This document shows, piece by piece, positions 1 to 64,000 of a stretch of 64,000 nucleotides of DNA (positions within the stretch are counted from its first letter, which is position 1; each line of letters opens with the position of its first letter). The stretch comes from an uncultured Gemmatimonadaceae bacterium (GTDB taxonomy: Bacteria; Gemmatimonadota; Gemmatimonadetes; Gemmatimonadales; Gemmatimonadaceae): NCBI GenBank assembly GCA_963781585.1, contig CAWAGQ010000010.1:160001-224000 (forward strand), given 5' to 3'. A model generated the notes under the pieces. It was not told the DNA's origin. It did no database searches and saw only the letters and a list, made by a program, of their open reading frames with translations. The position numbers and the translations under genes were made by a program.

Positions 1-20
1 TTCGAGTCCCTCCCGGCCTG
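1..20 (+). tRNA. 3' end of a tRNA gene, cut by the window edge (isotype not determinable)
   Basis: TTCGAGT T-loop, CCCTC T-stem strand, CCGGCCT acceptor strand and G discriminator, directly upstream of a tRNA cluster. Confidence 0.7.
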
Positions 21-109
21 CTACGCAATCATGAGGTCAGCGATCAGCGGTCAGTCATCCGTTCTTGGAGATCGGCGGTCGCATGGGAGCAATCCAGTGC
101 CACGGGTTG

Positions 110-182
110 GGCGGTATCGTCTAGAGGCCCAGGACACAGCCCTCTCAAGGCTGGAACACGGGTTCGAATCCCGTTACCGCTA
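110..182 (+). tRNA. tRNA-Glu(CTC)
   Basis: GGCGGTA/TACCGCT acceptor stem, anticodon arm CAGCC-CTCTCAA-GGCTG, GGTTCGAATCC T-arm. Confidence 0.95.
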
Positions 183-254
183 TGTAGCGAGATGGACCAC
201 GTCGGGAGGCGCATCGGGCGCGCACGTCGGCGCGTGGGCGGCGCGTTCACCGAG

Positions 255-326
255 GGCCCCATCGTCTATCGGTTAGGACGGCACTCTTTCAAGGTGCAGA
301 GACGGGTTCGACTCCCGTTGGGGCCA
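255..326 (+). tRNA. tRNA-Glu(TTC)
   Basis: GGCCCCA/TGGGGCC acceptor stem, anticodon arm GCACT-CTTTCAA-GGTGC, GGTTCGACTCC T-arm. Confidence 0.95.
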
Positions 327-366
327 TGACGGGACGCGGTGTCGTCAGGTGCAGGTCGAGGAAGTT

Positions 367-440
367 GGGGCTGTAGCTCAGCTGGTTAGAGTGCCGGTCT
401 GTCACACCGGAGGTCGCGGGTTCGAGCCCCGTCAGCCCCG
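367..440 (+). tRNA. tRNA-Asp(GTC)
   Basis: GGGGCTG/CAGCCCC acceptor stem, TAGCTCAGCTGGTTAGAG D-arm, CCGGT-CTGTCAC-ACCGG anticodon arm. Confidence 0.96.
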
Positions 441-443
441 TCG

Positions 444-535
444 GAGCAGCATTCAGTGTTCAGCGAGCAGCATTCAGATTCAGCTATCAGCGAGCAGCAT
501 TCAGATTCAGCTATCAGCGAGCAGCACTCAGCATT
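444..535 (+). repeat. Tandem repeat (27-bp unit GAGCAGCATTCAGATTCAGCTATCAGC x2 plus degenerate flanking copies)
   Basis: Exact copies at 465-491 and 492-518, partial copies at 444-464 and 519-535; built from TCAG-containing 6-7-mers. Confidence 0.85.
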
Positions 536-604
536 CCGCGTTGTGCGAGGAGCATTCCGCTTGGCACGGTGCGATCTGATCGCTGACCGCTGTCACTGTG
601 ATTC

Positions 605-686
605 GCCCTGGTGGTGAAATTGGTAGACACGCCATCTTGAGGGGGTGGTGCCGAAAGGCGTGGCGGTTCGAGTCCGCCCCAGGGCA
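605..686 (+). tRNA. tRNA-Leu(GAG)
   Basis: GCCCTGG/CCAGGGC acceptor stem, CCATC-TTGAGGG-GGTGG anticodon arm, long variable arm GCCGAAAGGC. Confidence 0.95.
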
Positions 687-716
687 TAACGGGAGTGACC
701 TCCGACCTGCAGTGAC

Positions 717-788
717 GCCAGCGTAGCTCAGTGGTAGAGCACCCGATTCGTAATCGGGCGGTCGTCGGTTCAATCCCGACCGCTGGCT
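717..788 (+). tRNA. tRNA-Thr(CGT)
   Basis: GCCAGCG/CGCTGGC acceptor stem, CCCGA-TTCGTAA-TCGGG anticodon arm, GGTTCAATCC T-arm. Confidence 0.95.
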
Positions 789-793
789 CTGAC

Positions 794-1906
794 TCACCGT
801 GCGTCGCCGCGTACCGCGTCGCGCGGCCGGACCGCGGCGAACAACAGCAGGGGGAGCGCCGCCACGAACCACGCGAACGCGCTGAACGACGCACCGGCAT
901 GCGTCACTGGCCGGACCACCTGACCCGCCAGCCAGGCGTGAACCCAGGTCGCGAGTGGCATCCCTGTGGCCCGCTCGAAGGCGGCGGCTGGCGCGTCTTC
1001 CGATGTCCAGAAGACGCGGAAGCGGTCCGGGTCGAGCTGACGAACCATGTCGGCCAGCAGGCGGCGCTTCAGCACCGACGCAGTCGGAGTCCAGATGGAA
1101 TCATGAGTCTCGAACGGGCCAAGGATGCCGGCGACGGACACGGACGAGCCCACCCCGGCTTCCGCCGTCGCGACCGGATCGAGACCGATCATCGTCAGGC
1201 ACGCAGATCCACCTCGTGCCGCGCATCTCGCGTCGTCTCCGGGGAGGGCGTACCACGACCCGCCATCGCGTCCCGCGCTGGTGACCGAGGCGGAGGTCCA
1301 GTCGGCCCAGCGTGCCGCGTCGTATTGCGTGCGCTCCAGCCAGTCCCGGATGCCGTGTCCGGGCATGCCGAAGGCCGCGAAGAACGCGCACGGACCATAC
1401 ACCTCGCCTGGGCTCAGCGGAGCATCCGTACGCCGCATGCGCGTCGCCGCAGCGCACACGCCGTCCGGCGACGCGGGAAGCAGGTACGTCACCTCGGCCC
1501 GATAGGGGCGCCGGTCCGCGCCCTTCTGCAGTGTCACGACGGTGGTGTCCAGGAACACCACCGCCGAAGCGCCAATGGGTCCGCGGGCCAGCGGTTCGCC
1601 TGCCCGTTGCAAGGTCGTCTCCAGCCTCCGCCGCTCCGCGGGCGGGAGAGAGGCGTCGACAACGGCGGTGCGGACGCCATGCGCCGTCACAGTGCGCCAG
1701 CGCTCTGCGCCAAGCATCCCGCGATACCGGGCAAGGGCGCGGTCCAGGGCCGCTGACGACGAGCGAAGCCGCGCGCGTTCGATCTCCAGCCGTCTCGCGT
1801 CAGGCGTGGCCGGCAGCCGGATACCGCCCAGCGGGATGGTCGCTGTGGCAATCGCGACCGCGGTGCACAGCCCGACCACGAGCGCCACCCATCTGGCGAA
1901 CCTCAT
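794..1906 (-). CDS. Hypothetical membrane-anchored protein (N- and C-terminal TM), last gene of the Ytr-like operon
   Basis: Start MRFARWVALVVGL overlaps the upstream stop (ATGA); C-terminal hydrophobic helix; paralogous to 1903-3132. Confidence 0.7.
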   Translation of the reverse strand: MRFARWVALVVGLCTAVAIATATIPLGGIRLPATPDARRLEIERARLRSSSAALDRALARYRGMLGAERWRTVTAHGVRTAVVDASLPPAERRRLETTLQRAGEPLARGPIGASAVVFLDTTVVTLQKGADRRPYRAEVTYLLPASPDGVCAAATRMRRTDAPLSPGEVYGPCAFFAAFGMPGHGIRDWLERTQYDAARWADWTSASVTSAGRDGGSWYALPGDDARCAARGGSACLTMIGLDPVATAEAGVGSSVSVAGILGPFETHDSIWTPTASVLKRRLLADMVRQLDPDRFRVFWTSEDAPAAAFERATGMPLATWVHAWLAGQVVRPVTHAGASFSAFAWFVAALPLLLFAAVRPRDAVRGDAR

Positions 1907-3132
1907 ATCCATGATCCCCTCCGGACCACCGCAAACGCCAGGAAGACGCCGCACCAGGCGAGTGTGAAGAACGCCGTCGACGCGGAGACTCGCGCTGCTT
2001 CCGGTCGGGCCGCCGCAACGTGGTCGCGCCACTGCCCGACCACGCGCTCCAACGGCAGCCCGGCCGCGGCCGTCAGGCGCTCCTCGATTGAGCCGCGCGC
2101 CGTCATGAGGCGCGCGTAGGCGTCGGAGCCGCCCGCGCGCAGCACGTCGTCGAGAAAGAGCCGGCGCGCCAGCGCGGATGCAGGAAGCGGAACCGAGGTT
2201 TGAGAAATGGCCCGGGCGGCAGTCACGCACGCATCGGCGTCCCCGGTGCGGCGGCAGCGCGCCGCGGCCGCAACCCCCGCAGAGTCGTCCGAGTGTACGC
2301 TCACCAGGCTGAAGAGGGCTCGATAGTCGGATGCATCGTACCACGCGGTGAGGCGATTCTCGGTGGATTGGAGGCCGAGGGCGCTCAGACACGCCCCCGC
2401 GTCTCCCGTGCGGCACCGCCGCATAACCGCGCTTCGCACGGTGGCGATCTCGGTGTACGCCCGTGTCCAGTCGGCGCGGGCCGGCTCCTGCAGTGGAACG
2501 GTCTGCACCATGAGCCACGCCCCGAGCGTGGAGTCGGCCCCCTCAAGCGCGACCCGCTCTGCGAAGTTGACAAGATGGTCGGCGATCTGCGACGCCGAGG
2601 CACTCCCGGTCGCCACCGCTCGACGGTCCCATGCGACCCGGCCAGTGTCCGCCGCGAACCAGACGACCCGTTCGGTGCCGAGTCGGATGGCCAGACTATC
2701 CGTGCCGATCACCGGTTGTCGCCGGCCGAGCCGGTCGCCTAGCGCGTGGCCGCCCCTGGCGCCGACGGCTTCGGTGGCGAGTACCGCCGCGGCTCGCACG
2801 CGATCGCGCAGCGCGGCCGTGGTCCGCAGATGGAACAGGCCGACATTCACCTCCACCCATTCGACCCGATTCATCAGTGCGTGGGCGAGAGAATCGTACG
2901 CAGACCGGCGGACCATCCGCAGCGAATCGAGCCGCGCGATCTCGCGCGCCGCGCTGTCGAGCGACGCGTCGTGCTGGCTGATGCGCAGAGACGGGCCGCG
3001 ACGTCCGCCCCCGGGCATGGTGCGAAGGCCACCAGCTGCAGCCGGATACCCGTTAGGCAGCGCACCTGCCAGGCTGGTCGTGAGGCACCACGGCAGGATC
3101 GCCGCGGCCAGCCAGCGGCGTGGCTCAGACAT
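1903..3132 (-). CDS. Hypothetical exported/membrane-anchored protein
   Basis: 409 aa, signal-like N-terminus, C-terminal TM, overlapping start/stop with both neighbours. Confidence 0.7.
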   Translation of the reverse strand: MSEPRRWLAAAILPWCLTTSLAGALPNGYPAAAGGLRTMPGGGRRGPSLRISQHDASLDSAAREIARLDSLRMVRRSAYDSLAHALMNRVEWVEVNVGLFHLRTTAALRDRVRAAAVLATEAVGARGGHALGDRLGRRQPVIGTDSLAIRLGTERVVWFAADTGRVAWDRRAVATGSASASQIADHLVNFAERVALEGADSTLGAWLMVQTVPLQEPARADWTRAYTEIATVRSAVMRRCRTGDAGACLSALGLQSTENRLTAWYDASDYRALFSLVSVHSDDSAGVAAAARCRRTGDADACVTAARAISQTSVPLPASALARRLFLDDVLRAGGSDAYARLMTARGSIEERLTAAAGLPLERVVGQWRDHVAAARPEAARVSASTAFFTLAWCGVFLAFAVVRRGSWI

Positions 3133-3784
3133 CGAACAGCGTCCAGCGTCCGAAGAAGACGCCGAACGGCCCCGGGTGCGAGACCAGAAAGTCCGCGGTG
3201 GACGACACGATGCGGCCCGCTCCTGGCGCGATCAGCCGGCCCACCAGGAACACGCCGACGCTGCCCACCAGCAGGAGCAGCAGAACGCCCTTGGCCCGCC
3301 TGCCCGCACCATAGCGCAGGGCGAACGTGCACGAGTGGGCGAGCCACGCCGCCAGGATCGTCCGCAGCGCGAGGGAGCCCGCGTACGCCCGGATCGTTGG
3401 TGGCACCTGCACCTGCCCGGCCGCCAGCAGTCCGCCTAACCAGAGAGCCAGACCGGGCAGCACCAGGAGCAGGAAGGCGGTCAGCGATCTCCCCACCAGA
3501 AAGCGGGCCCGGGTCACCGGCAAGGCAAGGGCGTACACGTGCCCCACCCGGTCGTCCACGCTGTACCCCTGGGCGGCAATGGTCACGCCGCTCAACACCG
3601 CGAGCACCGCGCCGCCGCCGCCGATGAAGCGCCCCAGTTCGAGGAGCTCGGTGGGGGCCGGCTGCCCGATCATCGGCAAGGCGATCCAGAGGAAGACCAG
3701 CGGAATCGCGAACCCAAGCACGATGAAGAATGCAAGCAGGTCGCGACCCCATTTCCATTGGGCGAAGAGTTGCTGGGCGAACAT
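3125..3784 (-). CDS. ABC-2-type permease-like membrane protein
   Basis: Start MFAQQL at 3784 coupled to the ATPase stop; several TM helices; ALPVTRARFL motif typical of ABC-2 permeases. Confidence 0.75.
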   Translation of the reverse strand: MFAQQLFAQWKWGRDLLAFFIVLGFAIPLVFLWIALPMIGQPAPTELLELGRFIGGGGAVLAVLSGVTIAAQGYSVDDRVGHVYALALPVTRARFLVGRSLTAFLLLVLPGLALWLGGLLAAGQVQVPPTIRAYAGSLALRTILAAWLAHSCTFALRYGAGRRAKGVLLLLLVGSVGVFLVGRLIAPGAGRIVSSTADFLVSHPGPFGVFFGRWTLFDV

Positions 3785-4689
3785 CAGGCAGCCCTCCCGC
3801 CGGCGGCGCGCGCCGCCCGCAGCGTTTCCACGAACGTCTCCTCCAGGTCGAGGTCCACCACTTCGCGGAGCGTCAGGTCGTGCCGGCAGAACCACTGCGC
3901 CATCTCCTCGCGCCAATCGCGCACCACCCATTCCTCCTCCCGCCCGGCGCTTCCCCGGCGGGTGATGACGCGGAACGGCGGCGTAGCGGTGACTGGCGGC
4001 GCACCGGCGATGCGCAGCACCTTGAGCTCCCGCTTGAACTCGTGCATCGGCATCTCTGCCACCAGCCGTCCGCCGTCGAGCACACCAATCCAGTCGCACA
4101 CGCGCTCCTGCTCGTGCACCAGATGGCTCGAGATCAGCACCGAGGCGTCGTGGGCCGCGACGTACTCCAGTACCGCCGTGAGCACGTCGCGCCTGACGAC
4201 GGGATCGAGCCCGTCGGTCGGTTCATCGAGCACCAGCAGCTCGGGGCGCGTGGCCAGCGCGAGCAGAATCATCAGCTTCCCGGCTTCACCCTTCGACAGG
4301 CGCCCGACCAGGTCTTCACCGCGGAGTCCGAAGCTCCGACGGAGCTCCTCGGCTGCCGACGGGTCCCACGACGGATAGAAGGCGGCGTGATAACGCATGC
4401 TCTCGTCCACGCTCAGCATGGGATAGAGATGCAGGCGCTCCGGCACGTACCCGATCCGCGCCAGCGCCGACGGCGCGCCACCTGGCATGTCGTGCCCCAG
4501 GACGGTGATCGTACCTCCCTCGGGCCGTAGCATGCCCAGCAGCAACCGGATCGTAGTCGTCTTGCCCGACCCGTTAGGCCCCAGGAATCCGTAGACCGCG
4601 CCGCGCGGCACCGTCAGGCAGAGGTCGCGAATGGCGAAATGGCGTCCCGCGCGGTACGCGAGGCCGTCGATACGAATGGCGTCGTTCAT
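3784..4689 (-). CDS. ABC transporter ATP-binding protein (YtrB-like)
   Basis: Walker A GPNGSGKTT, signature LSKGE, Walker B LLVLDEPT, H-loop SSH. Confidence 0.95.
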   Translation of the reverse strand: MNDAIRIDGLAYRAGRHFAIRDLCLTVPRGAVYGFLGPNGSGKTTTIRLLLGMLRPEGGTITVLGHDMPGGAPSALARIGYVPERLHLYPMLSVDESMRYHAAFYPSWDPSAAEELRRSFGLRGEDLVGRLSKGEAGKLMILLALATRPELLVLDEPTDGLDPVVRRDVLTAVLEYVAAHDASVLISSHLVHEQERVCDWIGVLDGGRLVAEMPMHEFKRELKVLRIAGAPPVTATPPFRVITRRGSAGREEEWVVRDWREEMAQWFCRHDLTLREVVDLDLEETFVETLRAARAAGGRAA

Positions 4690-5063
4690 GCCTTGGCTCC
4701 CAGCTCGGCGTCGATCACCCTGCGAAGATCGGCCGGGCAGATGGCGAGGCGCGCGGCCTGCTCGAGCAGGTTTCGGACGAGCCGGCGCGCCTCCTGTTCG
4801 CGGGTGCGAGCGCGTCGCTCGGTTGAGAGCGCGGCGACGAAGGTACCGGCACCCTGCTTCATGTCCACGACCCCTTCGTGCTCCAGTTCGCGATAGGCCT
4901 GAACCACCGTGGCCGGATTCACGCGCAACTGCGAGGCGAGGACGCGCACCGAGGGCAGGGAATCACCGGCCGCCAGCTCGCCCGCGGCCACCGCCACACG
5001 CACGCGCGCGGCGATCTGGGCATACATCGGGGTGGGACTGCGAGGATCGATTTGATTGAACAC
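4686..5063 (-). CDS. GntR family transcriptional regulator (YtrA subfamily)
   Basis: P.YAQI...LPSVR.LA..L.VNPATV..AYRELE..G...G.GTFV; short C-domain; upstream of an ABC ATPase. Confidence 0.93.
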   Translation of the reverse strand: MFNQIDPRSPTPMYAQIAARVRVAVAAGELAAGDSLPSVRVLASQLRVNPATVVQAYRELEHEGVVDMKQGAGTFVAALSTERRARTREQEARRLVRNLLEQAARLAICPADLRRVIDAELGAKA

Positions 5064-5070
5064 GGGTCCA

Positions 5071-5102
5071 CTGTGTCGGTGTTGTCATACACTACGACTC
5101 AG
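5071..5102. promoter_or_regulatory. Possible YtrA-type operator (imperfect palindrome)
   Basis: CTGTGTCG...CGACTCAG dyad just upstream of the GntR start; weak. Confidence 0.3.
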
Positions 5103-5335
5103 GGCCCGGGAGGTAACGGTGGGGTGGGAGGCCACGGGAGATCAGGAGGTCGGAGGTGAGGAGGCGGCGGCGGAAGTCAGAAAGCGGAGGCCGGCAGCCA
5201 GCCCACAACCCGCGCGCACGCCCTGTCCCCGCCCGCTGGCCGACACGCGAAGGGGGACCTACGTTCACAAGGCTGTGACGCCGGCGTCAGCGCCCGCGGT
5301 CGGCCTGCGACGGTGGGTGCTTCTCCCCGTGGCGA

Positions 5336-7426
5336 ATGCCGCGCCCGACTCCTTTCTCCATGATCGCAACCAACGCCATCCGCGCGTCGATTACGCTGCT
5401 TCCAGCGACGCTCCTTCTCGTCTTCTCCGGTGCGTGCACCGCATCGAGGGTTGCGCCGCACGGACCGCCTATCGACCGCGCCGACCTGGACACGACCTGC
5501 GCGCCCTGCTCGGACTTCTATCAGTTCGCCAACGGCGGCTGGCTTGCGCGCGACTCGATTCCGTCGGCGATGCCGTCGTGGGGCACCTTCGAAGTGCTGC
5601 AGGATCACAATCAGATGGTCCTGCACGAGATCCTCGAGCGGGATGCCGCGGCTGCGGGGAAGGGCGCCCTCACCGACGGGAGCGCGGGGTGGAAGGTCGG
5701 GATGTACTACGCCTCATGCATGGACACGGTCACCATCGACAAGCTCGGCGCAGCGCCACTCAAGCCGGTGCTGGACGTGATTGCGGCGGTGCGGACACGA
5801 CAGGATCTGCAGAACGCCCTGGGAGAGTTGGAGCACATGGCCGGCCTCGCGCCTTGGGGCGATGGCTCGACGCCGGACGCGAAGGACGCGACTTCCGTCA
5901 TCGGCGCACTCTCGCAAGGCGGGCTCTCCCTGCCCAACACGGACTACTACTCGAAGACGGACTCGGCGACCCAGAAGATCCGCGATGCGTTCGTCGCGCA
6001 CGCCGCGAAAATGTTCGAGTTGCTGGGCGATGCGAGCGACACGGCGGCCGCCGAAGCGAGGACGGTGCTCGCAATGGAGACACGGTTGGCGAACGTCTCG
6101 AAAGCACCCGTCGAGCTGCGCGACCCGAATGCCAATTACCACAAGATGACGGTGGCGCAACTGAGCAGGTTGACGCCCCATTTCGAGTGGGCGGCGTTCT
6201 TCAACGCGCAGCGCGCACCGGTGATTCCGGCGATCGACGTGGGACAACCGGAGTTCTTCAAGGGACTCGACGCGATGCTCACGTCCGCCCCGCTGGCAGA
6301 CTGGAGGACACTCCTCCGTTGGCGGGCCGTGCACTCGGCGGCACCGTATCTCAGCTCGCCCTTTGTCGCCGAAAACTTCAGCTTCCGGCAGCTGTTCAGC
6401 GGTGCCAGGGAGAACCTCCCGCGGTGGAAACGGTGCGTGAACTCGACCGACACCCGGCTTGGCGAGCTGCTCGGACAGGAGTACGTCAAGGAGACGTTCA
6501 CGCCCGAGGCAAAGGCGCGCGCGGTGACTATCGTGGGCAACCTGGTCGACGCGCTCCGGGCCGACCTGCAGCGGCTGGACTGGATGGGCGACTCGACCAG
6601 GACCCGGGCGCTCGGCAAACTGGACGCGTTCACGCGGAAGATCGGATATCCGGACAAGTGGCGCGACTACTCGAGCCTGACGATTGCCCCAGGCCAGTAT
6701 CTCACCAACGTCAGGGCCGGCGATCAGTTCGAGGCGGCGCGGGACTGGGCCAAGATCGGCAAGCCGGTCGACCGCACCGAGTGGGGCATGACGCCGCCCA
6801 CCGTAGACGCATACTACAACCCGCTGCTGAACGAGATCGTCTTCCCTGCCGGCATCCTCCAGCCGCCGTTCTACGATCCGGACGCGGACGACGCCGTGAA
6901 TTACGGCGCGATGGGGGCGGTGATTGGTCACGAGATGACGCACGGCTTCGACGACGAGGGGCGACAGTTCGACAAGGACGGTAACCTGAAGGACTGGTGG
7001 AGCGCTGCCGACGCGGCCAAGTACAGCGCCCAGGCCGAGGCGGTGGTGCGGCAGTTCAATGCCTACACCGTGCTTGACTCTGCCACGCACGTGAACGGCA
7101 GTCTTACGCTCGGTGAGAACATCGCCGACTTCGGCGGCCTCACCGTCTCGTACGCGGCGATGGAGAAGGCATTGGGCGATGCACCGCGCACGAAGATCGA
7201 CGGGTTCACTCCGGAGCAGCGGTTCTTTCTCGCATGGGCGAAGGCCTGGCGCACGCTGGAGCGGCCGGAATACGCGCGCATGCGCGTGAGCGCCGATCCG
7301 CACGCACCGCACAAGTGGCGGGTGAACGGACCACTCAGCAACATGCCCGAGTTTCGCCAGGCCTGGGGATGTGCGGCGAGCGATTCGATGGTGCGCGCCG
7401 ACAGCCTGCGGCCCCGGATCTGGTAA
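5336..7426 (+). CDS. M13 family zinc metallopeptidase (PepO/neprilysin-like), probably lipoprotein or exported
   Basis: PCSDFYQFANGGW, VDAYY, NEIVFPAGILQPPF, HEMTH, GENIAD motifs; start could be 5360. Confidence 0.95.
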   Translation: MPRPTPFSMIATNAIRASITLLPATLLLVFSGACTASRVAPHGPPIDRADLDTTCAPCSDFYQFANGGWLARDSIPSAMPSWGTFEVLQDHNQMVLHEILERDAAAAGKGALTDGSAGWKVGMYYASCMDTVTIDKLGAAPLKPVLDVIAAVRTRQDLQNALGELEHMAGLAPWGDGSTPDAKDATSVIGALSQGGLSLPNTDYYSKTDSATQKIRDAFVAHAAKMFELLGDASDTAAAEARTVLAMETRLANVSKAPVELRDPNANYHKMTVAQLSRLTPHFEWAAFFNAQRAPVIPAIDVGQPEFFKGLDAMLTSAPLADWRTLLRWRAVHSAAPYLSSPFVAENFSFRQLFSGARENLPRWKRCVNSTDTRLGELLGQEYVKETFTPEAKARAVTIVGNLVDALRADLQRLDWMGDSTRTRALGKLDAFTRKIGYPDKWRDYSSLTIAPGQYLTNVRAGDQFEAARDWAKIGKPVDRTEWGMTPPTVDAYYNPLLNEIVFPAGILQPPFYDPDADDAVNYGAMGAVIGHEMTHGFDDEGRQFDKDGNLKDWWSAADAAKYSAQAEAVVRQFNAYTVLDSATHVNGSLTLGENIADFGGLTVSYAAMEKALGDAPRTKIDGFTPEQRFFLAWAKAWRTLERPEYARMRVSADPHAPHKWRVNGPLSNMPEFRQAWGCAASDSMVRADSLRPRIW

Positions 7427-7540
7427 CGGCGCGGTCGATGGTCCACTGCGTCGCCTGCCACGATGGTGATATTCGTTGACGCCGGTCGCGGAGCCCGGCG
7501 AGCCTGACATGATCCTTCGACTGCCACTCCTCCCTGCGCA

Positions 7541-8446
7541 ATGAAGAACAGAGCGTTCTGGTTCGTCCTGACGGCCTGCATCGGTGCGGACGCGCACGCC
7601 CAGGGGTCGGCCCCGCAGCCCGCCCAGCACGGCGCCAGTCCGACCGTCTCGCCCGATGGACGTCGCATCGCCTTCATGTCGGACCGCGCGAGTTCCGGGG
7701 ACGTGTACGTGGCGAACGCGGACGGCTCGGACGTTCGTCGCATCACCAGCGATGGCGGTCATCATGGTCGCGCATACTGGAGCCCGGATGGGCAGCACCT
7801 CTGGATTGCAATTTCGGCGCACGACACCGCGCGGGTCCTTTCCGTGCCGGTGAACGGTGGGGCGGCGGTTGAGCTCGGCCGATTCGAAGCGCGAGGTGGC
7901 GCGCGTCCGATCGCCGACGAATCACACTTCCTGCTGGGCGTTGGCGGATGGACCGACATGCAGCTCGTCACGTCGCGTGCGGACGGGTCGGGGCGCGTGC
8001 AACTCACCTCGGATCACGCTGCCTACTGGTGTCCGGGCGTGTCGGCCCGCGGCGACCTGGTGGCCGCCACCCGGAGCGACGCCGCCGGAATGCAGATCTG
8101 GGTGGTGGGCAGGGACGGATCGGGTGGCCACGCCGTCTCGCAGTTCACGAAGGCTCAGGGTGGGCCCCAGTGTGCTTCCTTCTCCGCCGATGGCCGCCAC
8201 ATCGCGGTGCAGGCCGAGGTTGCCTTTCCGCAGGACACGACGCGTACCGTCGGCCACATCTGGGTGGTCGAGTTGGCGACGGGGCACGCCACACGCCTGG
8301 GCGAGCACACCGCCCCCTACCACGATGAGCTCCCGTCGTGGTTTCCTGATGGGAAACGGCTTGCGTTTCAGAGCGATCGCACCGGACGCTGGGAGGTGTG
8401 GGTGATGAATGCGGACGGAACGGAGGCGCACCAGGTCACGCGTTAG
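7541..8446 (+). CDS. TolB-like PD40 beta-propeller protein, exported
   Basis: Repeated SPDGRRIAFMSDR / WFPDGKRLAFQSDR and NADGS motifs; signal peptide. Confidence 0.88.
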   Translation: MKNRAFWFVLTACIGADAHAQGSAPQPAQHGASPTVSPDGRRIAFMSDRASSGDVYVANADGSDVRRITSDGGHHGRAYWSPDGQHLWIAISAHDTARVLSVPVNGGAAVELGRFEARGGARPIADESHFLLGVGGWTDMQLVTSRADGSGRVQLTSDHAAYWCPGVSARGDLVAATRSDAAGMQIWVVGRDGSGGHAVSQFTKAQGGPQCASFSADGRHIAVQAEVAFPQDTTRTVGHIWVVELATGHATRLGEHTAPYHDELPSWFPDGKRLAFQSDRTGRWEVWVMNADGTEAHQVTR

Positions 8447-8733
8447 GCGGGGATGCTCACGCCGTGCCTCAGCCGTCGTCCACTCCTGGCGAGGCAGACG
8501 AACCGAAGCTGGCGGCATGCCGAGCACGTCGCGTGGAGTTCAAGCGGCTCGGCGAGTGGGCGGCGTTCCTGTCGCTCATGCTGGAGCCGAGGCGCAGCGG
8601 GAACGCGCGGCGCCTGCCGCGGCCCCTGGCGGATCGAGGTAATGGAGCAGCTTTTCCTGTTCGGTCCGAGGGCACGCGACATCCTCGCATCCCCGTGCGC
8701 ACAGGTTACTATCAGGAACCCCCCACGAAGTCC

Positions 8734-9174
8734 ATGGCATCATCCTGGAATGCATCACCCACAGCGAAGGCCAAGAACGCCGTACAGCGAGCGGTGACGT
8801 CCTTGTTGGACGAACTCGCTCCGGAGCGGGTGCTGAAGCGCGTCGAGCAGATTCCGGGCCCCATCGAGCAGCACCGCACGCCGACCGGCTGCGTGCTCCA
8901 GGCCGAGAACGCCGCGGTCAGTGTGAGCTGGTTCGCCGAGGCCGGGAATGACGCTGCCTTTGGTGAGCTTCAGGTCATCGTCTGGCGCGGCACCGTGACG
9001 CGGCGAGGTGCGCCACGCGCCGGAAGGGCCGCCACGACCGTGGCGGAGTTCGTCTTGCGCCCGGTCGAGCCGCCGGCGGATCCATGCATGTGGGAAGCGG
9101 CCGACGGGACGCGATACGATACGGCGGCGCTCGCGGCACGGTGCCTGGCACTTCTGGCCGAGCAGCTCTCCTGA
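8734..9174 (+). CDS. Hypothetical protein
   Basis: ATG at 8734 (MASSWNASP), 146 aa with protein-like composition; start uncertain. Confidence 0.6.
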   Translation: MASSWNASPTAKAKNAVQRAVTSLLDELAPERVLKRVEQIPGPIEQHRTPTGCVLQAENAAVSVSWFAEAGNDAAFGELQVIVWRGTVTRRGAPRAGRAATTVAEFVLRPVEPPADPCMWEAADGTRYDTAALAARCLALLAEQLS

Positions 9175-9273
9175 GCGCTGACCGTCACCATGAGGCGCAG
9201 GTGCTGGACAGGGGAGCGGCCGGGTCTATTGCGGTTTCGCGAGAGTGAATAGGTTTCGGCGCGAGAGGCCCCT

Positions 9274-10987
<1,714 letters not shown>

Positions 10988-10991
<4 letters not shown>

Positions 10992-11437
10992 GCTACCTCC
11001 ACCAGTTCACCGATGCGTTGCTGGCCGTCGGACGGTTCCGTCGCCACTTCGCGATCCGACGTTGCAATATACTGCTCGAACTTCGCGCGCTCGATATACC
11101 AAACGCCTTCGTGCTTCTGCGCGCCGATCGAATCGGGCTTGTGTTTGCAGAGCCACCGCAACGTGCTCACGGGCATGCCACAAATCGCGTGCACATCCGC
11201 GATCGTCAGGTGAAGCCGGGTATCCCTGGCAGTGTTGATGGCTTCCGTGAGTTCACGAACACAATTGGCAAGTGTCATGACGGCGTCCGAGCCGGGCGAT
11301 CGTCGGCGAAGCACGACAAGTTCCGCGTCCCACTGGCGGAGTAGCGATATGGCAGGGCCCGCGACGATGAGGGTTGGCGCGCCAAGCCCCACGAACTCAC
11401 GAGTCGTCTCATTGGTGCCACGCGCAGTATCGACCAT
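10988..11437 (-). CDS. Excisionase-like HTH protein
   Basis: LTIADVHAICGMPVSTLRWLC...AQKHEGVWYI winged HTH pattern; coupled to the integrase start. Confidence 0.6.
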
Positions 11438-11604
11438 GTGGATGGCTGATCCTTGAGGCTCAACTGTCGCGTTCTAGGTGGTCGAGAAGCAGGCGAGGCG
11501 AGTCTACGCCCCACTAATCGGTACCACGAAATGGAGCCGATAGTTCTGGAAGTCTGGAGTCGAACGGTGCCCTCGGTCGCGAAGTACTGACAAGTGGAGC
11601 GCAA

Positions 11605-11997
11605 ATGGCCACTTCAGTGCTACCCCAATCAGCTATCGCAAAGGGCGACGAGATATCTCCGGCGGTTAGCGTGAGCGGTGGAACGCTCGCGCGACAGGCG
11701 ACTCGGCGCAGTTGTACCAAGCTGATCCGATTCACAGCAGAGGAACTCAACGTGGTCATGGCGCGAGCGGCGGCCACTGGACGCCCAGCTGCGTGCTTCA
11801 TCCGTGAGAGTGCGATGGGTCAGAAGCCGAAGGCCAGGATCGGCACGCTCGGCGACGCAGTGGTTCATCAACTGGGACGGGTTGCCATGCGCTTGGAGGA
11901 ACTCTCTGTCGCTGCCAAAACCGCCGGGCTCACGAACGCAGCGGAGTTTGACGCAGTCGTTCGCGATTTGCTCGACACCATCCGAAGCATCGACTGA
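11605..11997 (+). CDS. mobC: MobC/NikA-like ribbon-helix-helix relaxosome accessory protein
   Basis: IRFTAEE...V.ARAAATG.P.A.FIRE.A.G and HQLGRV motifs; precedes a relaxase; real start may be GTG at 11671. Confidence 0.75.
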   Translation: MATSVLPQSAIAKGDEISPAVSVSGGTLARQATRRSCTKLIRFTAEELNVVMARAAATGRPAACFIRESAMGQKPKARIGTLGDAVVHQLGRVAMRLEELSVAAKTAGLTNAAEFDAVVRDLLDTIRSID

Positions 11998-12023
11998 CGC
12001 CGACGCGGGCCGAGGCCAGAACG

Positions 12024-12255
12024 ATGATCGCCGTTTCGAGCAAGAGCCGTAGCTTCGAGTCCCTCGGCAAGTATCTCGTCAATGCGAAAGATGGCGACGA
12101 GCAGGATCGCGTCGCGTGGAGCGCCTCTCGCAACCTGCCGACGGACGATCCGGAACTCGCGGCCAGGATCATGCGGGCAACAGCGGCGCAGAACGTTCGA
12201 GTCGACCAACCCGTCTATCACCTCACAATCAGCTTCGATCCCGGCGACCCTGTCG
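12024..12255 (+). pseudogene. Truncated MOBP/VirD2-type relaxase (N-terminal ~77 aa only)
   Basis: Motif I (SFESLGKYL) and motif II (PVYHLTISFDPGD) present; no HxH motif III; sequence then becomes the antisense of the helicase stub. Confidence 0.8.
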
Positions 12256-12256
12256 G

Positions 12257-12952
12257 GTCGCACACGATCAGGTCCCAACGGCAGTCGGGAACCGCGAGCT
12301 TGACCTGCACATCTTCGTCACGGGACAGCTTGTCGAGACGTGCGATCACGAGGTTGTTTTCGAGGAACCAGTTTCCCGTCCGCGCGGCTTCCAGCTTGTC
12401 GTTCGTCAGAATCTCAAACGGGAGGTGGAAGCGGCGGAATAGCTCGTCCTGCCACTGCTCCGCGAGACTACCTGGACAGACGATGAGACAGCGTTGCAAA
12501 TCACCACGCGCGAGGAGTTCCTTGATGAACAGGCCCGCCATGATCGTCTTGCCGGCACCGGGATCGTCGGCGAGAAGGAATCGGAGCGGCTGGCGCGGCA
12601 ACATTGCTTCGTATACCGCTGTGATCTGGTGGGGAAGCGGGTCAACGAGTGAGGTATGGACGGCGAGTACCGGGTCGAACAGGTGCGCCAGCCGAATTCG
12701 GTGGGCCTCAGACACGAGCCGAAAGAGCTCGCCGTCGCCGTCAAAGCTCCACGCGCGTCCCTGCTCGACTACTTCGAGCCGTGGCTCGTCGTGCCGATAC
12801 AGAAGCTGATTCGCTACGCGACCGGCCGGGTCCTTGTACGTGAGTTCGAGCGCCTCGGATCCGAACCACTGGACGTTCACGACCGTGACGATGCAGTCCG
12901 GGAGGACGCCGCGGACGGAGGCGCTTGGCTGCAGGTCCTGAAGCTTGCTCAT
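12257..12952 (-). pseudogene. Truncated SNF2-family helicase/ATPase (N-terminal ~232 aa)
   Basis: PLPHQ, LLADDPGAGKT (Walker A), QWQDEL; breaks at WDLIVCD just before the E of DEAH; ATG overlaps the peptidase stop. Confidence 0.85.
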
Positions 12953-14022
12953 CGGCGAGCGTCGCGAGCCGCGACCATCGTGATGAAAGCGTAGACGTAC
13001 GGGCCGCGCCGTGCCGCGTGGACACGGATTGGGAGCGCCGGCAGCGCGCCCGTCGACGAGTCTTCCCACCAACTTTGATCTTCCTGAGCGGTGAGGTCGG
13101 TTTCCGTCGCCGACTCGAACGCCTTGTAGAGAACAGAACGCTGCGGCACGCGCATGTTCGGCCTGATCGCGAATCCGGCGTCGTCGGCGAACTCGTTTGG
13201 CACCACCTTCACCGCGCGGAGCTTCGCCGTCGGTCCGGGGGCGAAGGCGAAGCTCTGCTGCCCCGAACGGCGGAAACGATCTTCGGCCCTCTTGAAGGCC
13301 ATCTCTGCTTCAACGAGCAACATCGGCCGATCCTGCAAGTGCAGGCACGCCATCCCTGACGCGAAGATGCTCGGCGTGGGATCGATCGTTGCCCGCGCGG
13401 CCTCAAGAGCGCGAAAGGTCACGCCATGCTCACCGATGGCTGCATCCAGCATGGGCCGGAACAAGGGCTCGTAGAAAGCTAGATGTCCGGCGACGTGATC
13501 GACTACGGTCTCGATCGGATCCTTCTTCACTTCCGTGAAGGTGGGAGTCCGTCGGAATCCTGTGAATGCGAGCTGAGCGGGATGGAGCACGAGATGTGTG
13601 ATCTCGTGCCACGCCGTGAAGTAAGCCCGTGCGGCGCGGGTTCCCCGAGCGTCCACAATCGCGAGATAGCGGGGCCGGTGGAGGTCTTCGGTCTCTCGTT
13701 CGAGCGTTATGCCTTCCGTCGTGTCCTTCACGAATTCCTGTTCCAGCTGCCGACTGAGGGCCGAATGGAATTCAGCGAACTTCGACGCGATAGTCCTCAC
13801 ATCCTCGTCAGATCGGATGTAATCGACTCGCACCCGGTACTTGTGGGAGAGTACGCCGAGGAGCGCACCGAGTGACTCGACCGGTATTGGCGCGTTCTCG
13901 ACGATGCTCCGGACCTGGTCCAACGCGAAGCGTCGGATGGCGGCGAGGCAATCGCCGCGCGTGCTTAACCCGAGCTCTTTGGCTAGAGTCACAACGCGTG
14001 GGTGGCGTGCGATCGGGGGCAT
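12949..14022 (-). CDS. ImmA/IrrE-family zinc metallopeptidase (CapP-like)
   Basis: RAYFTAWHEITH and downstream PIETVVD motif; follows an XRE gene; start may be 14022, 14073 or 14091. Confidence 0.82.
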   Translation of the reverse strand: MPPIARHPRVVTLAKELGLSTRGDCLAAIRRFALDQVRSIVENAPIPVESLGALLGVLSHKYRVRVDYIRSDEDVRTIASKFAEFHSALSRQLEQEFVKDTTEGITLERETEDLHRPRYLAIVDARGTRAARAYFTAWHEITHLVLHPAQLAFTGFRRTPTFTEVKKDPIETVVDHVAGHLAFYEPLFRPMLDAAIGEHGVTFRALEAARATIDPTPSIFASGMACLHLQDRPMLLVEAEMAFKRAEDRFRRSGQQSFAFAPGPTAKLRAVKVVPNEFADDAGFAIRPNMRVPQRSVLYKAFESATETDLTAQEDQSWWEDSSTGALPALPIRVHAARRGPYVYAFITMVAARDARR

Positions 14023-14048
14023 CGTGCTAGCGGAAGTGGCCGCTGCCG

Positions 14049-14498
14049 CTAACGCGGCGACTGCCTGAGCCATTCGTGTAGACGCCTCCACTGCTCCTTC
14101 GAGTAGGGGCGAGCATTGTCATCACCTCCGGGCGACCCACTGCGGCGTGCGACCACCATTCCGCGTGCGCTAAGGAGCTGGCGCGCCTCCTGAAGGGACA
14201 AGTTCTCCTCTTCGGCGTACGTGGCCAACTCGGACGGAATCACTACTGGCTCTCGCTTCGGCCCGCGTGGAAGCTCTCCCTTGACGAGGTAATCCAGTGT
14301 CGTCTCTAGTGCGTCCGCCAAGCGCATAAGAGCATCGGCGCCCGGCTTTCGATGGCCGTTCTCCACCTCGCTAATGAAGGTGACGCTTATCTCTGCGTTC
14401 TTGGCCAGCTCTTGTTGCTTCAGCCCACGCTTTTCGCGGAGGTCTGCAACCCGGGCGCCGAGCGTTGCGGGAACGGAGGGTTTGCTGATGTTTGACAT
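14049..14498 (-). CDS. XRE-family HTH regulator (CapH/ImmR-like)
   Basis: LGARVADLREKRGLKQQELA...ISVTFISEVENG.RKP....L..LA.AL.TTLDYLV. Confidence 0.9.
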   Translation of the reverse strand: MSNISKPSVPATLGARVADLREKRGLKQQELAKNAEISVTFISEVENGHRKPGADALMRLADALETTLDYLVKGELPRGPKREPVVIPSELATYAEEENLSLQEARQLLSARGMVVARRSGSPGGDDNARPYSKEQWRRLHEWLRQSPR

Positions 14499-14535
14499 TT
14501 ACAGTATGCGCTAGTAGCTTACCGTATGATGTAAG
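14492..14535 (+). promoter_or_regulatory. Sigma70 promoter with operator repeats driving the Ubl-Qat operon
   Basis: TTGACA (14492-14497), 17 bp, TAGCTT (14515-14520); TTACMGTATG direct repeat at 14499 and 14519; CTTAC-N8-GTAAG dyad. Confidence 0.65.
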
Positions 14536-14630
14536 TCACCGAAGGCGATCGTATCAAAGATGCACGAAGGCCGACCGGGTGGCAAGGAACTTCAACGTGG
14601 GTTGCGCCGTTCGGCGCGGAGGATTCGAAA

Positions 14631-14942
14631 ATGGGTGAACAGGCGAGTGCAGGGGGAGCAGGGGCTGGAGTCGCGCCGCACGGCAACAGTGGCCAGGGCG
14701 ACGGTCACCGGCAGGATGTTGTCGAGATCACGATCAACAACAAGCCGTACCAGATCCATCGCGGTCGGCAGACGGTCCTCGCCATCAAGACGCTGGGCGG
14801 CGTTCCGCAAGCCGATGAACTTGCGCAGGTGGTCGAGGGAAACACGCCTCCGTTGACGCCACTCAAGGATGACGGCAGCGTGACCATCAAGGGCGGCGAG
14901 ATCTTCGTCTCCTACCCGAGGGACAGCGGGTCCTCCAACTGA
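14631..14942 (+). CDS. Ubiquitin-like (multiubiquitin-domain/beta-grasp) protein, BubA/BilA-like
   Basis: VEITINNKPY.I..G..TV..IK.LGGV.....L....L..DD.V.IKGGE.FVS pattern; tail RDSGSSN; Gly-rich N-terminus. Confidence 0.8.
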   Translation: MGEQASAGGAGAGVAPHGNSGQGDGHRQDVVEITINNKPYQIHRGRQTVLAIKTLGGVPQADELAQVVEGNTPPLTPLKDDGSVTIKGGEIFVSYPRDSGSSN

Positions 14943-14944
14943 CG

Positions 14945-15283
14945 ATGTCGTTTCCAGGCGAACAGGTGGCGGAGCTGAGCGCGCTATACCCCGGACTCCA
15001 GCAGGCGACGGAGGCCGGGGTGCTCTACTTCTTGATCCCCAGCCTCGCGCTCCCGGCCGGATGTTCCGCGGCAAGCGTGGACGCGCTCCTATGTCCGACT
15101 CAAAGGGAAGGGTACGAATCCCGGCTGTTTCTCTCGAAACAGATTACCTGTGCGGCCACTCGGAATTGGAACGCATCGAACATTCGCGTTCTGGAGCGTA
15201 ACTGGTTCGCGGTATCGTGGAAGACGCGTTCGGGGTTGCGACTCGCGCAGATGGTAAGCGCGCACATCGAGGCGTTTCGCTGA
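14945..15283 (+). CDS. Prokaryotic E2-like protein (BubB-like)
   Basis: EAGVLYFLIP.L.LP.GC....DALLCP...GY.SRLF....NWN...LERNWFAVSW; lies between the Ubl and JAB-E1 genes. Confidence 0.72.
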   Translation: MSFPGEQVAELSALYPGLQQATEAGVLYFLIPSLALPAGCSAASVDALLCPTQREGYESRLFLSKQITCAATRNWNASNIRVLERNWFAVSWKTRSGLRLAQMVSAHIEAFR

Positions 15284-16689
15284 TGACGATGAGACGAGGT
15301 AGAATAGCGAGGCACGTCGCGCGCGACGCGCACACATACAGCGAGCCCCCCGTCGGCGCCGCGATTCTGCGGATCCCGAACACGATCGCCGACCGAGTTC
15401 GGGACGACCTGCGGCGGCCCCATCGATTCGCGGCGGAGCGCATCGGATTTCTGAGCGCGGCGGTCGGGCCCACTGAGGCCGGCCTCGTGATAGTCGCGGC
15501 GGAGTATTACACCGTCGCCGACGAGCACTACGTTCCCGGGCGTGGAGCCGGTGGTCGCATTGGTGTCCAGGCGATCCGAGAGGCAATGACGCGCGCGATC
15601 GCGTCTGGCCTCGGCATCTTCCATGTGCATCTCCATGAGCACAGCGGGGTCCCGTCGTTCAGCCCCACCGACCGCGCCGAGCAGACGCGCCTCGTGCAGA
15701 GCCTGAACGCTGCCTCTCCAAACCGGCCGCACGGCATGATCGTGCTTAGCGCCGACGGTGCGAATGCTTGGATATGGATGCCTGGCGAGACGGTACCGTC
15801 CGTTCCTGCGCGCCTGGCGTTGGTCGGCTACCCGATGCACTTGGTTGGCGGCGCCACTCGGCGTCGGAACCGCCGAGCGGGCGATCGGTACTCTCGACAG
15901 TCGTTCCTCGGGCCCGAGAGTGAAGAGCAGCTTGGTACCGTTCGGATCGGATTGCTGGGATTCGGCGGCGGCGGGTCACACGTGGGTCAGCAGCTTGCTC
16001 ACCTCGGCGCGGAGAGCGTACGCGTTGCAGATGGTGACCGAATCGACGATTCGAACCTGAATCGGCTCGTCGGTGCGACCGCGGGCGACGTCCGCGCCAA
16101 GCGCCTCAAAGTCGATATCGCAAGGCGCATCGTCTCTGCGGTGAACCAGCAAGCGGACGTCATTACACATGACGGGCCCTGGCAGGAGCGTGCCGACCTG
16201 TTCCGCTCCTGTGACATCCTCGTTGGGTGTGTCGACTCGTTCAAGCAGCGGCAAGAAGCCGAGGTGCTCGCTCGGCGCTTCGCGATTCCATACATCGACA
16301 TTGGCATGGACGTTCATCAGGTCGACGACGATCCGCCGCGCATCGGCGGTCAGCTAATACTGTCGATGCCGGGCGGCCCCTGCATGACCTGTTTCGGATT
16401 CCTCACGCCAGAAAAACTCGCGAGCGAGGCGGCGCGGTACGGCGATGCGGGCGGTCGGCCGCAGGTCGTCTGGCCGAACGGAGTCCTCGCGTCCTCAGCC
16501 GTCGGCGTTATCGTTGATCTCGTGACGGGCTGGACGCGGATGCGAGATCGGATCGTGTACCTCTCGTACGACGGGAATCTTGGGACGCTCACGGATCACG
16601 TTCGCCTGCGCCACCTTCGATGGAGTTCGTGCCCGCACTTTCCGGAGGGCGCGGTCGGGATGCCGCGATTCACGCCAGCGCGAGCGTAG
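15283..16689 (+). CDS. JAB/MPN-like domain fused to ThiF/E1 adenylation enzyme (BubC-D-like)
   Basis: N-half ERIGF...HVHLHEH...FSPTD; C-half RYSRQ, GFGGGGS, SNLNRL, GCVDS, IDIG, CMTC, CPH; TGATG coupling to E2. Confidence 0.85.
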   Translation: MTMRRGRIARHVARDAHTYSEPPVGAAILRIPNTIADRVRDDLRRPHRFAAERIGFLSAAVGPTEAGLVIVAAEYYTVADEHYVPGRGAGGRIGVQAIREAMTRAIASGLGIFHVHLHEHSGVPSFSPTDRAEQTRLVQSLNAASPNRPHGMIVLSADGANAWIWMPGETVPSVPARLALVGYPMHLVGGATRRRNRRAGDRYSRQSFLGPESEEQLGTVRIGLLGFGGGGSHVGQQLAHLGAESVRVADGDRIDDSNLNRLVGATAGDVRAKRLKVDIARRIVSAVNQQADVITHDGPWQERADLFRSCDILVGCVDSFKQRQEAEVLARRFAIPYIDIGMDVHQVDDDPPRIGGQLILSMPGGPCMTCFGFLTPEKLASEAARYGDAGGRPQVVWPNGVLASSAVGVIVDLVTGWTRMRDRIVYLSYDGNLGTLTDHVRLRHLRWSSCPHFPEGAVGMPRFTPARA

Positions 16690-16776
16690 CGTAGCGCATT
16701 GGTCCGACGAATCCACTCGCGCTCGACGTACTGACACGCATTTCGTAGCCAACCAGTTTCGAGAGGACAGGCCTGG

Positions 16777-18780
16777 ATGTGGTCCGATAACGAAGCCGAA
16801 ATCGACCTCCTCAATGTTGAACACCTTGTTGGTGCGGTTCTCCGCGTCGTCAGGGATGATCGCCTCGACCCAGTCACGGTCGGTGTATACGGCGACTGGG
16901 GAAGCGGGAAGTCCAGCGTTATCCAGCTACTTCGTCAGCGCATCGCGACGGAGCCGGATCTACTCGCCGTGTACTTCAATGGATGGCGTTTCGAGGGCTA
17001 CGAGGACGCTAAGGCGGCGTTGGCCTCGACCATACTGGAGCAGATCCAAGAGGAAGCGGCGAAGCCGAACGGCGGGAAGTTTGCTCGGGCGAAAGACGCA
17101 GTCGTTGCTGCAGTGAGCGGCCTCTGGGATCGCGTGGACAAATTGCGGTTGAGCAAGCAGGCGCTGACAGTCGGTGCAAACGCCGGGCTCGCCGCTGGAG
17201 CGCTGGCAATCGGCGCTACGGCAGCTGTGCCAGTTACTGCGGCCGCGATCTTCGGCGTCGTGGTCAAGTCATTGCTCCACTCCGGTAAGGAGATCGACGG
17301 CGAGAAGCTCGCCGAACTGATCAAGGAGCGTGAAAAGGCCGAATCGAAGGACCAGCGCGACATGCACGTCTCGGTGCGGGACTTCCACAAGGAGTTCGCC
17401 AAGCTCGTTGCGCAGCTCGGCGTCAAGCGGCTTGTCGTGATAGTTGACGATCTCGACCGGTGCCTTCCGCACAACGTTATCGAGACTCTCGAGGCGATCC
17501 GGCTCTTTCTGGCTGCGCCGAAGACTGCCTTCGTCATCGCGGCCGACGAAGCGCTGATTCGGGAGGCCGTCGGGTATCGGTTTGCTGAACCGACGCCGGT
17601 GCTTGGAGCCGAGGGACGCCCGCGAGCGTCGATCGGAGCGCGTTATCTGGAGAAATTGATCCAGGTGCCAATCCGGGTTCCTCCCTTGTCACGGAGCGAC
17701 CTACACGGGTACCTGAACCTCCTCTTCGCGGAGGAACGGTCCGCGAATGCGGCCAGCTTCGCGCAGCTCGCCGGGCGCGTGCGCAGCGCGTCATCCTACG
17801 ACGTCATCTCGTTCCATCCGGGCAACGCTGAGAATCTCTTGGGAGGGCCGATCAGCGATGACCTCAAGGCGGATTTCGTCTTGGCCGAACAGATAGCTCC
17901 GGTGCTGGCACTCACGGCGGAAGGAAACCCGCGCCAGACGAAGCGGTTTCTCAATGCACTCGTCTTACGGTTGGAGATGGCCCATGCTCGCGGCATGACG
18001 CTTGATCGCCAGGTAGCAGCGAAACTTCTACTTCTCGAATACTTCTTGCCCGAGCTGTTTCGCTCGCTCGCCCTTGAGGTTGCGGCCAACGAGGGGCAGT
18101 CCCCATCACTGGCAGCTCTTGAGGCAGACGCGCGAACGATTGGTACGACTGCGGGCGGCGGTGTGCGAGACGGCGTCGGGACCGGAAGCACCTTCGCGAC
18201 GCAGGCGGCGGCAATGCGGGCAAGCGACCGGTTCCTCACTTGGGTGCGTACGGACCCTGAACTCGGAAATCTGGATTTGCGGCCGTACGTGTATTTCGCA
18301 AGCGAGCGCTACGCGCTGCCCGTCGGTGTGGCGCAGCGATTGAGCCCATCCGGAGCCCGGGCGCTTCAGGACCTGCGCTCAGATAGCGAGGCGCTGCACC
18401 AGAAGGCTGCCGAGGCCGCAACAGGTCTCCCGCTTCCTGAGCTAACCGCAATCATCGGCGAGTTGACTGCCTACGCTCGAACGGGTCGAGTTAACCTCGA
18501 TGAGCGTACGTCACCACTCTCGGCGATGGTCGAAGTCGCCAAGCGCCGCCCTGACGTCGCTCCTGACGTTCTTGCGTCGATTCTCGGCCTGCCATCCGAC
18601 ATGGTGCCGGTTGCGGCTCCGGTGCTCGTAAATGCTCTCGGCAGCGTCGCTGGTATGCGGGACGCCGCGACGAGCGCTCTTGAGACGCTTGCTTCCTCAC
18701 CGAACAAGGCGGTCAAGGCTGCGGCCGAGGGTCGCCTTCGGGCCGTGCGTGACGGGTCAGCCGCGAATCGGGGGCGGTAG
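16777..18780 (+). CDS. qatA: Qat system KAP-family P-loop NTPase QatA
   Basis: MWSDNE..DLLN start, GVYGDWGSGKSS, LVVIVDDLDRC, YLEKLIQVP, NPRQ.KRFLN; gene order A-B-C-D. Confidence 0.92.
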   Translation: MWSDNEAEIDLLNVEHLVGAVLRVVRDDRLDPVTVGVYGDWGSGKSSVIQLLRQRIATEPDLLAVYFNGWRFEGYEDAKAALASTILEQIQEEAAKPNGGKFARAKDAVVAAVSGLWDRVDKLRLSKQALTVGANAGLAAGALAIGATAAVPVTAAAIFGVVVKSLLHSGKEIDGEKLAELIKEREKAESKDQRDMHVSVRDFHKEFAKLVAQLGVKRLVVIVDDLDRCLPHNVIETLEAIRLFLAAPKTAFVIAADEALIREAVGYRFAEPTPVLGAEGRPRASIGARYLEKLIQVPIRVPPLSRSDLHGYLNLLFAEERSANAASFAQLAGRVRSASSYDVISFHPGNAENLLGGPISDDLKADFVLAEQIAPVLALTAEGNPRQTKRFLNALVLRLEMAHARGMTLDRQVAAKLLLLEYFLPELFRSLALEVAANEGQSPSLAALEADARTIGTTAGGGVRDGVGTGSTFATQAAAMRASDRFLTWVRTDPELGNLDLRPYVYFASERYALPVGVAQRLSPSGARALQDLRSDSEALHQKAAEAATGLPLPELTAIIGELTAYARTGRVNLDERTSPLSAMVEVAKRRPDVAPDVLASILGLPSDMVPVAAPVLVNALGSVAGMRDAATSALETLASSPNKAVKAAAEGRLRAVRDGSAANRGR

Positions 18781-18782
18781 CT

Positions 18783-19736
18783 GTGGGCACCTCGACATCC
18801 AATCCAGGACCAATGGGACGCCCGTCGCTGCTACCGCCTTGGGCACCAGCCGCCGACGTCGGGGATGCTGGCGAAGGCGACCACGATCAAGGCGGCCAGC
18901 CGGACGATGGCAGCGCGAACGACGATGGACAGGGTGGAGCCAGTTCCGGTGATGTCGGCGCCGATTCGACCGGCACGGGGAGTGAGGCGGCTGGGCCTCC
19001 GTCGTGGATGTCGGTTCGTCGGCTCGTCGGAGCTGCGGGCTCAGGTCGCGCAGGGGGTCACCGAGGACGCGACAACCTGCATCGGGCGGTGCGGCGCTCA
19101 GTCGGTGCCATGGGCGGGCGCCGCGCAGCGGCGCACAGTGCGGTGGCTGGCCGCCAGACGGCCGGCCGGTTCGCGAGCTTTCTCGCTGGCGTCGCGGCCG
19201 GCGGCGTCGAGGCGGCGGCGGGGGCGCTGGGGATCGCCGAGCACCTCGGCGGAAGCGCGGATGTGTTCCTTCTTCACCTCGCCGACGCGCTTGCGCCGGC
19301 CGGCGCGCTGACGGAGGAAGCGATTGCACGAGACGCAATGGACGCCACGCTGATGGATCTGTATCAGCAGCTCAACATCGATGCCGACGGCGTCGTCGCC
19401 CTCGAGCGATTGTCCGCCGCGATGATGGCAGGGGCACTCGTCCAGTACGTGATCAATTACATCCATGCACGCGTGATCAATGCGCTTGCGGCGCACCTCC
19501 ATGCTTCTTCTTCAACGGTTAGCCGAATCGGAGACGCCGAGCGAACGGCCCGACGGTATATCGAGAGTGTGGTGCGGCAAGACATTGACACAAGCGCCTT
19601 CTTCGGCTCGAACGGTCAGTTACTCGCAGACCGATGGGACGCGGCTGCAGGCCAACGGATCATAAACCGCCTCTTTGAGGAAGCCTATCGAGTGGTTGAA
19701 GCTGGTCTGGCTCAATCACCGAGGGGGAGCGCGTGA
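18783..19736 (+). CDS. qatB: Qat system protein QatB
   Basis: MGTS N-terminus (GTG start), LLPPWA, acidic linker, helical C-domain; between qatA and qatC. Confidence 0.88.
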   Translation: MGTSTSNPGPMGRPSLLPPWAPAADVGDAGEGDHDQGGQPDDGSANDDGQGGASSGDVGADSTGTGSEAAGPPSWMSVRRLVGAAGSGRAGGHRGRDNLHRAVRRSVGAMGGRRAAAHSAVAGRQTAGRFASFLAGVAAGGVEAAAGALGIAEHLGGSADVFLLHLADALAPAGALTEEAIARDAMDATLMDLYQQLNIDADGVVALERLSAAMMAGALVQYVINYIHARVINALAAHLHASSSTVSRIGDAERTARRYIESVVRQDIDTSAFFGSNGQLLADRWDAAAGQRIINRLFEEAYRVVEAGLAQSPRGSA

Positions 19737-21139
19737 CGGCGCGTACGGCGTCTGCCATCCCGACCTATCGCGTGCTCCTCCGCGCCGGCGCCTCCGACGC
19801 AGCCAGCGTCGTCCCGAAGACGGGCGATATTCTGGTGGGACTCCGCATGGATGGTGCTCCCGGTGACGATGCCTCGCGGGTCGACGAATCGGTTTGGGAT
19901 ACCCTCTGGGCATTTGGATTGCGTCCGTCACAGCACGCCACCGACTTCTTCCGCGTGGCGACAGCGGCCTACTGCGCCGACCTTCTGATCCCGCACGAGA
20001 CCGCATTCGATCGCTGGTCGCGCGCGATCAGCCTGCACGTACCTGTCAGCGATCCGGCGCGTTGGCGCTCGGTCGAGGCGCCGCTTCGCGAAATGCTGGG
20101 CTTCCTCACCGGAGACCATTGGACGTTTGACTTCCGCGCGGTAGCTGTAGCACCACCTACGGGTCATGCGCACTTGCGGGGCCGATATGGCCCCGTCCGC
20201 GCAAGTCGGGTGAGCCTGCTGTCTGGCGGCCTCGATTCCGCCATTGGGGCCGCCGACCTGATCGACGCCGGAGAACAGGTGGCATTCGTTAGCCACAACG
20301 CCAAGAGTGGGGGCGCGGTCTTTTCGAGCCCCTCGCAGCGCGCTGTGCTCGACGTGCTTCGGCCGAGCGGGGTCGTGGGCCAAGTACATCACTTGCGTTT
20401 TCGGGTCAACCCGCCTGCCCCCATCCAAGGGATCACCGCTGCCGTCACGACGACCCGCAGTCGGTCGATCATGTTCTTCGCACTCGGTTTACTCGTGGCA
20501 AGCGCGTTGGACGCTGTTCAGCGCGACGGCCCGATCCCGCTCGTGATCCCGGAGAACGGATTGATTTCACTCAACGTGCCGCTCACGAAGGCACGGCTGG
20601 GAAGCTGGAGCACTCGTACGACTCACCCTCACACACTAGCGACGCTTCGGCTCGTGCTGGCTGGTCTCGGCCTCACGACGCCGCTCGTAACGCCGTATGC
20701 TACTGCGACGAAAGGCGAGGTCCTGGCATCGCTCGTCGCGCGAGGCCGCGAACGGGCAGAATTGCTAACCGCGGTGACTGTCTCGTGTGCCCACCCAAAC
20801 CAGAGCAGATTCTTGGAGCCTGGACGCCGCCAACCCCACTGTGGAACCTGCGTTCCGTGCATCATTCGACGTTCCGCCACGCAGCACGCGGGAATCGATG
20901 ACGCCAGATACAGCTTCAACCTGCCATCTGAGCTCACTGTCCTGCGGCGTGGTCGCGCCGAAGACCCGTCTGCATTCGCATATGCGCTGGCGACTCGTCG
21001 TCGACCGGCCCGGCCGCTCGACATCAACCTGGCCGGCCCTCTGCACGTCGATACTGATAATGACTTGCGCGCCCTTCTGCGGGTATTCGACGCCGGCATG
21101 GATGAGGTTGCGCGGTTTCTGGGCGTCGAAATCCGCTAG
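19733..21139 (+). CDS. qatC: Qat system QueC-like protein QatC
   Basis: SLLSGGLDS PP-loop, RSRS..F, PENG.ISLNVPL...STRTTHP, SCAH...HCGTCVPCIIRR. Confidence 0.93.
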   Translation: MTARTASAIPTYRVLLRAGASDAASVVPKTGDILVGLRMDGAPGDDASRVDESVWDTLWAFGLRPSQHATDFFRVATAAYCADLLIPHETAFDRWSRAISLHVPVSDPARWRSVEAPLREMLGFLTGDHWTFDFRAVAVAPPTGHAHLRGRYGPVRASRVSLLSGGLDSAIGAADLIDAGEQVAFVSHNAKSGGAVFSSPSQRAVLDVLRPSGVVGQVHHLRFRVNPPAPIQGITAAVTTTRSRSIMFFALGLLVASALDAVQRDGPIPLVIPENGLISLNVPLTKARLGSWSTRTTHPHTLATLRLVLAGLGLTTPLVTPYATATKGEVLASLVARGRERAELLTAVTVSCAHPNQSRFLEPGRRQPHCGTCVPCIIRRSATQHAGIDDARYSFNLPSELTVLRRGRAEDPSAFAYALATRRRPARPLDINLAGPLHVDTDNDLRALLRVFDAGMDEVARFLGVEIR

Positions 21140-21145
21140 CTGCCG

Positions 21146-21946
21146 ATGCCCCCCGCGCCAACCCGGTCGGCCCGCCTCGTCGACACGCATTGCCATGTCG
21201 ACCTCTTCTCCGATCCGGCCGGTGTGGTGCGTGAGACTGAAAAGCACCAGGTCTACACCATCGCGGTAACCAACACACCGTCGGTATTCTCACATCTGTG
21301 CGGAATCATCGGGAACTCCCGATTTGTGCGACCAGCCTTGGGGCTGCACCCGGAGCTCGCACCGCAGCGCCATCGTGAACTGTCGCTCTTCACCGAGTTA
21401 CTTCCACAGACCCGCTACATCGGCGAGGTCGGGCTCGATTATCAGACCACCGCCGAATCCGAGCGTGTCGTGCAGCGACGGGTCCTAACCACCATCGTCG
21501 AGCAGTGCGACGCAGTCGGCGGAAAGATCGTTACGGCGCACAGTCGGCGCGCAGCCGAGGACGTAGTGTCTGCGTTCGGTGAAGGGTTCCGAGGCGCGTA
21601 CATCTTGCACTGGTATTCGGGAGCAGTGCGAACTCTCAAGCGCGCGGTTGCCAACGGCGCGTACTTCTCGGTCAACCCTGCAATGATGCGCTCCGATCGC
21701 GGACGAACGTTGGTGTCTCAGGTGCCGCGAGAGCGCGTACTCACCGAGACGGACGGGCCATTCGTATCCGTCGACGATGCACCAGCGTTGCCATATCAAG
21801 TCCACCTTGTGGTAGACGAGTTGGCGCGACTCTGGGGTGTTTCGCCCGATGAGGCGCGCAGTACCGTGCGCCAGAATCTGTCAGCCGTGCTGCGCGGTCG
21901 CGACGGCCGTTCCGACGGAGGTATCAATGAGCGGGGCGAGCTGTGA
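21146..21946 (+). CDS. qatD: Qat system TatD-family nuclease QatD
   Basis: DTHCH, GLHP, IGEVGLD, HSRRA, LHWYSG, TETDGP motifs. Confidence 0.93.
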   Translation: MPPAPTRSARLVDTHCHVDLFSDPAGVVRETEKHQVYTIAVTNTPSVFSHLCGIIGNSRFVRPALGLHPELAPQRHRELSLFTELLPQTRYIGEVGLDYQTTAESERVVQRRVLTTIVEQCDAVGGKIVTAHSRRAAEDVVSAFGEGFRGAYILHWYSGAVRTLKRAVANGAYFSVNPAMMRSDRGRTLVSQVPRERVLTETDGPFVSVDDAPALPYQVHLVVDELARLWGVSPDEARSTVRQNLSAVLRGRDGRSDGGINERGEL

Positions 21947-22145
21947 ATCGGTCTAACCCACGGCAGCAGCCGACGGTTCGCGCTCGGTGCCGCGGCGCGT
22001 TCGCTCTTGTCTAGCACCCGGGACCCGTTCCGGGACCCGTTCGAGGCCGAACTCGGCGCGATAGGCTCAGCGCCCAGAGCACCGCACGTGACGTCTTCAG
22101 AGGGAAGTTGGCGTATACTGCACTCAGCCCTTGTGTTTCGTCCTC

Positions 22146-22250
22146 CTTCCCAAGCTGGACGTCGCCGGTTCGAGTCCGGTCGCCCGCTCTCCCCAAGTGC
22201 TCGATCTCGACCCACCGCCGATCGCCGGAATCCCAACGGATCCCGGCGAT
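22146..22250 (+). repeat. attR direct repeat (displaced 3' half of tRNA-Gly plus terminator hairpin)
   Basis: Matches 9304-9408; includes the ATCGCCGG...CCGGCGAT hairpin. Confidence 0.95.
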
Positions 22251-22264
22251 CTCTGCGTGAGGGC

Positions 22265-23002
22265 TCATCGGCCGCGAATGAGGAACAGCAACCCCGCCAC
22301 GATCATCGTCGCTTCGATCAGCACCACGAACACCCGCTCGGAGAGTCGATCGACAATGCGCTTGCCCGTCCAGGAGCCCAGCACCATGACGGGACCCATC
22401 GCGAGGCCTACGAGAACCGAACTGCCGGAAAGCACCGCCGCATTCCGATACGCGACGAGCTTCGTCAGATGCATCACGACCGTCGACAGCGCCTCAGTGC
22501 CGATGTAGGCGCCCCGCACGAGTCCGAACGCGAGAAAAAACGGCGCCATCAGTGGCCCAACGCTCCCAAGAAGCGCCGAGACGAAACTGGCCGCGGCCCC
22601 GATGAGGGCGAAGCCGCGGAGCGGCGGACGCGGGAAGCCGCGTGGGCGCAGATGACGCCAGGCCACCACGAACAGCAGGAAAGCGCCGAGTAGCCGGGTC
22701 AGGGCGGCCAGCGGCGCGCGGGCGAAGAGCAATCCCCCGAGAAAGCCGAGCGGCACAGATCCGACTGCGAACCATCCCACCACCCGGTAGTTCAACTCAC
22801 GGCGGTTGAACCACACCCGGCTGCCGTTGCCGATGAGCTGTGCCACGGTGAGGATCGGCACCGCATCGCGTACCCCGACGGCGACCACCAAAACAGGCAG
22901 GAGCACCGCCGCTCCGCCAAATCCGGTGATGGCCGCGAGTGTGGACGCCACAAGGGCAGCGGCGCCGACAAGGAGCGAAGATCCGGCGGAGAGGTGTGGC
23001 AT
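22265..23002 (-). CDS. Sulfite exporter TauE/SafE family membrane protein
   Basis: TGFGGA..LLP, SALLGSVGP; hydrophobic 245 aa. Confidence 0.88.
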   Translation of the reverse strand: MPHLSAGSSLLVGAAALVASTLAAITGFGGAAVLLPVLVVAVGVRDAVPILTVAQLIGNGSRVWFNRRELNYRVVGWFAVGSVPLGFLGGLLFARAPLAALTRLLGAFLLFVVAWRHLRPRGFPRPPLRGFALIGAAASFVSALLGSVGPLMAPFFLAFGLVRGAYIGTEALSTVVMHLTKLVAYRNAAVLSGSSVLVGLAMGPVMVLGSWTGKRIVDRLSERVFVVLIEATMIVAGLLFLIRGR

Positions 23003-23122
23003 GTGGATGCGTGCAAGGTATCGAACCGGTCTCGGGGTTGGTGAGCACGCGGTCGCGCCTTATCGAAATCCGCCTCGTCACGGGCATCACTCCACACCCA
23101 GGCCCGCGACAGAACGACGCTG

Positions 23123-23173
23123 TTGACGATCGGAGCGGAGACGCGTAGGTTCCACTAACCTGGTTAGTGGAAC
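23123..23173 (+). promoter_or_regulatory. Promoter and perfect palindromic operator upstream of padR
   Basis: TTGACG, 17 bp, TAGGTT, overlapped by GTTCCACTAACC-T-GGTTAGTGGAAC (23149-23173). Confidence 0.75.
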
Positions 23174-23179
23174 GACCAC

Positions 23180-23509
23180 ATGCCCGACGCCAACGACCTC
23201 CTCCACGGCACGCTCGACGTCCTCGTCCTCAAGACCCTCACCTGGGGACCGATGCACGGCTACGCCATCTCGCAATCGATCGGCGCGCGCACGCGGGGCG
23301 AGCTCGAGATTGTCGATGCTGCACTCTACAAGTCGCTGCATCGGCTCGAGGCCGGCGGGGCGGTGACGGCGGAGTGGGGCGTCTCCGACAACAATCGGCG
23401 CGCCAGGTACTACTCGCTCACGGCAAAGGGGAGGCAGCAGCTGAGAGCCGCCGCCACCACCTGGCACCGGTACGCAGCCGCGGTGGTGCGGGTACTCGGT
23501 TCCGCCTGA
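23180..23509 (+). CDS. PadR family regulator (acidobacterial type)
   Basis: LLHGTLDVLVLK.L...PMHGYAI...LY..LHRLE...EWG.SDNNRRARYY.LT..G. Confidence 0.93.
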   Translation: MPDANDLLHGTLDVLVLKTLTWGPMHGYAISQSIGARTRGELEIVDAALYKSLHRLEAGGAVTAEWGVSDNNRRARYYSLTAKGRQQLRAAATTWHRYAAAVVRVLGSA

Positions 23510-23517
23510 GCCGCGCC

Positions 23518-26286
23518 ATGTCGCTTCACGACCATCCGAACATTCCCACCGGGGTGCGGCGCCTTCCCGCGCTCCCGGCCAGCCGATCGCGCCGCGAGCG
23601 CGAGCTGGACGACGAGGTCCGTTTTCATCTCGAGATGTGCATTGCCGATCTCGTCGCCCGCGGCATGAGCGAGGAGGACGCTCGGGCCGAAGCACAGCGG
23701 CGCTTCGGCGATACCGAGGAGCTCAGAGCCTACTGCCAGGGCGTCGAGGTGCCACACCTGCGTCGCATGACATTGCGCGAATGGTTCAGCGATGGGTCCC
23801 TCGCCCCCGCTCGAATGCGCCAGGCGGTTCGTCGCCTGATGCGCGCCCCGGTGTTCACCACCTCCGCGGTGCTCACACTCATGCTCGGTATCGGCGCGAC
23901 CTCGGCGGTGCTCGCGGTCGTCGATCGCGTCCTGCTCCGTCCGCTGCCGTATCCGCGTGCCGGGCAACTCGTCGATCTGTCGCACACGCTCACGATTTCC
24001 GGTCTGGCGTACGTCGATCAGTCGGATGCGACGTACCTGCTGTACCGGCGCGACAATCACGTGTTCAGCGACGTCGGCGCGTATCGGTCGCTCGCGGTGA
24101 ATCTGGCTTCGAACGCCGCTGCCGGATCGGGGGATGGCGCCTCGACGGAGCGACTGCCGGCGGCGCTGGCGACGGCCAGTGTCTTCCGCGTGCTGGGCGC
24201 CGCCGCGCAGCTCGGGCGTGGCCTTCGTGAGGACGACGGCGGTCCCGGCGCGCCCCCGGTGGTGGTGCTGAGTCACGGGCTCTGGCAGCGCGCGTTCGGG
24301 GGCAGTGCGTCGGTGATCGGGACGCGCGTATCCGTCGATGGCGTGCAACGCGACGTGGTGGGGGTGATGCCGGCCGGGTTCGAATTTCCGGAGTCGGGGA
24401 CGTCGCTGTGGATTCCGCTCCCCCTCGATCCGGCACGCACCCGGTCGGCGGCATTCGACTATCGCGGCATCGCGCGCCTGAAACCCGGTGTCACGCTGGA
24501 AGCGGCCCGCGCCGATCTGCAGCGACTGCTCCCGCGCGTGCCCGAAGTGTTTCCGGGTCGGCTCACCGCCGGGGCGATCACGTTGACGCGGATGCAGACG
24601 GTGGTGCGTCCGCTTCGCGATCTTCTGGTCGGCGACGTGCGACGCACGCTCTGGATCGTGCTGGGCGCGGTGGGGACGCTGCTGCTGCTCGCCTGCGCCA
24701 ACGTCGCCAACCTCTTTCTCGCACGGGCCGAAGGGCGCCACCGCGAACTCACGGTGCGGCGCGCCCTCGGGGCCGGCCGCGCCGCGCTCCTCACCGAGTT
24801 CCTGTCGGAATCGCTGCTCGTCTCCGCGGCCGGTGCCGCGTTAGGCATCGCGCTCGCCTCGGCCGGGGTGCGGCTGCTCCGGACCATGGAGTGGGGGGTC
24901 CGGATTCCGCGGCTGGCCGAGGTCCGGCTGGACGCCGCGTCGGTCGGGGTGACGGTGTGCCTGTCACTCCTCGCGGCGTTGGGGGTGGCGGTTGTTCCCT
25001 TTCTGCGCGTCCGCAAGACATCGCCGGCGGCGGCGCTCGTTGCCAGCGCGCCGTCCGCATCCGGTGGACGCACCCGGTCCCGTGCCCGACGGGCCCTCGT
25101 GGTCGTGCAGGTTGCGCTGGCCCTGGTGCTGCTCACCGCGGCCGGCCTGTTTGCACGGAGTTTCGCCCGGCTTCGCTCGGTCGATCCCGGATTCCGCGCG
25201 GATCACGTGCTGACGTTCCGGGTGGCGCTGCCCGAGGCGCTCTATCCGGACGCGGGCGATGCCGCGGCGCTCATCCTTGGCGCGCTGGACAGTATCGGTG
25301 CGCTCCCCGGTGTGGAGGCGGCCGGTGTCATCACGACGCTTCCGCTCGATCAGGAGACCCGACAGGACAGCGCGGTGTGGGTGGAGGATCATCCCGATCC
25401 AACGAGCCGCACCCTGCGCATTCATCAGATGCTGTTCGTGACCTCCGGGTATTTCCACGCGATGCGGATTCCCCTGGTGGCGGGTCGACTGTTCGCACGG
25501 CCGGAGCCGGCACTCGATGTCGGTCAGATCCCCCGCGAAGTCATCGTGAGCAAGGCATTCGCCGAGCGGTACTGGCCCGGGGGAAGCGCCATCGGAAAGC
25601 GGGTTCGCATGAATCCGGTCGATCCGTGGTCCACGATCGTCGGCGTGGTCGGTAACGTGCGCGACGATGGCCTGGACCGCCCGCCCACGGAATCGGTCTA
25701 CAATCCGCTGGTGGTGGCGAGTGTGACGGGCGCGGCGTGGTCCCCGCGGAACGTCGCGTTCGCGGCGCGGGCGCGCGGTGAGGAATCGTCGATTGCGGCG
25801 CCGATCGAGCGGGTGGTGCAGCGCCTGGCCCCGTCGCTGCCGGTGTACCGGATGATGCTGGCTGGCGCGCTGGTGTCGCGTGCGGTGTCGCGCACCACGT
25901 TCACGCTCCTGCTCCTCGGCCTGGCGGCGGTGATGGCGGTGACGATCGGAGCGGTCGGGATCTACGGCGTGATTGCCTATCTGGTGAGCTTGCGCGCGCG
26001 CGAGATGGGCGTGCGACTCGCGCTCGGGGCGCGCCCGCTGGACGTCCGCCGGCTGGTGACGCGTCAGGCGCTGGGCGACGCCGCGCTCGGCATCGGCGCC
26101 GGACTGGTCGCGGCGGCGGCGACCACGCGCGTGCTGGTCACCCTGCTGTTCGGAGTGCGTCCCCTGGATCCGATCGCGTTAGGCAGCGCGGCGGCGTTGC
26201 TGCTGATCGCCGCGCTGGCGGCGAGCTGGCTGCCCGCCCGCCGGGCGGCGCGGCTGGATCCCGCGAGCGTGCTGCGCCTGGAATAG
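23518..26286 (+). CDS. ADOP-type duplicated MacB/FtsX ABC permease
   Basis: ELDDEVRFHLE prefix, [37 protein letters not shown]; follows PadR. Confidence 0.92.
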   Translation: MSLHDHPNIPTGVRRLPALPASRSRRERELDDEVRFHLEMCIADLVARGMSEEDARAEAQRRFGDTEELRAYCQGVEVPHLRRMTLREWFSDGSLAPARMRQAVRRLMRAPVFTTSAVLTLMLGIGATSAVLAVVDRVLLRPLPYPRAGQLVDLSHTLTISGLAYVDQSDATYLLYRRDNHVFSDVGAYRSLAVNLASNAAAGSGDGASTERLPAALATASVFRVLGAAAQLGRGLREDDGGPGAPPVVVLSHGLWQRAFGGSASVIGTRVSVDGVQRDVVGVMPAGFEFPESGTSLWIPLPLDPARTRSAAFDYRGIARLKPGVTLEAARADLQRLLPRVPEVFPGRLTAGAITLTRMQTVVRPLRDLLVGDVRRTLWIVLGAVGTLLLLACANVANLFLARAEGRHRELTVRRALGAGRAALLTEFLSESLLVSAAGAALGIALASAGVRLLRTMEWGVRIPRLAEVRLDAASVGVTVCLSLLAALGVAVVPFLRVRKTSPAAALVASAPSASGGRTRSRARRALVVVQVALALVLLTAAGLFARSFARLRSVDPGFRADHVLTFRVALPEALYPDAGDAAALILGALDSIGALPGVEAAGVITTLPLDQETRQDSAVWVEDHPDPTSRTLRIHQMLFVTSGYFHAMRIPLVAGRLFARPEPALDVGQIPREVIVSKAFAERYWPGGSAIGKRVRMNPVDPWSTIVGVVGNVRDDGLDRPPTESVYNPLVVASVTGAAWSPRNVAFAARARGEESSIAAPIERVVQRLAPSLPVYRMMLAGALVSRAVSRTTFTLLLLGLAAVMAVTIGAVGIYGVIAYLVSLRAREMGVRLALGARPLDVRRLVTRQALGDAALGIGAGLVAAAATTRVLVTLLFGVRPLDPIALGSAAALLLIAALAASWLPARRAARLDPASVLRLE

Positions 26287-26332
26287 CACCTCGGCCGCGC
26301 GAGGCGGATTCCGGGAGACATCGACGCGGCCG

Positions 26333-27835
26333 CTATGGCCAGCGCACGGGCGCCGGACTGGCGCGCGGGGTGGTGGTTCCGTCGCCAAGCTCGCCGCTGC
26401 CGTTGTTGCCCCAGCAGTAGACCGCGCTGGCGCTGGTAATCCCGCAGCTGAAGGCGGTCCCGGGCGATATGCTCTGGAATGTCAGGCCACCAGTGACCGC
26501 GACCGGGAGGGATCGGTTGTCGAGCGTGCCGTCACCCACCTCGCCCGCGTTGTATCCCCAGCAGTAGCCCGCGCCAGCATCGGTGACGCCGCACATGGTC
26601 TCGTATCCGGCGGCAAGGCCCTGGAACGTCAGCCCGCCGCCGACCGCGACCGGAACGAGGCTTCGCGTGATCCCGCCCTCGGTGCCGCTGGTGCCGTTGC
26701 CCAGCGTTCCGACGGAATTATTTCCCCAGCAGTACGCCTTGCCGGCAGTGGTCAGGCCGCAAACGGCCAGCCCTCCTGCAGCGAGACTCCGGAAGGTCAG
26801 GCCGCCGGAGACGGGCACGGGCGCGGTGCTGCTGGTGCCAAGGCCGTTTCCCAACTGACCGAACACGCCCAGCCCCCAGCAAAAAGCGTCGCCGGCCGGC
26901 GTCAGGGCGCACGCGTAGTCGCTGCCCGCGACGATGCTCGCGAAGGCCATCCCCGCCGCCGCCACCGACGGGGTCAGGTGGGTCCCGGTGGTTCCGTCGC
27001 CGAAGGCGCCGTTGGGTGAGAATCCCCAGCAGTACGCGGTGCCGTTGATCGCCACGCCGCACACGACGGCATTGCCCACGGCAAGACTCCTGAACGTCAG
27101 CCCGCCAGCTACCGGAGTCGGGGCCAATCGTTGCGCGGTGGTACCATCTCCCAGCTGACCGCTCCGGTTCTCGCCCCAGCAGTAGGCGGCGCCACCGCCG
27201 GTGAGCCCGCAGCTGACTCCTTCGACCTTGGAGACGGAAACCGTGTTGAACGCGAGCCCGCCGGCGACCGCGATTGGTGTCGGGTTGACCGCCGACGTCT
27301 CGTTGTTCCCCAGTTGTCCGCTCTCGTTGAACCCCCAGCAATACGCGGCGCCGGCACTCGTTACCGCGCAAACATGAGCGCCCGCCGCCACGAAGCTGAC
27401 CGCGGGGCCGCCACCGGACGTGCCGCTGACCGTTACGACCTCGGTCGCCTGCTGCGCCTCAGCGCCGGGCGCACTGGCGTGCACGACGACCTGATACGAC
27501 GCCTGGGCGAGTGTCGCGGTGGCCGTGACCGTGAGGGTCGCGCTATCCGGGTCACTTGTGCCCACGAGGCTGACGACAAGCCCGGGTGGTGCGCCCGCGG
27601 CCGTGTAGGTGATGCCGCTCGCAAGTCCGCCGGTACGAGTGACCCGCAGGTAGGTGCTGGCCGACCCACCGGACCTCACCGACAGATTCGAGGTGCCAAG
27701 GGTCAACGTGAACGCCGGGGGCGGAGGATACCCGGTGCTGTCCGTAATAGCTGAGTCGCATGCCAGGATCGCGGCGCCAGCGGCGAGAATCGCGAGTACA
27801 GCACGCGTCGGCCCGAGAAGGGAGTGACGCAACAT
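26333..27835 (-). CDS. RCC1-repeat lipoprotein with N-terminal Ig-like domain
   Basis: Seven AYCWG.N..GQLG-type repeats; lipobox-like AILAC. Confidence 0.9.
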   Translation of the reverse strand: MLRHSLLGPTRAVLAILAAGAAILACDSAITDSTGYPPPPAFTLTLGTSNLSVRSGGSASTYLRVTRTGGLASGITYTAAGAPPGLVVSLVGTSDPDSATLTVTATATLAQASYQVVVHASAPGAEAQQATEVVTVSGTSGGGPAVSFVAAGAHVCAVTSAGAAYCWGFNESGQLGNNETSAVNPTPIAVAGGLAFNTVSVSKVEGVSCGLTGGGAAYCWGENRSGQLGDGTTAQRLAPTPVAGGLTFRSLAVGNAVVCGVAINGTAYCWGFSPNGAFGDGTTGTHLTPSVAAAGMAFASIVAGSDYACALTPAGDAFCWGLGVFGQLGNGLGTSSTAPVPVSGGLTFRSLAAGGLAVCGLTTAGKAYCWGNNSVGTLGNGTSGTEGGITRSLVPVAVGGGLTFQGLAAGYETMCGVTDAGAGYCWGYNAGEVGDGTLDNRSLPVAVTGGLTFQSISPGTAFSCGITSASAVYCWGNNGSGELGDGTTTPRASPAPVRWP

Positions 27836-28002
27836 GAGGGAGGTGGGGTGAATTGGGTCGGAGGCGCATTTTAGTTCTCAAACCTGACGGACACGACGTT
27901 GATGCGGCGTGTCAGCGCCTCGCCATGAATCGCATATCACTCCGGTTCGTTCCACTCGTTGAGGCCGAATGCGGCACGTGATGGGGGACGCCATGGTTTG
28001 AC

Positions 28003-29607
28003 TCACCCGCACCGCTGCAATACCCGCCGCGCGTCTGGCGCGCCTGGAAACAGGGCGAGGGCACGGCGGGCGTATCCGCGCGCTACCGCGCACTGGCCGC
28101 GAGCGGCGTAGAGTTGAGCCACGCGAAGATTGATCCGGTAGCTGCCCGGATCCCATGACGCGGCGGCAATCCACCCGGCGCGCGATCCACCCGTCCCGAC
28201 TCTGGTGATGGCGACAGTCTGCATCTCGCTCCGGAGAACGGCGGCGCCGACGGTGACGAGGAGCGCAGCCTTGGTGATGAACCGCGGCCCGCGCGCGATC
28301 GTCACCGCGCGTCCGCGGCGGCCGCCGCCGCTCGCTGCGCCCAGCACCGACCACGCGACAAACGCCGGCGCGGCGAGGAGCAGCACCGCGTCAAAGAGGC
28401 TGACCACGAGGGTAGTGGTGATGGTCGCGAGCAGCGTGAGCTTCCCCAGCACGGCGTCGCTATCGCCGGCCTCCGGCCATCGCCGCCAGGCGCTCAGGTA
28501 CAACGACCCGAATACGCCGAGCAACGCGAGCACCGCCACTATGCCTCGCTCCGACAGCAGGGCGATCCAGTCGCTGCTCGGCCACGGGTTCGCGGTCATG
28601 CCATCGTCGGCAATCGAGGGGTCACCGCGCGGGGCGAATTCAACGTAATGCACCGGCCAATTGCCCGGACCGACACCAAGAATCGGATTCGCGACTGCCA
28701 TCCTGACCGAGTTTCGGTACTGCGCGACGCGACCCCGGCCGCTGCCGCTGCTGTAGTCCACCAGCCCGAGCGCCGAATCGAGGTACGGAGAGTCGCTGGT
28801 CCAGTTGAGATGGTTCGGCAGGAGGACGGCCAGGCCGGCGCCTGCTGCGCCGCTCAACGCCAGACGCCGGAACCGATCGCGCACGCGTTTCGCCGTCCAG
28901 TGACGCCGCGAGGCGAGCAGCGGAATGACAACACTCGCGACGCAGGCGATGACGGCGAGCCAGGCAGCGCGCGTTCGCGACAGGATCAGCACTGCCGCGA
29001 CGACCGCGACGCCGACCGACCCCAGGACGGCGCCGAGCGAGCGCCGAGCAGTCACCGCGCAATAGACGAGGGTCGGCAATCCGATCGCCGCCAGGTGCGC
29101 CACGAAGTTGCGATTGCCGAACGTGCCGCCGGGGACGCGGTTGAGGCTGAAGTATGCGCTCGTCAAGCCGTACGCCTGCGCCAGCGCCGTGGCGGCGCCG
29201 CACACCGTGGCCAGGGCCGCGGCGGCAAGGATTGGTCGATGCCATCCTGCCGCAGCGAGCCGTCTGGTCATCCAGAAAATCACCGCACTGGACGCGCTCA
29301 CCCCCAAGGCGCGCTGTGCCAGCCAGTGGTTGGTGGCGAACAGCGAGGAAGCTGCGCTGCAGACGAGGAAGAGCACCAGCAGAGCGTCGGCGGCATCGAG
29401 CGTCACCGTGTGCGCCCGCGCGAGCAGCATGACCGCGGTGACGAAGGCGACGAGATGCAGCGCGAGCTCCTTCGGCACAAAGTACCGATCGAGCTCGAAG
29501 GACTTGTGCGGAAGCGCCGCCAACGTAACGGCGATGAGCCCCGCAGACAGGAGCCCGACTGCCGCGGCGCTCCACCACCCCGTGGGGGGCGCACGTTCCT
29601 CCGTCAT
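28003..29607 (-). CDS. O-antigen ligase (Wzy_C) family membrane protein
   Basis: GTFGNRNF.A, LSRTRAAW, PILGVGPGNW, many TMs, TPR-like tail; start MTEERAP. Confidence 0.85.
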   Translation of the reverse strand: MTEERAPPTGWWSAAAVGLLSAGLIAVTLAALPHKSFELDRYFVPKELALHLVAFVTAVMLLARAHTVTLDAADALLVLFLVCSAASSLFATNHWLAQRALGVSASSAVIFWMTRRLAAAGWHRPILAAAALATVCGAATALAQAYGLTSAYFSLNRVPGGTFGNRNFVAHLAAIGLPTLVYCAVTARRSLGAVLGSVGVAVVAAVLILSRTRAAWLAVIACVASVVIPLLASRRHWTAKRVRDRFRRLALSGAAGAGLAVLLPNHLNWTSDSPYLDSALGLVDYSSGSGRGRVAQYRNSVRMAVANPILGVGPGNWPVHYVEFAPRGDPSIADDGMTANPWPSSDWIALLSERGIVAVLALLGVFGSLYLSAWRRWPEAGDSDAVLGKLTLLATITTTLVVSLFDAVLLLAAPAFVAWSVLGAASGGGRRGRAVTIARGPRFITKAALLVTVGAAVLRSEMQTVAITRVGTGGSRAGWIAAASWDPGSYRINLRVAQLYAARGQCAVARGYARRALALFPGAPDARRVLQRCG

Positions 29608-29674
29608 GGGATTCCGACTGGCGTTACCGGATCCCGTGTGCTGGCTCGCCGACCACGAGCATCGCCGAGTTCGG

Positions 29675-30889
29675 TCACCGCCGGGGCGGCGGCCGTGGCG
29701 GGTCCACCAGCGTCGCGTGCGAGCTGCGGTAGGGCTCGAAGCCGCGTCCCCAGTCCACCCCCACCACCTGCACGTCAACCGCGGTTCCGTTCACCGTCAC
29801 GACCAGATAGTGAAAGGGATTGGCTCCGGGGTCTGACGATGGGCGAACGAGATGCTCGAGCGAGACGTGCTCGCTCGCGGCGCCGCGAAGATAGTCGCCC
29901 AGCGCAGGCTCGCCGCGATACGCGTAGAGTGGCGCACCCCCTCCTCCGCTCACGATCTCATCGATGCGATGGGTCCCCGTGCTGTCCTGGTAGCGCTCGA
30001 CCCAGTGCTCGAACAGGTGCTCGTGTCCCGTCAGCAGCAGTCGCACGTGATATTGCCGGAACAACGGCATGTAGAGTGTTCTGAGGACGGCCGCCTGCCG
30101 TTCCACGGTCGCCCCGCCGTGTGGTCCCGAAGAGAAGGGTGGGTGATGGAAGAAAGCCACCACGTTCACGTACCGGCGCCGGTCGAGCCCGGCGAGCTGT
30201 CCCTTCACCCAGTTGAACTGGATCGTGTCTCCCGCAATGTCGGAGTCGAACGCGATGAAGAACGAGTTGCCGTATCCAAACGCGTACGCCGGATAACCCG
30301 GCAGCCGCCGGGGGGAGCCGTCGGGCGGAATGAGCTTCGCGTTCGCGGCCAGATAGTTGCGCAACCCGGCAATGCGATCGGGCGCATTGATGTCCGGTGA
30401 GCTGGTCACGTCATGATTGCCGGGGGCAAGGAAGTACCAGACCCCGCCCACACTCGTCAGGCGCTCGATCAACGGGATGTAGCTGATGTTCCACTGGGCG
30501 CAGAAGACGCCGGACTGGACGGCGTCGCCACTCTGCAGCACGAAGCGGACAGGTGCAGGTCCATTTGCCATCGACCTGATCGTGCCGAGGATCGACTCGA
30601 TGACCAGCGTGTGTTCCGCCTGAAGCGCCGTACCATCATGGCGCCCACGGGTGTCGCCATAGGCGATGAAGGAGAACCTGGTGATTCCGGCCGACGCCGC
30701 CTCGGATGGGAGGGGCTGGCTGGGCGGCGCGATCGCGCGCACCGAATCCCCGGCGCATGGGCTGGCCGCGTTCGGCGACGGTACCCCCTGCGCCGCCGAG
30801 TGCGCCGGCAGGGCGACCACCAGAATTGCAATCACGATTCCTGCAGGGGGGAGGAGCAGCCGCCGCCTGAGTGAAACAGCCACGGACAT
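29675..30889 (-). CDS. Exported calcineurin-like metallophosphoesterase
   Basis: YGDTR, SGD, GNHD, FHHP, TGHEH motifs; signal peptide. Confidence 0.9.
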   Translation of the reverse strand: MSVAVSLRRRLLLPPAGIVIAILVVALPAHSAAQGVPSPNAASPCAGDSVRAIAPPSQPLPSEAASAGITRFSFIAYGDTRGRHDGTALQAEHTLVIESILGTIRSMANGPAPVRFVLQSGDAVQSGVFCAQWNISYIPLIERLTSVGGVWYFLAPGNHDVTSSPDINAPDRIAGLRNYLAANAKLIPPDGSPRRLPGYPAYAFGYGNSFFIAFDSDIAGDTIQFNWVKGQLAGLDRRRYVNVVAFFHHPPFSSGPHGGATVERQAAVLRTLYMPLFRQYHVRLLLTGHEHLFEHWVERYQDSTGTHRIDEIVSGGGGAPLYAYRGEPALGDYLRGAASEHVSLEHLVRPSSDPGANPFHYLVVTVNGTAVDVQVVGVDWGRGFEPYRSSHATLVDPPRPPPRR

Positions 30890-31223
30890 TTGGGTCTCCG
30901 TAAACAAGAAGTTCCTGACACGGGGCGGAAAACGTTCGCCGCGGACGGAGCAGCTGGTTCCGGTACAAGCGAGCAGGTTGGGAACAGACACCATGGGCTG
31001 CTGCGTCGGGCCGCTGGTGAGGAATGGGTAACGATCGGTTCACCATCCAGCGAGTGGCGGTCGTGCCGTTTCAGTCTCCGCACCCGAACATCTTCAAGCA
31101 GCCAAAGAAGCCCACCTGACGCGGCCCCCCCGGACGCCAAGGCATCGGCGCATCGCGACGCCGCACGGGAGAACTCTGCTGCGGAGGCCCTTGACCACGG
31201 CGGAGCGGCGTCGACATCCATAG

Positions 31224-32765
31224 ATGCCAGTGGACGCCCACGCCCGCTCCCCCCTTCGTGTCGCCATCGATCCGTCAGCGCGCCAATCTCTCCCCGAGGT
31301 GGCGTATGTGATTCGCACGCTCCTCCGGACCGCCGGTTATCCCTGGCGGATCGAATGGGCTGATGGATCGGACGAGCCAGTGGACATCGCTTATGGGACG
31401 GCGGCGTGGAGCCGCGCCCGCGTTCGCATTCCGGCCGTGTCGTGGCCCCTGGCGGATGTTCTCGAGCGTCCGCCGGACGCGGCGACCTCGTGGCAGGGCA
31501 TTCCGCTGCCTCGATTCCCGGGAGAGCAATGGGCTGAGGGAGAGGCCTCTCCCGGGCATCTCGAGTTCCCCTCCGACGTCCTCCTGGCGTGCTACTGGTG
31601 GCTCACCGGAGCATATGAGAAGCGCTGCACGCGTGACCGTCGCGACAATCTCTCGCTCAATCCCTGGCCGTTCATTGTGCAGGCCGGGCTGCTCCGGAAG
31701 CCGACGGTCTCGCTGAGCGCGGCGCTGTTGCGCCGCCGTTTCGAGGAGTGGGGACGCCCGGCCGCCCGCCCGCTCTGGCTATCGGATTCGACGCATGCCG
31801 CGTTTGCATTCACGCACGACGTCGACTATCCCGAGATCATCCGGTGGGTCGAGATCCCGCGCCTCCTCGCCAGGCGCGGCACCGGCGGGTTGCGGCTCGC
31901 CACAGCCGTCGCCACGGGGAAGAGCCACTTCTGGAAGTTCGCGGACTGGGTCGATCTCGCCGAGGCCTTCGGGACGCGGCCCGCGTTCTACTTCATGGCC
32001 AGACGGGGTTCGCTCGTGCGGTACGCGCTGGGCACGCCGGACGCATTCTATGACGTGGGCGCGCCGAGATTCCGCAGGCTCTTCGACGCGCTGCGGCGCC
32101 GCGATTGCGAAATCGGCCTTCACGCGTCCTACTGGGCCTGCCGCGACGCCGACATGCTGCGCGCGGAAAGGGAGCGCATCGAACGAATGGCCGGGGTGGG
32201 AGCCATCGGCAATCGGCATCACTACTGGCATCTCGATCCCGACGACCCGAACGAAACCTTGCACCGCCACGAACGCGCGGGCCTGTCGTACGACTCGTCG
32301 CTGGGCCTCGAGTTCTATCCGGGTTTCCGGCGCGGCATCTGCCATCCGTTTCGTGTCTTCCACCCCGGTCTGCGCCGCGAACTGAGTGTGGTGCAGGTCC
32401 CGCCGGCGTGGATGGACGATCACTTCGATCGACGGCTGACGGTCAATGGCATTGCCGATCCGGAGGCGAGCGCGCGGGCACTTGTGGACGCCGCCCGTGA
32501 GACACGCGGCGTGGTCCTTGTGGACTACCATGTGCGGGGCATGAACGGGGAGTTTTTTCCTCGATACGGTCCCTGGCTGCGACGTTTTGCCGAAGCACAT
32601 CTCGACTCGTCGCTGCGCTTTCTCACGCCGGCTGAAATCCGGGACGCCTACCTGATGCACGAGCGCAACCTCGCCGACCGCTCCTCGGATCGCACGCAGG
32701 CGGAGTGGACTCCGGCCGTCCTGTCTGCGCGAGGTGGCGGGCCCGGCGAGCAGGGCCCGCCATGA
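31224..32765 (+). CDS. Polysaccharide deacetylase family protein
   Basis: FTHDVD, EIGLH.SY, GNRHHYW, YDSSLG, GFRRGICHPF. Confidence 0.85.
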   Translation: MPVDAHARSPLRVAIDPSARQSLPEVAYVIRTLLRTAGYPWRIEWADGSDEPVDIAYGTAAWSRARVRIPAVSWPLADVLERPPDAATSWQGIPLPRFPGEQWAEGEASPGHLEFPSDVLLACYWWLTGAYEKRCTRDRRDNLSLNPWPFIVQAGLLRKPTVSLSAALLRRRFEEWGRPAARPLWLSDSTHAAFAFTHDVDYPEIIRWVEIPRLLARRGTGGLRLATAVATGKSHFWKFADWVDLAEAFGTRPAFYFMARRGSLVRYALGTPDAFYDVGAPRFRRLFDALRRRDCEIGLHASYWACRDADMLRAERERIERMAGVGAIGNRHHYWHLDPDDPNETLHRHERAGLSYDSSLGLEFYPGFRRGICHPFRVFHPGLRRELSVVQVPPAWMDDHFDRRLTVNGIADPEASARALVDAARETRGVVLVDYHVRGMNGEFFPRYGPWLRRFAEAHLDSSLRFLTPAEIRDAYLMHERNLADRSSDRTQAEWTPAVLSARGGGPGEQGPP

Positions 32766-33826
32766 ACGTCGGTCTGCTGGAACCGGGGGAGGAGACGAAA
32801 TGGGAGACGTTTGTCTCCTCGCGTCCCCAGGCTACCGTCTATCATTCGCTCGCGTGGCGCAACGTCACGGTCGAAGGCCTTGGCCACACGCCGAAGTATC
32901 TGCGCGCAATGAACCCGGCCGGCGAGATCACCGGCGTGCTCCCGCTCTTCGTGGTGCGCGGCGTGTGGGGACGCCGGTTGGTTTCGGTGCCGATGCGCGA
33001 TCGCGCTGGAGTGCTGGCGGACGACGATCTCAGTACCGGCGCGCTCGTAAGCCGGGCTGTGGCGTTGCGCACCGAGTTACGATGCGACTATCTGGAGCTG
33101 AAGCAGTTCGGCTCGCTGCCGGCCGAAGTCGTTGCGGCTCAGCGACTGCAGCGCGTCGAGCACTGGGTCACGACCCGGATCGACCTGACCGTGGGGCGCG
33201 ATCGCCTGTGGTCGGCGCTCGACCGCGATGCCGTACGATGGGCGATCAACAAGGCGCGTCGCTCCGGTGTGCGCGTGGTCGAAGATGCCAGCCCCGAGGG
33301 GATGGAGCGCTTCTACGAGCTCTTCTCCCGCACGCGTACGCGAATGGGTATCCCACCGTTTCCGCCCGGACTGTTCCGCGCGATTCACCGCCATATCATC
33401 ATGGCCGGGAAGGGAAACCTCGTGCTGGCCACCGTGGGTGACGAGGCCGTGAACGCCATGATCAGTTTCTTCTCCGGAAACAGCTTTCTCCCGGCGTACG
33501 CCGCTCCGCAGCGGTCAGTCGACAAGCGATTCTATCCGAGCGAGAGCGTCTTCTGGCACACGATCGAATGGGCGGTCGCCAACGGTTTCGTCACCTACGA
33601 CTTCGGCGCGGACTCGCCGCGTCAGGAAGGCCTGCTCCGCTTCAAGCGCAAGTGGGGGGGCGTGGCGACGCCCATTGCGAGCTATTTCCAGGTTCGGGAA
33701 GGGAAGCGCATCCCGGAATTCGACAGCAGCAAGGCCAGCTTCGATGCTGCGCGGCGCGTGTGGGCGCGCCTGCCGCTGGGTCTCTCGAAGCGACTGGGCG
33801 CGGTCGTGACGCGGCAGCTGAGTTGA
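32762..33826 (+). CDS. FemAB-like GNAT family protein
   Basis: WETFV...ATVYH..AW, GVLPL, INKARRSGV, YDFG...GLLRFKRKWG. Confidence 0.85.
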   Translation: MNVGLLEPGEETKWETFVSSRPQATVYHSLAWRNVTVEGLGHTPKYLRAMNPAGEITGVLPLFVVRGVWGRRLVSVPMRDRAGVLADDDLSTGALVSRAVALRTELRCDYLELKQFGSLPAEVVAAQRLQRVEHWVTTRIDLTVGRDRLWSALDRDAVRWAINKARRSGVRVVEDASPEGMERFYELFSRTRTRMGIPPFPPGLFRAIHRHIIMAGKGNLVLATVGDEAVNAMISFFSGNSFLPAYAAPQRSVDKRFYPSESVFWHTIEWAVANGFVTYDFGADSPRQEGLLRFKRKWGGVATPIASYFQVREGKRIPEFDSSKASFDAARRVWARLPLGLSKRLGAVVTRQLS

Positions 33827-33829
33827 CGG

Positions 33830-34474
33830 GTGGCGCGACGTGCGAGCGTGACTGACACCGCTCCCCTTCGACGCGCCGCGCGATCAGATGCCGGCGCAAT
33901 CTCCCGGATCTACACCGCCGTGTTTGGTGACCAGGGCATATCGCGCCTGGGTGCGGCATTCGCCGAAGAGTATTTCGTGATGCTGCTTTCCGCAGACAAT
34001 GCCCTCGGCGTCGTGGCCGACGACGTCTCCGGCGGGATTGCCGGTTTCGCGATCGGCTTCATGGGCGCGTCAGGCACGCGCTGGACGCACCTGGCTCCAC
34101 ACGCGCTCGGGCTCGCGCGCCGAGCTGTGATCGCCGTGGCGCGCCATCCCTCCATCCTTCGCCACGTCGTGCGGGGCGTTGCCTCGCACACTGCTCCGAT
34201 CGGCACCGATACCGACGCATTCCTCGCCGCCATTGCCGTCTCGCCGGCGGCTCGTGGCCGGGGGATCGGTTCGGCGATGCTCGCGCGATTCATTGCGGTC
34301 TCGCGCGACGCAGGTGCGTTGCGCGTCCTGCTGGAAGCGTCACACCACAGCGATGCCGCGGTCACGATGTATGAGCGAGCGGGGTTCCAGTGGGTTGACC
34401 TGGCCGGGCGATCCACCACCAGGGACGAGAGGGGCACGATGTCGCTGAACCTGCAGCCCGGCGCGGCGCGATGA
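33830..34474 (+). CDS. GNAT family N-acetyltransferase
   Basis: IAVSPAARGRGIGSAML acetyl-CoA motif, MYERAGF. Confidence 0.85.
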   Translation: MARRASVTDTAPLRRAARSDAGAISRIYTAVFGDQGISRLGAAFAEEYFVMLLSADNALGVVADDVSGGIAGFAIGFMGASGTRWTHLAPHALGLARRAVIAVARHPSILRHVVRGVASHTAPIGTDTDAFLAAIAVSPAARGRGIGSAMLARFIAVSRDAGALRVLLEASHHSDAAVTMYERAGFQWVDLAGRSTTRDERGTMSLNLQPGAAR

Positions 34475-36231
34475 CCCTGCTCCCTACATCCCGCGCGGCA
34501 ACGTATCACCAGATGGCGCTCGATGCCGTCCCCCGGCTGCTGGGTACGCTCGACCGCGATCCGTGGTCGCCGACAACGGGCAGCTTCGACCGCGACCACT
34601 GGTCATGGAAGTTCCGCGACTTTCCGTTGACCATGCTGCAGACGGGCATGCTGCCGCTCGCGCACATGTGGGCCTCTGAGCGGCCGGACAATCCGTACCG
34701 GCGGTCTCCCAGGCTGCTGCAGTGGCTGGTGGACGCCATGCGCGAGACGCTGCGTCGCCAGCACCGCAGCGGCGCGTTCGATTCGGTTGCCCCGAACACG
34801 ATGGATCACGGGGTCACGCTGGCCATGGTGTACACGCTGGCCAGCGTTGCGCGATACCTCGATGCGGCGCTGCCGCCCGATCTCGTCAGGCGGCTCGGGC
34901 CGGCCGTGCGCCGGGCCTGCCGGTTTGCGGTGCACTCCGAGGAGGACTACGCCTTCATCAGCAACCACCACGCGCTCTTCGCGCTGGCGTGGCTGCGGGC
35001 CGCCGATCTGCTTGGCGAGCCCGAACTGCTCCAACGCGCCGATGGCGAGATCGCCCAGATCATTGCCCATCAGTCGGCCGACGGATGGTACGCGGAATAC
35101 GGCGGGCCCGATCCGGGATACGAATCGCTAGGCATCTCCTACCTCGCGCAGTACGACGCCGAGAGGCCGGGAGAGCAGCTCCGTTCGTCGCTGCGTCGCG
35201 CCGTGGCCTTTCTCTCCCATTGCGTGCATCCGGATGGGAGTGTCGGCGGACTGTACGGAAGCCGCGGAACGTCGCTCTGGTATCCCGCGGGCATGGAGCG
35301 CCTCGGACAACACGACCCAGTCGCCAGGGCGGTCGCCTGTCACGTGGCGCGTTTCCTCGATCAGTCTCAGGTGGTGACACCAGCGACGAGCGATCCCGAA
35401 AACCTGGCCCTGCTCGTCCTTTCCCATATGGTTGCGGCAGACCTGGTCGAGAGCGCGGGTGCGATGGCGGGCCCCGATGCCGCCGCGCACACCCTGCCGT
35501 GCGCGAACTTCCACGGCGTGCGTATCTTCGAGGGTAGTGGAATCACTGTTGCAGGGACGCAACAGTACTACGCCGTCCTGAATGGGAATCGAGCTGGCAC
35601 GGGCGTGGTCCACGCGCGAGCGACGGCCCGTCTCGTGCATCAGGACAGTGGATACTTCCTCGAGGCCAATGACGGTGTCTGGACCTCTGCCATGCACGTC
35701 GGTACTGTGCGCCCCAAGGACAACGGTGGCCGGACGGTCACGTTCACAGCCCGCTTCGCCCGCGCGAACCGCGCGCAACTGACGCCCGCGCGATTCATTG
35801 TACTGCGTCTGCTCAACCTCACGCTGTTCCGTGTGGGTGCGTTGGGGCGTCTGGTGCGCCGGGCCGTGATCGGGCGTCTTGTGACGAGATGCACGCCGGG
35901 ACCGTATTCATTGGAGCGGGAAGTGCGGTTTGGAGAGGACCGCATCACGTTCGTGGACCGGCTCCGGAACGAGCGGCGGCAGGTGGTTACGCGGCTCTCG
36001 CGAACTGATCGGTCTCTCGCCTTGCATATGGGCTCGGGAAACTACTTTCACATGCGTGACCTCCTGGACACCTCCGGTATGGACCTGCCGGCAACGGCGC
36101 GAGATCTCTCGCGCCGGGGCGAGGTCGCGCACGTGCTGGACCTGACGTTGGCGGCGGACGGCCGGGTGACGCGCGTGGAGCGGGATGAGGCGGATGCGGT
36201 TCCCCCCGCCTCGACGGGCAGCGACGCATGA
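34471..36231 (+). CDS. Hypothetical alpha/alpha-toroid protein in the polysaccharide cluster
   Basis: GSFDRDHWSWK, ISNH, Q..DGWY.EYGG.DPGY; overlaps both neighbours. Confidence 0.65.
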   Translation: MTLLPTSRAATYHQMALDAVPRLLGTLDRDPWSPTTGSFDRDHWSWKFRDFPLTMLQTGMLPLAHMWASERPDNPYRRSPRLLQWLVDAMRETLRRQHRSGAFDSVAPNTMDHGVTLAMVYTLASVARYLDAALPPDLVRRLGPAVRRACRFAVHSEEDYAFISNHHALFALAWLRAADLLGEPELLQRADGEIAQIIAHQSADGWYAEYGGPDPGYESLGISYLAQYDAERPGEQLRSSLRRAVAFLSHCVHPDGSVGGLYGSRGTSLWYPAGMERLGQHDPVARAVACHVARFLDQSQVVTPATSDPENLALLVLSHMVAADLVESAGAMAGPDAAAHTLPCANFHGVRIFEGSGITVAGTQQYYAVLNGNRAGTGVVHARATARLVHQDSGYFLEANDGVWTSAMHVGTVRPKDNGGRTVTFTARFARANRAQLTPARFIVLRLLNLTLFRVGALGRLVRRAVIGRLVTRCTPGPYSLEREVRFGEDRITFVDRLRNERRQVVTRLSRTDRSLALHMGSGNYFHMRDLLDTSGMDLPATARDLSRRGEVAHVLDLTLAADGRVTRVERDEADAVPPASTGSDA

Positions 36232-37073
36232 TCTTCGTCATTCTGCCGGCATACAACGAAGAGGCGGCCCTCCTCCCGCTCGCCGAGAAGGTCGACGTGG
36301 TGATGCGGTCGCTTGGTACGCCCTATCGTATCGTCGTGGTGAACGATGGGAGTCGTGATCGCACGGGCGAGATTCTCGCGGAACTCCGCAAGCAGTATCC
36401 CATCGACGTGATCACGCACAAGCTGAATCGGGGACTGGGCGAGACCGCGCGCGACGGATTCGAGTACGTCGCCGAAGTCGGCTCGCCCGACGACATCATC
36501 GTTCGGATGGACTGCGACGACACGCACGATCCGAAATACATTCCGGCAATGGTACAGAAGATCAGGGACGGCTATGAGGTCGTCACGACGTCACGATACG
36601 CACCCGGCGGGGGGCAGGTCGGAGTCGACTGGTACCGCCGCACCATCAGCCGGGTGGCCAACTTGTTGTTCAAGGTCTGCTTCCCGATTTCGGGAGTGTG
36701 GGAGTACACGTGTGGCTTCCGCGCCTATCGAGTGGCGGTGGTCCAGGATGCATTGCAGATCTTCGGCAACAAGTTCATCGATCTCAAGGGTCTCGGATTT
36801 ACCGGGACGCTGGAGAAGATGGTCAAGTTTCGCATGATGGGCGCTCGGATTGCGGAAGTTCCGTTCGTGCTGCGGTACGACCAGAAGCTCAGCTCGAGCA
36901 AAGTGGTTACGAGCGTGACGACGTTGGGCTGCCTGATTCTGATCGTGAAATACGGTCGCACCTGGGGCGCTGAGCAGGAGCGCTGGCAGCGGGAGATCGA
37001 GGCCCGGAAGGCACGGGTCTACAAGGATGGGCGCCTTCCCTCGGGGGTCGTCCAGCCCGCCCCGACCGAGTGA
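36228..37073 (+). CDS. Glycosyltransferase family 2 (polyprenol-phosphate GT-like)
   Basis: ILPAYNEE, VNDGSRDRT, MDCDDTHDP, TCGFRAYR. Confidence 0.92.
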   Translation: MIFVILPAYNEEAALLPLAEKVDVVMRSLGTPYRIVVVNDGSRDRTGEILAELRKQYPIDVITHKLNRGLGETARDGFEYVAEVGSPDDIIVRMDCDDTHDPKYIPAMVQKIRDGYEVVTTSRYAPGGGQVGVDWYRRTISRVANLLFKVCFPISGVWEYTCGFRAYRVAVVQDALQIFGNKFIDLKGLGFTGTLEKMVKFRMMGARIAEVPFVLRYDQKLSSSKVVTSVTTLGCLILIVKYGRTWGAEQERWQREIEARKARVYKDGRLPSGVVQPAPTE

Positions 37074-37155
37074 CCGAGGTACGTGCGACGCGGGCCGCGC
37101 ATCATCGCGCGGTGCCACGGGCAAAGTCTGCCTGATCCACAGGACGAGATACTTC

Positions 37156-39108
37156 ATGTGCGGCATTGCCGGTATCATCGCGCGCGACCCATCCGCCACC
37201 CCCGACTTGGCGCGGCTGGGCCTGATGCTCGAGTCGCTGGCCCATCGCGGTCCGGACGGGGAAGGGGTGCACGCCGACGGTCCGGCGGCCCTCGGGCACA
37301 AGCGGCTGGCCATCATCGATCTGGAAACCGGTCAGCAGCCGATGTGCAACGAAGACGGGTCGCTGTGGATCGTGCTGAACGGCGAGATCTACAACTACGT
37401 CGAGCTGCGACAGGGCCTCGAGCGCCACCACGAGTTCAGGACCAGGAGCGACACCGAAGTCATCCTCCATCTGTACGAGGAACTGGGTGAGCGCTGCCTC
37501 GATCGCCTCAATGGCATGTTCGCGTTCGCGATCTGGGACGGTCGGCAGCAGCGTCTGTTCGCCGCGCGCGACCGCCTGGGGATCAAGCCGTTGTACTGGA
37601 CGCTCTCGCCGGAGACGCTTGCATTCGCGAGCGAGCCCAAGGCGCTCCTGGCGGCCGGTCTGGCGCAGCCCGAACCCGATCCTCTGGCGCTCGAGGAATA
37701 CCTCACGTTCCAGTTCTGCCTGGGTGAGCGCACGCTGTTCCGGCAGATTCGCAAGCTGGAGCCGGGCCACTACCTCACATTCCGCCCGGGCCGCGATCAC
37801 GACCCGGCCATCGTGCGTTACTGGGCGTTCAACTACGAGCTCGATGTCCATCACACACCGGAGTACTTCCGCGAGACGCTGCGGGATCTGATCGACGATT
37901 CCGTGCGCATTCAGCTGCGGAGCGACGTCCCGGTGGGCGCGCATTGTTCGGGTGGCATCGATTCGTCCACGGTCGTCATGCTGGCGGCGCGGCACTACGG
38001 CGGACGACTGGCGACGTTCACGGGCGGATTCCGCGAAGGACCGCAGTACGACGAGACGGCCTATGCGCGCGCGGTCGCGGAGGCGGCCGGTTCCGAACAC
38101 TTCGAGGTCTGGCCAACGGCGCGCGAATTCACCGATTCGCTGCCGGAGCTCATCTATATGATGGATGAGCCGGCGGCCGGGCCCGGGGTCTTCCCGCAGT
38201 ATCAGGTCTCGCGGCTGGCGGCTCAGCACGTCAAGGTCGCCCTTGGCGGACAGGGGGGGGACGAGTTGTTCGGCGGCTACGCGCGCTACCTCGCGGCCTA
38301 TCTCGAACAGGCGCTGAAGGGCGCGATCGACGGCACCGACGCCGACGCACGATACGTCGTGACCTGGGAGAGCATCGCGCCGAGCCTGCCTCAACTCCAG
38401 CGATACCGTCCCCTCCTTCAGCGGTTCTGGCGTGACGGCCTGTTCGACGAAATGGACCGGCGCTACTTCCGCCTCGTCAGCCGGTTGGAGGACGCCGAGG
38501 CGCTGATGTCGGAGGACGTCTGGGGACCGCGCAGCGGAGAGCGCATCTTCGAGGGCTACTCGCGGATTTTCAACGACCCATCCACCAAGAGCTACTTCAA
38601 CAAGATGACGAACTTCGACCTGCGGACGCTGCTGCCGGCGCTGCTGCACGTCGAGGATCGCACCAGCATGAGCGCGTCACTCGAATCGCGCGTGCCTCTG
38701 CTCGATCATCGTATCGTCGAACTGGTCACACGCATTCCGCCGGCGCTGCGATTTCCCGGAGGCGATTCCAAGCGCATGCTCCGGGAGGCGGTCCAGCAGA
38801 TCATCCCGGAAGTGGTCTTCCGGCGTCGCGACAAGATGGGCTTCCCGGTGCCGCTCACCGAGTGGCTGCGCGGTCCGGCGCGCGACTTCGTGCGCGACAC
38901 GCTGCTGGGCTCACGAGCCCGGACCCGGGGCATCTATCGCATGGACGGCGTGGAGAAGCTCCTGGCCGCGAACGCGCCGTTCGACCGCCAGCTCTGGGGC
39001 GTATTGTGTCTCGAGCTCTGGTTCCAGGCGTTCGTCGACCGCGATCGACTGCTGCCGCGGCCACGGCTCACGCCACCGCTGGTGAAGGCAGCGGCGCCGG
39101 GCGACTGA
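37156..39108 (+). CDS. asnB: Asparagine synthase (glutamine-hydrolysing)-family amidotransferase
   Basis: MCGIAG, HRGPD, RLAIID, NGEIYN, SGGIDSS, GGDELFGGY, ESRVP.LD. Confidence 0.94.
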   Translation: MCGIAGIIARDPSATPDLARLGLMLESLAHRGPDGEGVHADGPAALGHKRLAIIDLETGQQPMCNEDGSLWIVLNGEIYNYVELRQGLERHHEFRTRSDTEVILHLYEELGERCLDRLNGMFAFAIWDGRQQRLFAARDRLGIKPLYWTLSPETLAFASEPKALLAAGLAQPEPDPLALEEYLTFQFCLGERTLFRQIRKLEPGHYLTFRPGRDHDPAIVRYWAFNYELDVHHTPEYFRETLRDLIDDSVRIQLRSDVPVGAHCSGGIDSSTVVMLAARHYGGRLATFTGGFREGPQYDETAYARAVAEAAGSEHFEVWPTAREFTDSLPELIYMMDEPAAGPGVFPQYQVSRLAAQHVKVALGGQGGDELFGGYARYLAAYLEQALKGAIDGTDADARYVVTWESIAPSLPQLQRYRPLLQRFWRDGLFDEMDRRYFRLVSRLEDAEALMSEDVWGPRSGERIFEGYSRIFNDPSTKSYFNKMTNFDLRTLLPALLHVEDRTSMSASLESRVPLLDHRIVELVTRIPPALRFPGGDSKRMLREAVQQIIPEVVFRRRDKMGFPVPLTEWLRGPARDFVRDTLLGSRARTRGIYRMDGVEKLLAANAPFDRQLWGVLCLELWFQAFVDRDRLLPRPRLTPPLVKAAAPGD

Positions 39109-39244
39109 CCACGATGGAATCGCGGGCCGTCGCGCGCGATGCGTCCGCCGGGCGTCCGCGGGTGGACGTCCCACCGTCGCCGTGCCTGACGAGCACCAGC
39201 CGGGACGGCGAGCGAACGCCTCGCCCGACCATCACGATGTCCTC

Positions 39245-40312
39245 GTGAGAGTCGTCTCGATCGTCGGCGCGCGGCCGCAGTTCATAAAGGCCTGGCCGGT
39301 GAGCCGCGCGCTCTCCGCGGCGGGGATCGAGGAGTGGCTCGTGCACTCCGGCCAGCACTACGACCCGAACATGTCGGATGTGTTCTTCGAAGACCTCGGA
39401 CTTGCGCCGCCGGCGCGTCACCTCGGCGTTGGATCCGGAACCCACGCGCAACAGACCAGCCGCATGCTGATCGAGGTGGAGCGGACGTTGCTCGATCTCG
39501 CGCCCGACTGCGTTCTCGTCTACGGCGATACCAATACTACGCTCGCGGGCGCTCTGGCCGCCTGCAAGCTCAACATCAGCGTGGCGCACGTGGAGGCGGG
39601 GCTGCGATCCTTCCGACGGGAGATGCCAGAGGAAGTGAATCGATTGGTGGCGGATCACTGCGCGTCGCTGCTGCTCTGTCCGACCGCCGTGTCAGTGGCG
39701 AACCTCGCGCGGGAGGGAGTGGTGTCGGGGGTCCACCTGGTGGGCGACGTGATGTACGATGCCTGGCTGCATTTCGCGGAACGAGCGCGGTCGCGATCGA
39801 CGATTCTGGAGCGACTTGGAGTCCGGGAAAAGGAGTTCTATCTGGCTACGATTCATCGCGCCCACAGCACGGACGAGCCCGCAACGCTGCGTGCTCTGCT
39901 CGCGGCCCTCGGGAGGCTCGATCTGCCCGTGATCCTTCCCCTGCATCCGCGAACCCGCGCACGCATGGCGCTCGACCCGGAGTCGCCGGTCCATTCGGGT
40001 CAGGTCAGGTTCATCGAACCGGTGGGGTACCTCGACATGCTGCGACTCGAAGAGGCGGCGCGGGTCATACTCACTGACTCCGGGGGCGTGCAGAAGGAGG
40101 CGTATTTCGCGCGCGTACCGTGCGTGACACTGCGCCACGAGACCGAGTGGATCGAGACGGTTGAGATGGGTTGGAACACCCTCGCGGGGGCTGACCCCGA
40201 TACGATCGTGAGCGCGGTCCACCGGGCGGCTGCTCCCGGGCGGGAGGGACCATCGCCATTTGGGGCGGGGGATGCCGCCATCCAGATCGCGCGCGTTCTG
40301 GCGAGCGCCTGA
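39245..40312 (+). CDS. wecB: UDP-N-acetylglucosamine 2-epimerase (non-hydrolysing)
   Basis: VGARPQFIK, HSGQHYD, GDTNTT, HVEAGLRS, TDSGGVQKEA. Confidence 0.95.
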   Translation: MRVVSIVGARPQFIKAWPVSRALSAAGIEEWLVHSGQHYDPNMSDVFFEDLGLAPPARHLGVGSGTHAQQTSRMLIEVERTLLDLAPDCVLVYGDTNTTLAGALAACKLNISVAHVEAGLRSFRREMPEEVNRLVADHCASLLLCPTAVSVANLAREGVVSGVHLVGDVMYDAWLHFAERARSRSTILERLGVREKEFYLATIHRAHSTDEPATLRALLAALGRLDLPVILPLHPRTRARMALDPESPVHSGQVRFIEPVGYLDMLRLEEAARVILTDSGGVQKEAYFARVPCVTLRHETEWIETVEMGWNTLAGADPDTIVSAVHRAAAPGREGPSPFGAGDAAIQIARVLASA

Positions 40313-40532
40313 CCCCGGGAGCGGCTCCGGCCGACCGCGTCAGGGCCTTCCGCCTCCTGCTGATGTGGGAATCCGGTCAGTCGCCCGGCCTCCGGGGAAG
40401 CGCTTTGCCGCCACGGAGTGTCCAATTGGGAACGAACCAGCCCGACGGGAAACACGGGGTGTGCATCGCTCCGTAGTTCAAGGGACACGTTTCGTCCCAG
40501 ACTGGATGTCCGGAACGCGACCACCGGGTTGA

Positions 40533-43097
40533 TTGCCGCGAGGACCGAAGGTCAGTGATCCCGACGTGCGAACGCCTGTCCCGTCAAGCTACTCCCTCTC
40601 CAGCGTGAGCGCCGATCTCTCTCCGGATCGGCGCCGGTTGGCGCTGCCCGCCCGAGGAGTGCTCGCGGTCCTGGGGTCCTGGACGGTGTACGGCCTCGTC
40701 CACGCCGCATTCTGGCTGGCAACGGGTCGGTCGCGTGTTGGCGGAGTGGGGGGAATGTCGCTCCACGACTGGCCCCGCGTGGTTGCTGCGGCGCTCGTGC
40801 TCGCCTGGTCCTGGGCGCTACTGACCCCCGGCATTTTCCGACTCACCAGGGCTATCTCGCCCGCCAGGGTCGGCTGGCTCTCGTCGGTCGTCGGGCATGC
40901 GACGGTCGTGGCGGTCCTCACGCTGTCGATGACCGCGCTGCGATTGTGGCTCGTGCGCGTGCTGATCGGAGCCCAACCAGGTCCGTTTCTCCAGATGGTG
41001 ATCTTCTGGGTCGACGTGAACCTGTTCACGTACCTCGCGGTGGTGCTCACCGGCAGCGCCCTGCAGTCGCACCGGCGCTTTGTCGATCGCGCGCTTCGGG
41101 CGCACGTGTTGGAGGCACAGCTCGCGCGGGCACAACTTCACTACCTGGAACTGCAGCTGCAGCCGCACTTCCTGTTCAATTCCCTGAACGCGATCCAGGA
41201 GCTGGCGCACGAGGCGCCCGATGCGGCCGAGCAGATGCTTCGGCGCCTGCACGTCCTCCTGGCGCTGTCGCTGGAGCGGAGCGGGCGTGACGAGGTGTCG
41301 CTGCGCGACGAGCTGGCGGCGCTCGAGCCGTACCTGGACATTCAGCGCGCGCGGTTCGACTGGCTTACCGTAGCGGTCCAGACCGATCCGGACTCGCGCG
41401 GAGCGCTGGTGCCCCATCTCATTCTCCAGCCGCTCATCGAGAATGCCATCCGACACGGCCTGGCGGTGCGCCGCGGCCCCGGTCGCATCTGGATCAAGGC
41501 GGGTCGGCACGGAGACCGCCTCCGGCTGGAGGTGCGGGACGACGGGGTCGGATTGCCACTGGCCACGGCCCGGCTGCGTTCGGGGATCGGGCTGCGGAAT
41601 GCCGGCGAGCGGCTCCGGCAGCTTTACGGCTCGGAACACCGGTTCGTGCTGCGCAACGCGCCGGAGGGCGGAGTATCGGTGGAGATCGACGTGCCGTTCC
41701 GGCCCGCCCCTGCGTCGGTCACCCCGGCTTCGTGGGACGCTCTCGGCCGGTCGCGCGAGACCATCCCCGAAGTGGCGGTCGATGAGGTGGCTTCCTGGCG
41801 CACAGGCGAGTTCGTCGCGTCGATCGCGGCGCGTAACGATCGATTGTCGTCGCTCGCCGCGTTTCCGCTGGTCGAAAGGGCCGGCGCGCGAGTCCCGCCG
41901 GACGGTGGTCGGTCGCCCGGTGAGCAACCGGCCGGCGATCGACGCGCCGACTTCGCCGCGGGCGCCGGCGCGCATCCAGCCGATTCCGGCCGGGACGATG
42001 CGGCAGGCGACGACGTGCGCGTGGATGGCGCGTCGACGGTCTCGCTGCGCACGTGGTTCGCGCTGGTCGGACTGTGGCTTGGGGCGGCCGCGCTCTGGAT
42101 CGCGCAGTTGCACATCTACTGGTGGCTCGAGGCGCCGGCGGTGGCGCGATTCGACTTGAACATCGTGAAGCTCGAGATCGCGGGAGCGATGTACTGGATG
42201 GCGGTGTCGGTGGGTGTGCTGTACCTGGCGCGCCGCTTCCGACTGACCGGGCGACGGCCGGTGGTGCATCTGGCGATCCATCTGACGGCGGCTGTGGGGT
42301 CGTCGATTGCCTTTCTCATGGTGCTCGGCGCGCTGCATCTGAGCACGGCCCCGATACTCAATCCCTTCAACATCAACCCGCTGTCCGGCAACTTCTTCGT
42401 CTACTTCGGGCTCCTGGCGTGGTCGCATTCGCGTGACTTCGTGGCGCGGTACCGGGCGCGCGAGCTCGCGGCGGCGGAGTTGACCTCGGAGATCGCGCGA
42501 TCGCGTTTCCAGGCACTGTGCGTTCAGGTGCGGCCACAGTTCCTGCTCGGCACGCTGGATCTGCTGGCGCGGCTGGTGCACGTGGACGTCCCCCGTGCCG
42601 ATCGACTCATCGCCCGGCTGGCCGATGTCCTGCGGCTCACGCTCGACATGGCGCGGGAGTCGATGACGACGCTGCAGGAGGAACTGCAGTTGCTGACTGT
42701 CACCGTCGAAGCGCACCACCTCGGCGTGCGGCCGGCGGTGACGCTGGAGACGACGATCGACCCCGCGGCGCTCACCACGGCCATGCCGAGCCGTCTTCTC
42801 TGCACCATGGCCGACGACCTGCTGGCCGCCGAGCCGGAGGGCGCGGCGGTACCGCTGGTGGTGCGGGTGCGCGCGGAGCGAACGGCCGATGCGACCCGCG
42901 TGCGCCTGCAGGGCGATGCGGCGTGGCGCACCGATAGCGCCGGCCTGCATACCTGGTGGAAGACGAAGAGCGCGGCCGAGGCGGCGGTGGCCGGTGCCGG
43001 TCCGCTGGTGACGGTAGCGCTTCCGGACCGCGCCACCGCGGTGCTCATCATTGCCGACCCGCTGTCGGCGACAGCGGCCGAACCGGCCGCTGCCTAA
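40533..43097 (+). CDS. LytS/YehU-like sensor histidine kinase with an internally duplicated degenerate second module
   Basis: TM bundle, QLQPHFLFNSLN, LQPLIENAIRHG, RDDGVG, GIGL.N; then a second TM bundle and QVRPQFLLGTL; start uncertain. Confidence 0.85.
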   Translation: MPRGPKVSDPDVRTPVPSSYSLSSVSADLSPDRRRLALPARGVLAVLGSWTVYGLVHAAFWLATGRSRVGGVGGMSLHDWPRVVAAALVLAWSWALLTPGIFRLTRAISPARVGWLSSVVGHATVVAVLTLSMTALRLWLVRVLIGAQPGPFLQMVIFWVDVNLFTYLAVVLTGSALQSHRRFVDRALRAHVLEAQLARAQLHYLELQLQPHFLFNSLNAIQELAHEAPDAAEQMLRRLHVLLALSLERSGRDEVSLRDELAALEPYLDIQRARFDWLTVAVQTDPDSRGALVPHLILQPLIENAIRHGLAVRRGPGRIWIKAGRHGDRLRLEVRDDGVGLPLATARLRSGIGLRNAGERLRQLYGSEHRFVLRNAPEGGVSVEIDVPFRPAPASVTPASWDALGRSRETIPEVAVDEVASWRTGEFVASIAARNDRLSSLAAFPLVERAGARVPPDGGRSPGEQPAGDRRADFAAGAGAHPADSGRDDAAGDDVRVDGASTVSLRTWFALVGLWLGAAALWIAQLHIYWWLEAPAVARFDLNIVKLEIAGAMYWMAVSVGVLYLARRFRLTGRRPVVHLAIHLTAAVGSSIAFLMVLGALHLSTAPILNPFNINPLSGNFFVYFGLLAWSHSRDFVARYRARELAAAELTSEIARSRFQALCVQVRPQFLLGTLDLLARLVHVDVPRADRLIARLADVLRLTLDMARESMTTLQEELQLLTVTVEAHHLGVRPAVTLETTIDPAALTTAMPSRLLCTMADDLLAAEPEGAAVPLVVRVRAERTADATRVRLQGDAAWRTDSAGLHTWWKTKSAAEAAVAGAGPLVTVALPDRATAVLIIADPLSATAAEPAAA

Positions 43098-43119
43098 CGA
43101 ATGACAGGAGGGCGTCCCG

Positions 43120-43959
43120 ATGCGCGTATTGATCGTTGACGACGAACCGATTGCCCGCCGGCGCATCCGCCGGCTGCTGAAGCTGGAGGAAGGCGTGGAC
43201 CTGGTGGACGAGGCAGGAAGCGGCAGCGACGCCGTTTCGGCCATCCGCGACATGCGTCCCGATCTGGTGTTTCTCGACGTCCAGATGCCCGACATGGACG
43301 GATTCGCGGTGGTGTCGAAGCTGAATGACGAGCTGATGCCGGCCATCGTATTCGTCACAGCCTATAACGAGTACGCGGTGCGCGCATTTGACGTGAACGC
43401 CATCGACTATATCCTCAAGCCATTCGACCCGGATCGCTTCCGCTCGGCGTTCGGACGGGCGCGCTCGCAGCTGGAGCAGAAGAGCTCGGCCGAAGCCGGG
43501 CGGCGGATCAAGGCGCTGCTGGCCGAGGTGCTGGGTGAGGAGCGGGCGGAGGCGGTGACGACCGCGACGGACAACGGCGCCGGCGTCCGCGAGAGCGTGG
43601 TTGCGGCGGCAACGCGGTCGCGCCTGCTCGACCGGTTGATGGTCAAGCACGATGGCCGGGTCTACTTCGTGAAGGTGGCGGACATCGACTGGTTCGAGGC
43701 ATCCGGCAACTATGTGCGCCTGCACGTCGGCCGGGTGTCGCATCTGATCCGGGAAACGATGCACGGCATCGAGGCGCAGCTCGATCCGAACGTGTTCGCG
43801 CGCATCCACCGTGCGGTGATCGTGAATCTCGACCGGATCCGCGAGCTGCAGCCGTGGTTCGCCGGCGACTACATCGTGATTCTGCGCGATGGGCGCCAAC
43901 TCAAGCTCAGCCGCACCTACCGCGAAGCGCTTCAGGCACGGATGCACCGGATCAACTGA
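43120..43959 (+). CDS. LytTR family response regulator
   Basis: LIVDDEP, VFLDVQMP, FVTAY, YILKP; C-terminal GNYV, FARIHR..IVN, SRTY. Confidence 0.95.
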   Translation: MRVLIVDDEPIARRRIRRLLKLEEGVDLVDEAGSGSDAVSAIRDMRPDLVFLDVQMPDMDGFAVVSKLNDELMPAIVFVTAYNEYAVRAFDVNAIDYILKPFDPDRFRSAFGRARSQLEQKSSAEAGRRIKALLAEVLGEERAEAVTTATDNGAGVRESVVAAATRSRLLDRLMVKHDGRVYFVKVADIDWFEASGNYVRLHVGRVSHLIRETMHGIEAQLDPNVFARIHRAVIVNLDRIRELQPWFAGDYIVILRDGRQLKLSRTYREALQARMHRIN

Positions 43960-44042
43960 AGGGCCGTCGGGCGGGCTCGTATCAGGTCAGTGGGGTCAGC
44001 GGCGCCGACGCAGCTCGCATCGCGCGTGAGTCCCGGCGCCGC

Positions 44043-46586
44043 TCAGAGGGAGACGTGACGGAAGAAGACGCGCTTGGTGGCTTCCGATCCGGCCACGTAG
44101 AGCGCGACGATGCCGGTGATGAGGAGTCCCAGTCGGAGCGGGAGCGGGGTGAATCCAAGCGGCCCCGCCAGCGGCGAATACGGCAGCAACAGCGTGAACA
44201 CCGCCACCCCCACGCTGCCGAAGAGAAGGGCCGTACCCGGCCGGCTGCGCAGGAACGAGCGCCGGGTGCGGATCACCAGCAGGATGAACAGCTCGGATAA
44301 CACCGATTCCAGGAACCACGCCGTGCGAAACGTTGTCGCCTGAACGCCTAACGCCAGGAGCGTGCCGAAGGTGAGGTAGTCGAACAGCGAGCTCACCAGC
44401 CCGAACGTGAGCATGAACCGGCGAATGCTCCTGGTGTCCCACCGGCGCGGCCGCTGCACCTGCTCGGCATCGAGCCGGTCGGTGGCGATGGCCATCGCCG
44501 GCAGGTCGGTGAGCACATTGATCAGCAGTATCTGCTCGGGCAGCAGGGGCAGGAACGCCGCGAACAGCGACGCCCCGGCCATGCTGAACATGTTGCCGAA
44601 GTTGGCGCTGGTGGTGATGAAGACGTACTTGAGCGTGTTGCCGAACGCCTGGCGCCCCTCGCGCACCCCGTGCCCCAATACCGCCAGATCCTTCTCCAGC
44701 AGCACGATGTCGGCGGCCTGCCGGGTGACGTCGGATGCCGAATCCACACTGATGCCCACGTCCGCGGCGTGCAGCGCCGACGCGTCGTTGATCCCGTCCC
44801 CCAGGAACCCCACCGCGTGCCCCGCGCGCTTCAGCGCCAGGATGATCCGCTCCTTCTGGTTGGGCTCCACTTCGGCGAACACCGTCGTGCGCGACGCCGC
44901 GCCAAGGAGCGCGGCGTCGGTCATGTCCCGCAGATCGCTGCCGGTCAGGACCTCGCCCACCGGCAGCCCCGCCTCGCCCGCGGCCCGGGCGGCCACCAGA
45001 CGATGATCCCCGGTGATCAGCTTGACCGTGATGCCTAACGCCGACAGCTCGTCCAGCGCGGCGCGGGCGTCGCTCTTGATCGGATCGCTCAGCACCAGCA
45101 GCCCGACCAGGGTGAGTCCCCGCTCGTCGTCGCGGCCCACCGGCGCGATGCCCTCGACCGTGCGGCAGGCGACGCCCAGGCACCGGTGGCCCTCGGCGCA
45201 GAGACGCGCGAATCGCGCGTCGATGGCTGCTCGCACCGTGGACAGGGGAAACGTGCGCCCGGCGGCGTCCTCGGCGCGCTCGCAGACATCGAGCACATTC
45301 GGCAGCGCCCCCTTGGTGATCAGCAGCCGTTCGCCACGCCCTTCGACCGCGACGCTCAATCGCTTCCGCACGAAATCGTAGGGCACCTCGTCGACCTTCG
45401 TGTAGTCCGCCGCACCGTCGGCCACGGTGGCCCGCAGGGCGTCGTCCACTGGATTCCGGAACCCCGTTTCCAGCGCCGCGTTCAGATACGCCAGCAGCCG
45501 GGCACGCTCGCTGGGCGCGCCAGCGAAATCCTCCACCCCGCGAACCGCCACCACGCCCTCGGTGATCGTCCCGGTCTTGTCGGTGCAGAGGATCGACATG
45601 CCGCCGAGGTCCTCGATCGATGCCAGGCGCCGCACGATCACGCGGTGTCGCGACATCCGATGCGCGCCCTGGGCCAGCGTCACGCTCACAATGGCGGGGA
45701 GAAGCTGGGGCGTGAGACCGACGGCCAGCGCCAGCGTGAACAGCAGGGCGTCGAGCACCGGACGATGGAGCGCCACGTTGATCGCGAAGATGGTCACCAC
45801 CAGGACCGTCGCCACATCGAGCAGCAGGTATCCGAACCGCCTGATGCCCCGCTCGAATTCCGTCTCAGCGGGCCGACGCGCCAACCGCGCTGCGATCGCC
45901 CCGAACTCCGTGGAGCGGCCGGTCCGCACCACCAGCACCGTGGCGGTTCCGCTCACCACGTGGGTGCCCTGGAACAGGGAGTTGGTGCGATCGGCGAGCG
46001 CCGCGGCAGCGGGCGCGTCACCAGTCATCTTCTCCGCGGGGAAGGATTCCCCGGTGAGCGCCGCCTGGTCGGCGAACAGGTCCCTGGCGGTCACGATCCG
46101 GGCGTCGCCCGGCACACTCGAACCGGCGGTCAGGAGGACGAGGTCGCCGGGGACCACCTGGTCCACCGGGATTTCCCGCTCCGCACCCCCGCGCACTACC
46201 GTGGTCGTGGTGCGGATCAGAGCCAGGAGTTTTTCCACCGCGTCACCGGCGCGGCGTTCCTGCCAGAACCCGAGCAATCCGCTCACCACGATGATCGCAA
46301 CGATCGTCAGGCCATCGGTGGTTTCGCCCACGGCGATCGAGAGCAGGGCGGCGGCAAGCAGGAGCAGGGTTATCGGGCTCGCGAACTGGCCGGCGAGAAG
46401 CCTGACGAGGCCGCGATGGCGGACCGGCGCCGCCACATTCGGCCCGTGCAGGTCGAGGCGCCGCGCGGCCTCGTCGACGTCGAGTCCTGACGGAGAGGAG
46501 CCCAGGCGCTGGAACAGGCCGGGAAGTGGCTCGCTCCAGAACGGCGACCGGCTGTCGTCAGGCGGCGTGGCGGCGGAATCGGTCAC
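44043..46586 (-). CDS. mgtA: Magnesium-translocating P-type ATPase
   Basis: TGES, AVGLTPQLLP, DKTGT, GDGIND, SANFGNMFS. Confidence 0.9.
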   Translation of the reverse strand: MTDSAATPPDDSRSPFWSEPLPGLFQRLGSSPSGLDVDEAARRLDLHGPNVAAPVRHRGLVRLLAGQFASPITLLLLAAALLSIAVGETTDGLTIVAIIVVSGLLGFWQERRAGDAVEKLLALIRTTTTVVRGGAEREIPVDQVVPGDLVLLTAGSSVPGDARIVTARDLFADQAALTGESFPAEKMTGDAPAAAALADRTNSLFQGTHVVSGTATVLVVRTGRSTEFGAIAARLARRPAETEFERGIRRFGYLLLDVATVLVVTIFAINVALHRPVLDALLFTLALAVGLTPQLLPAIVSVTLAQGAHRMSRHRVIVRRLASIEDLGGMSILCTDKTGTITEGVVAVRGVEDFAGAPSERARLLAYLNAALETGFRNPVDDALRATVADGAADYTKVDEVPYDFVRKRLSVAVEGRGERLLITKGALPNVLDVCERAEDAAGRTFPLSTVRAAIDARFARLCAEGHRCLGVACRTVEGIAPVGRDDERGLTLVGLLVLSDPIKSDARAALDELSALGITVKLITGDHRLVAARAAGEAGLPVGEVLTGSDLRDMTDAALLGAASRTTVFAEVEPNQKERIILALKRAGHAVGFLGDGINDASALHAADVGISVDSASDVTRQAADIVLLEKDLAVLGHGVREGRQAFGNTLKYVFITTSANFGNMFSMAGASLFAAFLPLLPEQILLINVLTDLPAMAIATDRLDAEQVQRPRRWDTRSIRRFMLTFGLVSSLFDYLTFGTLLALGVQATTFRTAWFLESVLSELFILLVIRTRRSFLRSRPGTALLFGSVGVAVFTLLLPYSPLAGPLGFTPLPLRLGLLITGIVALYVAGSEATKRVFFRHVSL

Positions 46587-46727
46587 CAGGAAAGAATTCC
46601 GCCGGGGAAGTCCAAACGCCAGAGCGGGAACTGTGCAGGCGCGTCATGGGGCCCGCCGGCGAAACGCAACGCCCCGGGACGCCGTATTGTGCCTGTGACA
46701 GATGACCTTCCGATGGAGACTCACGCG

Positions 46728-47069
46728 ATGTCACTCATTCGCTTCCTGCTCTTCTCGTTCCTCGCATTGTTCGTACTGCTTCCGCTCGCGGGCATCCTCG
46801 CGATTGTTGGACTGCCCCTGATCATCGTGCTGGCGGTGGTCGGCCTGCCGGTGCTCGGACTGCTGCTGCTGGTCGGGCTGCCGATCGTGGCGGTGCTGAT
46901 TCTGGTCGCGGTCGCGGTCGGGCTGGCGTTCGGGCTCCTTGGGGTGGTGGTGGGGCTGGGCATCGCCGCTCTGAAGATCGCGCTGTTCATCGCGCTGCCC
47001 ATCTACTTCATCGCCTGGCTGGTCGGCCGCGCGAGGACCGGCGGCCGACGCGCGGAACGCATCGGCTGA
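46728..47069 (+). CDS. Small hydrophobic membrane protein
   Basis: Leu/Val/Gly-rich, repeated VGLP; RBS GGAG before the ATG. Confidence 0.6.
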   Translation: MSLIRFLLFSFLALFVLLPLAGILAIVGLPLIIVLAVVGLPVLGLLLLVGLPIVAVLILVAVAVGLAFGLLGVVVGLGIAALKIALFIALPIYFIAWLVGRARTGGRRAERIG

Positions 47070-47357
47070 CAATCGCCGCGAGCCCGCGTTCGCGAGCCCG
47101 GGGAGCCGCGTGAGGCATCTCCCGTCTCGCCTGTAGGCAGGTTCCCCGTGAAGCACCGAGGACTCCCCGACTTCACCGGGGACGCCGCCGGCCGACCTTC
47201 AGATCACTGATTGGGCATACAGTGATCCGGGACGGACGCCGGCGGCCACGACCGCTGCCCGCTGACAGCCGATAGCTGCTGTGTCATGGCTGCAAGCTGA
47301 CCGCCCGCGCCTTCCCGGTTCCAATTGTGGGAACCTCTTCACCTGAGCGGGAAACCC

Positions 47358-47810
47358 ATGGCGCAGCAGAATGAGCACCTGCCGATTGTCGTCACTCATG
47401 AGGGTGGCGTGAAGTTCGCGGCCAAAGTGCGGTCGCATGTGGTGGTGGTGGATCAGCCGGTCTACGGCGGCGGCGAAGATGCGGGGCCGATGCCGATCGA
47501 GCTGCTCGGCGTGTCGTTAGGCACATGTGTCGCGCTGTACGTGCAGCAGTTCTGCCATACCCGGGGACTGCCCACCGATGGAATGCGGGTGGAGGTGGGC
47601 CAGCTGGGAGCACGAAATCCGAACCGGGTCGGCGTCTTCGCGGTGAAGGTCGTGCTGCCGGTCGCGGTCCCGCCGCAATACGCGGAGATGCTGGAGCGTG
47701 CGGCACGCAGCTGTCCCGCCCACAATACACTCGAACACCCGGCCCGCGTGGACCTGACCATCGAGACGGCGGACAGCGACGCCGGGGCCGCGGTCATGGC
47801 GTCCGGCTAG
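47358..47810 (+). CDS. OsmC family protein
   Basis: DQP...GGED.GP.P.ELL..SLG.C and CPAHNTL. Confidence 0.9.
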   Translation: MAQQNEHLPIVVTHEGGVKFAAKVRSHVVVVDQPVYGGGEDAGPMPIELLGVSLGTCVALYVQQFCHTRGLPTDGMRVEVGQLGARNPNRVGVFAVKVVLPVAVPPQYAEMLERAARSCPAHNTLEHPARVDLTIETADSDAGAAVMASG

Positions 47811-47849
47811 ACGCCGCGAAGCCGCAGCCTCCTCGAGACGGGCCTTCCG

Positions 47850-48179
47850 ATGAAGACGACGTTGACACCCGAGCTGGTGACACTGGTGGCGGAGCGCCTG
47901 AGGACGCTCGGCGAACCGGCGCGTCTGCAGATCCTCAACGCGCTGCGGCCCGGTCACCGGACGGTTCGTGCCCTGCAGGACGCCACCGGACTCGGTCAGC
48001 CGAACGTGTCAAAACATCTCCGCCTGCTGCACTCCGCCGGGTTCGTCTCGCGCCGCAAGGCCGGCCTGTTCACCTACTATTCACTTGCCGACGAGCAGGT
48101 CTTCCAGATCTGCGATCTGGTGTGTGACCGATTGGAAGCCGAACTGGCGGCTCGGAGCAGAGTGCTCGAACGAGGATGA
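47850..48179 (+). CDS. ArsR/SmtB family transcriptional regulator
   Basis: LGEPARLQIL..L, QPNVSKHL..L..AG.V.RRK.G...YYSL. Confidence 0.92.
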   Translation: MKTTLTPELVTLVAERLRTLGEPARLQILNALRPGHRTVRALQDATGLGQPNVSKHLRLLHSAGFVSRRKAGLFTYYSLADEQVFQICDLVCDRLEAELAARSRVLERG

Positions 48180-48246
48180 ATCCGATCCGCTGGCCGCGCC
48201 GGCGAGGGGCCCGGTAGCACCGAGCGAGAATCCGCGAGCCCGGCGC

Positions 48247-48291
48247 TCGCCAGGCTCCGGGAGCGATCGACCATCACATGGCGAAGCAGCA
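48247..48291 (+). repeat. Dispersed 45-bp intergenic repeat, copy 1
   Basis: Matches 55758-55802 with 3 mismatches. Confidence 0.8.
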
Positions 48292-48292
48292 A

Positions 48293-51253
48293 CTAGGGGG
48301 CGACGCGATAGAGAACGAGGTGAGACGTGCCGTCTCCCTGCCGGAGAGCTACCAGCAGACCCGGTGCCACGCGCGCCTCCAGCAGATAGCCCGCATCGGG
48401 CGGCACGCTGATGTCGACCATCCGGCGGCGTTCGACGTCCACGGCCGTCACCACGTCTCGCCGCGCGACGGTGAGCGTCGGGCCGGGACCCACGCTCACC
48501 TGGGCAAGCTCCGATCCGGGGACGCGTGAGAACGGTCGCGCTTCGCCGTTGGCCTGGATGGTCCAGACACGACCGCGGCTGTGCTGCCTCACGAAGCAGA
48601 TCGCCTGTCGTCGGTCGGGAGACCCACACTGCAGATAGCCGTCCATCTCGCTCGCCATGCGGAGTCCATCCCGCGTCACCTCCCAGACCGCGACCCGCGG
48701 TGTGGCCATCTGCAGCATCGTGAGTGACGTCGACACGCGGCCGCGCAGGAGCAAGGCCGGGATGATCACCCGCGTCCCTCCCTCGAACACGAGCTCGTCC
48801 ATGCCGCTCACGGAATCGAGAGGGGCGAATCGGTGCACCACGCCGCCCGGCACGGCCGCCCCGGCAAGCACATACAGCGAGTCGCTGCGCCCTTCCTCCC
48901 CCACGACCGACCAGGTGCCGTCGTGGGGAGATGCAGCCAGCCTGGGCGCGAGCAGCGTTGGAAGAGTGGTGGTCCACAGCACCAGGTCGGAGTCGGCGCG
49001 TTCGAGGTGCAACTCGGCTCCCTGCGTGCCGGCACGCAGTACCAGCACCCGATCGTCGTCCATGAAGGCGATCTGCATGGCGTCGATCTCGCGCCGGGCG
49101 CCCGAGAAATCCCCGACCTCGTAGCGGATCGCGTACTGCCCCGGTGCGCCAGTCATTGTCGGCTCGCCCGGACGCTGCACCACGTAGCGCGCGCCGCCGG
49201 GCGAGAGCTGGAGGCCGCTTACCGGCGTGTCGAACTCGACTCGCTGGAGCACCTCGGCGCGCGCGGTCGTTCGCGCCAGCGGTTCGCCCGTGCCGCGAAT
49301 GTCCGATACCGACAGGACGAGTGCGCCGCAGACGAGGCCCGCGGATCCCGCCGCCAGGCCCGACCACCGGCCGGCGCGCTTCCCGGCTGCAACCAGGGCT
49401 GCGGCGAGTCCGAGCAACGATACGGCCAGCGTGGGGAGCAGCGGCAATCGGGCGAGCTGATCCAACGGCAGCGCCGGCGCCGCCATCACGAGCGGAATCA
49501 GCACCAGCACCGTGGTGGCGGTCAGGACGATCAGGGCGAGGCGCGCCCCGTCGTCCCTGGCCTGGCTCCGTGCGCGACGCCAGGCCGTGCTCAGCGCGAG
49601 CGCGCCGACCAGCGCGAGTGCCGCCGCGCCGAGCTCGGGACGGTCCGCGAACCACGACGCGTCGCCAAGGAGCAGGGCGAATGCGGCGCGCGCCACCGCC
49701 ATCGCGCCTAACGCGGCGATCACGGCGGTGCCGGGTCGAACCAGCGCCAGCGTTGCCGGAACCAGCACGATGCCCACCTCTCCGGCGACCAGCGCGGCCA
49801 GCAGTGCCAGGACGGCCACCGGCCGCACACCGGCGAACGGGGGCCGTCCCAGATCGCGGTGGAGCCGCACGTCGACCCGGTCGAGCGCCTTCTGCACGGC
49901 GGCCACTTGGGCCGGCTCGAGCGGAACGGACCACGACTCGCCGCGCCGGTGCGACGCGCGGAGGGCGCGCCCGTCTCCGCTGGCGGTCACCCGCAACTCG
50001 ATCAGCTCCGACCAGACCACCGAGCGCATGCTCGAGGCGTGTGCGCGCAAGGCGTCGAGGGATCGCGGCGTGTCTGGCGGTGCACCGTCGAACCACCAGG
50101 CGCGCGTATCGTCGAAGACAACCACGCTGCCGGGCCGCGCGGTGGGCAGCACGATCGGTTCGCCGATTGCACCGGCCGCCTGGGCGCCGCCGCCGCGCAA
50201 CGCCTGGATGCGTCGCGCCAGGCTTGGATGCGACGCACTACGCTCGAAGTTGACCGGCCAGCGTCGCGGGATGAAGGCGTGCACATAGACCTTGATGAGT
50301 CCCCGCGCGACGGCATCCGGATCGCCCGACAGCGCGGCCGCGCGCAGGTCGCTCTCGGTCTCCTCCCGTTGGCGCCTGCGTGCACGCATCACCAGCGATG
50401 CTACGACCGCCAGCGGCCAGAGCAGCGGTACCCAGGATGCGCCTTCCGGGGAAAGCCGCTGGAGGAGGAGCGGGAGCCCCGCCGCGAGCACGATCAGTAC
50501 CTGGTTCAGCGATTCGAGCCGGCGCATCCGTCGCGGACTGAACTGCTCGATGTGCGCCAGCTCGTGCGCGTAGATCGCCGCCGCTTCGTCGGGCTCCAGC
50601 AGCTCCAGCAGCCGGTTTCCGAGCCCGATGGCGGGACCATGAAGGGATGGCAGGGCCAGCGCGTTGGCGTATCGGGCGTCGGGGCCGCCGATGCGGTACA
50701 GAGCTGGCGGTGCGATGCCGGCGCGCTCCACGATCGCTCTGATGCGCGGGGCCAGCGACTGATCCTCCAGCGGCGTGGCCTCGTGCAGCCGCAACCAGAT
50801 CCGCACATACCAGCGCTCCCAGACCAGCAACCCCACCAGCAGGCCAACGGCGAGCGCCGCGCGGTAGCGCGCGTCGGTGCCAAGGACGAGTTCCGGTGTC
50901 CAGGCGAGGATGATCCAGAAGCCAAACCCGGCGACGATCGACTTCGCGCTCCGCCACAGGTAGCGCGGCAGGTTCGAAGTCTCGAACTGCAGGAACCGGC
51001 GCAGCGGGTAGCGCCCCACCAGGAGCGCGAGCGCCATCAGCGGGATGCCCCACATCGCGCCGTTGCCGCCAAATACCAGCGTGACGGCGAGCGCGGTGGC
51101 CACGATCAGCGTCAGGCGCTGCTGGCGTGCGAACAGCAGCTCCGGCAGGGCCGGGTCGTCGGTGAATCGTGTCAGGCGGCGACCGGTCCACCAGGCGGCG
51201 ATCCCGGGGGTCACCGAAACGAGAGCAACGATGACCGACGAAGCGGTCAGCAC
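48293..51253 (-). CDS. M48 family (HtpX/Ste24-like) membrane metalloprotease with long C-terminal extension
   Basis: NALA, AHELAH, ETESD, SHPSLARRI; multiple TMs. Confidence 0.85.
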   Translation of the reverse strand: MLTASSVIVALVSVTPGIAAWWTGRRLTRFTDDPALPELLFARQQRLTLIVATALAVTLVFGGNGAMWGIPLMALALLVGRYPLRRFLQFETSNLPRYLWRSAKSIVAGFGFWIILAWTPELVLGTDARYRAALAVGLLVGLLVWERWYVRIWLRLHEATPLEDQSLAPRIRAIVERAGIAPPALYRIGGPDARYANALALPSLHGPAIGLGNRLLELLEPDEAAAIYAHELAHIEQFSPRRMRRLESLNQVLIVLAAGLPLLLQRLSPEGASWVPLLWPLAVVASLVMRARRRQREETESDLRAAALSGDPDAVARGLIKVYVHAFIPRRWPVNFERSASHPSLARRIQALRGGGAQAAGAIGEPIVLPTARPGSVVVFDDTRAWWFDGAPPDTPRSLDALRAHASSMRSVVWSELIELRVTASGDGRALRASHRRGESWSVPLEPAQVAAVQKALDRVDVRLHRDLGRPPFAGVRPVAVLALLAALVAGEVGIVLVPATLALVRPGTAVIAALGAMAVARAAFALLLGDASWFADRPELGAAALALVGALALSTAWRRARSQARDDGARLALIVLTATTVLVLIPLVMAAPALPLDQLARLPLLPTLAVSLLGLAAALVAAGKRAGRWSGLAAGSAGLVCGALVLSVSDIRGTGEPLARTTARAEVLQRVEFDTPVSGLQLSPGGARYVVQRPGEPTMTGAPGQYAIRYEVGDFSGARREIDAMQIAFMDDDRVLVLRAGTQGAELHLERADSDLVLWTTTLPTLLAPRLAASPHDGTWSVVGEEGRSDSLYVLAGAAVPGGVVHRFAPLDSVSGMDELVFEGGTRVIIPALLLRGRVSTSLTMLQMATPRVAVWEVTRDGLRMASEMDGYLQCGSPDRRQAICFVRQHSRGRVWTIQANGEARPFSRVPGSELAQVSVGPGPTLTVARRDVVTAVDVERRRMVDISVPPDAGYLLEARVAPGLLVALRQGDGTSHLVLYRVAP

Positions 51254-51349
51254 GTCAGGGGCGCATTCGTGTTCTTGCGACCGGGTATCGGGGAATCGCG
51301 CGCGCTGGTTGTTCCCTGCAGCGTCGCCTCGTTACCGGAGCGCGTCCGG

Positions 51350-52132
51350 CTACGGCTTGCGGAGCGGCGCCCGGTCCGATCGCGCAGGATACGGCACGAG
51401 GGTCGTCACGGTGGCACCGTTGGCCCACACGATCGTGAGGCCGGTGTATGCGATTCGGGCCTCGACGCCGCGTACCCGGAAGTCCGCGGTCCTCGACGCC
51501 ATGTCCACCTGCTGCGTGAGAAGCGGCTGTTGGAGGGAATCGGCGAGGAAGAACTGCGCCTCGCGTATCGGTCGCAGGTTCCCCACCCAGGTGAGGCGAA
51601 GCGTATCGCCCCCGGGATGCTCCATACGCATCACCCCGCCGCCGCCGTCCGCGCCGCCGCCAATGATCAGCGTCTTCGACTTCGTCGGGTCGGATGGGGC
51701 GGGGGCGGGCGTGCTTGCCGGGGCCGCAACGCGTCGGCCTCCGTAGTACACCGGCGCTGGGTAGTAAACGACGTTAGGCGCCGGGGCTGCGGCCTGGTAT
51801 TCCACCACGGTGGGACCGTAGAGGAATCCTCGCGGAAACCCGATCGACGGATTCCGGAAAGGCCGTGGACCATCGAAGTGGCCCACGCCCCCCAGACCCG
51901 GATTCACGGGGCCATGGCGCCCGTCGAACGAACTGCCGCGCGCGCCGCCCCGTCCATCGCGTGCCCCGCCGAGCGTTCCGAATCCGGTGAGCGGATGCGA
52001 CCCCGGCTGCGGCGTGGCGACTACGCCCGGCAGCGGCCTGGCGCGGCCGCCGCCGCGCTGTGCGGCAGCCTGTCCCGGGCCGACCGTGACGAGCACGGTG
52101 GCAATGACGATTGCGCGGGATCCTGGTGACAT
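51350..52132 (-). CDS. Hypothetical exported protein (Gly/Pro-rich linker)
   Basis: Signal-like MSPGSRAIVIATVLVTV...AAAQ; RBS GGAG upstream. Confidence 0.6.
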   Translation of the reverse strand: MSPGSRAIVIATVLVTVGPGQAAAQRGGGRARPLPGVVATPQPGSHPLTGFGTLGGARDGRGGARGSSFDGRHGPVNPGLGGVGHFDGPRPFRNPSIGFPRGFLYGPTVVEYQAAAPAPNVVYYPAPVYYGGRRVAAPASTPAPAPSDPTKSKTLIIGGGADGGGGVMRMEHPGGDTLRLTWVGNLRPIREAQFFLADSLQQPLLTQQVDMASRTADFRVRGVEARIAYTGLTIVWANGATVTTLVPYPARSDRAPLRKP

Positions 52133-52313
52133 GACTGCTCCCCGGGGAACCGAATGCACTCCGCCGATGTGGCCGCGTCGCGGACCTTGCACCGCGTCGC
52201 GAACCGGGAGCATCGGCTCTTGGCTCCCTCTTCCGTACGCTAAGGACCTGGGGGCATGCCGCCAAGGGAGAGGGACAGAACGACCGAACGGCGATCGCTC
52301 GGTCGGGACCTCC

Positions 52314-55011
52314 TCAGTCGCCGCGCAAGGCCACGTTGGGGTCCACTCGCGCCGCGCGAAGTGCGGGAATTGCCGTCGCGGCAAGCGCGACCACCACCAA
52401 CACCGCGACCACCACGCCGAATACCGCTGGATCGCGCGGTGATTGCCGGAACATCAGCCCTTCGATCCAGTGGGCGGTCCACAGCGCGATCACGCTGCCG
52501 ATGACGATCCCGATGATGATCAGTCGTGTCCCTGCGCGCGACCACGAGTTGCATCACTTGTCGGAGCGACGCGCCGAGCGCGAGTCGCACCCCGATCTCC
52601 TGCGTCCGCTGCGCCACGTCGTACGCGATCATGGCGTAGAGTCCGATCGCCGCCAGGCAGAGGGCGAGCACACCGAACGCCACGAACATGGTCGCGCCGA
52701 ACTGCCAGGCACGGAAGTTCGGGTCCACCAGCTTGCTCAGCGGCACGACGTTCACGTAGGCGGCGCCGGGCATCTCGCGTTGCAGGCGGCGACGGAGACC
52801 CTCGGCCTGGTCGGCGGCGTGGCCGGCGAACCGCACGAACATCTGCGGATAGGGCGCGTCGTCGTACTGCGTGATCGGGACGTAGTAGGTGTACTCCCTT
52901 GGCGCTGCCAACTGCCGAATGTGCGCGTCCTCGGCCACACCGACCACGGTGCTGCACGGTACCGTGTCGCTGCCGATGCGGAAGCACTGACCGATGGCAT
53001 CGCGACCCGGCCACAGCACGCGCGCCATGCCTTCGCTCACGACGGCCACGCGCAGCGTGTTTGCCCGGTCCGAGTCCTCGAATCCGCGCCCGCGCAGGAT
53101 CCGGGTTCCCAGTGTGGCGAAGTAGTCCGGGGATCCGGCCTGCAGAATGAACGTGCCGAGCTTGCGCACCGAATCGACCCCCGGAACCCAGAGGCCACGC
53201 CCCTCGTTGCTCCAGAACGGCACGGAAGCCGCCAGCGTAGCGCGGGTCACTCCGGGCATGGATTGGGCCGCCGTCAGCATGCGCTGCAGGAGCGCCGGCA
53301 GTTCGGCCTCGCTCAGCCGCGTGCCGCGGGGATTGGCGGCCGCGAACAGCACCGGCTCCACATCGTACCCCAGGCGGTAACCGCGCACGTGCTGCAGGCT
53401 GCGCACGAAAAGCCCCGCCCCCACCAGCAGCACGACCGACAATGCCGACTGGAACACCACCAGCGACGTTTGCAGACGGCCACGACGGTATGTGCCTTCG
53501 CGCGCACCCGTCCGGAGCGCGGTCGTCAGATCGCCGCGTCCCGACAAGAACGCGGGGGCCAGTCCGGTGAGGAGCGCGGCGCCCATTGTCGCCGCTGCCG
53601 CGAACAGCAGGGTGCGTCCGTCCGTGAGAACGCCGGCCCGCGCTTCGCCGGGCAGAAACAGCGTGCCCAACACTGATGCACCCCACTGCGCGATCGCCAG
53701 GCCGGCGGCACCAGCGGCCAGTGCCAGAAGCAGGCTCTCCGTAAAAAGTTGCCGGACGAGACGCAGCCGGCTCACGCCGAGGGCGATGCGCATCGACACC
53801 TCGCGCTGGCGACTCACCGCTCGCGCGAGCAGCAGATTCGCGACATTGGCACACGCGACGAGCAGCACGATCAGCGCCACGCCATCGATCCAGAGGGCGA
53901 CCTTGGCGTCGCGACTTGCGTCCGGCCCACGGGCGAGCTGTACCGGCGCCAGCTCGCCGTGCGGACGAACCGCATCAAAGGTCCCGCCTTCCTCGCCGCG
54001 AGCGCTGGCGGCACGCCAGCTCTGTTGCAACGCGGCGGTCAGATCGGTCTCGGCGGCGGTCACGCTCACGCCGGGCTTCCGCCTGGCGATCATCTCCAGC
54101 CAGCTCCAACCGTAGCCGGCGGTGTATCTGCTGCCGCGGAACGCGTACGCATACGCGGTGATCGGCATGTACGCGGCCGGAACTCCCTGATCACTCATTC
54201 CGACGAAATGTTCCGGCGCGACGCCGACGATCGTGGCGAGCGTGCGATCCACCCGGAGAGGCTTGCCGATCACGTCCGGGCTTCCGCCAAAGTGCGTCTG
54301 CCAGAACGTGTAGCCGAGCACCACCACCGGAGCGCCGGCGGGAACGCTGTCCTCTTCGGCCGTAAAAAAGCGACCGACGGCCGGCCGCGCGTCGAAGAAA
54401 CCGAAATAACTCGCGCTCGCGACGGTGACGGGCACCTCATGCGCGTCCTCGCCGTCACCCACTGCGAGCCTGCGCGTCTGAAAGGCCGCGATCTCGGAGA
54501 AGGCATGGGTCTGCCGCTTCAGGTCGAGGAATACCGGGAACGAGAGGTTACGGATCTGTTGCACCTCGTTGTCGTAGGTCCCGACGTAGTAAACGCGGTG
54601 CACCGTGTCGGGGTCGTGCAGGGCGAATGGCGCCCGGAAGATCAGCCGATCGACGATGGCGAACATGCTGGCGTTCGCGCCGATACCGAGGGCGAGGGTG
54701 AGTATCACCCCGAGCGTGAATGCCGGGCGGGCGCGCAGCCCGCGCAGGGCGTATCGGAGGTCCTGCCAGGTCGTCTCCAGCAGCACCAGTCCGCGGGCGT
54801 CGCGTGTGTCATCCTTGATGCGATCGATGCCGCCGAAGGCGAGCCGTGCGCGGCGCACGGCCTCGGTGCGTGAGACCCCGTCTCGTACGTACTTCGCCGC
54901 TTCGTGTTCGATGTGGAAGCGCAGCTCGTCGTCCAGCTCGCGCTCGACGGCTCGGCGCCGAAACAGCGCGCGCGTTCGATAGCGAATCTCGCTCAGCAGT
55001 TGGGCCAGCAT
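52314..55011 (-). pseudogene. ADOP-type duplicated ABC permease with a frameshift near 52533
   Basis: Canonical ADOP motifs; the expected C-terminus (LIIIG...[17 protein letters not shown]) is in a different frame ending at 52314. Confidence 0.8.
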
Positions 55012-55030
55012 CGCATCGCTCCGGGCAGCG

Positions 55031-55360
55031 TCAGTGCATGTCGAGCACGAGCGCGACCGCCGCGGTCAGCTTCGCCCAAGCGTCCGCCTCGTCGGTGAGC
55101 TGCCTGCGACCCGTCCGGGTGAGCTCGTAGAACTTCGCCTTCCGATTGTTCTCCGATGCTCCCCATTGCGCCCGGATCCACCCCTGCCGTTCGAGCCGGT
55201 GGAGCGCCGGATACAGCGATCCCTGCGGAACGCGCAGCGTGGTGCGCGACACCTGATGCAGGCGCTCCGAGATCGCCCATCCGTGCATGGGTTCGAGCGA
55301 GAGCGCCTTGAGGATGAGGAGGTCGAGTGTGCCTTGAGGGAGGTCGAGGTGATCGGTCAC
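55031..55360 (-). CDS. PadR family regulator (acidobacterial type)
   Basis: [21 protein letters not shown]...[12 protein letters not shown]...[10 protein letters not shown]. Confidence 0.93.
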
Positions 55361-55543
55361 TGGCGGGGAGGCAGGTGGTCAGGGCTCTTTGGTGATGGCT
55401 GATGGCCCACCACATGGGTGATAACCTGGGCAGCGGCGTGGGGCGAGCGCGCAGCGTGGGGCACTCGGCGGCGTTTCGTCATCACCACGGACGCGACGCC
55501 GCAATCATCAGGACTCACCAGCACACGACCCCGGCCGTACCCT

Positions 55544-55589
55544 TTGCACTTCTACAGGAGATGTTACTGCGCGACCTGTAGAAGCGCAA
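55544..55589 (-). promoter_or_regulatory. Inverted-repeat operator overlapping the putative padR promoter
   Basis: TTGCACTTCTACAGG-N16-CCTGTAGAAGCGCAA (14/15 match); minus-strand TTGCGC, 17 bp, TAACAT. Confidence 0.6.
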
Positions 55590-55757
55590 GAGGTGGGGGT
55601 CGGCTGGTCGCAACTGGGCTCCCGCGACGCCCCGTCTCATGCGGGCTGCCGGAGACTTGCCGCGGGAAGCAAGGCGGGAGGCATCCTGTCCTCTGGCCGG
55701 CGCGCGTGCGCGCGGACCGGGCGAGACGCTCGCCAAACGATTCGAGGCGACCTATCT

Positions 55758-55802
55758 TCGCCAAGCTCCGGGAGCGATCGACCATCACTTGGCGAAACAG
55801 CA
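55758..55802 (+). repeat. Dispersed 45-bp intergenic repeat, copy 2
   Basis: Matches 48247-48291; outer stem TTCGCCAAG/CTTGGCGAA. Confidence 0.8.
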
Positions 55803-55838
55803 CCGCATCGCCGCACTACCATAATGGAAGGAGCCGCC

Positions 55839-57695
55839 ATGAGCATCCGCGAAGAGCTCGAGCTGCTGGATCAGATTCAGGCCGACGCCGAGCAGGTTGC
55901 CGAGGAGATGGAGGAGCTGTCCGGCGGCGGCATCGCGCGCCGCGAGTTTGTCTTCCTGTCCCTCGTGACGGCTGCAGCGAGCACCTTCGGGTTCGGCGCG
56001 CGCGCGCTGGCACAGGGTGGGGCCGGAGGTGGACAGGGTGGGCCGCAGACGCCGCCGCCGCCCCTGGGGAACGGAGAACCCGTTTCGTGGACCTTCCAGC
56101 CCTATCCGGGGGGAACCGGTGCGCTGATGGAGAAGCTCATCGCGGAACGCGGCGCCGCGGCGTTCAAGCGCGCGACCTTCACGGTGGAGAAGTGGAGCGG
56201 GTCTGTCCCGACGTCTCCCGAGGACATCGCCTTCCTCCCGGCGCATCGGCTGTCGGCGCTGCTCAAGGAACGACGGATTACCTCCACCCAGCTTACCCGC
56301 ATCTACCTCGATCGCATCAAGCGGCTCGACCCCACGCTGCTGTGCGCCGTCACCATCATGGAAGACCAGGCAGTGGCGGAAGCGGCGCGGGCCGATGCCG
56401 AGATCAAGGCGGGAAAGTATCGCGGGCCCCTTCACGGCATTCCGTACGGCGTGAAGGATCTCTTCGCCACCAAAGGCGTGCGCACCACGTGGGGATCGAA
56501 GGACTTCGAGACACGCGTCATCGACGAAGACGCCGAGGTCGTCGTGAGGCTGCGCGATGCGGGCGCGGTACTGATGGCGAAGCTGGCCACCGGACTCTTT
56601 GCGCAGGGTGATCAGTGGTACCGGGGACGTACGAACAATCCCTGGGACATCCGGCGCGGATCGAGCGGCTCGTCGGCTGGCCCGTCCTCGGCGACCGCCG
56701 CCGGGTGCGTGGGGTTCGGTATCGGCACCGAGACGTCAGGGTCGATCGTGTCGCCGGCGCGCGAATGCGGGCTCAGCGCGCTCCGGCCCACCTTCGGGCG
56801 GGTGAGCCGCTACGGCGGGATGGTTCTCGCCTGGTCGCAGGATCGCGTGGGCCCGATCTGCCGGACCACTGAAGACTGCGCGATGGTCTTCAACACGATC
56901 CATGGCGTGGACCCGAAGGATCCCGGAACTGTGACGACGCCGTTCCAGTTCGACCGCAATATCAAGCTCTCCTCGGTGCGCATCGGCGTGGACTCGAATG
57001 CGCCGCAGGAGTTCGTGGACAAGCTGCGCGAGCTGGGGATGTCACCCAGCCCCCTCGGTCCGCGTCCGCAGATGCCCGGCGGGGGCGGCGGACTGGGGGT
57101 GGAGTCGTCAGCGGCCTTCGATGAATACGTGCAGTGGAAGGCGAAGGAGCTCGGCATCGATCTGGCATCGATTCCCGAACCGGTGCGTGGCGGTGGAGCG
57201 GGGCGCGGTGGTCGTGGAGCCGACACGACGGCTGGGCGTGGCGCGGCGGGCCGCGGCGGTGGTGCTGGCGGCGGCGGAGGTCGTGGCGATCCCGGGAATC
57301 CGACCGGCATGTCAGCGCTCACCCGGTGGACCAACGGTCGCTTCGCGCGCGCGTTCGATTTCGTGAACGCGCAGCGCCGTCGTTACATCCTGATCAGCCA
57401 GATGGCGGAGTTGCTCAAGGACCTCGACATGTACGTGCCGGGCGCCAACGGTTACGACGTGGGGCTGCACGCGCAGACCGGTCATCCGTGTACGGTGGTG
57501 CCGTACAAGTTCGATTCACCGCCCGCGGGGCGCGGCGGTCGCGGTGCGGACACGACGGCGCCGCCCCCTGTGTACAACAAGCAGCCCATCTGTGCCGTGC
57601 TGGCCGGGAATCTGTACAACGACGACCTGATTCTGTCGGTGGCGAATCAGTACCAGATTCACACTGACTGGCACAAACGGCACCCGGCACTATAG
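55839..57695 (+). CDS. Amidase signature family enzyme with Tat-like leader and Gly/Arg-rich insertions
   Basis: GPLHGIPYGVKD, GSSGSSAG, IGTETSGSI; RREF motif plus hydrophobic stretch; RBS AAGGAG. Confidence 0.9.
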   Translation: MSIREELELLDQIQADAEQVAEEMEELSGGGIARREFVFLSLVTAAASTFGFGARALAQGGAGGGQGGPQTPPPPLGNGEPVSWTFQPYPGGTGALMEKLIAERGAAAFKRATFTVEKWSGSVPTSPEDIAFLPAHRLSALLKERRITSTQLTRIYLDRIKRLDPTLLCAVTIMEDQAVAEAARADAEIKAGKYRGPLHGIPYGVKDLFATKGVRTTWGSKDFETRVIDEDAEVVVRLRDAGAVLMAKLATGLFAQGDQWYRGRTNNPWDIRRGSSGSSAGPSSATAAGCVGFGIGTETSGSIVSPARECGLSALRPTFGRVSRYGGMVLAWSQDRVGPICRTTEDCAMVFNTIHGVDPKDPGTVTTPFQFDRNIKLSSVRIGVDSNAPQEFVDKLRELGMSPSPLGPRPQMPGGGGGLGVESSAAFDEYVQWKAKELGIDLASIPEPVRGGGAGRGGRGADTTAGRGAAGRGGGAGGGGGRGDPGNPTGMSALTRWTNGRFARAFDFVNAQRRRYILISQMAELLKDLDMYVPGANGYDVGLHAQTGHPCTVVPYKFDSPPAGRGGRGADTTAPPPVYNKQPICAVLAGNLYNDDLILSVANQYQIHTDWHKRHPAL

Positions 57696-57726
57696 CCCGC
57701 GCCGGATTAGTGCGGAAACGAGCTCG

Positions 57727-58056
57727 TCAGGCGCCGGCGAGCACGAGCTCGATGGCGCGGGAAAAGTGTTTCCATTCCGACTGCTCCTCGACCAGCTGCT
57801 TTTTCCCGGGGGTCGTCAGACGATAGAACTTGGCGCGACGGCCTTCCGGTGAAACGCCCCACTCGGCCGACACCCACCCGCGCTCCTCCAGCCGGTACAG
57901 AGCGGGGTAGAGCGAGCCCTGGTTCACCTGGAGCATGTCCTTCGAGAGCTCCCTGATCCGCTTGGAGATGGCCCAGCCGTGCAGGGCGCCGGTGCGGAGC
58001 GTGTTGAGGATCAGGAGGTCGAGCGTGCCCTGGAGGAGGTCGGCTCTGTCGCGCAT
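57727..58056 (-). CDS. PadR family regulator (no adjacent ADOP gene)
   Basis: [12 protein letters not shown]...LHGWAI...[12 protein letters not shown]. Confidence 0.92.
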   Translation of the reverse strand: MRDRADLLQGTLDLLILNTLRTGALHGWAISKRIRELSKDMLQVNQGSLYPALYRLEERGWVSAEWGVSPEGRRAKFYRLTTPGKKQLVEEQSEWKHFSRAIELVLAGA

Positions 58057-58079
58057 GGGGTCGTGGCGGGCAGGGGGCT

Positions 58080-58132
58080 GATACCTTGACGTTCGACAAC
58101 ATTGCGGGGCTGTTGTCGATTGTCAAGGTATC
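58080..58132. promoter_or_regulatory. Long inverted repeat with back-to-back -35 boxes (PadR operator/divergent promoter)
   Basis: GATACCTTGAC-gt-TCGACAACA-N9-TGTTGTCGA-tt-GTCAAGGTATC; TTGACG on +, TTGACA on -. Confidence 0.7.
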
Positions 58133-58325
58133 GGCCGATCGGTCGGTTCGACTGCTGACGGCGACAGGTGCTGTGCCGATCAGCGCCACCGTACCCCGTC
58201 GACTAGATTGCTGGTCAGCTGGTGAGTCGCCGCGTCCGGCGCTCTCTTTGGCCTTCGCGCTGTCGCTGTGCAGCCGAGCCCCGAGCCGCCCCGGTCAGCC
58301 TGCTCCAGCCCTCAAGGACGCCAAC

Positions 58326-58694
58326 ATGGATAGGACAGGCAATGGCGAACTCGCGGAGCCGACGGCCGCGGAGATCGCAGACGCGAAGGACCTCCGATCG
58401 GTCATCGCCGCCGCCCTGGCGACATCGCCGGTCAACGAGACGGCGCTGCGCCGCGGCGTCTGGACGTACGTGGGCGCCGAGCGCCACGCGGGAACGTCGC
58501 CCGGGCACGTTATCATCGCGCTCACCGAGTTGGTCGAGGCCGCCCGGATCGAACCGATGTCGGCTCGTCAGGCGCTGATGCGGCGGGTCATCCTCTGGTG
58601 CGTCGAGGCCTACTTCGGTCACTTGGGGGGCGACGTCGTGGGACGGACCGGCGACGCCCTCTCCGACGCGCCAGCGCCCAAGCCGACGCCATAG
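58326..58694 (+). CDS. Hypothetical protein
   Basis: RBS AAGGA before ATG; helical 122 aa ending ...VILWCVEAYF. Confidence 0.6.
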   Translation: MDRTGNGELAEPTAAEIADAKDLRSVIAAALATSPVNETALRRGVWTYVGAERHAGTSPGHVIIALTELVEAARIEPMSARQALMRRVILWCVEAYFGHLGGDVVGRTGDALSDAPAPKPTP

Positions 58695-58844
58695 GGGCGG
58701 AGCGGTCCATTGGGAGCGCACAAAACGGTGCGGCGTGGCGGCTCTACCGGGTGCTCCGAAACGAAGGGCGCCGCGCAGTCGATCCGTCTCCGGCTCGAGT
58801 GCGCGGCGCCCGCCCGCCTCCCTCGCGGGAGTCGGGGTGCGGCT

Positions 58845-59057
58845 TCAGCGACCGATCTTCGTCACGTTCTCCGCGGCGGGGCCCTTCTGGCCCTGCACGA
58901 TGTCGAACTCCACACGCTCTCCCTCGGCGAGCGACTTGAAGCCGCTGCCCTGGATCGCCGAGTGATGGACGAAACAATCCTTCTGACCGTCCTCCGGCGT
59001 GATGAAGCCGAAGCCCTTCGCATCGTTGAACCACTTGACCGTACCGGTGGTACGCAT
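58845..59057 (-). CDS. cspA: Cold-shock protein (CspA family)
   Basis: [42 protein letters not shown]. Confidence 0.96.
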
Positions 59058-59523
59058 CGTTCTACTCCCTCTGATGATTTGTTGGGCCGTGTTCGGAGTG
59101 CATGATGCCGTACCGACCGACACAACGTGCTCGTGATCGTTGCCCTCACGACGGGCTCGCCCACGGAATGTGGACACATCTCATACAAAAAGACCTGCTC
59201 GCAATTCGGGCAGGCCCATTGCGCTCGGAATCCGCGCCCGCGCCACTCGCGCGTCGCGCTGCCAGAATATAGTGCATTGTTCGCCAGCGCGCCTGCCAGG
59301 GGGGAGGGGGAGGGGGGAGGGGGGAGGGGCCAGCGGGTCGATCCGGGGCGTGCAACCGGGAAGAGGAGACGGGGGTGGGGTGATTCAGCCGCTGGCGCGC
59401 CTTGAATCCGTCCCGCCTGGCAACCGCGAGTCGACCGCCTCGCGGCGAAGTGTGAGCGGGGGGGCGCACCCCGGCCACTCGTACCTTTTGCGCCACCAGG
59501 GATCACTCGTCATTTTCGGAATC

Positions 59524-60387
59524 ATGAGCGCGCCGTCGTTATTGCTCCCAGGGCCCATAGCCGGCTTATGCCTGGCCGTTGCGGCGACCGCAGGTAGGGC
59601 GCAGAGCCTCCGGGGGTCGCACGAGTCGGTCGACCTGCAGCATCGTGTCGCCGTGCGGCAGGAGTACTCGTTCCTCCAGAACAGTGCGGACGTAAAACGG
59701 TTCGTACGGCTGGGACTCCTTGTCCCCGTGCCCGGTGGCATGCACTACGACCTGGCAGGGGTGTCGTTTCCCTACGCCCGGCCTGCGATCCGGACCTTCG
59801 TCGAGCGACTGTCGGCCCAGTACCAGGCGGCTTGCGACGAGCGGCTCGTCGTCACGAGTCTCACGCGCCCAATCGTGCGCCAGCCGGCCAACGCGTCGGA
59901 CGAGTCGGTGCACCCTACCGGGATGGCGGTTGACCTGCGTGTGAGCCCGGTGCGGAAGTGTCGTATCTGGCTGGAGCGGACACTGCTGTCGCTGGAGGGC
60001 TCGGGGGTCGTGGAGGCGACCCGGGAACATATGCCGCCGCACTATCACGTCGCGGTGTTCCCCGGGCAGTATGCCGTGTATGTCACGGCGGTGGAGCGCG
60101 TGCACGAGAGCCAGGTGGCGGCGGCAGCCTCGTCGAGCAGGCGCGCCGCGTCGGGCGCGAACGGCACGGCTGCATCGAGCAACGGCGCGGGCCCGTCGGA
60201 TGATGTGTCGGCGGCGGATCAGCCGGGATCCGGCTCGCCGTATCGGGTTCATCGTGGCGACTCGCTGTGGTCGATCGCGCGTGAGCACGATACCAGCGTC
60301 GAAGAGTTGAAGCAGCTCAACGGTCTCGCGTCCGACCGGATCGACGCCGGACAGGTGCTGCTGGTTCCGGGTTCGCAGTCGCGCTGA
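59524..60387 (+). CDS. DUF5715-like (M15-type peptidase fold) protein with C-terminal LysM
   Basis: VTSLTRP, SVHPTGMAVD, EH.PPHYH; LysM YRVHRGDSLWSIA...LNGL....I.AGQ.L. Confidence 0.8.
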   Translation: MSAPSLLLPGPIAGLCLAVAATAGRAQSLRGSHESVDLQHRVAVRQEYSFLQNSADVKRFVRLGLLVPVPGGMHYDLAGVSFPYARPAIRTFVERLSAQYQAACDERLVVTSLTRPIVRQPANASDESVHPTGMAVDLRVSPVRKCRIWLERTLLSLEGSGVVEATREHMPPHYHVAVFPGQYAVYVTAVERVHESQVAAAASSSRRAASGANGTAASSNGAGPSDDVSAADQPGSGSPYRVHRGDSLWSIAREHDTSVEELKQLNGLASDRIDAGQVLLVPGSQSR

Positions 60388-60503
60388 AATTCGTGGAAGC
60401 AGGGAGATGCGCGACGACGTGTCCCTGCCTCGCTCCGAGGTAATGCAGGTCCCCAGGCCTCGCTTCCGATCCGGTGGCGGTTACATTTTGGGGTCGGAGT
60501 TGA

Positions 60504-60817
60504 CGGGACGTAGCGCAGTCCGGTAGCGCACCTGAATGGGGTGGCGTTCGCTGCCGCCCGAGGCGGCATCGACCGCGAGTGCGCCGTCGCTGCGCTCCGG
60601 CTTCACACAGGGGGTCGCGGGTCCGCGACCCCACTGGCTTCGGTGGTAGTTTGAGGTCGACGGGACGTAGCGCAGTCCGGTAGCGCACCTGAATGGGGTG
60701 GCGTTCGCTGCCGCCCGAGGCGGCATCGACCGCGAGTGCGCCGTCGTTGCGCTCCGGCTTCACACAGGGGGTCGCTGGTCCGCGACCCCACCGGCTTCGG
60801 TGGTAGTTTGAGGGTGA
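60504..60817 (+). repeat. Two 157-bp tandem units, each an interrupted tRNA-Pro copy
   Basis: Units start at 60504 and 60661 with the first 39 nt of the tRNA at 60818, then a 65-nt insert, then tRNA sequence CAGGGGGTCGC resumes. Confidence 0.9.
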
Positions 60818-60891
60818 CGGGACGTAGCGCAGTCCGGTAGCGCACCTGAATGGGGTTCAGGGGGTCGCGGGTTCAAATCCCGCCGTCCCGA
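60818..60891 (+). tRNA. tRNA-Pro(GGG)
   Basis: CGGGACG/CGTCCCG acceptor stem, CCTGA-ATGGGGT-TCAGG anticodon arm, GGTTCAAATCC T-arm. Confidence 0.95.
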
Positions 60892-60898
60892 TATTGAA

Positions 60899-60943
60899 GC
60901 GAAGACGCCGCGGGTATTTATGCCTGCGGCGTCTTCGCGCTTT
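60899..60943 (+). terminator. Intrinsic terminator-like hairpin after tRNA-Pro
   Basis: GCGAAGACGCCGCGGG...CCTGCGGCGTCTTCGC followed by GCTTT. Confidence 0.7.
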
Positions 60944-61090
60944 GCGCCGGATTTTCCACATCGGCGCCGATCTGATGCCAGATATGGCATCCGTTGGGCG
61001 AAGATCGCGCCCAACACCCGCCCCAGAGGCCCCCTTCGCAGGGTCCATTGCCCACCCAAGCCAGTCGAGCCCATGGCGCACTCATATCCT

Positions 61091-61144
61091 ATATCGATAT
61101 CGCACTTGCCGCAAATCGATACGTAGCGTATTGTTAATCGATAT
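61091..61144 (+). promoter_or_regulatory. Promoter with three ATCGATA boxes at 22-bp period
   Basis: ATCGATA at 61093, 61115 and 61137; TTGCCG (61106), 17 bp, TATTGT (61129). Confidence 0.7.
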
Positions 61145-61186
61145 GAAGAGGGAAGTCATTCCTGCATTTGTGAAGGAGGAGGTCTC

Positions 61187-61711
61187 GTGTCCCAAGCGTA
61201 CCCTCACACCCTGGCGCTGTCGCGGAGAGTCCTCCGTGTGCTGATCAAGCTCAATCTGCTCGCGGGCCTCCTCATCCTGGCTTTGCTGATTGCCAGCCTG
61301 ATCGCCGAAGCCCCGGTCATGCGAGCCCTCGGTGCAACACCCGCGTCCGGCGATTCCATGCTCTTCGCGGGCATGCGCGTGATCATGGTGATCGGCATTG
61401 TCGCCGTGCCAGTTGTGCACTTCGTCCTCTCGCGGCTCCTGACCATCGTCGAAACCGTCAGCGTCGGGAATCCCTTCGTGGCGGCGAACGCGGCGCGCCT
61501 GCAGGCAATCGCCTGGGCGATCCTGATACTCGAGCTGATGCACTTCGCCGTGGGCGCCGTTGCAGCCGGCGTATCCTCGGCCGCGGCACCGCTCAACATC
61601 GGCTGGAGTTTCTCCCTGTCGCGATGGCTCGCGGTGCTGCTCCTCTTCGTGTTGGCGCGCGTCTTCGAAACTGGCGCACGCATGCGCGAAGATCTCGAAG
61701 GGACGGTCTGA
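61187..61711 (+). CDS. DUF2975-family membrane protein
   Basis: GNPF...NA.RL..IAW; LARVFE.G..MREDLEGTV C-terminus; RBS AAGGAGG. Confidence 0.88.
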   Translation: MSQAYPHTLALSRRVLRVLIKLNLLAGLLILALLIASLIAEAPVMRALGATPASGDSMLFAGMRVIMVIGIVAVPVVHFVLSRLLTIVETVSVGNPFVAANAARLQAIAWAILILELMHFAVGAVAAGVSSAAAPLNIGWSFSLSRWLAVLLLFVLARVFETGARMREDLEGTV

Positions 61712-61713
61712 CC

Positions 61714-61965
61714 ATGGCGATCATGGTCAAGCTGGACGACATGCTCTATGCGCGCCGGATGACGCTGACGGAGCTGTCCGAGAGAATCGGAATCACACTC
61801 GCCAACCTGTCGATCCTGAAGACCGGCAAGGCACGGGCGGTCCGCTTCTCCACACTCGATGCCATCTGCAAGGTACTGCAGTGCCAGCCGGGTGACCTGC
61901 TCGAATTCGCCCCGCCTGCGAATGAATCGCTGAAGCCGAGGCAGCGGACTCGCACGGCCACGTGA
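61714..61965 (+). CDS. YozG-like Cro/XRE HTH regulator
   Basis: MAI.V.LD.ML..R.MTLTEL..RIGIT.ANLSILKTGKARAVRFSTL.AIC..L.CQPGDLL. Confidence 0.92.
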   Translation: MAIMVKLDDMLYARRMTLTELSERIGITLANLSILKTGKARAVRFSTLDAICKVLQCQPGDLLEFAPPANESLKPRQRTRTAT

Positions 61966-62096
61966 CTGAACCTGATTCGGACACTACGGAATAACGCCGA
62001 TCACACCATGACCAGGAACTCAGTGCCACGCGCCCATGATCGACCTGATTCGCATCCGCGTTTGAGTGGAATGCATTCGCCTCAGGGGGAACGAGT

Positions 62097-62840
62097 ATGA
62101 ACGGCACTGCGTCAATGGGGCGGCTGACGGACATGTCGCCGCGGTTGAAGGCCAGACTTGCCGGCGCGTTCTACCTGGTCACCATGGTGGCGGGAGTATT
62201 CGCCCAGAACTTCGTGAGCGGCAGGCTCGTCACACCCGGCGACGCCGCAGCGACTGCGACCAACATCCTGGCGCACGAGTCGCTGTTTCGGTTTGGATTC
62301 GCAGTGTACCTCATCGAAATGGCGTGCCAGATCACGATGACGGCGCTCTTCTACGACTTGCTCAAGCCGGTGAGCCGGAGCGTGTCCCTGCTGGCGGCAA
62401 TCTTCAGCCTCGTCGGTTGCACCATCAAGACGCTGAGCCGCCTCTTCTTTTTCGTCCCATTGCTCGTCCTGGGAGGCGGGCACTACCTGAGCACATTCAG
62501 CCCCGGGCAGTTGCAGTCGTTGTCGCTCCTCTTTCTCCGCGTGAATTACCAGGCCGAGACAATCGCCATGGTGTTCTTTGGGTTGTATGCACTCGTGAAA
62601 GGCTACCTCGTGTTCAGGTCCACCTTTCTTCCCCGACTTCTTGGTGTGCTGTCGGCCGTTGGAGGTTTGGGTTGGCTGACCTATCTGTACGAGCCGTTCG
62701 CAGCGCGTATCCTCCCGTTCATACTGGCCGCCGCTTTCGTCGGAGCACTATCGAACGCCATCTGGCTCCTCGTGTACGGCGTGAACGAACAACGATGGAA
62801 GGAGCAGGCCAGCGCAGCAGCAGCTTCCATCTGGCGATGA
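62097..62840 (+). CDS. DUF4386-family membrane protein
   Basis: ARLAG.FYL, GDAAATA.NI..HE.LFR, RSTFLPR.LG, WLLV.GVN. Confidence 0.82.
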   Translation: MNGTASMGRLTDMSPRLKARLAGAFYLVTMVAGVFAQNFVSGRLVTPGDAAATATNILAHESLFRFGFAVYLIEMACQITMTALFYDLLKPVSRSVSLLAAIFSLVGCTIKTLSRLFFFVPLLVLGGGHYLSTFSPGQLQSLSLLFLRVNYQAETIAMVFFGLYALVKGYLVFRSTFLPRLLGVLSAVGGLGWLTYLYEPFAARILPFILAAAFVGALSNAIWLLVYGVNEQRWKEQASAAAASIWR

Positions 62841-62973
62841 AAGCCGTTGCCTCTGGGGGCGTGCCGACCATCGGTCCAATCATCCAGCTGAGCCGCTCCT
62901 GCGGATTCATCGGATAGCGGAACGACGGCCAGCGTCGCAGCGAACAACGGTGTCCGAGGGCACAACCCCCGTA

Positions 62974-63456
62974 TCAGCGCCCCGCCGGCTGCGCCATCTG
63001 CTTGAAGAACTCCACGGCCCGCGCATTCATCTCTCCCGGAGTGAGATCTTCCTTCCGCGTCGCGATCCACCAGGTGTAGCCCGCCGGATCCGATACGGCG
63101 CCCGCACGGTCGCCCCAGAACTGGTCAGCCATGGGCATCTGGACCGTCGCGCCCTCGCGGACGGCACGACCGAACAGCGCGTCGCTGTTTTCGACGAACA
63201 CCCACAAGGACGCGGGCGATCCACCGAACGCCTTCGGGCCTTTCCCGCCCATCATCACGTCGTTCATCATGAAGCGCGAATCTCCGATCCTGAGCTCCGC
63301 GTGCATGATCTTGCCGTCAGGCCCAACGCTGCGACTCACCTCCTCCGCGCCGAGAGCCTTCTTGTACCAGTCGATCGTCCGGGCCGCGTCGTCCAGGGTG
63401 AGTTGCGGCGAGATCGTGTGATAGCCCGCCGGGACCGGCTTCGCTGCTTTCGCCAT
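62974..63456 (-). CDS. VOC/glyoxalase family (PhnB-like) protein
   Basis: VPAGYHTISP.L, IMHAELRIGDS, DQFWGDR.G...DP.G..W; RBS GGAGG before the ATG at 63456. Confidence 0.9.
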   Translation of the reverse strand: MAKAAKPVPAGYHTISPQLTLDDAARTIDWYKKALGAEEVSRSVGPDGKIMHAELRIGDSRFMMNDVMMGGKGPKAFGGSPASLWVFVENSDALFGRAVREGATVQMPMADQFWGDRAGAVSDPAGYTWWIATRKEDLTPGEMNARAVEFFKQMAQPAGR

Positions 63457-63564
63457 CTGAACCTCCGTTGTTGCCATCGATCAGCGTCATCATCGAGGAA
63501 ACGCAGCACCATAGTCAGTGCCCGTGGCCCGACGCAAGCTGGACCCTTCGCGACGCCGCACAGA

Positions 63565-63990
63565 TCAACCCGCTGCCGCGGCGCTCGCGCGCTCGTGCAG
63601 GACTGTCCATAGCGTTCCGAACCGGTCGCGCAACTGGCCGAATCGCGTCGCAAAGAACGTCTCCTGCAGTTTCATCCCCACCTCACCGCCGTCCGCGAGC
63701 GCCGCGTAGATCCGCTCTGCTTCTTCCGCCGAGTCCAGGGAGAGGTACAGGTACGAACTCCGCACCGGCTGGAAGTGCTTCGGGGGAACGTCGTTGCCGA
63801 TCAGCTCACCGCCCGCAATGTCCATGCGAATGTGGATCACGGCATCGGCTGAGCCCGGAGGGGGTGGCACCTCGGGCGGGAGGTCCTTCACCCGCATTAT
63901 CATCGTGATGTGTCCGCCGAGGTGCTTCTCGTAGTAGCGGAACGCTTCTTCGCAGTTGCCACCGAAGTTCAGGTGTGTGTGGAGCTTCAT
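63565..63990 (-). CDS. VOC family (PhnB-like) protein
   Basis: LNFGGNCEEAF.YY...LGG, L.ETFFA.RFG...DRFG..W. Confidence 0.9.
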   Translation of the reverse strand: MKLHTHLNFGGNCEEAFRYYEKHLGGHITMIMRVKDLPPEVPPPPGSADAVIHIRMDIAGGELIGNDVPPKHFQPVRSSYLYLSLDSAEEAERIYAALADGGEVGMKLQETFFATRFGQLRDRFGTLWTVLHERASAAAAG

Positions 63991-64000
63991 CGTCGGTCTC

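Follow-up and report, generated by a model that had tools for sequence, protein, structure and literature searches.

Type I Bub, formerly 6E.1/DUF6527, is described as the set BubAB, BubCD and BubE from Citrobacter sp. RHBSTW-00271 (PDB 9ea4, 9ea8, 9eae; Ye, Gong, Chambers, Corbett, 10.1101/2024.11.21.623953), and the published Bub sets are described as collected through DUF6527 (10.1101/2024.11.21.623966), so that a form without BubE would be missing from them. The CapH/CapP switch is described as standing divergent from the operon it regulates, with a common promoter region and a conserved DNA element adjoining the -35 box, and was already seen beside two uncharacterised ubiquitin-related operon types (Lau et al., 10.1101/2022.04.27.489752). 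QatABCD has been the subject of structural work (PMC13279940, PMC13639016, PMC13376578; PDB 9vlk, 9zee), in which the MGTS terminus of QatB and the SGGxDS and paired Thr motifs of QatC were defined (PMC13279940).

In the 64,000-nt stretch of DNA analysed here (the window), nine genes resembling these systems were found where the first-pass annotation had placed them: capP, capH, Ubl, E2, JAB-E1 and qatABCD, the last seven on the plus strand with gaps of at most 87 bp. The annotation had read them as a composite 'double-conjugation' module. Our analysis makes it likely that the region is carried as cargo by an integrative, once mobilisable island of 12.8 kb at tRNA-Gly(CCC), which stacks independent defence modules.

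The island and its insertion site

The borders of the island, its mobility genes and a truncated defence gene were assigned as follows.

9274-9347, plus strand: tRNA-Gly(CCC), overlapped in its 3' part by a 109-nt repeat
9304-9412, plus strand: attL, the left 109-nt direct repeat (repeat comparison; empty site in G871)
9285-10991, minus strand: putative integrase, 568-aa ORF of uncertain true extent (PHROG phrog_1 integrase, 1.1e-6)
10988-11437, minus strand: HTH_17 protein, excisionase-like, weak match (PF12728, 1.6e-4, under the Pfam cut-off)
11605-11997, plus strand: NikA-like mobilisation protein (PF21983, 4e-9)
12024-12809, plus strand: relaxase remnant (Pfam Relaxase, residues 20-77; NCBIfam TraI_MobP_relax, residues 6-81, model of 502 positions)
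12218-12952, minus strand: truncated hmaA, SNF2 helicase of the Hma defence system (PADLOC HmaA, 1.8e-108, profile positions 1-230 of 1176)
22146-22254, plus strand: attR, the right 109-nt direct repeat (97% identity to 9304-9412)

The repeats are spaced 12,842 nt apart, which is the island length, and the site is empty in the same-genus genome G871, where window positions 8008-9409 are joined directly to 22265-23061. The GC fraction, measured over 2-kb windows, was 0.62-0.66 from 10 to 22 kb and 0.66-0.71 in the flanks within 30 kb. The source genome is a 17-contig bin of 5.7 Mb (completeness 93.5%, estimated contamination 7.19%). The putative integrase ORF (9285-10991) had no match in Pfam, NCBIfam or PADLOC. 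Likeness of the relaxase remnant to MobA/VirD2/TraI relaxases was confined to its first ~80 residues, beyond which the ORF is antisense to the truncated hmaA.

Hma stands for 'helicase, methylase, ATPase'. The N-terminal 233 or so residues of HmaA are left here out of ~1176 (about a fifth) and the rest is absent; a PADLOC scan of three neighbouring ORFs identified no other Hma genes in the island. The fragment is non-functional as such. Its ATG overlaps the capP stop codon (ATGA), a translational coupling. This third module would be what is left of a dead Hma system, joined to capP at its end.

The Bub-type cassette and its CapH/CapP switch

To the right of hmaA lie the switch genes, their promoter region and the cassette.

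12949-14091, minus strand: capP-like HExxH metallopeptidase (HEITH at residue 162; PADLOC capP, 3.5e-7)
14049-14498, minus strand: capH-like XRE repressor (HTH_3, 1.5e-14; PADLOC capH, 1e-13)
14492-14535, plus strand: divergent promoter and putative CapH operator (sequence inspection and alignment of relatives; presumed function)
14631-14942, plus strand: Ubl, single beta-grasp with disordered N-terminus (Multi_ubiq, 8.3e-5, under the Pfam cut-off)
14945-15283, plus strand: BubB-like E2 (structure model; Ser91 invariant, Cys50 not invariant in the family)
15283-16689, plus strand: JAB-E1 (ThiF, 2.2e-25; Citrobacter BubCD the top PDB sequence match)

The proposed Bub-like identity of Ubl, E2 and JAB-E1 was borne out by sequence and structure matches. 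JAB-E1, whose ORF is open from 15217 and whose called ATG start overlaps the E2 stop codon, matched Citrobacter BubCD (9ea4) at 1e-15 by phmmer and at 1.4e-25 by profile, with the JAMM motif and the E1 core covered. The E2 sequence gave no family match in searches; its model (pLDDT 92.6) had Citrobacter BubB as the top PDB match (TM 0.71). The Ubl is predicted to form a beta-grasp, with bacterial multi-ubiquitin/BubA structures as the best matches.

The cassette shares with Type I Bub the JAB-E1 fusion, the E2 fold (BubB), the Ubl fold (BubA) and the association with CapH and CapP. The E2 of Type I Bub works with a catalytic Ser (plus His/Asp) in place of Cys, and its E1 with a crossover-loop Tyr and no catalytic Cys; alignments of the cassette show candidate counterparts, an invariant E2 serine accompanied by a non-conserved cysteine and an invariant E1 tyrosine after the CxxC. 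S91, the putative catalytic serine of the E2, showed no variation in either of two sets (128 and 43 sequences), whereas H107 was 95% conserved and C50 less than 90%. In JAB-E1, the Zn-ligand positions H116, H118 and D130 were invariant in 36 sequences, as was Y386 (EAARYG) after the CxxC; the HMMER alignments to BubCD end before Citrobacter Y370, so Y386 and Y370 are presumed equivalents.

Several features set the cassette apart from Type I Bub. In Type I Bub, the two are fused as BubAB, which BubCD cleaves; in this locus a stop codon and a frame change divide the Ubl gene from the E2 gene, and more than 100 relatives likewise have them as two genes. The split is kept in all relatives' loci compared for gene separation. 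The Ubl ends in Ser-Ser(-Asn) after Gly (C-terminus DSGSSN; family consensus end G-[GSA]-S-S). The spacing of the E2 serine and histidine differs from that of Citrobacter S333/H335, the histidine lying 16 residues past the serine, so that the E2 has no SxH. BubE, the DUF6527 serine protease, was sought by PF20137, with 0 matches in the 5.7-Mb, 93.5% complete genome, and was not among the conserved neighbours of JAB-E1 relatives in 160 loci (the best 160 of at least 880). These results identify module 1 as a Bub-type conjugation cassette without BubE, in which Ubl and E2 are separate genes.

To assess its conservation, we collected JAB-E1 relatives, which are encoded by 303 genome and 577 metagenome stretches, and compared the best 80 of each, giving 160 loci out of at least 880. 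Most of these best 160 have Ubl and E2 just upstream of JAB-E1. The suggested link between CapH/CapP and a ubiquitin-like cassette held: among the 104 of the best 160 loci (of at least 880) with at least 2.5 kb upstream, 82 carry CapP- or CapH-like genes there (CapP-like 73, CapH-like 66, both 57, neither 22), as called by purpose-built HMMs that were checked on 14 examples against PADLOC. This association (~79%) compares with 31% given for Bub operons in the part of the Bub literature available to us. No other conserved neighbour family, and in particular no conserved downstream family, was found in the 160 loci (best 160 of at least 880). Of the 127 loci with at least 1 kb downstream (among the best 160 of at least 880), 61 have a convergent gene as first neighbour, 41 a co-directional one no more than 300 bp away and 21 a co-directional one at a greater distance; the other 4 have none. 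Thirty-six of the 41 close co-directional neighbours were scanned in Pfam, five near-duplicates being dropped; 11 of the 36 had matches, to ten different families (DUF2188 twice), and none of the 36 matched a Qat family. Divergent capH-capP together with Ubl, E2 and JAB-E1 is a conserved unit. When 300 further genomes from this order were searched, the top JAB-E1 match was partial, with 37% identity.

The claimed CapH/CapP pair was likewise confirmed: an XRE-type HTH gene adjoins an HExxH Zn-metallopeptidase gene, both match PADLOC models, and both stand divergent from the Ubl operon, an arrangement also seen in relatives. As in the pairs of Lau et al., the repressor and metallopeptidase genes have their promoter region in common with the divergent operon, with a conserved element beside the -35 box; unlike them, CapP here (380 aa) has a PADLOC match confined to the model core (residues 92-267, 3.5e-7), and a foreign gene, hmaA, is coupled to its end. 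By eye, the promoter shows a perfect -35 TTGACA (14492-14497), separated by 17 nt from a weak -10 TAGCTT (14515-14520; 3 of 6). The putative operator comprises the repeats TACAGTATG (14500) and TACCGTATG (14520) and palindrome arms CTTAC/GTAAG (14518-14535); the exact 9-mer occurs in the 64-kb window only at 14500 and 14520. Four aligned loci share the -35 box and TACAGTA-type repeats of this putative operator, a pattern consistent with the CapH-binding model. A promoter scan returned 0 sigma-70-like sites in 12500-22500, with a tool that does not cover the phylum's own consensus. The 'consensus promoter' of the first-pass annotation is confirmed in part: the -35 box is perfect and the layout is conserved in relatives, but the -10 box is weak and the scan empty.

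On the model of CapH/CapP and Type I Bub biochemistry, from which we infer the mechanism of module 1, CapH would repress the joint promoter through the TAC(A/C)GTATG / CTTAC..GTAAG operator, and CapP, stimulated by ssDNA or DNA damage, would cleave CapH. The JAB domain would trim the Ubl at its Ser-rich tail and the E1 domain would adenylate the Ubl, which would pass via an E1 tyrosine and the invariant E2 Ser91, as oxyesters, onto targets.

QatABCD and the 87-nt junction

The second cassette follows on the same strand.

16690-16776, plus strand: 87-nt spacer between the two cassettes, with the RBS GAGAGGA ahead of qatA
16777-18780, plus strand: qatA, KAP P-loop NTPase (PADLOC QatA, 1.3e-113)
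18783-19736, plus strand: qatB, GTG start, MGTS N-terminus, PPW at residue 18 (PADLOC QatB, 1.9e-30)
19733-21139, plus strand: qatC, GTG start, QueC family, SGGLDS at 164 and TRTTH at 294 (PADLOC QatC, 1.3e-96)
21146-21946, plus strand: qatD, TatD-like nuclease (PADLOC QatD, 6.2e-81)

QatABCD is reportedly the system of Gao et al. 2020. The proposed identity was upheld by four PADLOC matches, each near full length and in canonical order, together with the QatB and QatC motifs; QatC also matched the PDB QatC (3.3e-59). The claim that the MGTS terminus of QatB is intact was correct, (GTG)M-G-T-S being read. The statement of a reported QatC modification at the N-terminal Gly of QatB was too strong: PMC13279940 and PMC13639016, in the parts available to us, propose the modification and describe the QatC reaction as unresolved. 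QatABCD here is complete and canonical. Gene order, full-length PADLOC matches, MGTS, SGGxDS, TRTTH and a TatD-family QatD are all as in known QatABCD, and the sole substantial difference is its position 87 nt behind the last gene of another system; module 2 would be a self-sufficient operon. The QatC-cluster neighbourhood table in the supplement of PMC13329287 lists KAP_NTPase and TatD; ThiF and Multi_ubiq are absent from the supplement text in the part available to us.

From Ubl to qatD, the plus-strand genes are separated by 2 nt, a 1-nt overlap, 87 nt, 2 nt, a 4-nt overlap and 6 nt. The promoter and terminator scan and the operator 9-mer search recognised no promoter, terminator or CapH operator in the 87-nt spacer. 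The 'no obvious terminator' of the first-pass annotation holds for the spacer but is weak evidence, as the scan finds no plus-strand terminator after qatD either and is thus uninformative in this genome. The best spacer hairpin (-12.3 kcal/mol) has about the energy typical of 152 relatives (median -13.5), and folding of the spacer does not surpass that of shuffled sequences (z = 0.91).

Relation between the two systems

In the search across genomes, the order Ubl-E2-JAB/E1-qatABCD was found only here, an outcome that the first-pass annotation had itself named as speaking against its composite module. Among the best 160 of at least 880 loci, 135 extend 700 bp or more downstream (105 of them at least 2.5 kb), and qat genes follow JAB-E1 in none of these 135; Bub or CapH/CapP genes stand upstream of qatA in 0 of 16 Qat loci, of which four had flanks of ~9 kb, the rest 1.5 kb, and three were cut by contig ends. 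The closest QatABCD, in G037 of the same family (69/60/65/68% identity), stands alone behind unrelated upstream DNA. The two closest cassette relatives are unreadable past the E1 gene, since L003 (77% identity) ends inside it and P0002 (83%) lies on a 4055-bp contig, so the pairing may exist in the nearest lineage. The modules being separate elsewhere in the loci surveyed and together only here, the arrangement looks like ordinary defence-island stacking and not like a new combined system; the juxtaposition would have come about once, as the island was assembled, and would not be a two-system machine shaped by evolution.

Stacking is compatible with a refinement that concerns regulation only, in which the seven plus-strand genes form one CapH/CapP-controlled transcript while the systems stay biochemically independent, an idea that we rate at somewhat below an even chance. 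The start of qatA lies 87 nt past the E1 stop on the same strand, so transcripts from the CapH promoter may run on into qatABCD, which we consider plausible rather than probable. The tight operon-like packing, the spacer free of terminator- or promoter-like sites and its unremarkable folding agree with such read-through, although the scan is silent after qatD as well, the hairpin energy is near the usual value in relatives and the tool leaves out the phylum's promoter consensus. There is no operator repeat, and hence no second CapH operator, near qatA, and CapH could control qatABCD only by read-through across the 87-bp spacer. The DNA upstream of qatA is unrelated to that of the closest QatABCD, and an ancestral Qat promoter, if there was one, may have been left behind. 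The ATGA coupling of hmaA to capP shows that the opposite arm has been wired in a like manner; foreign defence genes are thus wired onto both CapH/CapP-linked units, which favours regulatory capture of qatABCD. Under a single transcript, QatABCD would be inducible by DNA damage or phage in this island.

The composite module would have evolved so that Ubl conjugation works together with QatC-dependent N-terminal modification, or has targets in common with it, under one switch; this is very improbable. Its positive evidence is the local arrangement, the ATP-dependent protein modification common to both systems and L004, a cassette relative in which a QatC-family gene (4 kb downstream) and, next to it, a second XRE/CapP-like pair lie within 6 kb of the Bub-like cassette. 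However, the QatC-family gene of L004 lies on the opposite strand, has SNGLDS instead of SGGxDS, lacks an MGTS-starting partner and belongs to no QatABCD operon; the pairing is absent from the 135 informative JAB-E1 loci (among the best 160 of at least 880) and the 16 Qat loci, each module is complete and is found by itself in relatives, and defence genes cluster in islands anyway. The composite proposal is thus unsupported, and nothing suggests cooperation or mutual dependence of the two chemistries. Equally far-fetched to us is a hub reading, by which the bidirectional CapH/CapP promoter once drove an Hma arm and now drives the seven-gene transcript, so that QatABCD would be made only after DNA damage or infection; in its boldest form, the Ubl would also be attached to a component of Qat, or to one and the same phage target, and the two modification chemistries would act in series.

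Least probable of all is a chimeric join at the Bub-Qat junction of this metagenome-assembled genome, which the 17 contigs, 93.5% completeness and 7.19% contamination of the bin might suggest, but matching 109-nt repeats frame the island that holds the junction, the flanks of this island are contiguous in the sister genome, GC is even across the junction, and the island length equals the 12,842-nt repeat spacing.

Gene content and protein identities

The nine genes that the first-pass annotation had named between 12949 and 21946 were borne out, at the same positions, by ORF coordinates, family matches and a PADLOC run. Its gene identities were right; on present evidence, its reading of the whole as one composite system was not.

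Genes of the cluster
12949-14091, - strand: capP-like, 380 aa; HEITH motif, partial PADLOC capP match (3.5e-7)
14049-14498, - strand: capH-like XRE protein, 149 aa; HTH_3 1.5e-14, PADLOC capH 1e-13
14631-14942, + strand: Ubl, 103 aa; sub-threshold Multi_ubiq match (8.3e-5)
14945-15283, + strand: E2, 112 aa; assigned by predicted fold
15283-16689, + strand: JAB-ThiF fusion (JAB-E1), 468 aa; start codon overlaps the E2 stop
+ strand: qatA; PADLOC 1.3e-113
+ strand: qatB; PADLOC 1.9e-30
+ strand: qatC; PADLOC 1.3e-96
+ strand: qatD; PADLOC 6.2e-81

The intergenic distances along the seven + strand genes were, in order, 2, -1, 87, 2, -4 and 6 nt. The closest solved relative of JAB-E1 was Citrobacter BubCD (1e-15 with the single sequence, 1.4e-25 with a profile of 36 homologues), and the alignment covered the JAMM motif and the adenylation core. 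The E2 had no family match by sequence in the family searches, and PDB searches with the E2 and the Ubl, by single sequence and by profile, gave chance-level matches only; fold comparison was therefore used for both. The AlphaFold model of the E2 (43-sequence alignment, pLDDT 92.6) had Citrobacter BubB (9eae_C; probability 1.00, TM 0.71) as its top PDB match, followed by UEV and E2 folds. The Ubl model (pLDDT 70.9), in which the N-terminal ~28 residues were disordered, best matched bacterial multi-ubiquitin proteins and BubA(155-229).

Within the E2 family (n=128), S91, W75 and W87 were invariant, with Y57 conserved in 99%, H107 in 95% and C50 in <90%, and Y386 (EAARYG) was invariant in the E1 family (n=36). 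This pattern at E2 S91/C50 and E1 Y386 would fit the cysteine-free, oxyester chemistry demonstrated for Bub (bioRxiv 10.1101/2024.11.21.623953). We infer the residue equivalence of the window's E1 and E2 to Citrobacter Bub, because the alignments stop short of Citrobacter Y370 and the Ser and His residues are spaced differently. The family's Ubl ends in ...G-[GSA]-S-S and that of the window in DSGSSN, a short Ser tail that is probably trimmed by the JAB domain.

Unlike the Citrobacter Type I Bub operon (BubAB, BubCD and BubE), Ubl and E2 were separate genes in the window and in every relative tabulated, and DUF6527 (BubE) had no match in the window's genome or among the conserved neighbours of the relatives. 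This BubE-less family was also linked to CapH/CapP far more often than the published Bub operons. As the Bub preprints, in the portion available, gathered operons via DUF6527 (10.1101/2024.11.21.623966), the BubE-less form would fall outside their sets. The family with separate Ubl and E2 comprised 2743 proteins at E<=1e-10 among 8000 scored candidates, and the window's cassette adds one more member, with counts, to it. QatABCD and CapH/CapP are already known; the Bub-type cassette represents an undescribed variant of Bub.

The QatABCD operon is complete and ordinary. QatB retained the intact MGTS terminus noted in the first reading, as a (GTG)MGTS start, with PPW at residue 18; QatC carried the SGGLDS and TRTTH motifs and matched a solved QatC at 3.3e-59; QatD belongs to the TatD fold family. 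Two papers report that defence depends on the glycine motif of QatB and on the active site of QatC, and call the QatC reaction unresolved (PMC13279940; PMC13639016), so the statement that QatC is reported to modify the N-terminal Gly of QatB was too strong.

Conserved unit and possible transcription into qatABCD

A search with the 36-sequence alignment as query gave 303 relatives of the fusion protein from species genomes and 577 from metagenomes; the best 80 of each set were read. Ubl and E2 lay directly upstream in most of these 160 loci, the exceptions usually being cut contigs. Among the 104 loci that had 2.5 kb or more of upstream sequence, iterated HMMs detected an opposite-strand CapP-like gene in 73, a CapH-like gene in 66, both in 57 and neither in 22. 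These calls were checked against PADLOC on 14 examples (capP as low as 1e-60); tblastn with the window's CapP and CapH found few loci, an under-count, and a first CapP HMM iteration with the window's CapP as its sole seed got no further than 4 loci. Downstream of JAB-E1, single-linkage clustering over the 160 loci revealed no conserved neighbour family; it merged some CapH and CapP ORFs and was used solely for this result. The first downstream neighbour, scored in 127 loci that had 1 kb or more of downstream sequence, was convergent in 61 and absent in 4; in the others it was co-directional, within 300 bp in 41 and at a greater distance in 21. Thirty-six of the 41 close co-directional neighbours (five near-duplicates dropped) were put through Pfam: 11 had matches (AbiEi_2, Mrr_cat, DisA-type cyclase, DUF2188 twice, DUF1508, DUF2924, FAA hydrolase, M16 peptidase, HARE-HTH and zinc ribbon), 25 had none, and a Qat family occurred in 0/36. 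The upstream CapH/CapP counts and the lack of a conserved downstream family therefore indicate that the conserved unit is capP-capH / Ubl-E2-JAB-E1, which usually closes its own transcription unit.

Some loci carried other genes past the E1 stop. Four related Melainabacteria/Cyanobacteria loci (L025, L027, L030 and L032) shared a co-directional, conserved 483-aa protein ~118 nt downstream that combines DACND and DACNH sensor domains with a diadenylate cyclase domain of the DisA type. At two unrelated loci (L073 and L077) the first gene was a DUF2188 protein, a component that the available text of the CapH/CapP paper names in another CapH/CapP-associated putative system (10.1101/2022.04.27.489752).

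A promoter scan of 12500-22500, with a tool that does not cover the promoter rules of the host phylum, returned no sigma-70-like site. By eye, a perfect TTGACA at 14492-14497 overlapped the capH start codon and was followed 17 nt later by TAGCTT; the "consensus promoter" of the first-pass annotation was not recovered by the tool. The sequence TAC(A/C)GTATG occurred twice, at 14500 and 14520, the second copy within a CTTAC...GTAAG palindrome, and three relatives whose regulator proteins were 45-75% identical to the window's also had a TACAGTA-type element after a TTGAC box. The exact 9-mer was found nowhere else in the window, including the region before qatA. Following the available part of the CapH/CapP paper (10.1101/2022.04.27.489752), we assign these repeats and the palindrome as a putative CapH operator.

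Co-induction of qatABCD by read-through from the CapH-controlled promoter is possible, if somewhat doubtful. JAB-E1 and qatABCD share a strand across an 87-nt spacer that folds no better than shuffles (z = 0.91) and in which the scan recognised no promoter or terminator, and on the opposite arm a helicase gene, hmaA, is wired onto capP. However, the terminator scan also missed any + strand terminator after qatD, the promoter scan was blind to the host phylum's rules, and the spacer hairpin after the E1 stop (-12.3 kcal/mol) was close to the family median (-13.5 kcal/mol, 152 loci). The locus, which has a defence cassette on either arm of a single CapH/CapP promoter region, is a natural test case for read-through capture.

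Search for recurrence of the Bub-Qat pairing

The first-pass annotation had joined the two halves into a composite "double-conjugation" module and proposed a search for conserved synteny. Among the best 160 relatives, qat genes followed the E1 gene in 0/135 loci whose downstream sequence reached 700 bp or more (2.5 kb or more in 105 of them). From the other side, QatA was present in 8/401 sampled genomes of the window's phylum and in 10/401 of another phylum, and Bub, CapH or CapP lay upstream of Qat in none of 16 loci read (three cut by contig ends). The closest QatABCD, in a genome of the same family (G037), showed 69/60/65/68% identity with unrelated upstream DNA, and alignment of the two qatA upstream regions revealed no convincing conservation before the start codon. 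Among 300 further genomes from the same order, the fusion protein had nine distant matches, one of them in genome G077; the best was partial and 37% identical. A QatC-cluster neighbourhood table lists KAP_NTPase and TatD, and ThiF and Multi_ubiq were absent from the supplement text searched (PMC13329287). Scanning viral contigs with the QatC alignment gave 45 pattern matches and 0 relatives, and a literature search, including Bub/Qat terms in the CapP preprint, found no paper describing the pairing in the collection searched.

On present evidence from these samples, in which the two nearest cassette relatives (77% and 83% identity) were readable only up to the E1 gene, the Bub-Qat pairing appears not to be conserved and the combination to be a single occurrence. 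With the pairing missing on both the Bub and the Qat side, the composite module did not survive the synteny search, and biochemical cooperation between the two chemistries is very improbable. The failure of the two-chemistry immune machine on comparative evidence spares costly follow-up.

One of two Qat-like signals in the Bub-side survey was a weak KAP-like match on the opposite strand at locus L171. At L004, a Binataceae locus, the opposite strand carried a QatC-family gene (PADLOC QatC 6.3e-42) 4 kb downstream, next to a second XRE/CapP-like pair; the gene had an SNGLDS P-loop and was accompanied by no MGTS-starting partner, qatA or qatD. It was rejected as a second Bub-Qat pairing on account of its strand, the variant P-loop and the lack of a QatABCD operon. 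The cluster (L004 13528-17249, - strand: the QatC-family gene, a 192-aa protein, an XRE gene and a CapP-like peptidase gene, 4-6 kb from the Bub-like cassette) could represent an independent defence module of the QueC family that brings its own CapH/CapP-like pair.

Island setting

The cluster is flanked, as attL and attR, by the two copies (9304-9412 and 22146-22254, 97% identity) of a 109-nt direct repeat that begins within the tRNA-Gly(CCC) anticodon loop.

Further features between the repeat copies
Integrase-like ORF; phrog_1 1.1e-6
HTH_17 protein, weak
NikA-like protein
12024-12809, + strand: relaxase of which only the first ~80 residues remain
12218-12952, - strand: truncated hmaA (Hma helicase), first ~233 residues; HmaA 1.8e-108, profile positions 1-230 of 1176

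The hmaA ATG overlaps the capP stop (ATGA), and the truncated gene abuts the cut relaxase gene; one deletion seems to have taken the remainder of both, plus any further Hma genes. In G871, a genome of the same genus (64% complete), window 8008-9409 was joined directly to 22265-23061 with one tRNA-Gly, and this junction is the empty site of the island. The repeats at tRNA-Gly, the mobility genes and the empty site therefore identify the nine-gene cluster as cargo, carried by an integrative mobilisable island of 12.8 kb that has decayed. Neighbouring but unrelated defence systems are to be expected on such islands, and this setting explains the adjacency of Bub and Qat: two autonomous cassettes, Bub-type and QatABCD, and the stump of a third, Hma, are stacked on one mobile island. 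As a small island integrated at a tRNA gene, for which a sister genome shows the empty site, it is a clean and well-delimited case.

A 21-nt motif, GGACCCGTTCC(C/G)GGACCCGTT, was present inside each island end, at 9418-9438 (6 nt past attL) and at 22021-22041 (~105 nt ahead of attR, as a hairpin after qatD), and could serve as a terminator or as an arm site for a recombinase. The stretch 794-9174, which separates a five-tRNA cluster (110-789) from tRNA-Gly, held five long ORFs of 574, 324, 702, 182 and 258 aa, with no Pfam or PADLOC match and, for the 574-, 324- and 702-aa ORFs, no NCBIfam match. The G871 locus (L201) aligned to window 22265-23061 and then to 28001-29404; it skipped 23062-28000 and therefore has neither the MacB/FtsX-type permease gene (23167-26286) nor the RCC1-repeat protein gene (26333-27835), a second strain-specific indel adjoining the island.

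Follow-up and report, generated by a model that had tools for sequence, protein, structure and literature searches.

The window, a stretch of 64,000 nt from an uncultured Gemmatimonadaceae bacterium, carries three coupled genes on the + strand between 14631 and 16689, encoding a ubiquitin-like protein (Ubl), an E2-like protein and a fusion of a JAB peptidase with an E1 adenylation domain (Table 1). The preliminary description had proposed a compact ubiquitination module of three genes here, and every sequence feature that it named was found where it had been placed. A GGAGG lies 8 nt upstream of the Ubl ATG. The JAB-E1 reading frame is listed from a GTG at 15217, and the ATG at 15283 overlaps the stop of the E2 gene (TGATG); this overlap, together with the alignment of homologue N-termini, points to the ATG as the start. 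Neighbours were examined in 160 related loci found with a JAB-E1 alignment, 80 from genomes and 80 from metagenomes, whose cassettes are referred to below as the branch. By phmmer, 73/80 genome loci showed the Ubl, the E2 and JAB/E1 together; the 80 metagenome loci, many of them on cut contigs, gave 62 with an E2 and 58 with a Ubl. Since the three genes recur together in related loci, the cassette is not a chance arrangement.

Table 1. Features of the cassette, its neighbours and the surrounding island (positions in the window).
Feature	Coordinates	Strand	Evidence
tRNA-Gly	9274-9347		
Probable integrase	9288-10991	-	phrog_1 integrase 1.1e-6 only
Integrative island in tRNA-Gly(CCC)	9304-22254	.	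12.8 kb, 109-nt direct repeats
CapP-like (ImmA/IrrE-type) metallopeptidase	12949-14091	-	PADLOC capP 3.5e-7, residues 92-267
CapH-like XRE helix-turn-helix repressor	14049-14498	-	Pfam HTH_3 1.5e-14; PADLOC capH 1e-13
Ubl (BubA-like) gene	14631-14942	+	ORF, 103 aa
E2-like (BubB-like, UBC fold) gene	14945-15283	+	ORF, 112 aa
JAB/JAMM peptidase-E1 adenylation fusion (BubCD-like)	15283-16689	+	468 aa from ATG 15283
QatA	16777-18780	+	PADLOC 1.3e-113; Pfam KAP_NTPase
QatB	18783-19736	+	PADLOC 1.9e-30
QatC	19733-21139	+	PADLOC 1.3e-96; Pfam QueC
QatD	21146-21946	+	PADLOC 6.2e-81; Pfam TatD_DNase

Separated by 132 nt from the Ubl gene and transcribed away from it, the CapH-like gene provides, with the adjoining CapP-like gene, the helix-turn-helix repressor and the metallopeptidase, divergent from the operon, that define a CapH/CapP pair. 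The CapP-like translation contains the HExxH-type stretch WHEITH and gave no match in Pfam or NCBIfam. By our own count, a Peptidase_M78 (ImmA/IrrE) gene stands within 2.2 kb upstream of the cassette in 52/75 loci. No inverted repeat that might be an operator was found in 14470-14640 at the settings used, and no sigma-70-like promoter in 14000-22500; neither result was counted as evidence. Directly downstream of the cassette, on the same strand, the QatABCD genes (16777-21946) are complete and in order, and the 87 nt from the end of the E1 gene to the beginning of QatA showed no terminator-like site in a crude consensus scan. The island is bounded by repeats at 9304-9412 and 22146-22254, which are 97% identical with a spacing of 12,842; its integrase ORF found no match in Pfam, NCBIfam or the PDB, and its identifiable defence cargo consists of the CapH/CapP pair, the Ubl cassette and QatABCD. 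The E2 gene was present in one of the 41 genomes searched, the source genome itself, and in 0/40 relatives. The CapH/CapP pair, QatABCD, the island and the absence of BubE described below did not figure in the preliminary description.

JAB-E1 fusion and E2-like protein

In a phmmer search of the PDB, the JAB-E1 protein matched Citrobacter BubCD (9ea4_A, E 9.2e-16) over both domains, residues 108-381 against 85-356, and its best sequence matches there were BubCD, Uba4 and ThiF, not the Bil E1. The fusion of a JAB/JAMM domain to a homodimeric-type E1, a mark of Type I Bub, is thereby found in the window. A single ThiF domain (about 270 aa; Pfam ThiF 2e-25, residues 206-442) makes up the E1 part, with an ATP loop at G226-S232 and a Zn site formed by C367xxC370...C450xH452. 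The JAMM site comprises E52, H116, H118, S127 and D130, within the motif FHVHLHEHSGVPSFSPTD, and had been regarded as a variant; it is canonical, H116/H118/S127/D130 aligning with BubCD H91/H93/S101/D104 and E52 with E28, and the HxH...SxxD pattern occurs in 80/80 related loci. All 26 homologues compared share the JAMM and ATP-site residues.

The crossover loop that runs from C367xxC370 to P393QVV, FGFLTPEKLASEAARYGDAGGR, contains no Cys, in agreement with the preliminary description, and among 80 relatives four have a loop Cys, in each case at the position that opens the loop next to the Zn motif. Y386, the Tyr of ARYG already suggested as a nucleophile, corresponds to a loop Tyr present in 80/80 relatives, with the YG pair in 77/80, and on this conservation it is a good candidate. 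The statement that Bub pathways use oxyesters is borne out by the Tyr/Ser oxyesters reported in the Bub paper (Ye, Gong, Chambers, Corbett, bioRxiv 10.1101/2024.11.21.623953).

The E2-like protein gave no match to Pfam, PADLOC, NCBIfam or PDB sequences, and a profile search against PDB chains returned nothing relevant; the link to Bub came from fold searches alone. Its AF2 model (pLDDT 90.3) matched BubB 9eav_D best in VIA-align (Z 12.3, rmsd 3.0, 111/112 residues aligned; next match 6.9) and 9eae_C best in Foldseek (E 1.6e-3, TMq 0.72). Pfam Prok-E2_E (PF14462) missed the window's E2 and matched 1/31 branch members, at E 0.14. With hhalign, the E2 family aligned to a 26-sequence canonical BubB alignment over the N-terminal 49 columns only (26% probability), and likewise to one canonical BubB over the N-terminal half only, neither alignment placing the catalytic Ser at residue level.

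Two motifs of the E2, DALLCP (Cys50) and NWFAVSWK (Ser91), had been noted as possible sites of the nucleophile. Ser91 is kept in 78/78 sequences and Cys50 in 70/78, being invariant in the 31 closest homologues; Tyr57, Trp75, Trp87 and His107 are also conserved. On these counts Ser91 is the favoured candidate nucleophile and Cys50 the less favoured one, though the latter may have a role. By eye, the spacing of Trp87-x3-Ser91 equals that of W94-x3-S98 in canonical BubB; the second position after Ser91 is Lys, Arg or Gln in branch E2s, not His, and the Asp of canonical BubB has no clear counterpart. Fold rank, motif spacing and conservation make Ser91 a candidate equivalent of BubB S333.

A complex prediction of the E1 domain with Ubl and ATP, together with the E2 partner, scored 0.60 (runs 0.62, 0.60 and 0.60; best of three controls 0.00), with contact agreement of at least 91% between runs and a partner pLDDT of at least 91. 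The mark it passes is reached by 116/157 solved complexes and 2/215 mismatched pairs, but scores up to 0.60 come from only 18 of the solved complexes reaching it and from both mismatches, so the support is weak, and the pass may reflect mere likeness to the solved complex PDB 9eav.

The Ubl and its C-terminal end

The Ubl consists of about 28 disordered Gly/Ala-rich residues followed by a single β-grasp domain. Against Pfam Multi_ubiq it scored 23.2 bits, under the cut-off of 24.5, and neither single-sequence nor profile searches of PDB chains gave anything relevant, the Bub link coming once more from fold searches. The best structural matches of the AF2 model of residues 24-103 (pLDDT 87.2) were Bub multi-ubiquitin proteins, 9d59_A (Z 11.0), 9d5b_A (10.0), 9cd2_B (9.7) and 9eav_C (BubA, 8.4), with the next match at 7.5; Foldseek agrees with this ranking. 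The two small ORFs therefore model as β-grasp and UBC proteins nearest to Bub, as the preliminary description required, and its assignment of a Bub-like variant holds in that the three proteins have Citrobacter BubCD, BubB and BubA as their nearest relatives of solved structure.

The tail reads ...E90-I-F92-VSYPRD-S99-G100-S101-S102-N103 (end YPRDSGSSN) and, as had been observed, ends RDSG-SSN with no GG. We counted tail positions in 74 Ubls from the F of the ExF motif (F92 here). In canonical BubA, standalone and fused forms alike, the reactive Gly is at F+10; in the branch this position is Ser in 70/74 and Ala in the other four, and the gene stops directly after it in 66/74. The best-conserved tail positions are F+9, Ser or Ala in 72/74, and F+10, Ser or Ala in all 74, while extensions past F+10 are short and unconserved (N here; D, QN, R, K, WR, HDDGRA and HEEEVA elsewhere). 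These sequences suggest that the tag of the branch ends in serine, not glycine. Because F+10, the canonical Gly site, is Ser in 70/74 and the end of the protein in 66/74, trimming in the window would probably remove Asn103 only, and the earlier claim of a single Gly masked by three residues is probably wrong, as is the removal of SSN, which that description had offered as one option beside a different chemistry. Type I Bub is marked by a Ubl of the Multi-ubiquitin type whose reactive C-terminal Gly is conserved; the fold is found here, but the place of that Gly is taken by Ser or Ala in the branch. We know of no characterised precedent among Ubls for a C-terminal Ser as adenylation substrate.

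A branch without BubE and its relation to known systems

The branch is large and spread over many phyla: one-genome-per-species contigs yielded 318 confirmed relatives and metagenome contigs at least 537, and clustering at 50% leaves 337 E2 representatives. The JAB-E1 proteins are 43-47% identical within the branch and 23-30% identical to canonical BubCD (plasmid examples), the E1-domain profile gives 340-460 bits to branch members and 88-139 to canonical or other loci, and in a quick ML tree an internal edge of length 1.59 (SH-aLRT 95) sets the 84 rows of the branch apart from the others. BubE is not found in the operon: PF20137 (BubE/DUF6527) had no match in the source genome (93.5% complete), and a custom BubE profile, which recovers only its four source BubE sequences and has no independent positive control, had none in the window or in the 160 related loci, those from genomes being covered for as much as 8 kb to either side, contig ends permitting. 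DUF6527 is absent from 4/5 carrier genomes; the fifth has one (L081) about 110 kb away, which was ruled out as a Bub operon as it adjoins a phage portal gene. A conserved fourth gene was also considered and dropped, there being no family downstream common to more than 4/80 loci.

All Bub operons are said to possess bubE, and their catalogue is anchored on DUF6527, in the Bub paper (bioRxiv 10.1101/2024.11.21.623953). Because that catalogue was built from DUF6527-containing operons, it cannot contain the branch, and no description of a BubE-less Bub branch was found in the literature searched. The cassette is an uncatalogued side branch of the Cys-free Bub systems and not a catalogued Bub operon. 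Split Ubl and E2 genes were dropped as a novel trait, since canonical Type I Bub has them too in Oscillatoria, Synechocystis and Deinococcus; Table S1 of the Bub paper has separate-E2 rows (bioRxiv 10.1101/2024.11.21.623953), and a search restricted to 69-221 aa gave 677 homologues of canonical BubB, the listed ones being nearly all about 126 aa long.

Type I Bub (6E.1) consists of BubA and BubB, fused or separate, BubCD and BubE, as in Citrobacter sp. RHBSTW-00271 (PDB 9ea4, 9eae, 9eav; bioRxiv 10.1101/2024.11.21.623953). The cassette shares with it the gene order Ubl, E2, JAB-E1, the Cys-free crossover loop with a conserved Tyr (Y370 there, Y386 here), a UBC-fold E2 with an invariant Ser, a Multi-ubiquitin-type β-grasp Ubl, frequent CapH/CapP partners and a mobile-element context. 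It differs in the absence of BubE/DUF6527, in the low JAB-E1 identity given above, in an E2 that escapes PF14462 and has Ser-Trp-Lys/Arg in place of Ser-x-His, in a Ubl ending Ser-Ser instead of Gly, and in that 29/80 relatives encode JAB and E1 separately. Type II Bub (6E.2), described in the same text as BubA, a BubBD E2-E1 fusion and BubE, with an E2 Ser accompanied by Lys and His and not by Ser-x-His, has the same Tyr/Ser oxyester logic, and its Ser, Lys and His recall Ser91, Lys93 and His107; unlike it, the cassette has no E2-E1 fusion, possesses a JAB and lacks BubE. BilABCD offers the same four functions (Ubl, E2, JAB and E1) in a defence-island context, but its E1 is multidomain (IAD-AAD-CYS) with a catalytic Cys and its E2 uses Cys, whereas the cassette's E1 consists of one adenylation domain and has no loop Cys. 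Type II CBASS (Cap2/Cap3) likewise has E1 adenylation, E2 and JAB peptidase components in a defence setting, and weak PADLOC E1-E2 (Cap2) matches were obtained on E1 residues 216-338 (best 2.4e-9); however, E2 and E1 are unfused here, a dedicated Ubl is present and there is no CD-NTase substrate, none having been matched among the nine scanned proteins of 12949-21946.

Proposed cycle and alternative readings

From the homology, the folds, the conservation of the candidate residues, the absence of BubE and the island context that were observed, we consider it likely that the cassette is an intact Ubl-conjugation system of the Cys-free Bub (6E) lineage, from a widespread BubE-less branch, working through the following cycle. 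The activity and the mature end given in it are our proposal. The CapH/CapP-like pair would repress the operon until DNA damage or infection, as in the published CapH/CapP model. The JAB domain would cut off whatever follows the conserved Ser-Ser end, here Asn103 only, and the E1 domain would adenylate the C-terminal carboxylate of the Ubl, by position most likely that of Ser102. Tyr386 of the crossover loop would then accept the Ubl as an oxyester, by homology to Y370 of Citrobacter BubCD, and Ser91 of the E2 would receive it as a second oxyester, by homology to BubB S333, before its transfer to target lysines. BubE being absent, the JAB domain would likely serve as the deconjugase too. Bub systems stand alone among known ubiquitin-type cascades in working with no catalytic cysteine, and no phage-defence phenotype is demonstrated for them (bioRxiv 10.1101/2024.11.21.623953). 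If the Ubl reacts via a C-terminal serine, the assumption that every Ubl must terminate in glycine would need relaxing, and so would the assumption that Bub needs BubE if the JAB domain replaces it; the 12.8-kb island is a compact test object for the branch.

The reading of the preliminary description, in which Ser-Ser-Asn is removed and the mature Ubl ends in Gly100, with the cascade otherwise as proposed, agrees with the chemistry of all characterised Ubls, which react through Gly, Citrobacter BubA (G229) included (bioRxiv 10.1101/2024.11.21.623953). Gly is indeed frequent at F+7 (59/74) and found at F+8, the site of Gly100, in 29/74 tails, and the JAB domain is retained in all 80 related loci counted. 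Yet no single Gly position is conserved and 6/74 tails have no Gly anywhere at F+6 to F+8, while the conserved F+9 and F+10, the stops directly after the canonical Gly site and the few, unconserved residues beyond it all argue for a Ser end, so that a Gly end seems rather unlikely to us. It is improbable that the E2 works through a Cys50 thioester, the oxyester being confined to the E1 step: the invariance of Cys50 in the closest homologues and its frequency in the wider set speak for such a route, but it is absent from 8/78 E2s, all of which keep Ser91, and in the model it ends a core β-strand (E44-50), whereas Ser91 follows the 75-90 hairpin and precedes the last helix, where, from the descriptions of Cap2 and BubB, non-canonical E2s appear to carry their nucleophile.

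Matches of the E1 domain to ThiF/MoeB models, all below cut-offs, could suggest a sulfur-carrier or small-molecule pathway of the ThiF/MoeB type with no protein conjugation, an idea that we find barely credible given a UBC-fold partner and a JAMM peptidase coupled or fused to the E1, a loop with no Cys, the lack of a rhodanese domain and of a biosynthetic neighbour, and the cassette's patchy distribution and place on a mobile island. Seven genes on one strand, the short E1-QatA gap, one regulator pair upstream and the joint place of cassette and Qat as the island's identifiable defence cargo would fit one composite defence system of seven genes controlled by CapH/CapP, in which Ubl conjugation regulates or cooperates with Qat in the way that Cap2/Cap3 regulate the CD-NTase in type II CBASS. 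Such a system is a slim prospect: the terminator scan was a crude one, the branch has no conserved downstream gene, and the minimal requirement reported for qatABCD defence is a QatBC complex, with no partners of this kind (abstract of PMC13279940). Slimmer still is the fuller version, in which the seven genes would form a single CapH/CapP-controlled transcription unit and a serine-terminated, all-oxyester Ubl cascade would tag a Qat component or a phage protein, licensing or restraining Qat, as a lineage-specific fusion, on a single minimal mobile island, of two defence systems that modify proteins. Because the cassette has no adjacent Qat operon in any of the 160 related loci, where 46/80 metagenome loci have at least 1.5 kb of downstream sequence, co-location is the likelier reading, a conserved Qat linkage was dropped, and QatABCD is probably a neighbour outside the Ubl system. 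The nearest to such a linkage are, among the genome loci, a distant QatC-like ORF in L004 alone, about 4 kb away, and, among the metagenome loci, a distant KAP NTPase in L148 alone, both on the opposite strand.

The cassette proteins and their Bub counterparts

Three tightly coupled reading frames fill 14631-16689 (+), encoding a ubiquitin-like protein (Ubl), an E2-like protein and a JAB-E1 fusion, whose N-terminus from the ATG at 15283 agrees with homologue N-termini in the alignment. The cassette is a BubE-less, probably Ser-terminated variant of the Bub lineage. The preliminary description was largely right in calling it a Bub-lineage variant, and all the motifs that it quoted were found: the Ubl ends in RDSGSSN, the small protein contains both DALLCP and NWFAVSW, and FHVHLHEH...SPTD and CMTC are present too, with a Cys-free loop ahead of PQVV (FGFLTPEKLASEAARYGDAGGR). 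Its "variant" JAB motif did not stand, and its single Gly masked by SSN is probably a misreading.

Features of the cassette, its island and the rest of the window (window positions)
Feature	Position	Strand	Remarks
tRNA-Gly(CCC)	9274-9347
Integrative island	9304-22254		12.8 kb, in tRNA-Gly(CCC); 109-nt direct repeats 9304-9412 and 22146-22254, 97% identical
NikA-like gene	11605-11994		island remnant
Relaxase N-terminal fragment	12024-12806		island remnant
SNF2/DrmD-like helicase fragment	12221-13072	-	island remnant
Ubl	14631-14942	+	103 aa; GGAGG 8 nt 5' of ATG
E2-like	14945-15283	+	112 aa; start 2 nt past Ubl stop
JAB-E1 fusion	listed from GTG 15217 to 16689	+	468 aa from ATG 15283, which overlaps the E2 stop (TGATG)
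QatB	18783-19736		begins MGTSTSNPGPMG
Repeat-domain protein	26333-27835	-	500 aa
Seven-copy repeat	26372-27374		period ~150 nt
tRNA-Pro(GGG) 5' part	60499-60891		three tandem copies, 157-nt period
tRNA-Pro(GGG), whole	60818-60891		last copy

Among solved structures JAB-E1 comes closest to Citrobacter BubCD: its residues 108-381 align with 85-356 of 9ea4_A at E 9.2e-16. Pfam ThiF covers residues 206-442 (2e-25). In the 9ea4_A alignment H116, H118, S127 and D130 fall on the BubCD JAMM residues H91, H93, S101 and D104, and these four, like E52, vary little or not at all across 26 homologues; thus the metal motif is a normal JAMM site. The HxH...SxxD motif occurs in 80/80 related loci. The Tyr of ARYG, proposed earlier as a candidate E1 nucleophile, gains support from conservation: this crossover-loop residue, Y386, is invariant (26/26), and a Tyr is present in all 80 loops compared, as a YG pair in 77. 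A Cys occurs in 4/80, each time directly after the CxxC Zn motif. According to the Bub preprint (Ye, Gong, Chambers and Corbett, bioRxiv 10.1101/2024.11.21.623953), BubCD works with an invariant Tyr, Y370, in a crossover loop that lacks Cys, and conjugation is abolished by Y370F and by S333A/H335A.

The E2-like protein had no sequence match in Pfam, PADLOC, NCBIfam or PDB. Its AlphaFold2 model (31 homologues, pLDDT 90.3) is UBC-type, as the preliminary description had anticipated, and BubB is by far the closest structure, with VIA-align Z 12.3 and an rmsd of 3.0 over 111 residues, followed by an ordinary E2 at Z 6.9; Foldseek ranks 9eae_C at the top (E 1.6e-3, TMq 0.72). The hhalign comparison of the E2 family with canonical BubB covers the N-terminal 49 columns only, at 26% probability. 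In the ESM Atlas the neighbours are unnamed clusters (score 0.96), and rank 17 is a cluster 31% PF14462 (0.91).

Both Ser and Cys had been put forward as E2 nucleophiles. Across 78 E2 sequences Ser91, Tyr57, Trp75 and Trp87 are each conserved in 78, His107 in 75 and Cys50 in 70. The Trp87-x3-Ser91 spacing, read by eye, equals W94-x3-S98 of canonical BubB (WQRWSRH). Given this conservation and the BubB-like spacing, Ser91 is favoured as the putative nucleophile over Cys50, which is conserved but appears dispensable. The preprint describes the invariant BubB Ser (S333) as joined by His and Asp in Type I, and by Lys and His in Type II. Unlike Type I BubB, the E2 family described here has Lys, Arg or Gln, not His, at Ser91 +2.

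A complex prediction that scored the E2 as partner of the E1 domain (residues 195-468) together with the Ubl and ATP gave weak support (score 0.60; runs 0.62, 0.60 and 0.60), the best of three controls scoring 0.00. The mark for this score is reached by 116/157 solved complexes and 2/215 mismatched pairs, and only 18 of those complexes, with both mismatches, score 0.60 or under. The runs share at least 91% of contacts, with partner pLDDT of at least 91. As a like complex, 9eav, has already been solved, the score may show likeness, not binding.

The Ubl and its C-terminal end

The C-terminal 80 residues of the Ubl were modelled as a beta-grasp (pLDDT 87.2), in line with the fold expected of it. 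Bub Ubls take the first four places among the structural matches of the model, at Z 11.0, 10.0, 9.7 and 8.4 (next 7.5), and Foldseek agrees; Pfam Multi_ubiq scores 23.2 bits, just below its 24.5 cut-off.

We numbered the tails from the Phe in ExF, a motif of the last strand (F+n, n residues after it). Canonical BubA has its conserved reactive Gly at F+10, where the standalone forms stop (Oscillatoria, Synechocystis; ...ERFFTGKKTTTEG-stop), and five fused BubAB forms also have Gly there (...EKFITGPKKSTEG, then linker and E2).

Tail residues of 74 Ubls from the cassette's BubE-less relatives
Position	Residues	Window
F+7	Gly 59, Ser 12, Ala 3	S99
F+8	Gly 29, Ser 17, Ala 13, Thr 8, other 7	G100
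F+9	Ser 63, Ala 9, other 2	S101
F+10	Ser 70, Ala 4	S102
F+11	unconserved, present in 8/74	N103

The preliminary description saw a single Gly masked by SSN. A mature Ubl trimmed to Gly100 would place the end at a position where 29/74 Ubls have Gly; this is rather unlikely, with 66/74 Ubls ending exactly at F+10, short unconserved extensions in the other 8, and Gly absent from F+6 to F+8 in 6/74. Among metagenome Ubls 48/55 end at F+10, with SS in 49. The most economical reading of these tails is that Ser102 would be the reactive end, Asn103 alone being removed. The only fused Ubl-E2 form among 80 genome loci (L013:7015-7977 (+), 320 aa) joins three beta-grasp repeats to the E2, with the junction ...PSGGSS-SIIPHEQLEDL. 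The search for E2 representatives also gave a few long E2-bearing proteins of 189-387 aa.

Absence of BubE and extent of the branch

The preprint places bubE (DUF6527) in all Bub operons, whereas the cassette has none. The genome of the window, which measures 5.7 Mb and is 93.5% complete, gave no match to PF20137. A BubE profile built from four sequences, which recovers only those four, found nothing in the window, in 80 metagenome loci or in 80 genome loci, these last scanned as far as 8 kb to each side, contig permitting. DUF6527 was absent from four of five carrier genomes searched whole, and the fifth has one ~110 kb off, adjoining a phage portal gene. No downstream gene is conserved, the most widely shared family occurring in no more than 4/80 loci.

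By tblastn against plasmids, identities to JAB-E1 are bimodal, ten records lying at 43-47% and the remainder at 23-30%, among them that of Oscillatoria nigro-viridis PCC 7112, given as a Type I Bub carrier in the preprint. DUF6527 is annotated at 3/5 low-identity loci inspected (Oscillatoria, Deinococcus, Synechocystis pSYSX), not at Mesorhizobium AR07 (L087) or Nostoc N6 (L088), and at 0/3 intact high-identity loci (Bosea, Methylocystis, Sphingobium); a fourth high-identity locus, Spirosoma, is cut by a Tn3. The JAB-E1 proteins of L087 and L088, 23-26% identical to the window's, form long branches outside its clade and may belong to further branches without BubE. An E1-domain profile scores 340-460 bits inside the window's branch against 88-139 outside. 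A quick ML tree, rooted only at the midpoint, separates the 84 rows of this branch from the rest by an edge of length 1.59 (SH-aLRT 95). Encoding the Ubl and the E2 separately was rejected as a novelty, canonical loci doing so too.

Among 8000 scored candidates 3553 were JAB-E1 homologues at E <= 1e-10, canonical BubCD included. We confirmed 318 relatives in one-genome-per-species contigs and at least 537 in metagenome contigs; E2 representatives number 337 at E <= 0.001, 241 of them at E <= 1e-10.

Regulators, Qat and the mobile island

Divergent from the Ubl gene lie genes for a CapH-like HTH protein (PADLOC 1e-13) and a CapP-like peptidase (3.5e-7). A Peptidase_M78 gene is found within 2.2 kb upstream in 52/75 related loci, and in two further loci (L001, L003) phmmer gives a match to the CapP of the window; for catalogued Bub operons the preprint reports 31%. 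Five loci (L040, L045, L056, L065, L076) carry a sigma-70/ECF-type factor ~1.3 kb or less upstream of the Ubl gene, with a Peptidase_M78 gene there as well in all except L065; this would be an alternative regulatory layout. Upstream of the cassette there is also a proteasome-subunit-like ORF in a Methylotenera MAG (L074:5550-6281 (-), PF00227, 1.8e-11, ~1.1 kb or less away) and a caspase-like ORF in a Longimicrobium MAG (L002:4119-5135 (+), PF00656, 2.3e-9).

A complete QatABCD operon follows directly downstream, across an 87-nt gap with no terminator-like site, an arrangement that a lineage-specific joint unit of cassette and Qat would produce. Among 160 related loci the only Qat-type neighbours were two distant opposite-strand ORFs, QatC-like ~4 kb away in L004 and a KAP NTPase in L148. 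Since the linkage is not conserved, we read the adjacency as co-location on an island, a joint unit being very improbable. Qat defence reportedly depends on a glycine motif at the N-terminus of QatB, described as essential (PMC13279940).

The island's cargo comprises the CapP/CapH pair, QatABCD and the Ubl cassette, alongside remnants; its probable integrase has phrog_1 as sole match (1.1e-6). A search of 41 genomes found the E2 gene in one, that of the window, and in none of its 40 relatives. Elsewhere in the window, the seven-copy repeat lies within the repeat-domain ORF, and the tandem tRNA-Pro(GGG) copies, of which only the last is called whole, may be scars of repeated integration.
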